Positions 1 to 16,611 of a stretch of DNA of 16,611 nt are shown here, piece after piece; position 1 is the stretch's first letter; each line of letters starts with the position of its first letter. The DNA comes from Candidatus Bathyarchaeum sp. (lineage in GTDB: Archaea; Thermoproteota; Bathyarchaeia; Bathyarchaeales; Bathyarchaeaceae): the NCBI GenBank assembly GCA_026014495.1, contig JAOZIF010000092.1, forward strand, positions 1 through 16,611. The letters are read 5' to 3'. Made by a program: the position numbers and the translations under genes. A model generated the notes under the pieces. That model saw only the letters and a program-made list of their open reading frames with translations, searched no databases and was not told where the DNA came from.

Positions 1-1894
1 GATAGTTTGGTGAGTGCTCATGGTTGTAGGTGTAAACCTTTCCGTCAGCAATAGTACCGATGAAGATTGGGTAGTTGCCCCAGATTGATTCGTAGCCGGC
101 GTAGGTGTCATTGTACTCCCAGCTTGTTGTTCCGTCTAGCGTGTTGTATGCAAAAATTTCTCCACCATAGCCTTGGGTGTATATGTTGCCGTATGCAGGA
201 TAGCCAGTCTTTGTCATGGACATAACAGTGCCGTAGTATGAGAAGGCACGGTATGGTTCATCAGTTGGACCCCAAACTAGGTCTCCAGTGTCTATGCTGT
301 AAGCACGGTATTGCATGTTCTCGTCTGAACCCATTACCCACACGCGAGCATCTGCATCAACTTGAGCAGAATTTAGCCTTAGTGTAAGGTGGTCTTCTGG
401 TGCAGAATAGTTTTGTATCCACAGTAGTTCGCCTCTTGTGCCGTCATCTCGGTCACTGATAGCCCACATTGTCCAAGGATCAGGAGTTCCAGACTGCCTA
501 AAGGTTGGCCATGATGTGCTGGTACCAAGAATCAAGTCGCCAGGGATAACTGCTACAATTGAGGGTGAAGCAGTTCCAGTTAAGTCAGGGATTGTGACGT
601 TCCATGTGTAAGCTTTGCTCATGTCAACTTCTTTGCCATTAGGTCGCCATTGATAATCAGACGTACTTGTTCCAGAGCCGTATCCAGCTGTGCCTTCTAG
701 GCCTACGTTGTGTGCGGTGCTGTTCCACAGAGCCAGCCATCGTCCGTTATAGTTAAGTACGTAGCGTACTATTCCGCCTTCGTCGGTGTACACTTCTGTG
801 CCAGATGGGACATTAGTTAAGTTGTAAACGTTTTCTCCACTGAATGCGTCGTAGCCAATCCATTTGCTGCCAGAAACTTCCCATAGAACACCTTGAACAA
901 CTCCGTGCTGATTAAGTGACTCATAGTTATAGAGTTGACCCTTTGAGGGGCTAATGTCGTCACGAGACCAAATTTCTTCGCCAGTAAGCAAGTCTACACA
1001 CACATAACCTCCTCCTGATCTAGCGTGTCCTAGAGGTAGCTCGTAATAGAGTCGCCCACACATGATTATCATGTTACCAAATCTGCCTTCATATGAACCT
1101 CCAGAATAGAAGCCTACACCAGCAAGTGATGTTTCGCCTCCGACAACACCTCCAAACTGAGTAGGTAGTGTCCATAAGATGTGGGCACTGTTAGGTGCAA
1201 TTCCAGATTCTTGGAACAGACCAACAATTTGGCTTCCACTCAGCCAGTGGGACGAAATGGTTGCCCATGCTGTGTTTTGGCCTTCAATTGGTCGGGTCCA
1301 ATATTCTGTTGGCAATGGATAATCGGGGATTTTTTCGATTGGGTCTTCTTGTACAGTGAGGTATTCTGTTGCGCTACTTGCTGTAAAAGTGTCATTAAGA
1401 TAGACATCTTGGCCTCGTCCAATTAGATATGATTCGTCTGCAGGTGGAAGACCTGTAGGACCATACCAACTTATCACTTGTCCTGGAAAGTCAAAAATGA
1501 ATGTATATGTGCCGATTTGAGTAGGCGTATATACACTCCATGCTGATCCTGTTGGATCAGAGTATCCCAGGTCAATTACTTCTTCTTCTTCGTTAGGTGC
1601 TATGACCGTAAGTGTCAAGTCGCGCCATCTGTCACCACCAACACCTGATGCTGTTGGCGGATTTGGATGGACCCAAACTATAACATATATGCTTTGGCCA
1701 ACACCTACAGGGTTTGGTGAAAGAGCAATATATGCATAGGTTGGAATAGTCCACGCAGGGTCGTGTGCATTAGCAATGGGTAAAGCAACGAATGTAACAG
1801 TACCAACGAAAACTAGTATCATGCATACTGCAGCAATTTTGGTTTTAGCAAATTTTTTTAAATGTTCAGTTGTATGTGGTTTTTGTTTGTTCAT
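1..1894 (-). CDS. Secreted PQQ-binding-like beta-propeller repeat protein (partial, runs off the left edge; 631 codons visible)
   Basis: My translation from ATG 1894 (RBS AAGGAG upstream) stays open to base 2: MNKQKPHTTEHLKKFAKTKIAAVCMILVFVGTVTFVALPIANAHDPAWTIPTYAY... There is a signal peptide ending ANA-H, then an Ig-like region (VGVGQSIYV...YTPTQIGTYTF), HILWTLP, propeller-type blades (CVDLLTGEEIW, YSIDTGDLVW, YNTLDGTTSWEY) and ADGKVYTYNHEHSPNY at the edge. Absent from the ORF track because the stop lies outside the window. Confidence 0.88.
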   Translation of the reverse strand, partial: MNKQKPHTTEHLKKFAKTKIAAVCMILVFVGTVTFVALPIANAHDPAWTIPTYAYIALSPNPVGVGQSIYVIVWVHPNPPTASGVGGDRWRDLTLTVIAPNEEEEVIDLGYSDPTGSAWSVYTPTQIGTYTFIFDFPGQVISWYGPTGLPPADESYLIGRGQDVYLNDTFTASSATEYLTVQEDPIEKIPDYPLPTEYWTRPIEGQNTAWATISSHWLSGSQIVGLFQESGIAPNSAHILWTLPTQFGGVVGGETSLAGVGFYSGGSYEGRFGNMIIMCGRLYYELPLGHARSGGGYVCVDLLTGEEIWSRDDISPSKGQLYNYESLNQHGVVQGVLWEVSGSKWIGYDAFSGENVYNLTNVPSGTEVYTDEGGIVRYVLNYNGRWLALWNSTAHNVGLEGTAGYGSGTSTSDYQWRPNGKEVDMSKAYTWNVTIPDLTGTASPSIVAVIPGDLILGTSTSWPTFRQSGTPDPWTMWAISDRDDGTRGELLWIQNYSAPEDHLTLRLNSAQVDADARVWVMGSDENMQYRAYSIDTGDLVWGPTDEPYRAFSYYGTVMSMTKTGYPAYGNIYTQGYGGEIFAYNTLDGTTSWEYNDTYAGYESIWGNYPIFIGTIADGKVYTYNHEHSPNY

Positions 1895-2037
1895 TTATTT
1901 TTTCTCCTTTTTAAGTAGGTTGTATCATTACAAAATTCTGTATTTAACATGGTGACTGTAAGAAGTTCGGCTGACAACATACAATTATAAGACATTTCAG
2001 CCTACAAAAAAACAGCATTTCAAGAGGAGAACAAATA
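1895..2037. promoter_or_regulatory. Divergent promoter region between the beta-propeller gene and the TrmB gene
   Basis: 143-bp AT-rich intergenic region. TATA-like TTAAATA on the minus strand (about 1941-1947) and TTATAAGA on the plus strand (about 1985-1992). GGAG RBS before both starts. Short inverted repeats TTGTA-N4-TACAA (1920-1933) and GGCTGA...TCAGCC (1969-1974/1997-2002). Confidence 0.5.
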
Positions 2038-2844
2038 ATGCTTGTAGAAGCGCAAGTTAGAACCTTAGTAGACTTAGGGCTTACACCACTTCAAGCAAGA
2101 GTCTACTTTTCCGTATTTTGTTTAGGAGAGTCGACAGCCAAAGAGGCCTGCAACTGCTCCAATGTGCCACGTCAAGATATTTATCGTATAATAAAAGAGT
2201 TACAAAAACTCGGGTTAATCGAAAAAATAATAGCAAGACCAACAAGGTTCAGAGCAATTCCAATAAAAGAAGCTACATCCATTCTGCTTAATCATAAAAA
2301 AACAGTGTTAAAACAACTTGTAGTAAAAGCAAAAAAATTAAACACAATTCAAAAAACAGATATACCAAACATAGCTAACGAGGCACAACAAAGATTTATC
2401 ATTGTACCCAAAACAAAAGAACCTCTAAAACGTGCAGCGGAGTCAATGTTAAAGGCTCAAAAAAGCTTTGACGGTATTGGCTCAGCTACAAGAGTTTTGT
2501 ATTTTATAAAAAATTACCCAGAATGCATCGAAGAAATCAACAAAAAAGAAATAAAAACAAGACATATCGTCGAAAAACCTGAAAATAAAGATGCCAGAAA
2601 AACTCTGGAACATGTTTCTGCAAATAACAAGCTGTTTGAAATAAGGTATAGTAATAAAATACATCGACAAATGGGAATAATTGATGGGAAAGAAGCGTAT
2701 ATACCACTGTCACCAATGAGGGGATTAACACAGGATTTTGAATTATACACCAACAGCCCAGACCTAGTTGAAATACTCAGCAGCTATTATGAGGCGATTT
2801 GGAGTCAAGCTACACCAATACTCAAAACAACAAAAATTAGATAA
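2038..2844 (+). CDS. TrmB-family transcriptional regulator
   Basis: N-terminal TrmB wHTH signature (LVDLGLTPLQARVY...TAKE...VPRQDIYRIIKELQKLGLIEK...PTRFRAIP), a coiled-coil linker and a C-terminal effector-binding-type domain (MGIIDGKEAYI...YYEAIWSQA). RBS GAGGAG. Confidence 0.9.
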   Translation: MLVEAQVRTLVDLGLTPLQARVYFSVFCLGESTAKEACNCSNVPRQDIYRIIKELQKLGLIEKIIARPTRFRAIPIKEATSILLNHKKTVLKQLVVKAKKLNTIQKTDIPNIANEAQQRFIIVPKTKEPLKRAAESMLKAQKSFDGIGSATRVLYFIKNYPECIEEINKKEIKTRHIVEKPENKDARKTLEHVSANNKLFEIRYSNKIHRQMGIIDGKEAYIPLSPMRGLTQDFELYTNSPDLVEILSSYYEAIWSQATPILKTTKIR

Positions 2845-3035
2845 AAAACAAAAATGTTTGGCAAACAGAAACTTTATTTCTCTATGTTGAGTTTGTATGG
2901 AATTCGTGTTTGAAAGCTCGGTTTGATTCACTTGAAGGCTTAATTCAAGTCTAAAGTGCAGTATTCAAATGATTAAAGCTTGTCAAAGAGTGAAAAGATT
3001 ACAATCGCTTCTGTAAAAAATGGAGAAATAAGAAC

Positions 3036-3785
3036 ATGTGCGCAGATTCAACAAAAAACAGGATATTATGGTTTGATGAACTAAGTATGCCTGAGGCGGA
3101 AAAGGCAGCTAAGAATGGAAAGGTTGTGATTATTCCTTGTGGCAGTATTGAAGAGCATGGAGACCATCTGCCACTAGCTACAGACAGCATTCAAGCAGAA
3201 TATGTTGCTTTAGGAGTTGCCCGAAAAACTGGTTGCCTAGTTGCACCATCCCTAAGGTATGGCCTTTGCAATTCTACACGAAACTTTCCCGGCACCATCA
3301 CGATAACTTTTGACACGCTACGCAGTATCATGACAGATATTTTGGAAGATTTTGTTCGCAATGGCTTCAAACGTTTGCTCGTTATAACTGGTCACGCTGG
3401 CGGGTCACACATGACTGCGATTAGGCTTGCAGCAAAAAAAGTAGTAATCAACCACATGAAAGAAGAGAATAGACCACGGATTATCGTATGTTCAGATTAT
3501 GATTTTGCGTTTGACCTTAAAGGAGTAGAATTTGATGAACGAGATTCACATGCAGGCACTATCGAAACGTCAAGAGTAATGGCTATACGACCAGACTTGA
3601 TAAAAGGAAAGGGTGCACCAAATTACCCAAACTTTCCAAGGTTTGAGATTACTCCAGACCCTGAAAAATACTTTCCAAGCGGAGTTATGGGTGACCCGAC
3701 AGTAGCAGCTGCCGAGAAGGGACAAAAAATAAACGATTACGTTATAGAACAGGTAGTGAAACTGGTCAAAGAGTTAGAACAATAA
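3036..3785 (+). CDS. Creatininase-family metal-dependent amidohydrolase (creatininase/ArfB/MftE-like; substrate not assignable)
   Basis: Family motifs PCGSIEEHGDHLPLATD, ITGHAGG and DSHAGTIETS, with C-terminal GVMGDPT...EKG. RBS GGAG. Confidence 0.88.
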   Translation: MCADSTKNRILWFDELSMPEAEKAAKNGKVVIIPCGSIEEHGDHLPLATDSIQAEYVALGVARKTGCLVAPSLRYGLCNSTRNFPGTITITFDTLRSIMTDILEDFVRNGFKRLLVITGHAGGSHMTAIRLAAKKVVINHMKEENRPRIIVCSDYDFAFDLKGVEFDERDSHAGTIETSRVMAIRPDLIKGKGAPNYPNFPRFEITPDPEKYFPSGVMGDPTVAAAEKGQKINDYVIEQVVKLVKELEQ

Positions 3786-3802
3786 AAACGGATGTAAAGT
3801 AC

Positions 3803-4366
3803 ATGACTAAAGCGTTAGTTTTTCTTGCAACAGGATTTGAAGAAATTGAAACAGTAACAATTGTAGATGTCCTCAGACGAGCAGGCATACAAACAACAGT
3901 TGCCAGCTTAACACCAAACGTAGTTGAGGGCGCACACGCAATAAAAATTGTTCCAGACAAAAACCTTGACGATATTGCTGTAAACGATTTTGATGCAATA
4001 ATAGTTCCTGGAGGCAATCCAGGCTACAAGAATCTTAGAAACGACCCACGCGTAATAAACATGGTCAAAGAGGCATACAACGCCAACAAGCTAGTGGCTG
4101 CAATCTGTGCTGCTCCTGCGGTTTTGTCAGACGCGGGAATACTAAAAGGCAAAGCATGCACGATTTATCCTGGAATGGAAAACGAGTTAGAGAAAGGTGG
4201 GGGCACACCAAAACAGGACATTGTTGTCGAAGATGGCAACATAATAACAAGCAAAGGACCAGCAACAGCTCTTCCGTTTGCTCTTCGATTAGTAGAAAGA
4301 TTAGCTGGAAAACAGGTCGCTGAATCGGTCAGTAAAAAGACAATGACAAATATCCTGCGAATATAA
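3803..4366 (+). CDS. DJ-1/PfpI (YajL/ThiJ-like) family glyoxalase/deglycase
   Basis: GFEEIE (conserved Glu), VPGGNPG, nucleophile-elbow AICAAP, and DGNIITSKGP. Starts 17 nt after the creatininase-family stop. Confidence 0.92.
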   Translation: MTKALVFLATGFEEIETVTIVDVLRRAGIQTTVASLTPNVVEGAHAIKIVPDKNLDDIAVNDFDAIIVPGGNPGYKNLRNDPRVINMVKEAYNANKLVAAICAAPAVLSDAGILKGKACTIYPGMENELEKGGGTPKQDIVVEDGNIITSKGPATALPFALRLVERLAGKQVAESVSKKTMTNILRI

Positions 4367-4380
4367 CAAAATAATTTGTT

Positions 4381-4423
4381 AAAAAAATAGAAGAAAAGGG
4401 GTAAGCTGGAGAATGCTCCAGCT
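4381..4423 (-). terminator. Hairpin plus T-tract terminator after the surface-protein gene
   Basis: Perfect 8-bp stem AGCTGGAG/CTCCAGCT (4404-4411/4416-4423) directly after the TAG at 4424-4426. On the minus strand it is followed by CCCCTTTTCTTCTATTTTTTT. Confidence 0.65.
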
Positions 4424-5176
4424 CTAGGTTTGGATTTTCTTTCGTTTGAGTAATGCTGCGGCTGCAGTCACGATTACGGCTAACGAGACTACAGTGTAGA
4501 TGTGTATGTTTTCTGGGATGTCCTCTGGTGATTCGACTTCAGCGACTGTCCATGTGGAGAAGTGGTCTGTGTTGCACACCAAGTATCCGTCTTGGGTCAT
4601 GTAGCTTTCAACCGCAACCCACTGTGATTGAGTTTGGTTCCAGTACATCCATGTCAACCTTGAGGCATTGACTTCTCGGTTGAGTTCTTCGCTGAGCTCT
4701 GTCTGGTTAATCAGTAACCGCAGCTGAGCTTGAAGTTGAAGTTCAACGTTTGGTTCAAGTCCCAAGTAGAAGTTCAGTGTTTGCTCCATCACTGCCTCAC
4801 CTTTTTGGGGAGCAGCAGTAAAGTTCATGGCTAATGTCATTGTTCGGTTAGGATCAACACTAACGGAAACAACTCTGTTTTGAACCTCTTCGTCTATGGT
4901 TATGTTCATTTCGCAGTTTTGGGTGCAGTTCATCATTAAGGTCATGTTTCTGTAGAAAAACACGCCCGTCTCCATTGCTTGTAAGGATTCCATGCGACCG
5001 ACAGGCGTGATATCCGTTCGATTATACTGCAAAGCATCAACGGGCATATCTGGAGGAGTATTGTTTCCAGTGTTTTGTCCAGTTGCTTGAACAGAAACAA
5101 AAACGGAAAGTGTCAACAGCATAACCAGAAGAGATACCGCTGTAAAGCTTACCGCGCATTTTCGTTTGGTTGTCAT
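4424..5176 (-). CDS. Secreted, C-terminally anchored glycoprotein of unknown function
   Basis: N-terminal signal peptide, 10 N-x-S/T sequons in 250 aa, a YW...W...CNTDHFSTW segment, then IPEN, a hydrophobic helix and KRKK. RBS GAGGT and TATA-like TATTATATA upstream. Confidence 0.8.
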   Translation of the reverse strand: MTTKRKCAVSFTAVSLLVMLLTLSVFVSVQATGQNTGNNTPPDMPVDALQYNRTDITPVGRMESLQAMETGVFFYRNMTLMMNCTQNCEMNITIDEEVQNRVVSVSVDPNRTMTLAMNFTAAPQKGEAVMEQTLNFYLGLEPNVELQLQAQLRLLINQTELSEELNREVNASRLTWMYWNQTQSQWVAVESYMTQDGYLVCNTDHFSTWTVAEVESPEDIPENIHIYTVVSLAVIVTAAAALLKRKKIQT

Positions 5177-5262
5177 TTTCTTTACCTCACATCTTCAATA
5201 GCACTATATAATACAGCGTATGAGATAAGGGACATCCTGAAAAAAGCATTCCAAAAACTGAA

Positions 5263-5276
5263 ACGCTTTATTCACA
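5263..5276 (-). repeat. 14-bp intergenic motif TGTGAATAAAGCGT, copy 1
   Basis: Exact match to 11452-11465 on the plus strand. Begins 1 nt after the CDF stop codon. Confidence 0.35.
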
Positions 5277-5277
5277 A

Positions 5278-6132
5278 CTACTTTTTGGGCGGCTCAACAT
5301 GGATTGTCAAATTTACGTTTGGCTGTTCATCATTCAATTCAGATTCTAGATGATCCGTAAGATCATGAGCCTCCTTAACGCTCAATGACCCATCAACTGA
5401 CAAATGAAGCTCCGCAAAAACTTGATTCCCGTGCCTGCGTGTTTTCAAATTATGAAAGTCTATAAACTGGAATGTATGCCTGTTAAGAACTTCAATTATC
5501 TTTGCCTCTTCTTCTCTGCACGATTGATCCATCAAACGATTTGAAGACTTCAAAACAAGCCCAGCACCCATCCGTACAACCAAAGCAGCAACCACAAACG
5601 CCATAACAGAATCCAAGAAAACCCAACCAGTCAATTGGGCAACAAAAAGACCAATCCACACACCTGCAGTGGAAATTACATCAGAAAACAGGTGCTTCGC
5701 GTCGCCCTCAAGAGCCGTTGAGCCGCAGCTTTTAGCAGTTTTTAGCAATAGCCAAGAAAGCACTGCATTCAGGGCAGTAGCAAACATTGAGATGACAATC
5801 GCTAGGTTGAGTTCTAACAGTTCAGTGGATGCAAATAGTCGCCCCGCAGCTGCGTTGACTATAAGAATTGCAGCAATGATTATGAAGATGCCTTCAACTA
5901 GACTTGATATGTCCTCAACTTTTTCGTGACCATACTTGTGGTCAGTGTCTGGAGCTCTATCTGAAATACATACAGAAAACAGCATTAGACAGGAAGCTGC
6001 TATGTTAACAATAGATTCTAGTGCATCAGAAAGTAACGCTACGGAATTAGAAATAAAGTATGCTACCAGTTTTATGCCTAAAATGGCTATGCCACAAAGC
6101 ACGGCTAAAATTGCAACTTGTTTCTTTTCCAT
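5278..6132 (-). CDS. Cation diffusion facilitator (FieF/YiiP-like) divalent metal exporter
   Basis: Six predicted TM segments, SDALESIVN (TM2), the PDTDHKYGHEKVE loop, ALEGDAKHLFSD (TM5), and a cytoplasmic domain ending ...EAHDLTDHLE...LTIHVEP. Confidence 0.92.
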   Translation of the reverse strand: MEKKQVAILAVLCGIAILGIKLVAYFISNSVALLSDALESIVNIAASCLMLFSVCISDRAPDTDHKYGHEKVEDISSLVEGIFIIIAAILIVNAAAGRLFASTELLELNLAIVISMFATALNAVLSWLLLKTAKSCGSTALEGDAKHLFSDVISTAGVWIGLFVAQLTGWVFLDSVMAFVVAALVVRMGAGLVLKSSNRLMDQSCREEEAKIIEVLNRHTFQFIDFHNLKTRRHGNQVFAELHLSVDGSLSVKEAHDLTDHLESELNDEQPNVNLTIHVEPPKK

Positions 6133-6212
6133 AAAAGCTAGTTCGGTTGTCTCTTGCTTTTAGGTGTTGCCCTTACTAAAATGGGATAAAAAAGGGTTGA
6201 GGGGTAGACTCT

Positions 6213-6308
6213 TTATCTGCAAACAGTTTCTAATTTAGTTCCGCAATAGGGACAAAAGTTGAAATGGTTAGGAAACGAATGATGACTGCACCTAATTGGG
6301 CATTCCAT
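6213..6308 (-). CDS. Putative small Cys-rich zinc-ribbon-like protein (31 aa; below the ORF-track cutoff)
   Basis: MECPIRCSHHSFPNHFNFCPYCGTKLETVCR*. The FCPYCGTKL segment is a typical zinc-ribbon knuckle. Upstream are AGGAG (6324-6328) and TATA-like TAAGTATAAA (about 6369-6378); a T6 tract (6188-6193) lies downstream. Confidence 0.5.
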   Translation of the reverse strand: MECPIRCSHHSFPNHFNFCPYCGTKLETVCR

Positions 6309-6589
6309 CAATGTAAACACATGCTCCTGTTCTTACTAGTATCGTCACAGTAATGGGTAAAAATTGGGTTTATACTTAAGGATGTTTTGAGGCGTCAGTC
6401 ACACCAAAGGTTACCTGTTAACATGATTTAGTAACATGCTTTCTTGTGCAGCATATATTAGTCACCAAAAACGTAACTTAATTCTACAAAAAATGGATAC
6501 AATATCATCTTACAAAAAGCATCGTAGCAAACAGCCTTTATCGTCAGTAACGTTTATTGAGTTTAGTGAACATAAATTTGGCGAAGCAC

Positions 6590-7186
6590 ATGATTGTCGG
6601 CATATGCGGAAGCCCAAGAAAAGGTGCAACAGAACATGTTCTACAAGAAGCCCTAAACAGGCTAGGGACAATGGGTTTTGAAACGGAGTTATTTTCGGTT
6701 AGAAACAAAAAAATCGGTTTTTGCATCCACTGTGACCACTGCCTAAAACACAAAGAATGCATAATAAAAGACGACATGAACACAGTTTACAGGCTACTAA
6801 AAGATGCAGAAGGAATAATTTTTGCTACTCCCGTCTACAATGGAGGAGTAAGCGCCCAAACAAAAGCAGTTATGGACAGATGCCGAGCCCTTTTTGCTTC
6901 GGACCCCAACGTCCTAAAACACAAGATAGGCATGACCATCACGGTTGGAGGAGACAGAAGTGGAGGACAAGAACTGGCAAGCCAGCAAATCCATACATTT
7001 TACATCCTAAATGGGGTTATACCAGTCAGTGGCGGTTTTTTTGGAGCAAACCTAGGAGCAAACTTCTGGTCAAAAGACACCATAGAAGACGTAAAAGAGG
7101 ACACTGAAGGCTTTCGAAGTTTAAAAAAGACAGTAAAGAAATTTGCTGAAGCTCTGAACAAAATTGAGAGAGAAGAGTATAATTGA
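6590..7186 (+). CDS. Iron-sulfur flavoprotein (Isf-like; flavodoxin-fold NAD(P)H-dependent FMN reductase family)
   Basis: GICGSPRKG FMN loop, compact 4Fe-4S motif CIHCDHCLKHKEC (CX2CX2CX5C), FATPVYNGGVSAQTKAVMDR and GGDRSGGQE. Start placed at ATG 6590 (MIVGICGSPR) instead of 6557, because homologs begin just before the GSPR motif. Confidence 0.9.
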   Translation: MIVGICGSPRKGATEHVLQEALNRLGTMGFETELFSVRNKKIGFCIHCDHCLKHKECIIKDDMNTVYRLLKDAEGIIFATPVYNGGVSAQTKAVMDRCRALFASDPNVLKHKIGMTITVGGDRSGGQELASQQIHTFYILNGVIPVSGGFFGANLGANFWSKDTIEDVKEDTEGFRSLKKTVKKFAEALNKIEREEYN

Positions 7187-7196
7187 AGGGGACAAA

Positions 7197-7781
7197 ATGT
7201 CTACTAAAAAGGGAATAGTAGAAAAAACGAAAAGGGTTGCTTGGGGAATCACAGGCAGTGGAGACCGTCTTGCTGAAACAATACAGGCAATGAAAGAAAT
7301 CAAGAAACAATACAAAGATGACGTTAGAATAACAATTTATCCTTCAAAAGCTGGAGATCAAGTACTGAAATTTTATGGTTTATTTAAGGGTTTGACAGAA
7401 AGCTTTGACAAAATCAGGGTTGAAGTAAACTCTAACGTTCCAACTCTTGCTGTTCAGCTACAAAGCGGCAAAATTGAGTTTTTGTTGATCGCTCCAGCTA
7501 CATCAAACACAGTTGCAAAACTCGCAAATGGAATAGCAGATACGCTTCTGACTAACGCAGCAATAATGTCTCTGAAATCCTTTGTTCCAGTGTATATTAT
7601 GCCCTGTGACTACGAGGAAGGCGAAACAGTTACGCAGCTTCCTGATGGGAGCGACATGAAGATTCGTGTAAGAAGAGAAGATGTTGAACAGACCAAAAAG
7701 CTGGCTGCAATGGATGGGGTCTTTATTCTGGAAAAGCCAGAAGATATTGTTCAGGTTTTCCAAAAGCACTTCAGAATGTGA
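7197..7781 (+). CDS. afpA: Archaeoflavoprotein AfpA (HFCD-superfamily FMN protein)
   Basis: RVAWGITGSGD, SKAGDQVLKFY and FLLIAPATSNTVAKLANGIADTLLTNA. Start placed at ATG 7197 (RBS GAAGGGG), 10 nt after the Isf stop. Confidence 0.85.
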   Translation: MSTKKGIVEKTKRVAWGITGSGDRLAETIQAMKEIKKQYKDDVRITIYPSKAGDQVLKFYGLFKGLTESFDKIRVEVNSNVPTLAVQLQSGKIEFLLIAPATSNTVAKLANGIADTLLTNAAIMSLKSFVPVYIMPCDYEEGETVTQLPDGSDMKIRVRREDVEQTKKLAAMDGVFILEKPEDIVQVFQKHFRM

Positions 7782-7905
7782 AAAGTAAAGTTAACAAAGC
7801 CTGCTTATTTTCAGCAATTCTTCATGTAGTGAGTAGACGTGACAACATTAGACATATAGAACATTTCAACTAAAGAAGCAAAGTTTATCTGTAACGACTA
7901 TACAT

Positions 7906-7946
7906 GAAATTACGAGAGGTCGTAATTTACGAGCAGTCGTAATTTC
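7906..7946. promoter_or_regulatory. Tandem overlapping palindromic operator upstream of the DtxR-feoAB operon
   Basis: AAATTACGA-GAGG-TCGTAATTT (7907-7928; perfect 9-bp arms) overlaps TTACGA-GCAG-TCGTAA (7927-7942). The outer arms GAAATTACGA/TCGTAATTTC match perfectly over 10 bp. Ends 15 nt before the ATG at 7962. Confidence 0.7.
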
Positions 7947-7961
7947 AGGCAGGAAAAACAA

Positions 7962-8648
7962 ATGAATACCGAAGAAACAACAGTCACAAACCAAGCAGAA
8001 GAATACCTTGAGGCAATCTACCGCCTAGAAAATAAAGTAGGCTCTGCCAGAACCATGGACCTTTCCAGAAAACTGGGAGTCGTTCCAGGTTCGATTACAA
8101 ACACAATCGAAAACCTAGAAAAAAAAGGACTTGTCATCCACGAACCATACAAAGGAGTGAAGCTAACTGACAGCGGACGAAAAATCGCGTCAAGCATCCT
8201 AAGAAGACACCGTCTCGCAGAAAGGTTACTAACAGACTTTTTGCACCTAGACTGGAGCGAAGTTCACGACCCAGCATGCAAACTAGAACACGCCCTTTCA
8301 CCTGAAATACTCAAGCCACTAGAGAAAGCACTAGGGCACCCAAAAAGATGCCCTCACGGAAATCCGATACCAACAAATTGTGGAGGAATCCTCGAAGAAA
8401 AAACAATAGTCCTCACTGAACTTGACGCAAAAACCAGTGGAGTTATTATAAAGATAACAGAGGAAAAAACTGAGACTCTAAAACAGCTTACTAAACTAAA
8501 ACTTACACCTGGACAAACAGTGCAAGTTGAACAGGTAAACCCTACAGGTTCTGTGACACTACAAGTCAGGAGCCAAAAATGCACAATCGAGCCCAATGTG
8601 GCGTCAGTAATCTATGTTAAAAAAAGCGAGGAAACGGTGGGAAACTGA
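7962..8648 (+). CDS. DtxR/IdeR/MntR-family metal-dependent transcriptional repressor with C-terminal FeoA-like SH3 domain
   Basis: EEYLEAIY, wHTH (DLSRKLGVVPGSITNTIENLEKKGLV), RRHRLAERLL, ACKLEH, CPHGNPIP, and a C-terminal LKLTPGQTVQV SH3-like domain. Confidence 0.93.
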   Translation: MNTEETTVTNQAEEYLEAIYRLENKVGSARTMDLSRKLGVVPGSITNTIENLEKKGLVIHEPYKGVKLTDSGRKIASSILRRHRLAERLLTDFLHLDWSEVHDPACKLEHALSPEILKPLEKALGHPKRCPHGNPIPTNCGGILEEKTIVLTELDAKTSGVIIKITEEKTETLKQLTKLKLTPGQTVQVEQVNPTGSVTLQVRSQKCTIEPNVASVIYVKKSEETVGN

Positions 8649-8944
8649 TGGAATTACCATTAACATCACTAAAAAACGGCGAAACTGCAGTTATACAGTC
8701 TACAGATTGCAGATTAGAAGGAAAAAAACTGTGTAGAAACAAAACAAAAAAAGGATGCAATAAAAAGTTTGCAAATGAACTTTGCATCAAAAGACTTACA
8801 GATTTGGGTCTGACTCCAGGCACCAAAGTGACTGTTATAAAATCAGCGCCATTCAACGGACCCCTAGAAATCAGTGTTAGAGGCTCAAGGCTAGCAATAG
8901 GAAGGGGAATGGCTAGTAGAATACTTGTGGATGTAGAAAGATGA
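8648..8944 (+). CDS. feoA: Ferrous iron transport protein A, with a 4-Cys insertion
   Basis: LTSLKNGETAVI...KRLTDLGLTPGTKVTVIKSAPFNGPLEISVRGSRLAIGRG. TGATG overlap with the DtxR stop. Confidence 0.9.
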   Translation: MELPLTSLKNGETAVIQSTDCRLEGKKLCRNKTKKGCNKKFANELCIKRLTDLGLTPGTKVTVIKSAPFNGPLEISVRGSRLAIGRGMASRILVDVER

Positions 8945-10872
8945 CCAATAACCATTTTACAATTGCGTTGGCAGGAAACGCGAACGTAGGGAAATCTGTA
9001 ATATTCAATCAGCTAACAGGTTTGCATCAGCACATTGGAAACTGGCCTGGAAAAACAGTTGAAAAAGCAGAAGGAACTCTGCATTTCAAAGGCTACACAA
9101 TAGACATAATTGACCTACCAGGAATTTACTCACTATCAACATTTTCTATAGAAGAGTTAGTCTCAAGAGAGTACATCGCAACCGAAAAGCCAGATTTGGT
9201 AATAAATGTTGTAGATGCCTCGCTTCTTGAACGAAATCTGTTTTTCACGTTGCAGCTTCTGGAACTGGAAACTCCCCTGCTAATAGCGTTAAACCAGATA
9301 GACATGGCAAAGAAAAAGGGAATTCTCATAGACTGCCAGAAAGCAGAGAAACTTTTGGGGGTACCAGTTGTTCCAACTGTTGCAGTGAGTGGAAAAGGCG
9401 TTTCTGATATGCTAGAAACGGCAATCCAAGTTATAGAGAAAAAAAGGAAAATAGTCCCCCTAAAGCCACGATATGGAAAAGAAATTGAAGAGCGAATTGA
9501 AAAACTAGTCAAAATACTTAACAAAACACAACTAAAGTACCCCTCCAGATGGGTTGCTATAAAACTTCTTGACGAAGACAAAGAAGTTGAAAAAGATGTA
9601 CAGCAAGTAAGCCCAAAAACTGTTACAGTTGCTCAAAAACTTAGGGCAGAGCTGGAGGATATTCATGGGCACTCTTGTCCAACTGTTGTCACTTCTGAAA
9701 GGTACCAAGTTGCAAGCAGGATTTCAAAGGAAATACAGCAAATAACAAAACAAGTGAAGGCGCCCCTGCGAGAAAAGCTCCACACAGCAACAACGCACAA
9801 AGTTTTTGGCGTTCCAATAATGTTAGCTGTGATACTGGCAGTTTTTGTTGCAATATTTAGTTTTGGCGACTTCGCATCTGCCCTTTTAGGTGACCTCTTT
9901 TTTGAGTTAAAACCATCATTTGAAAGTGTTTTTGGAACAGGAATTGTTGGCGAACTAGTCTGGGGAGGACTAATGGAGGGCATTATTGGCGGAGTCACAG
10001 TTGCTTTGCCGTACATTCTTCCGTTCTATTTTATTTTGTATCTTTTCGAAGATTCAGGATATCTAAGCAGAATCGCCTTTCTGATGGATAACCTAATGCA
10101 CAAAATGGGTCTGCATGGAAAAGCCTTCATTCCGGTAATGCTTAGCTTCGGATGCAATGTTCCAGGGTGTCTAGGATGCAGAATAATGGAAACATCACGT
10201 GAACGACTGCTAACTGCGTTTGTTGTCACACTTGTTCCATGCGCCGCAACATCAGTTATCATTCTTGGGCTAGTTGGCAACTACGTTGGCATACAATGGG
10301 CCTTGGCTTTGTACATAGTCAATTTAGTCATAATATTTGTTCTCGGAAGAATTGCATTCAAAGCGCTGCCCGGCGAGCCCACCGAATTAATCATGGAGAT
10401 GAGCGACTACCGAGTGCCCCACATAAAAACGGTTGCAAAACAAACATGGTTTAGGCTAAAAGAATTCATAGTCATGGCGTTTCCCCTCATAATTGCAGGC
10501 AGCATTGTAATCAAAATCGCAGAGGTGACAAACTTGCTGGAACCAATCGCAAACTTGTCTAGCCCAATAACAGTTGCTTGGCTGGGACTGCCAGCAGTTA
10601 CAGGAATAGCATTAATCTTTGGTGTGCTACGAAAAGAGTTAACGTTGATAATGCTTGCTAGTTTGCTGGGAACAACAAATTTTGCTTTAGTTATGACTCC
10701 AGTTCAAATGATTGTTTTCACGCTAGTTGTTATGTTATACATACCGTGTGTAGCAACCATTGGGGCTTTGGTTAAAGAGTTTGGCTGGAAGAAAGCATTA
10801 ACAATCACTGTAATTGAAATCGCACTAGCTCTACTAGTGGGAGGCATAGCCTTCAGGCTACTTACAATATAA
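8941..10872 (+). CDS. feoB: Ferrous iron transport protein B
   Basis: G1 GNANVGKS, G2 NWPGKTVE, G3 DLPG, G4 NQID. The membrane domain has gate motifs EDSGYLSR, FGCNVPG and VPCAA. ATGA overlap with feoA. Confidence 0.96.
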   Translation: MTNNHFTIALAGNANVGKSVIFNQLTGLHQHIGNWPGKTVEKAEGTLHFKGYTIDIIDLPGIYSLSTFSIEELVSREYIATEKPDLVINVVDASLLERNLFFTLQLLELETPLLIALNQIDMAKKKGILIDCQKAEKLLGVPVVPTVAVSGKGVSDMLETAIQVIEKKRKIVPLKPRYGKEIEERIEKLVKILNKTQLKYPSRWVAIKLLDEDKEVEKDVQQVSPKTVTVAQKLRAELEDIHGHSCPTVVTSERYQVASRISKEIQQITKQVKAPLREKLHTATTHKVFGVPIMLAVILAVFVAIFSFGDFASALLGDLFFELKPSFESVFGTGIVGELVWGGLMEGIIGGVTVALPYILPFYFILYLFEDSGYLSRIAFLMDNLMHKMGLHGKAFIPVMLSFGCNVPGCLGCRIMETSRERLLTAFVVTLVPCAATSVIILGLVGNYVGIQWALALYIVNLVIIFVLGRIAFKALPGEPTELIMEMSDYRVPHIKTVAKQTWFRLKEFIVMAFPLIIAGSIVIKIAEVTNLLEPIANLSSPITVAWLGLPAVTGIALIFGVLRKELTLIMLASLLGTTNFALVMTPVQMIVFTLVVMLYIPCVATIGALVKEFGWKKALTITVIEIALALLVGGIAFRLLTI

Positions 10873-10995
10873 AAAGGCAGTATTACAAAAAGACAAGGAA
10901 CATATACTGTATAAAGCAAAAACAAATCAACGTATTTTAAACCCAAAATTTTTATATTACATAAGATACAAAAACAAAAATCAAGGGGTTATTGA

Positions 10996-11424
10996 ATGGG
11001 TGAAAAAAACAGTTCAAATCAACTTACAATTGTTTTAGGAATAACATGTGTCGTACTGGCTGTCATTATAGTTCTGATGGCGTCCAACATCATCCCAACA
11101 TTAGACAGCAACAGAGAAGCAAAACTTGTTAACGTAGGCTTAGGAGCCCGAGATATGGGCCAAACTTCTAACGATCGTATACTTAGAATCGAAGGATATG
11201 TTTGCAATGTCGGAATTGAAACAGCATACAAAACTCGCCTTCACGTAGTTTCAGACTACGCAGCAGGAGGCAACGCTATAGACACATACATCGATATTGG
11301 CATAGGTAATGGTGGAGTCATATATGGTGGAGATTCTACCAAAGTATCCATTGACATCCCATATTCAGCTGATGCAGCCCTTGGAAGCTGGACACTAACG
11401 CCAATATGGAGTAACACACCATAA
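10996..11424 (+). CDS. Hypothetical membrane-anchored protein with a small extracellular beta-sandwich-like domain
   Basis: N-terminal hydrophobic helix (LTIVLGITCVVLAVIIVLMA), then a beta-rich segment (LRIEGYVCNVG...TKVSIDIPY). TATA-like TTTATATT and RBS-like AGGGG upstream. Confidence 0.75.
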   Translation: MGEKNSSNQLTIVLGITCVVLAVIIVLMASNIIPTLDSNREAKLVNVGLGARDMGQTSNDRILRIEGYVCNVGIETAYKTRLHVVSDYAAGGNAIDTYIDIGIGNGGVIYGGDSTKVSIDIPYSADAALGSWTLTPIWSNTP

Positions 11425-11428
11425 ACCC

Positions 11429-11444
11429 TTTTTTTCCCTTTTTT
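11429..11444 (+). terminator. Archaeal oligo-T terminator
   Basis: T7-CCC-T6 starting 4 nt after the stop at 11424. Confidence 0.55.
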
Positions 11445-11451
11445 GAAAAAC

Positions 11452-11465
11452 TGTGAATAAAGCGT
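11452..11465 (+). repeat. 14-bp intergenic motif TGTGAATAAAGCGT, copy 2
   Basis: Exact reverse-complement match to 5263-5276. Confidence 0.35.
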
Positions 11466-11491
11466 AGCTTAGGCGCAGAAAACATTAGGAT

Positions 11492-11529
11492 AAAAAAGGA
11501 GATGAAAGCAAAGACGTAAATCTTTGCTT
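11492..11529 (-). terminator. Hairpin plus T-tract terminator of the oxidoreductase operon
   Basis: 9-bp stem AAGCAAAGA/TCTTTGCTT (11506-11514/11521-11529) with a 6-nt loop. On the minus strand it is followed by TCATCTCCTTTTTT. Lies about 30 nt after the stop at 11561. Confidence 0.6.
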
Positions 11530-11560
11530 ACTGAAAGTTACACCAATTTTTTCATGTAAA

Positions 11561-12757
11561 TCAAGTTGTGCGTGCCAGTTTCTTGGGATATGTAATCATC
11601 GTCCAGAACGGATAACCTGAAATTTTCTTTGATATCGACTTAGGTGTTATCGCGTTTGTTGGACAGTAGTGGGCACATGCTAAACAGTGTGCACAATCAG
11701 TGCTGGCAAAGGGTTCGTTTAATCCCGTGATTGTAACTGTGTTGCTTCCTCTGTTAGCAAAGTTGATGACTTTTTGACCTGAGAGGTTAGCGCACGCGCG
11801 AACACATCTTCCACACAGGATACAACGGTTGGGGTCTTTGACAAGAACCTCGTTTGAGTCATCGACAATTTCATCCTTTTTGGGAAGGCTGAAACGGTTT
11901 TCTGTTATTTTGTATCGACGCATCCAGTAGCGTATGTCTCTACTTTGCTGTATCTCATCTCCACATTCGGCGATAATCATCTGCAGAATCGACTTTCTAA
12001 GCTTAGTGATTTCTTCATCTTCGGTTGTGACAATCATTCCTTCTTCTATCTGAGTGCAGCAGGATGGAACTAGACCTCGTTTGCCTTCAATTTTCACTAG
12101 ACACATTCGGCAAGCTCCAATAGAACCTAGACTGGAGTCATAGCATAGATGTGGGATTCGTATCCGGTTAGCAGATAGCTCATCTAGCAGGTTAGCGTCT
12201 TTCTTTACTTCAACAGGCTTGCCATCTACAGTTATGGTAATCTTTTCTGGGTTAGGCTCTTTGTCAGCATCAAAGAATTTTGGATACAAATTGAATTGTT
12301 CCACTAGCATGGTTAAAGTGTAGCCTTCTGGTTCTGGTGCTAGACCGGTAGTTGGTAGAGGCGAAGTTAGGATAGGCCCTTTTTTGTTACTGAAGTTTCC
12401 GGACCCAAATGTTTTCGCAGTTGCTATTACCTTCTTTTTGGGAAACACAGTTTTTACACATTGATAGCCAATTTCGCATGTTAGAAGAATTATGGCTGTA
12501 GATTCGTTGAAGATGTCTTCGTGTGCTGCTTTGTGCTTCTTTGCTAGGTTAATTTGACAAGATTCACTTACAAGTTCCTTTTTGAGAACAGTGTAGCCAT
12601 CTTCTTTGAGCAAATCCTCTAGTGCAGTCATCTTTTCCATTCCTGCGATGCCACAGTGCTTCACACATGTGTCGCAACTCCAGATTACGATTTTATCGTC
12701 GTGGTTCAAGTTTCGTTTAAGTTCATCATACGATAAAGAACGAACAGATATTATCAT
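11561..12757 (-). CDS. Fusion: MetV-N-terminal-like Cys domain plus HydA/NuoG-type N-terminal Fe-S relay ([2Fe-2S] and 2x[4Fe-4S]); no catalytic domain
   Basis: N-terminal half has SCDTCVKHCG...ESC...LTCEIG. C-terminal half has ITVDGKPVEV...PHLCY...GACRMCLV...PSCC ([2Fe-2S]), CILCGRCVRAC and CAHCLACAHYCP. Start placed at ATG 12757 (ATGA overlap, RBS GGTGAGGTG); 398 aa. Confidence 0.8.
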   Translation of the reverse strand: MIISVRSLSYDELKRNLNHDDKIVIWSCDTCVKHCGIAGMEKMTALEDLLKEDGYTVLKKELVSESCQINLAKKHKAAHEDIFNESTAIILLTCEIGYQCVKTVFPKKKVIATAKTFGSGNFSNKKGPILTSPLPTTGLAPEPEGYTLTMLVEQFNLYPKFFDADKEPNPEKITITVDGKPVEVKKDANLLDELSANRIRIPHLCYDSSLGSIGACRMCLVKIEGKRGLVPSCCTQIEEGMIVTTEDEEITKLRKSILQMIIAECGDEIQQSRDIRYWMRRYKITENRFSLPKKDEIVDDSNEVLVKDPNRCILCGRCVRACANLSGQKVINFANRGSNTVTITGLNEPFASTDCAHCLACAHYCPTNAITPKSISKKISGYPFWTMITYPKKLARTT

Positions 12758-13236
12758 GCCAAACACCTCACCTTGATTTTTTCGCCAACAAGTGGCTCTC
12801 CAGTGTTTATCCGATACTCTTTACCCAGTTCTTCTTCATGATTCTTGTAAGGCATAACTACTTTGAAGATTTCTTTGTCAGTGTCAGTCACTACCAAGCC
12901 AATGTCTTCTGTGACCTGCACCACTTTCTTGTCAGCAAAGTTTCGCGTAAAACAGGACCACCCTGCAGAACAAGAAAGAACAATGATTGTGTTAGCGTCC
13001 AAATCAAGCTTTGCTTCTCTAAGTATAGGCTCTGAGCAAGCATACAATACGACAGCTTCGTCAGTGACGTGGTAGCCGTCCCGAATTAGCCTTAAGCCTA
13101 ACTCGTTGAGTTTGTTTAGTCCACCATTTCCACATGTTCTGGCACAAGTATTGCAGCTAATTATAGCAATCTTGTCTTCTTTTTTATCTAGTTTCTTGAT
13201 TATTTCCTCGTAGGGCTCAATTTTCGAAAAGATCAT
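12754..13236 (-). CDS. MetV (MTHFR small subunit) N-terminal-domain-like Cys protein, lacking the MetV C-terminal Cys-rich domain
   Basis: MIFSKIEPYEEII...KIAIISCNTCARTCGNGG...YAC...VLSCSAG matches my recollection of the MetV N-terminal pattern (MI...KP.EEI...GC..CA..C..GG...C...LAC.GAG). Start placed at ATG 13236 (ATGA overlap with the upstream stop); 160 aa. Confidence 0.7.
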   Translation of the reverse strand: MIFSKIEPYEEIIKKLDKKEDKIAIISCNTCARTCGNGGLNKLNELGLRLIRDGYHVTDEAVVLYACSEPILREAKLDLDANTIIVLSCSAGWSCFTRNFADKKVVQVTEDIGLVVTDTDKEIFKVVMPYKNHEEELGKEYRINTGEPLVGEKIKVRCLA

Positions 13237-15044
13237 TGAGTACAACCCTCCTCCAGTTTCACAGATTTTTCACAAATCATTCCAGGCACCTTTTCAATTG
13301 CATCAAACGGACAGGCTTCTGCGCAAGTTCCACATTTGATACATTTAGTTTGGTCTATAGTAGGTGTAGAGCCTTTCTCGCCTGAAATCGCCTGAACAGG
13401 ACAGCTTTTAACACACACCAAACAGCCTTTGCATTTCTCAGAATCCATACAATAGGTCACAAGTGGTTTACAGACTAGTGCTTCACATTTCTTAGAGTTG
13501 ATGTGATCAGCATATTCATTCTCAAAGTATCTGAGCGTTGTTAGTATCGGGTTTGATGCTGTTCTGCCTAGTGCACACAAACAAGCTTGTTGCATTACAT
13601 CGCTGGTTTCTTTTAGTAATTCTATGTCGTCAGCAGTGCCTTCGCCATTAGTGATTCGCTTCAATGTTTCATGCATTAACCGAGTTCCTATCCGCCCAAC
13701 AGAGCATTTACCACAGGACTCAGCAGTTGTGAATGAAAGGAAGAATCGAGCCATATCAACCATACAGTTTGTGTTATCCAGCACTACCATACCGCCAGAA
13801 CCCATAATGGCTCCTGCGCTTTGGAGACTGTCATAATCCATTTGCAAATCAAATCGGTCTGCAGGAACACAGCCACCGCTTGGTCCACCAAGTTGAACTG
13901 CTTTGATGGTTTTGCCTTTTGGAGGTCCTCCGGCTAGGTCATACAACAGCGTTTTAATTGGTGTCCCAATTGGCACTTCGTAAGCACCAGTTCTTGTTAC
14001 AGCACCAGTTACACAGTACATCTTTGTTCCTTTGCTTTTCTCTGTGCCCAAGGCAGCAAATTTTTCCCAGCCTTCAGCCATAATTGTTGCTACATGAGCA
14101 AGCGTCTCAACATTGTTTATGATAGTAGGCATACCCCAAAGACCCTTAACAGCAGGAAACGGAGGTCTCTGAAGTGGATTAGCTCGTTCACCCTGTATTG
14201 CAGCAATCATTGCTGTTTCTTCACCGCAAACGAACGCACCTGCACTCAGGAAAACTTCTATGTCAAAACAATAACCGCTACCAAGAATGTTTCCACCCAA
14301 GAAACCTTTCTCTCTAGCGTCTTCAGCAGCTTTCAGTAGACGTTTAGCAGCTAGGGGTTTTTCTGCACGGACAAATACGAAGCCTTTGTGAGCCCCGATT
14401 GCATGCCCTGCTATGATTAGCCCTTCTAAGATCCGGTGGGGATCAGATTCTGCCAAAAGCCGGTTCATGAATGCTCCGGGGTCACCTTCGTCACAGTTTG
14501 CAATCATGTATTTTACATTGCTTGGCTGTTCTTTGCAGATATTCCATTTTATCCATGTTGGAAAACCTGCGCCTCCTCTGCCTCGTAGGTTTGCTTTTTT
14601 TAATTCGTCTATTGTTTCTTCAGGTTTTCTGTCCAAACATTTTTTGAGCCCTTGATAGCCTCCAACAGCCACATAATCGTCTATTGATTCAGGATTGATT
14701 ATTCCACATTTTCCAGAAATCCATCTAACCTGATTTTTCCAGACATCAAGTTCATCTAAGGATGGAACGTTGCTTCCGTCAGGTTTTCTGAACCTGAATG
14801 CGTAGGCGCTTGAGTAGTCTTCATCTAAGTATTCGCGAATAATTTGTTCAACAATGTCAGGTGTTACATTAGCATAAATTACGGAAGGATAACCTTTCTT
14901 TGTCAGTTCAATCCAAGGGTCAATAAAGTCTAGACCCATACAGCCTACGGGAGTTATCTCTACATCCAAACCCATTAGGTTAACAGTATGGTTTATGCTT
15001 TGTAGAACTTCGTCAGCCCCAGCAGCAATTGTGCAACTAGCCAT
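13233..15044 (-). CDS. HydB/NuoF/HndC-like NAD(H)-binding FMN subunit (bifurcating-type architecture); true N-terminus uncertain
   Basis: Thioredoxin-like N-domain, LRGRGGAGFPT, CDEGDPGAFMNR, GAFVCGEETA, INNVETLA, SLBB domain with GGPSGG, ESCGKC, H..x..KKCEALVC, and a C-terminal 2x[4Fe-4S] domain (CKGCLVCVKSCP, CIKCGTCAEACP). Confidence 0.9.
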   Translation of the reverse strand: MASCTIAAGADEVLQSINHTVNLMGLDVEITPVGCMGLDFIDPWIELTKKGYPSVIYANVTPDIVEQIIREYLDEDYSSAYAFRFRKPDGSNVPSLDELDVWKNQVRWISGKCGIINPESIDDYVAVGGYQGLKKCLDRKPEETIDELKKANLRGRGGAGFPTWIKWNICKEQPSNVKYMIANCDEGDPGAFMNRLLAESDPHRILEGLIIAGHAIGAHKGFVFVRAEKPLAAKRLLKAAEDAREKGFLGGNILGSGYCFDIEVFLSAGAFVCGEETAMIAAIQGERANPLQRPPFPAVKGLWGMPTIINNVETLAHVATIMAEGWEKFAALGTEKSKGTKMYCVTGAVTRTGAYEVPIGTPIKTLLYDLAGGPPKGKTIKAVQLGGPSGGCVPADRFDLQMDYDSLQSAGAIMGSGGMVVLDNTNCMVDMARFFLSFTTAESCGKCSVGRIGTRLMHETLKRITNGEGTADDIELLKETSDVMQQACLCALGRTASNPILTTLRYFENEYADHINSKKCEALVCKPLVTYCMDSEKCKGCLVCVKSCPVQAISGEKGSTPTIDQTKCIKCGTCAEACPFDAIEKVPGMICEKSVKLEEGCTQ

Positions 15045-15079
15045 TGGAACTTTGATTTTGAGCTCTGACGCACCATATA

Positions 15080-15646
15080 TTATTTCTTCGGGTAAACTAT
15101 CAATTTTCGTTCTGGTTCACTCTCCTGTTTTTTGGCTTTTTCTCGATATTCTGCCAAAATTTTCTTCAGTGCCTTCTGGTCAACATGACCATAAAGTCGC
15201 TGATAATCGCCCGTGCTATCAGTGACCATGACTACAGGCGCTAAACTACAACACCCGAAACACCGTGCAGCCTCAAGACTGAAAACTTTGTCTTTGGTAA
15301 GATGCTGACCATGCTTCAAATCAAGAAGCAACCGCAGGTGCTCGAAATTGTCTGCGTTTCCTTTTGCGTGGCAACCTGTTCCCATGCACACTTGAATCAC
15401 ATACATGCCTGGAGGTTGAAGCCTAAACTGATGATAAAACGTGGCAACACCATAAACTTCACTAAAAGAGACACCCAGATTGACTGCAATCAGTCTCAAA
15501 CTTTCTTTTGGCAAGTATCCATGTCTTTCTTGAACTGCCTGAAGCACCTGAATTAAATCCTTACGAGCAGCACCTTTTGTTATTTTTAAAATGAACTGTT
15601 TCAGTTCAGTCTCTTCTGTAGATGGAAGAACTATAGATTTTTGCAT
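15080..15646 (-). CDS. HydC/NuoE/HndA-like [2Fe-2S] subunit
   Basis: LIQVLQAVQERHGYLP, VYGVATFYHQF, VCMGTGC and RCFGCCSLAPVVMV (CX4C...CX3C). RBS AGGCGG. Confidence 0.92.
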   Translation of the reverse strand: MQKSIVLPSTEETELKQFILKITKGAARKDLIQVLQAVQERHGYLPKESLRLIAVNLGVSFSEVYGVATFYHQFRLQPPGMYVIQVCMGTGCHAKGNADNFEHLRLLLDLKHGQHLTKDKVFSLEAARCFGCCSLAPVVMVTDSTGDYQRLYGHVDQKALKKILAEYREKAKKQESEPERKLIVYPKK

Positions 15647-15672
15647 TTGTGGATCCGCCTAGCTGTTTTTTA

Positions 15673-16212
15673 TCACAGGACCCTGAAGGGAGATTTCTCC
15701 TGTTTTTCAAGCAATTTTTTGTAAGTTGTAGCGGTTATGAGCTGGCTTAGATCACTTTTAGATCTAGGAGCAATAGTCACTATCCAACCATCATCATAAG
15801 GACTGTCGTTTATGACATCTGGAGTTTCCATTACTCTCTGGTTTATTTCCACTATTTTGCCGCTGATTGGGGCTATAAGATCAAAAGCAACGTACTCACA
15901 TCGCATCTCGTCAAGGTTTGCACATGGTCTTCCATAGACCGTTCCAAAGACTTCTCCGACTTCAACGTCTTCGCCTACAGTGGTGTTCTTGAAGATTTCT
16001 ACAAGTCCCACTTTTTCTCGTAGATGTTGCTGGGCATAATCGGTTACGCCAATTTTTTGATTGCCTTCAAGAGTGTTTTTTAGCCACATGTGAGTTTTTG
16101 TGTAGTCTCTGTTAGTCTTAACGCAGACCTGTTTTCCCTCGCACTGGACAAGGTAGTCCTTTTGTGCGGTGTTATTCTCGCCTGTTTTTAACATTGATAC
16201 GTTCTTGTACAC
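15673..16212 (-). CDS. Glycine-cleavage-H-like protein lacking the lipoyl lysine (Cys-x7-Cys loop instead)
   Basis: H-protein hallmarks YTKTHMW, IGVTDYAQ, G.EV..GEVFGTV, APISGKIVEIN, PDVINDSPYDDGWI. The canonical VESVKA is replaced by VYGRPCANLDEMRCEYVAF. GTG start at 16212 with RBS GAGGCG. Confidence 0.85.
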   Translation of the reverse strand: MYKNVSMLKTGENNTAQKDYLVQCEGKQVCVKTNRDYTKTHMWLKNTLEGNQKIGVTDYAQQHLREKVGLVEIFKNTTVGEDVEVGEVFGTVYGRPCANLDEMRCEYVAFDLIAPISGKIVEINQRVMETPDVINDSPYDDGWIVTIAPRSKSDLSQLITATTYKKLLEKQEKSPFRVL

Positions 16213-16230
16213 TTTTTATCGCCTCAAGAA

Positions 16231-16299
16231 TAATGACACATCAGGGCGTAGTATATACATTACGTGATTAAAGTAACAATGTATATATACGTGTCATTA
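16231..16299. promoter_or_regulatory. Divergent promoter with two inverted-repeat pairs between the oxidoreductase operon and the PhoU-like gene
   Basis: TAATGACAC (16231-16239) / GTGTCATTA (16291-16299) are perfect 9-bp arms. TATATACATT (16252-16261) / AATGTATATA (16278-16287) are perfect 10-bp arms containing TATA-like boxes. Confidence 0.55.
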
Positions 16300-16326
16300 C
16301 TGTAAATACTGATAAGAGTGGAAAAC

Positions 16327-16611
16327 ATGGAATCCAGAAAAGTGCAACGCGTCGGATCATCCAGCTTAGCCGTTTCACTTCCTAACGAATGGGTCAAAGA
16401 AGTGGGCTTAAAAAAAGGACAACTAGTCTTCTTCAAAGAAGACGAAACAAACATACTCAAAATAATGACTGCCGAACAAATAGAAAAACAGCCCGATACA
16501 ACAGTTGAATTGAACGGAGATTTCTGTAAAGACCCCAAAATGTTAGGCAGAGCCCTAATGGGAGTCTACTCATTAGGATACGACAGCATCAAAATAGTTT
16601 CATCAAGCAGA
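16327..16611 (+). CDS. AbrB/MazE-domain plus PhoU-family archaeal phosphate-uptake-type regulator (partial, runs off the right edge)
   Basis: MESRKVQRVGSSSLAVSLPNEWVKEVGLKKGQLV is the AbrB-type N-terminus typical of archaeal PhoU regulators, followed by ...LGRALMGVYSLGYDSIKI. 95 codons, open to the edge. Confidence 0.85.
   Translation, partial: MESRKVQRVGSSSLAVSLPNEWVKEVGLKKGQLVFFKEDETNILKIMTAEQIEKQPDTTVELNGDFCKDPKMLGRALMGVYSLGYDSIKIVSSSR

Follow-up and report, generated by a model that had tools for sequence, protein, structure and literature searches.

A putative Bfu-type flavin/iron-sulfur operon of Bathyarchaeia with paired MetV-N-like domains and a remodelled H-protein

Introduction

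What is the third redox partner of a Bfu-like complex whose relay subunit carries no catalytic domain? The question is raised by a five-gene operon in the window analysed here, a 16,611-nucleotide stretch of Bathyarchaeia DNA (Candidatus Bathyarchaeum sp., contig JAOZIF010000092.1). The original prediction, made from the sequence, described an undescribed electron-bifurcating module that would either dock through its MetV-like domains onto a C1 reductase encoded elsewhere or reduce a protein disulfide on its H-protein-like subunit. Its account of the anatomy was sustained, as were conservation, selection and the suspicion of novelty, since no description of the five-gene operon was found in the literature searched; neither proposed mechanism was supported.

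Results

Operon organization and conservation

The five genes run in one direction on the minus strand (16212..11561; Table 1). Gaps of 26 and 35 nt separate the H-like gene from BfuC and BfuC from BfuB, and two ATGA stop/start overlaps, read directly from the sequence, connect BfuB with the free MetV-N-like gene and the latter with the MetV-N::BfuA fusion gene. The terminal hairpin has a 10-bp stem (11529..11506) followed by a U-rich run and folds at -15.4 kcal/mol (z = -4.1), with 0 of 200 shuffles folding as well. All of these elements had been predicted and are real. A regulator gene of the AbrB/MazE-plus-PhoU kind adjoins the operon wherever a related locus includes the upstream flank; the fragment in the window is 87% identical to its orthologue (L042:7622-8722), on which the Pfam domains were read.

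Table 1. Features of the operon and its flanks in the window.
Feature	Coordinates	Strand	Length	Profile match or remark
H-protein-like gene	16212..15673	-	179 aa	PF01597 (GCV_H) 4e-24
BfuC/HydC/NuoE-like gene	15646..15080	-	188 aa	PF01257 (2Fe-2S_thioredx) 9e-41
BfuB/HydB/NuoF-like gene	15044..13233	-	603 aa	Pfam Complex1_51K, SLBB, NADH_4Fe-4S, two Fer4
Free MetV-N-like gene	13236..12754	-	160 aa from ATG	MetV-N profile
MetV-N::BfuA fusion gene	12757..11561	-	398 aa from ATG	Pfam Fer2_4 + Fer4 dicluster
Hairpin and U-rich tract	11490..11529	-		31 nt past last stop codon
AbrB/MazE-plus-PhoU-type regulator	16327..16611	+		Truncated by contig end; divergent from operon

The arrangement recurs in 7 of the 401 Bathyarchaeia genomes sampled and on many metagenome contigs, and its gene order persists across several families of these sediment archaea, in three or more divergent sublineages (45-89% identity), which far exceeds chance. 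The operon is under purifying selection (dN/dS = 0.05-0.09 for all five genes), and the pseudogene-like decay (dN/dS near 1) named as a concern in the original prediction is not seen.

The BfuC and BfuB core

BfuC is a thioredoxin-like [2Fe-2S] protein with candidate ligands C87, C92, C129 and C132/133, and its orthologues occupy the identical operon position in all related loci. BfuB contains an FMN/NADH site and, by the Bfu motif definitions of PMC9304861 and PMC12018979, the AFM motif (residues 191-193), F271, GGPSG (386-390) and H514 within the B2 site. The B2 residues C427/H514/C520/C525 are invariant in five divergent orthologues, and the C-terminal domain carries two [4Fe-4S] motifs, C538..C548P and C568..C578P, completing the HydBC-like core that had been predicted. 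Just C4 and C35 remain of the N-terminal (B5) site. The N3 (B1) motif, already flagged as altered, reads C444-x2-C447-x2-G450; this FMN-proximal [4Fe-4S] site has three canonical cysteines only (C444, C447 and C490), and its third Cys is Gly clade-wide. B1 belongs to the bifurcating flavobicluster (PMC12018979), and because it is short of one Cys ligand throughout the clade, the core may not bifurcate at all.

The nearest solved relatives of BfuB are NfnB (9n5u_B, E 9e-200), 9bov_B, 8oh5_B and subunit B of a NiFe hydrogenase (7t2r_B). Similarity to NfnB extends end to end (E 9e-200 to 2e-191) in comparison with NfnABC (Thermococcus sibiricus, PDB 9n5u; Caldicellulosiruptor, 9bov) and StnABC (Sporomusa ovata, 8oh5), and the operon shares with these systems AFM, GGPSG, the Cys3His B2 site, the C-terminal dicluster domain, a degenerate N-terminal thioredoxin-like domain and a BfuC with [2Fe-2S]. 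Unlike Nfn/Stn, it has the B1 substitution, two added subunits (the free MetV-N-like and H-like proteins), and an A subunit that lacks the GltD/FAD/NADPH domain and His-ligated cluster and bears an N-terminal MetV-N domain.

The BfuB phylogeny, a check proposed with the original prediction, was built with FastTree from 78 sequences. The BfuB proteins with Gly in B1 form a single monophyletic clade, and those of its sister clades have Cys there; two sister-clade members sit in archaeal [NiFe]-hydrogenase Bfu clusters (L059 and L060, with BfuC-BfuB-short BfuA and [NiFe]-hydrogenase large and small subunits). Together with NiFe-HydABCSL of Acetomicrobium mobile (PDB 7t2r), these provide the closest BfuB outside the clade, at 60-64% identity, and share the BfuC-BfuB-BfuA order and a nearby AbrB/MazE-type regulator. 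In contrast to them, our locus has no hydrogenase large or small subunit genes, its BfuA has gained a MetV-N domain and lost the His-ligated cluster, H-like and free MetV-N genes have been added, and the B1 Cys is Gly.

The MetV-N-like pair and the A-type relay

The free MetV-N-like protein is composed of an alpha/beta domain with C28, C31, C35, C67, C89 and C95 and a beta-rich tail (~residues 104-160) where MetV has its C-domain. It has no Pfam match, and comparison of its structure model (pLDDT 96.5) identified no specific solved relative, the fold being generic alpha/beta. In the fusion protein, a MetV-N-like domain (residues 1 to ~125; C28, C31, C35, C67 and C94) is joined by a conserved linker to a trimmed BfuA/HydA N-part with a [2Fe-2S] site (C205, C216, C219 and C233/234) and two [4Fe-4S] motifs (C312..C322 and C355..C365). 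The His-ligated cluster motif is deleted, and Pfam detects no H-cluster, molybdopterin or Pyr_redox_2 domain, in agreement with the predicted catalytic-domain-less A subunit.

The twin domains are paralogues (33% identity, E 3e-16), and their profile matches PF12225-bearing MetV proteins and a MetV-MetF fusion over the first 100-120 residues of each. This profile evidence establishes both as homologues of MetV's N-terminal half, as had been proposed for one fused and one free copy; the MetV C-domain (PF12225) is found in neither. MetV-N-like genes occur as tandem pairs in unrelated contexts. Stand-alone copies in other Bathyarchaeia adjoin a gene that, judged by eye, looks like Mch.

A related NuoE-NuoF-MetVN-MetVN::BfuA operon is intact in four (G401, G699, G449 and G557) and broken in a fifth of ~400 Clostridia genomes sampled. 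It has the same free and fused MetV-N pair on a BfuA-type relay, in the same order and at 40-45% identity. Unlike the Bathyarchaeial operon it has no H-like gene, and its NuoF lacks the ferredoxin-type domain and is therefore not a Bfu core by definition, so the twin module does not need a Bfu core. The BfuA part of two aligned non-Bathyarchaeal fusions (P0098 and P0106) retains the His-ligated cluster motif.

Discussion

A model for the complex and its third branch

On balance, we favor a reading in which the operon encodes a soluble flavin/iron-sulfur complex that belongs to the Bfu family (HydABC/NfnABC) but has lost its ancestral catalytic module. NAD(H) would react at the FMN of BfuB and ferredoxin at BfuC and the C-terminal dicluster domain of BfuB, while a third electron branch is predicted to lead from B1 to the MetV-N pair by way of the BfuA clusters, one [2Fe-2S] and two [4Fe-4S]. 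The pair is probably a heterodimer, may use its conserved cysteines to hold a metal (Fe-S or Zn), and would act as a docking and hand-over adaptor toward a protein redox partner.

The adaptor role is drawn by parallel with the type III methylene-THF reductase RnfC2-MetV-MetF of Acetobacterium woodii, in which the RnfC2 subunit is reported to have an N-terminal MetV domain and to work with a free MetV (PMC8760232). Both systems combine a NuoF/RnfC-type NADH/FMN system, RnfC2 homology being taken from that paper, with a fused and a free MetV-type domain. Unlike the acetogen enzyme, the operon has no MetF and no PF12225 C-domain, its fused MetV-N sits on a BfuA-type relay rather than a flavoprotein, and it has a Bfu core with a ferredoxin-type domain. 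No long fused version of the domain turned up when 400 Clostridia genomes were scanned.

A candidate partner is visible in one sublineage, the G117/SMTZ1-55 type, where the gene directly downstream of the operon (L002, L003 and L043) encodes an NAD(P)H flavoprotein of GltD type whose N-terminus is HdrC-like, a further likeness to Nfn/Stn. There the third partner is probably this adjacent-gene flavoprotein, and the complex would probably work as a transhydrogenase of the Nfn/Stn kind, its NADPH module being detachable. At L066 an independent NuoF-GltD fusion adjoins the same twin MetV-N/BfuA module. No third-substrate module was found at the locus in the window's genus, G376 or G339; the best GltD-like protein of the window's genome is 36% identical to the downstream one of other lineages and is encoded on another contig in an HdrA-MvhD context.

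Alternative roles for the MetV-N pair

The MetV-N pair might instead be a terminal reactive site, either a second dock for ferredoxin or another carrier or an unusual metallocluster acting on a small molecule, with the core a plain NADH-linked oxidoreductase rather than a bifurcating enzyme. The incomplete B1 site is consistent with this, as are the compact Clostridial operon, which has no further redox gene, and the acceptance of reduced ferredoxin by MetVF enzymes in vitro (PMC8760232). NifX-like and MinD/Fer4-ATPase genes also adjoin the operon in G386 and Clostridial G449, though this metallocluster-gene link appears in just 2 of ~10 contexts. We consider the reading unlikely, as Bathyarchaeal BfuB retains all other Bfu hallmarks, including the ferredoxin-type domain and B2 site, which would be superfluous in a plain diaphorase, and a structure search shows the generic MetV-N fold to be unlike known catalytic sites.

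Docking onto MetF or Mer encoded elsewhere, to give an NADH/ferredoxin-coupled C1 reductase, is very doubtful. The MetV-N homology is true, MetV is the established electron-input partner of MetF (PMC8760232), and Mch-resembling genes neighbor the lone MetV-N-like genes; one other carrier genome (G117) has two MetF genes on other contigs, each within ~1 kb of a MetV-like match. However, searches of the window's genome (93% complete) recovered neither MetF (PF02219) nor PF12225, and of five other carrier genomes four yielded no MetF (G386, G356, G376 and G339). Every MetF-adjacent MetV has the C-domain that both operon copies lack. The genome search suggested with the original prediction did recover mer together with LpdA-like and LplA-like genes, but this Mer scores as a true F420-dependent enzyme (444 bits, cut-off 349), and we know of no MetV or other Fe-S partner for that type. 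The third partner is not MetF.

The H-protein-like subunit

The H-like protein retains the GcvH fold in its structure model, with a target-normalised TM-score of 0.89-0.94 against the E. coli H-protein. The resemblance extends to GcvH and its lipoate-less relatives (GcvH-L of Streptococcus, PDB 5a35; NCBIfam 'not_gcvH' and 'GcvH_rel_desulf'), where Foldseek gives E 1.6e-11 and target-normalised TM-scores reach 0.94; the shared features include the TDYAQ motif. Unlike GcvH, the protein falls below both NCBIfam cut-offs (96.9 against 117 and 77.9 against 115.85) and is longer by ~30 residues at the N-terminus, and its C-terminus has a tail, SPxRVL, that nearly all orthologues conserve. Alignment of the lipoyl hairpin shows that it lacks lysine and that it has an 11-residue insertion in 58 of 58 family representatives, bearing out the predicted loss of the lipoyl site. 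The family is confined to Bathyarchaeia, with 35-40% identity to canonical GcvH beyond it; unlike GcvH and the lipoate-less relatives, it is found in this operon only, whose first gene it always is.

In another reading, the complex would take a lipoylated protein (canonical GcvH or an E2) as its third substrate, and the H-like subunit would imitate the H-protein so as to occupy or regulate its docking site. A canonical GcvH and the LplA-like and LpdA-like genes are encoded elsewhere in the window's genome, the Clostridial G401 operon is preceded by a lipoate ligase gene, and L066 is flanked by an LpdA-like gene, but no lipoate gene is seen near four other Clostridial loci. The lipoamide couple is close to NAD(H) in potential, so that a lipoyl substrate would offer little driving force. 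Acetogen gcvH and lpdA adjoin metVF, although a GcvH/LpdA scenario for MetVF was itself rated highly unlikely (PMC8760232), and we regard this reading, too, as very doubtful. Reduction of a protein disulfide on the H-like protein as redox carrier is scarcely credible: the gene is constant and exclusive to the operon and the window's copy has two Cys (C97 and C105) in the remodelled hairpin, but two sublineages have Tyr in place of C97, others have Ala, Ser, Trp, Tyr or Thr in place of C105, some members have no hairpin Cys, and neither a Cys nor a lysine available to lipoate is conserved across the family. Most likely the H-like protein serves the complex as a structural or adaptor subunit rather than a redox carrier.

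A proposed new Bfu variant

In Bathyarchaeia, the hydrogenase genes are replaced by a paralogous MetV-N pair and a remodelled, lipoate-less H-protein. We lean toward viewing the operon as a new Bfu variant, in which the third branch would end in a partner-docking pair of MetV-N domains.

Gene organization and conservation of the operon

The five co-oriented genes of the operon lie on a contig (C117) of a 2.19-Mb genome that is 93% complete. Their products, identified with Pfam and NCBIfam, are an H-protein-like protein, a NuoE/HydC-type [2Fe-2S] subunit (BfuC), a NuoF/HydB-type flavoprotein (BfuB), a 160-aa protein of no assigned family, and a 398-aa protein. Two ATGA stop/start overlaps were read directly in the sequence, the intergenic gaps are 26 and 35 nt, and the last gene is followed by a 10-bp hairpin with a U-rich tail (z = -4.1). 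The anatomy originally predicted for the locus is confirmed. Next to the operon is a divergent regulator gene of the AbrB/MazE-PhoU type, truncated where the contig ends.

The arrangement is conserved. The five-gene order is retained in three other genomes of the genus (G386, G356, and G310; 83-89% identity), in G376 (53-69%), and in G117 and contigs of the SMTZ1-55 type grouped with it (45-63%), as well as in part in G339 and in many metagenome contigs. The twin arrangement of a free and a fused copy of the N-terminal half of MetV (MetV-N) was found in seven of the 401 sampled Bathyarchaeia genomes; many of the remaining genomes have MetV in its ordinary form or fused to MetF, and a third group encodes a stand-alone protein (~126 aa). 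Comparison of the window with G386 gave dN/dS values of 0.05-0.09 for all five genes, far from the value near 1 expected of pseudogenes, and the genes are therefore not decaying. No description of the arrangement was found in the papers searched on Bfu enzymes, Bathyarchaeia, MetV, and gcvH, PMC9304861 among them, and the matching clusters in a protein atlas are all named "hypothetical protein." The operon is real and conserved, a seemingly undescribed variant of the Bfu (HydABC/NfnABC-type) family.

The genes that flank the operon in the window, from FMN reductase to FeoB, recur within the genus (L042 and L046), not in other lineages. Genes resembling NifX-type proteins and MinD/Mrp-type ATPases, judged from N-terminal sequences, adjoin the operon in G386 and in the Clostridial genome G449, the latter flank also having DUF134-like and DUF5320-like genes by the same kind of evidence. 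The contig of the window's genome stops short of the corresponding position, and such neighbors, which may hint at special cluster insertion, occur in only 2 of ~10 contexts.

Coordinates of the operon and of associated features in the window and in compared loci
Feature	Location	Strand	Content
Five-gene operon	window 16212-11561	-	
Open frame upstream of BfuB	window 15045-15116	-	24 open codons 5' of the ATG at 15044
Operon flank	window 6557-10872		FMN reductase, PF02441 flavoprotein, DtxR-type iron-dependent repressor with FeoA domain, small ORF, FeoB
Operon neighbors, G386	L042:3578-6940		NifX-like and MinD/Mrp-like genes
Operon neighbors, G449 (Clostridial)	L171:10744-14517		NifX-like and MinD/Mrp-like genes
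Split MetVN::BfuA fusion, G421 (Clostridial)	L173:6888-8106		two frames, in-frame stops
GltD-like protein of the window's genome	G000:C96:2608-6382		HdrC-like N-terminus

The BfuBC core and its altered B1 site

In the family definition of PMC9304861, BfuB has an FMN-binding 51K domain, an SLBB domain, a NuoF 4Fe-4S domain, and a ferredoxin-type 4Fe-4S domain; its gene is accompanied by one for BfuC, a NuoE-like [2Fe-2S] protein, and a 2Fe-2S ferredoxin domain and a 4Fe-4S ferredoxin-type domain are the minimum for BfuA. All of these are found in the operon: PF01512 (4e-43), PF10531 (5e-8), PF10589 (7.5e-29), and Fer4 motifs at residues 538-548 and 568-578 in BfuB; PF01257 (9e-41) in BfuC; and Fer2_4 (1.3e-19) with a Fer4 dicluster in the 398-aa protein. 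Over its full length BfuB aligns to NfnB of an archaeal Nfn-Bfu (9n5u_B, E 9e-200), to 9bov_B and 8oh5_B, and to subunit B of a NiFe hydrogenase (7t2r_B). According to PMC12018979, bifurcating homologues are told apart from non-bifurcating ones by AFM, a Phe in the GAFVCGEE loop, GGPSG, and the His of the Cys3His site B2. The corresponding residues, A191-F192-M193, F271, G386-G390, and C427/H514/C520/C525, are present and are invariant in five divergent orthologues. The hallmarks predicted for this subunit, namely AFM, the B2 ligands, and two Fer4 motifs, thus hold, and so does the predicted alteration of B1, the FMN-proximal [4Fe-4S] site.

The B1 motif reads C444-x2-C447-x2-G450 rather than the canonical CxxCxxC, and the invariance of the BfuBC Fe-S ligands described for the family, all four B1 Cys included, is broken at Gly450. 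Among the best 120 BfuB homologues, 67 have Gly at this position. These sequences form one clade of three sublineages, in which Gly450 is found in 67 of 68 representatives, while sister clades have Cys. The sole Cys-bearing member (P0312), which comes from a locus with all five genes, sits at a tip within the clade. Since the Gly-bearing sequences are monophyletic and P0312 lies at a tip, the tree suggests that the Cys was lost once at the base of the clade and regained once. Other Cys positions changed along with it: all sampled members of the clade have Cys at 184 (shifted from 182) and at 170, both rare or absent in sister clades, and two of the three sublineages have C488; one of these may stand in for the missing B1 ligand. 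The N-terminal B5 site is down to two Cys; this site is able to hold zinc in an active enzyme (PMC12018979).

The BfuB reading frame is also open upstream of its ATG, and the 24 codons (...LPEEIIYG..LKIKVP) match the N-terminal extension of orthologues that start with TTG (L044 and L046). The TTG position reads TTA in the window and in G386, and the upstream stretch has no ATG, GTG, or TTG. The first β-strand of BfuB may have been lost, or its synthesis may depend on a rare start codon or on a frameshift from bfuC; homologues exist in a long (619-625 aa) as well as a short (602-603 aa) form.

The MetV-N pair and the BfuA fusion

The 160-aa protein and residues 1 to ~125 of the 398-aa protein are paralogues (33% identity, E 3e-16). 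Pfam gave no match in either domain, even at E up to 10, and the C-terminal MetV domain PF12225 is absent from both copies. The two domains of the window were combined with their orthologues into a profile, which matched 407 of 1.84 billion representatives at E <= 0.001. PF12225 directly follows the matched N-terminal 100-120 residues in seven of the 10 matches scanned, one of the seven being a 548-aa MetV-MetF fusion, and the matches to PF12225-bearing proteins cover residues 1 to ~120 with E values of 1e-8 to 1e-13. Because the profile reaches the N-termini of PF12225-bearing MetV proteins, the predicted MetV-N-like identity is correct by homology. The window copies therefore share with MetV, the small subunit of MetVF, its N-terminal Cys-rich α/β domain, whereas the PF12225 domain is missing from them. 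Across an alignment of 73 sequences C28, C31, and C67 never vary and C89 hardly does; most members keep C35, which in the fused copy is almost invariant. MetV itself is described as an FeS- and zinc-containing subunit with two [4Fe-4S] clusters (PMC8760232).

The AlphaFold model of the free copy (pLDDT 96.5) has an α/β domain with a β-rich tail. A Foldseek search of the PDB with this model returned no relatives at E <= 0.001, VIA-align yielded nothing beyond generic α/β domains of the Rossmann-like or periplasmic-binding type (Z up to 9.5), and a PDB sequence search with the profile gave only chance matches. Homology to MvhD, considered for its like Cys pattern, was rejected at an hhalign probability of 0.5%.

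In the fused protein (MetVN::BfuA), residues 172-380 correspond to no more than the first 200-odd residues of HydA/HoxU/NuoG, and neither H-cluster, molybdopterin, nor GltD domains were found with Pfam and NCBIfam. A search for related loci with the fusion alignment recovered just two full-length fusions; most of its other matches were ordinary relatives of HydA/NuoG.

The pair also occurs in other settings. Of the ~400 Clostridia genomes sampled, four have an intact and one has a broken copy of a compact operon, NuoE-NuoF-MetVN-MetVN::BfuA, whose NuoF has no ferredoxin-type domain; the split fusion of G421 may be a decaying copy. Tandem MetV-N-like pairs also adjoin MvhD-ferredoxin genes, among other contexts. 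Judged from these gene neighborhoods, the pair is a portable module, since it is found with a Bfu core, with NuoEF, with a NuoF-GltD fusion, and with MvhD/ferredoxin genes. In other Bathyarchaeia, stand-alone MetV-N-like genes (~126 aa) were seen by eye to adjoin mch-like or KaiC-type ATPase-like genes (L020 and L023 in G139 and G187, L019, and L021). The closest described parallel to the fused and free copies is the type III methylene-THF reductase, in which RnfC2 has an N-terminal MetV domain and works with a free MetV (PMC8760232). The MetV-N profile detected no RnfC2-type long fusion in the 400 Clostridia genomes at E <= 1e-6, and the analogy is thus drawn from that paper only.

The lipoate-less H-like protein

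The model of the H-like protein retains the H-protein fold (Foldseek E 1.6e-11; target-normalized TM-score of 0.89-0.94 to Escherichia coli GcvH). The protein scores 85 bits with PF01597 (cut-off 22) and falls below both NCBIfam GcvH cut-offs. Whereas the glycine-cleavage H-protein has a lipoyl-lysine in its hairpin (E-S-V-K-A type), the hairpin here has an 11-residue insertion and no lysine in 58 of 58 representatives. The family is restricted to Bathyarchaeia and to the five-gene operon, and a canonical GcvH, an LplA-like gene, and LpdA-like genes are found elsewhere in the genome. A complex prediction for the H-like protein, free MetV-N, and the fusion scored 0.30 (mark, 0.32) and counts neither way.

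A link to lipoate, raised by an LplA gene beside the G401 locus and an LpdA-like gene beside L066, was dropped, as four further Clostridial loci have neither gene. The second GcvH of G402 is of the ordinary, lysine-bearing kind.

Relation to [NiFe]-hydrogenase clusters

The nearest BfuBs outside the clade belong to Thermoproteota (60-64% identity) and have canonical B1 Cys. Two that were looked up (L059 and L060) belong to clusters with genes for BfuC, a BfuA of only 215-223 aa, and both the large and the small subunit of a [NiFe]-hydrogenase; an AbrB/MazE-type regulator gene is close by. Judged from these two, the Bathyarchaeal operon has the appearance of a NiFe-Bfu cluster whose hydrogenase genes gave way to the MetV-N pair and the H-like gene, with BfuA seemingly having gained a MetV-N domain and lost its motif for the His-ligated cluster; the distant fusions P0098 and P0106 keep this motif. 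Unlike [NiFe]-hydrogenase Bfu (HydABCSL), which has both subunit genes in its cluster, the operon has neither, and no such gene was found among the window ORFs or in related loci. A further link of MetV-N-like domains to hydrogenase systems is provided by P0151 (252 aa), a fusion of such a domain with a HycI-type protease domain (PF01750, 1.3e-11) for [NiFe]-hydrogenase maturation.

Candidate electron partners

In the NfnABC/StnABC transhydrogenases the A subunit has a GltD-like FAD/NADPH domain, whereas the A subunit here does not, and Pfam detected Pyr_redox_2 and Fer4_20 in none of the five proteins. A separate protein of 464-516 aa, which combines a GltD-type FAD/NAD(P)H domain with an HdrC-like dicluster N-terminus, is encoded directly downstream of the operon in G117 and SMTZ1-55-type contigs, and only there (L002, L003, and L043). 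In this sublineage the third partner is probably this GltD-type NAD(P)H flavoprotein. At L066, in an archaeal MAG that is unrelated, a 1056-aa NuoF-GltD fusion precedes a free and fused MetV-N pair. The best GltD-like protein of the window's own genome has 36% identity to the downstream protein of the other lineages, and it lies on contig C96, ~2 kb from an MvhD (FlpD) domain match in an 834-aa open frame.

On present evidence the enzyme most likely has an NAD(H)/ferredoxin core whose third branch would end in a MetV-N heterodimer that passes electrons to a protein partner. The main rival is a non-bifurcating role with the MetV-N pair as terminal site. Docking onto a C1 reductase encoded elsewhere, as originally proposed, is unlikely, because MetF (PF02219) and PF12225 were not found in the 93%-complete genome, MetF was not found in four of five other carrier genomes, and the genome has a true F420-type Mer. 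Mch is also present, and CdhC was not found. The second proposal, reduction of a disulfide on the H-like protein, finds no support in conservation, as the family alignment has no conserved Cys and hence no conserved disulfide.

Rather doubtful is the larger claim that the operon represents a new functional Bfu class, in which a MetV-N heterodimer replaces the hydrogenase module as a new terminal site and B1 has three Cys or a swapped ligand. The MetV-N site would then either bind a dedicated protein, the lipoate-less H-protein serving as a built-in adaptor or substrate, or have its own metal center, and B1 on three Cys or a swapped ligand would retune the bifurcating flavobicluster.

Implications

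The Bfu family has been described with an invariant BfuBC cofactor set, its BfuA only feeding electrons from a catalytic module. Here a clade under strong selection keeps the core with no recognizable catalytic module and minus one ligand of the flavin-adjacent cluster, and the Gly450 clade is a natural variant for testing which proposed parts of the flavobicluster are needed. As a module, the N-terminal half of MetV seems to be separable and is mostly paired, which bears on a long-open question, the path by which electron donors feed MetVF-type methylene-THF reductases. Bathyarchaeia abound in anoxic sediments, and an additional NADH/ferredoxin-coupled enzyme would alter models of their redox balance.

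Follow-up and report, generated by a model that had tools for sequence, protein, structure and literature searches.

The first gene of a five-gene operon in a 16,611-nt stretch of DNA from Candidatus Bathyarchaeum sp. (GCA_026014495.1, contig JAOZIF010000092.1, positions 1 to 16,611 of the forward strand; this whole stretch is referred to as the window) encodes a protein, P0001, that has the fold of the glycine cleavage H-protein (GcvH), lacks the lipoyl-lysine and carries a longer protein 'finger' at the site of the lipoyl-lysine hairpin. H-proteins are the textbook case of a function that resides wholly in one lipoylated lysine. P0001 belongs to a family in which the loss of this lysine is conserved under purifying selection, and whose genes stand invariably ahead of genes for NuoE-like and NuoF-like proteins in operons of three types. 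Its constant position ahead of NuoE/NuoF, in operons whose catalytic partners are of three kinds, makes it probable that the gene encodes a new accessory component of the NADH-flavin module. Our preferred reading is more specific, namely that P0001 is a lysine-less GcvH-fold accessory subunit of the NuoEF core (the BC core of Bfu-type enzymes). We give this reading about even credence, with physical binding to NuoEF and a docking function as the parts that we infer. The features of the window are collected in Table 1.

Table 1. Features of the window, with positions counted from its first letter.
Feature	Position	Strand	Evidence or remark
GcvH-fold protein without lipoyl-Lys (P0001), 179 aa, operon gene 1	15673..16212	(-)	ORF, translation, Pfam GCV_H 4e-24, AF2
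'Finger' Y93-F110, 11-residue insertion at the lipoyl-Lys hairpin, with C97 and C105	15883..15936	(-)	alignments; DSSP of AF2 model
H41-M42-W43 replacing canonical H-E-W	16084..16092	(-)	M 47, I 8, L 4 of 60 at position 42
N-terminal extension, residues 17-35, predicted beta-hairpin with C24 and C30	16108..16164	(-)	DSSP strands 20-24, 27-31
C-terminal tail K165-L179, ending S-P-F-R-V-L	15676..15720	(-)	alignments; AF2
NuoE/HoxE/HydC-like thioredoxin-like [2Fe-2S] subunit	15080..15646	(-)	PF01257 9e-41
NuoF/HoxF/HydB-like FMN/NADH subunit, C-terminal 2x[4Fe-4S] domain	13233..15044	(-)	PF01512 4e-43, PF10589 7.5e-29, Fer4 533-594
Cys-rich Rossmann-like protein, 160-163 aa, homologous to MetV N-terminal half	12754..13245	(-)	AF2 pLDDT 82; no Pfam match
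Fusion: second MetV-N-like domain + HoxU/HydA-N-like [2Fe-2S] + 2x[4Fe-4S], 401 aa	11561..12766	(-)	PF13510, Fer4
AbrB(MazE/SpoVT)-PhoU-type regulator, 5' part, divergently transcribed	16318..16611	(+)	PF04014 1.9e-08
Perfect 10-nt inverted repeat TATATACATT / AATGTATATA, 16-nt spacer, divergent promoter region	16252..16287	(.)	candidate operator and/or TATA elements

The reading frame of P0001 starts with a GTG codon, and its homologs have Met at the equivalent position. Pfam GCV_H (PF01597) matched residues 36-170 with 85.3 bits, against a gathering cut-off of 22.2. The NCBIfam models scored below their cut-offs: 77.9 against 115.85 for the GcvH equivalog TIGR00527, and 96.9 against 117 for the GcvH subfamily NF002270. 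An AF2 model calculated from an alignment of 41 sequences had a mean pLDDT of 82.5 (84-85 in the loop) and superimposed on pea H-protein (1dxm_A) with a VIA Z of 18.5 and an rmsd of 1.8 across 130 residues. The top Foldseek matches of the model were all H-proteins, at about 1e-10, and the same was true of the top VIA matches. P0001 is therefore a genuine GcvH-fold protein. Two elements at its ends are missing from canonical H-proteins and conserved in the lysine-less family: the N-terminal extension of residues 17-35, and the SPFRVL tail, which is kept across all subfamilies. The tail was modelled at low confidence, with a pLDDT of 57 in the last block and below 50 for residues 177-179, and a conserved tail predicted in this way would be typical of a docking motif.

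The finger itself was delineated with a MAFFT alignment against lysine-bearing H-proteins, in which E-S-V-K-A-x-S lay opposite the finger and the canonical sequences showed an 11-column gap. An earlier sequence-only reading of this DNA had claimed about 11 extra residues at the lipoyl hairpin, and its segment 15883-15936 indeed corresponds to Y93-F110. It had numbered C24, C30, H41-M42-W43, K75, C97, C105 and K119 correctly on the translation, and it had rightly reported that lysine is absent between K75 and K119: the lysine count in residues 76-118 is zero. The change from HEW to HMW that it pointed out proved to be general, as all aligned sequences of the lysine-less family have M, I or L at position 42, where the aligned canonical H-proteins have E. 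The absence of the canonical lysine means that P0001 cannot be lipoylated at the canonical site. This claim, too, was made in the earlier reading, and it can now be extended, because lysine loss and insertion hold in the alignments for the whole family, deep branches included, and are a conserved family trait.

According to DSSP, the finger folds in the AF2 model into a mini-hairpin of its own (strands 97-99 and 104-106, tip L100-M103) that is predicted to sit atop the canonical hairpin (strands 88-94 and 109-113). The conserved finger residues are Y93, R95, A98, N/D99, L100, D101, M103, E106, A109, F110 and D111. In the E. coli H-protein, the cavity for the aminomethyl-lipoyl arm is lined by the Glu of HEW and by the Ser and Tyr of S-D-x-Y (10.1101/2021.03.28.437365). 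The alignments place M42, F110 and I113 of P0001 at these positions, against canonical E, S and Y. Since the cavity residues were replaced alongside the lysine, it is the whole lipoyl apparatus that has been remodelled and not the lysine alone.

We sought homologs of P0001 among 5.8 billion proteins. This search returned about 60 clusters at 51-90% identity, all with the insertion, and below these ranked ordinary H-proteins at 35-40% identity. More distant lysine-less members, at 35-57% identity, came from an exhaustive HMMER search, and the insertion and the C-terminal tail were retained down to 35% identity. The recurrence of the insertion in about 60 protein clusters and on at least 25 independent contigs establishes that it is neither a product of chance nor assembly noise. 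Pairwise dN/dS values among eight loci were 0.03-0.2, and the reading frame of the GcvH-like gene was intact at all loci. The strain-specific decay that the sequence-only reading had listed as an alternative is at odds with these values and with the retention of the insertion across the clusters. The hosts are Bathyarchaeia, plus one Baldrarchaeota MAG. Members of the lysine-less family were present in 4 of the 301 class genomes that were sampled and in 2 of the 401 in the phylum sample; none of the seven other sampled species of the genus had one.

The same genome encodes a separate, canonical H-protein that bears the lysine (E-S-V-K-A-V-S-D). Its gene lies on another contig (C46) and has as neighbours the genes for a radical-SAM/BATS protein, a thioredoxin and a pyridine-nucleotide-disulfide oxidoreductase. 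The sole LplA/LipB-family gene of the genome is likewise located on C46. Genes for the P-protein (PF02347) and T-protein (PF01571) were not found in this 93%-complete genome, an incomplete assembly in which absence is no proof.

The P0001 gene heads a co-directional cluster of five genes on the (-) strand that encode, in order, the GcvH-like, NuoE-like and NuoF-like proteins, a Cys-rich protein and a Cys-rich/HoxU-like fusion. This agrees with its earlier description as the first gene of an NADH-oxidising Fe-S/flavin operon. It ends 26 nt upstream of nuoE, and the NuoF-like gene is the genome's sole Complex1_51K gene. We compared the surroundings of the family's genes at every locus with enough flank; the contigs of P0076, P0077 and P0095, at about 1 kb each, lay outside this comparison. 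The order GcvH-like, NuoE, NuoF was found throughout, with the GcvH-like gene always first. Sixteen loci have the six-gene arrangement of the window, regulator included. They comprise, among others, ten GTDB species representatives (with Bathyarchaeota, Bathyarchaeia or Bathyarchaeum names) and the Baldrarchaeota MAG, and the A subunit that follows NuoF in this clade is the MetV-N-like/HoxU-like protein. In the second type (L031, L071 and L072), the operon ends with the gene for HydA, a true [FeFe] hydrogenase (Fe_hyd_lg_C 1.7e-97), and between it and the GcvH-like gene lie, in order, the genes for a membrane protein of 226 aa, HydC and HydB. L065-L069 show part of this arrangement, and P0223 (genome G089), which is 35% identical to P0001, heads an operon of the [FeFe]-hydrogenase type, as do its relatives. 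The third type is represented by L070, a locus on an 844-kb contig at which GcvH-like, NuoE and NuoF genes precede the gene for a 914-aa molybdopterin protein of the formate-dehydrogenase (FDH) type, with a NuoG-like N-terminus and molybdopterin-oxidoreductase domains. Since the third subunit differs across the three operon types, the partner common to all of them is the NuoE/NuoF core. The closest NuoF relatives outside the family (61-63% identity) belong to regulator-HoxE-HoxF-HoxU-[NiFe] operons from which the GcvH-like gene is absent, and this result indicated that the GcvH-like gene is an add-on to its module type.

We propose that the lipoyl hairpin was rebuilt as a longer protein finger and that the cavity that had sheltered the arm was stripped of its signature residues, while the conserved SPFRVL tail and the N-terminal hairpin would have been added as new elements. 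Finger and tail may dock the GcvH-like protein onto the NuoEF core, and the docked protein could then stabilise, gate or regulate the module, whichever third catalytic subunit is present. On this view the cysteines are lineage-variable decorations and not the working group of the whole family; they would serve in hydrophobic packing, and a thiol or metal site would at most be specific to one clade. Co-regulation, or the relation of a substrate or carrier to the enzyme, would account for the co-location equally well. In several deep members, nuoE does not follow directly: 230-310 nt lie between it and the GcvH-like gene in L008 and L030, a Pyr_redox gene is inserted in L009, and the membrane-protein gene intervenes in the L031 type. 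Stoichiometric co-translation is therefore not guaranteed. A complex prediction for NuoF, NuoE and the GcvH-like protein gave an ipSAE of 0.00 in two runs without controls, a value that speaks neither for nor against binding.

The sequence-only reading had assigned the functional replacement of the lipoyl arm to the Cys-x7-Cys loop. We therefore tallied the cysteines over 60 members of the lysine-less family, and separately over the deeper branches (about 17 sequences). Position 97 is Cys in 49 of the 60 members (otherwise Y 7, H 2, F 1, R 1) and position 105 in 54 (W 2, and T, Y and S once each), while C24 is present in 58 and C30 in 55. C97 is confined to the crown clade. It occurs in none of the roughly 17 deep-branch members, which have Y, H, F or R instead, and even inside the crown clade P0042, P0047 and P0048 have F, H, R or Y at this position. 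Three members (P0051, P0054 and P0095) have no loop cysteine whatever, C30 is missing from at least 8 members, and several deep members have lost both C24 and C30. Cysteines at these positions are thus not conserved in orthologs, an outcome that the earlier reading had itself named as refuting it, and as far as the alignments go the loop Cys pair is not the family's conserved feature. That part of the earlier reading was not sustained.

A narrower version, restricted to the clade in which the cysteines are present, fares better. Here C97/C105, possibly with C24/C30, would form a dithiol/disulfide, a persulfide carrier or a metal/Fe-S site reduced by NuoEF, and would act as a lipoyl-arm substitute or a small low-potential carrier. 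We consider this unlikely, although several observations are in its favour. All four cysteines are nearly invariant in the crown clade, they are missing from the canonical H-proteins in the alignments, and the operon would supply a reductant. Deep members, moreover, often keep the number of cysteines by swapping positions: they have Y97 and C107 in place of the C97/Y107 of P0001, or C105 together with C107, as in P0052, P0057 and P0074, which carry C24, C30, C105 and C107. All six members linked to [FeFe] hydrogenase or FDH kept C107, their only loop cysteine. Most members retain at least two cysteines, with one or two in the finger besides C24, which could mean that a real thiol or metal function changed its position in the course of evolution. 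Against it stands the lack of any universal loop cysteine. The interchange of the Cys positions with Y, W, F and H suggests packing or surface positions rather than catalysis. A regular hairpin register, with 97:106 and 98:105 as pairs, would also set C97 and C105 on opposite faces of the predicted hairpin. To our knowledge, C-x5-C and C-x7-C are not standard metal knuckles.

The same idea can be extended to the rebuilt hairpin of the family as a whole, which would be a protein-encoded substitute for the lipoyl arm. Its finger cysteines would carry electrons or sulfur, or a metal/Fe-S centre, and would be charged by the flavin module of NuoEF. Archaeal Bfu-type enzymes would on this view have in the GcvH-like protein a dedicated small redox carrier, for example a low-potential partner. 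The carrier cysteines would be C97/C105 in P0001 and, in other members, either C105/C107 or only C107; C24/C30 or the cysteines of a dimer partner might contribute. We regard this extension as quite unlikely.

A role beside the enzyme, and not in it, was considered because of the divergent gene upstream. The GcvH-like protein could be a sensor or co-regulator that works with the AbrB-PhoU regulator, for example in response to redox state or a metabolite. Full-length homologs of the regulator carry PhoU, and its gene is the immediate divergent neighbour of the GcvH-like gene in nearly all loci. The perfect inverted repeat lies between the two genes, and in L009 the GcvH-like gene stays beside the regulator while an insertion parts it from nuoE. 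A further protein, P0080, combines two lysine-less GcvH-like domains with segments whose match to RHH_6 is weak (E 0.0013, under the cut-off). Nevertheless, we hold a purely regulatory role to be rather improbable. A similar regulator is present in the Hox-type operons that have no GcvH-like gene, L070 combines the GcvH-like gene with NuoEF-FDH and gave no regulator match in the 6 kb upstream of the GcvH-like gene, and the window gene lies in close, same-strand proximity to nuoE.

A further alternative is that P0001 is still a swinging-arm carrier, with a prosthetic group on another residue, either K75 of the F-K-N-T-T insertion or a conserved finger side chain. K75, fairly conserved in the family-specific F-K-N insertion, is a candidate for an alternative modification site on the basis of the alignments. 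It is present in 14 of 16 divergent members, within a 3-residue insertion that lies in the lowest-confidence block of the core (pLDDT 71), and the genome does encode one LplA/LipB-family enzyme and the radical-SAM/BATS protein. On the other hand, K75 is missing from P0076 and from the entire hydrogenase/FDH-linked clade, where S or R takes its place. Its context is unlike the E/D-x-x-K-A hairpin of the aligned canonical H-proteins, the signature residues of the cavity are gone, and the genes for lipoylation are grouped with that of the canonical H-protein on the other contig. We therefore judge this alternative very improbable. The idea that P0001 is a GcvH paralog in decay or without function, a mere passenger of the operon, which the loss of its defining lysine and the patchy distribution of the family might suggest, has next to no probability and is already effectively refuted by the low dN/dS values, the intact frames, the conservation of insertion and tail, and the constant position of the gene across three operon types.

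We next set the accessory-subunit reading against known systems. P0001 shares with GcvH the fold (Z 18.5), 35-47% identity and the T-D-Y-A-Q and P-Y-x-x-G-W motifs. It differs in having no lipoyl-Lys, in the finger, in H-M/I/L-W, in F and I at the cavity, in the N-terminal hairpin and the SPFRVL tail, in its scores under the NCBIfam GcvH cut-offs, and in having NuoE/NuoF and not P-, T- and L-proteins as operon partners. A second relative is GcvH-L of Streptococcus and Staphylococcus (PDB 5a35; Z 12.5), which is likewise a stand-alone paralog outside glycine cleavage. GcvH-L is lipoylated on Lys and encoded with macrodomain and sirtuin genes (cf. the summary of PMC12440151), and P0001 has neither this lipoylation nor these neighbours. 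LbpA, of the sHdr sulfur oxidation system, has a strictly conserved lipoyl-Lys and two extra conserved cysteines near its N- and C-termini that are absent in GcvH (PMC6067878). Like P0001, it is a GcvH-like protein with extra cysteines that was recruited to a redox system other than glycine cleavage. Unlike LbpA, P0001 lacks the lysine, has its cysteines in the N-terminal hairpin and the finger, where they are not strictly conserved, and is encoded with NuoEF and not in an hdr-like cluster; Hdr/CCG matches were absent from the P0001 operon. Compared with the LbpA pattern, P0001 has an N-terminal cysteine, C24, that is mostly conserved, and no C-terminal one, its tail being SPFRVL.

RnfC and NqrA begin with a barrel-sandwich-hybrid domain that has no prosthetic group and accompanies a NuoF-like (Complex1_51K/SLBB) module, and this domain may serve by analogy as a loose precedent for a cofactor-less 'lipoyl-like' piece on a NuoF-like flavoprotein. 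This domain is fused and much smaller, whereas P0001 is encoded by a separate gene with nuoE between it and nuoF. The VIA matches of P0001 to these proteins (8ahx_C, Z 4.5; 4u9o_A, Z 4.4) were weak and no better than many generic hybrid-motif matches. Other GcvH-family proteins showed weak RnfC_N and NQRA_N Pfam matches, and P0001 showed none.

The closest functional setting is that of the BfuABC/HydABC-type enzymes, which have a constant BC core and a variable A subunit (PMC9304861). The operons described here share this layout: their C subunit is NuoE-like, their B subunit is NuoF-like with a C-terminal 2x[4Fe-4S] domain, and the place of A is taken by a hydrogenase, a formate dehydrogenase or a protein with Fe-S domains only. 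A fourth component with the GcvH fold lies outside the described family. The terms GcvH, lipoyl and MetV have zero occurrences in that survey (PMC9304861). Nor did the literature that we searched, which was of limited scope and leaves novelty unproven, connect any GcvH protein without the lysine to NuoEF, HydABC or Bfu.

These results bear on the fields of lipoate proteins and of flavin-based electron bifurcation. A GcvH subfamily has shed both the lipoyl-Lys and the cavity that docks the arm, yet strong purifying selection persists, and the subfamily is tied to the NADH-flavin core that is common to NAD-linked and electron-bifurcating hydrogenases and formate dehydrogenases. If the GcvH-like protein is a fourth subunit, then a component is missing from the models of Bfu/HydABC-type enzymes of uncultured archaea, and heterologous expression of archaeal hydrogenase or FDH operons may need the GcvH-like gene. 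The results also bear on annotation rules, since genes of the lysine-less family are now labelled 'glycine cleavage system H protein', a label given despite the fact that no P- or T-protein genes were found in the genome.

Finally, we analysed the two proteins encoded downstream of NuoF in the window. The shorter one has four invariant cysteines (C28, C31, C67 and C89) and is homologous to the N-terminal half of a protein of 215 aa, which adjoins MTHFR in related genomes and carries PF12225 on its C-terminal half. The MetV-like domains would imply an MTHFR partner (MetF), which we rejected as a general explanation because the genome itself gave no PF02219 match; the idea is also contradicted by the presence of the GcvH-like gene in operons without MetV-N-like domains. 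When the model of the MetV-N-like domain was searched with Foldseek and VIA, the results were generic Rossmann-like or periplasmic-binding-protein-like matches only. A fold search (Atlas) gave a cluster in which DGC is fused to GCV_H, a possible Rosetta-stone link, and for this reason we compared the MetV-N-like domain with the DGC domain (PF08859); the hhalign probability of 4.8% left the identification unsupported. The longer protein, the 401-aa fusion, scored 4e-43 with NCBIfam HoxU, below the cut-off, and the catalytic domain is absent from it. Its MetV-N-like domain is 33% identical to the 163-aa protein (E 3e-16).

Two further operon contexts of the lysine-less GcvH-like gene were found besides the one in the window. 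Upstream of a complete HydC-HydB-HydA operon on Bathyarchaeia-type contigs (L031 on contig C61 of genome G089, L071 and L072), the gene was accompanied by one for a polytopic membrane protein (226 aa) that belongs to no known family. HydA of this operon type is a full-length [FeFe] hydrogenase, with both Fe_hyd_lg_C (1.7e-97) and a small-subunit domain. In the third operon type (L070), the 914-aa subunit is of the NuoG-N/molybdopterin formate-dehydrogenase type, and no match to the AbrB-PhoU regulator was found in the 6 kb upstream.

Features of the GcvH-like loci and of the canonical H-protein region
Feature	Location	Strand	Remarks
Dihydrolipoamide-dehydrogenase-like Pyr_redox_2/Pyr_redox_dim gene	L009 8585-9985	(-)	466 aa
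Third operon type: GcvH-like, NuoE, NuoF, 914-aa subunit	L070 5893-11848		844-kb metagenome contig
Perfect 10-nt inverted repeat, 16-nt spacer	window 16252-16287		divergent promoter, regulator gene/GcvH-like gene
H4MPT-pathway genes (Mpt_N, MTD, FTR)	L001 3971-6772; L009 5802-6755		just past regulator gene
Two paralogous MetV-N-terminal-like domains	window 11561-13245	(-)	33% identity
Canonical Lys-bearing H-protein (E-S-V-K-A-V-S-D) region	own genome, contig C46 ~27175-41076		loci L005, L007, L048

In the window, the regulator and GcvH-like genes diverge from a promoter region that carries the inverted repeat. Some relatives have H4MPT-pathway genes just past the regulator gene, an arrangement that the window lacks. 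In one relative (L009), the Pyr_redox_2/Pyr_redox_dim gene is an opposite-strand insertion that separates the GcvH-like gene from nuoE, and a similar gene adjoins MetFV in genome G203 (L035). Lysine-less GcvH-like genes also occur as a tandem pair at a contig end (L012/L045, contig C38 of G067), the copies being 59% and 45% identical to the window protein.

Each MetV-N-like domain of the window contains four invariant cysteines in the pattern CxxC...C...C; one domain is free-standing and the other is fused to a HoxU-like module. Neither had a Pfam family or a specific PDB match. Other members of the class encode relatives of ~130 aa as free-standing proteins.

The genome of the window also encodes a canonical H-protein, on contig C46, where its companions are a radical-SAM/BATS protein, a thioredoxin and a Pyr_redox_2 oxidoreductase. 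The sole LplA/LipB-family gene of the genome lies in the same region, as does a [NiFe]-hydrogenase large-subunit match. Neither GcvP nor GcvT was found in this genome, which is 93% complete, and the C46 gene group looks like a lipoyl-protein system serving something other than glycine cleavage.

GcvH domains were also found in fusion proteins. In P0101 (1391 aa), three of them share the chain with two CCG (HdrD-like) domains as well as FAD-oxidase and 4Fe-4S domains. The 417-aa P0080 contains a pair of GcvH-like domains without the lysine, and ahead of each lies a segment that gives a weak ribbon-helix-helix match. Fusion of GcvH to a DGC (four-Cys) domain characterises an ESM Atlas cluster with 148 proteins, most often from Thorarchaeota; their GcvH domain can be superposed on the predicted model of the window protein over residues 16-177.
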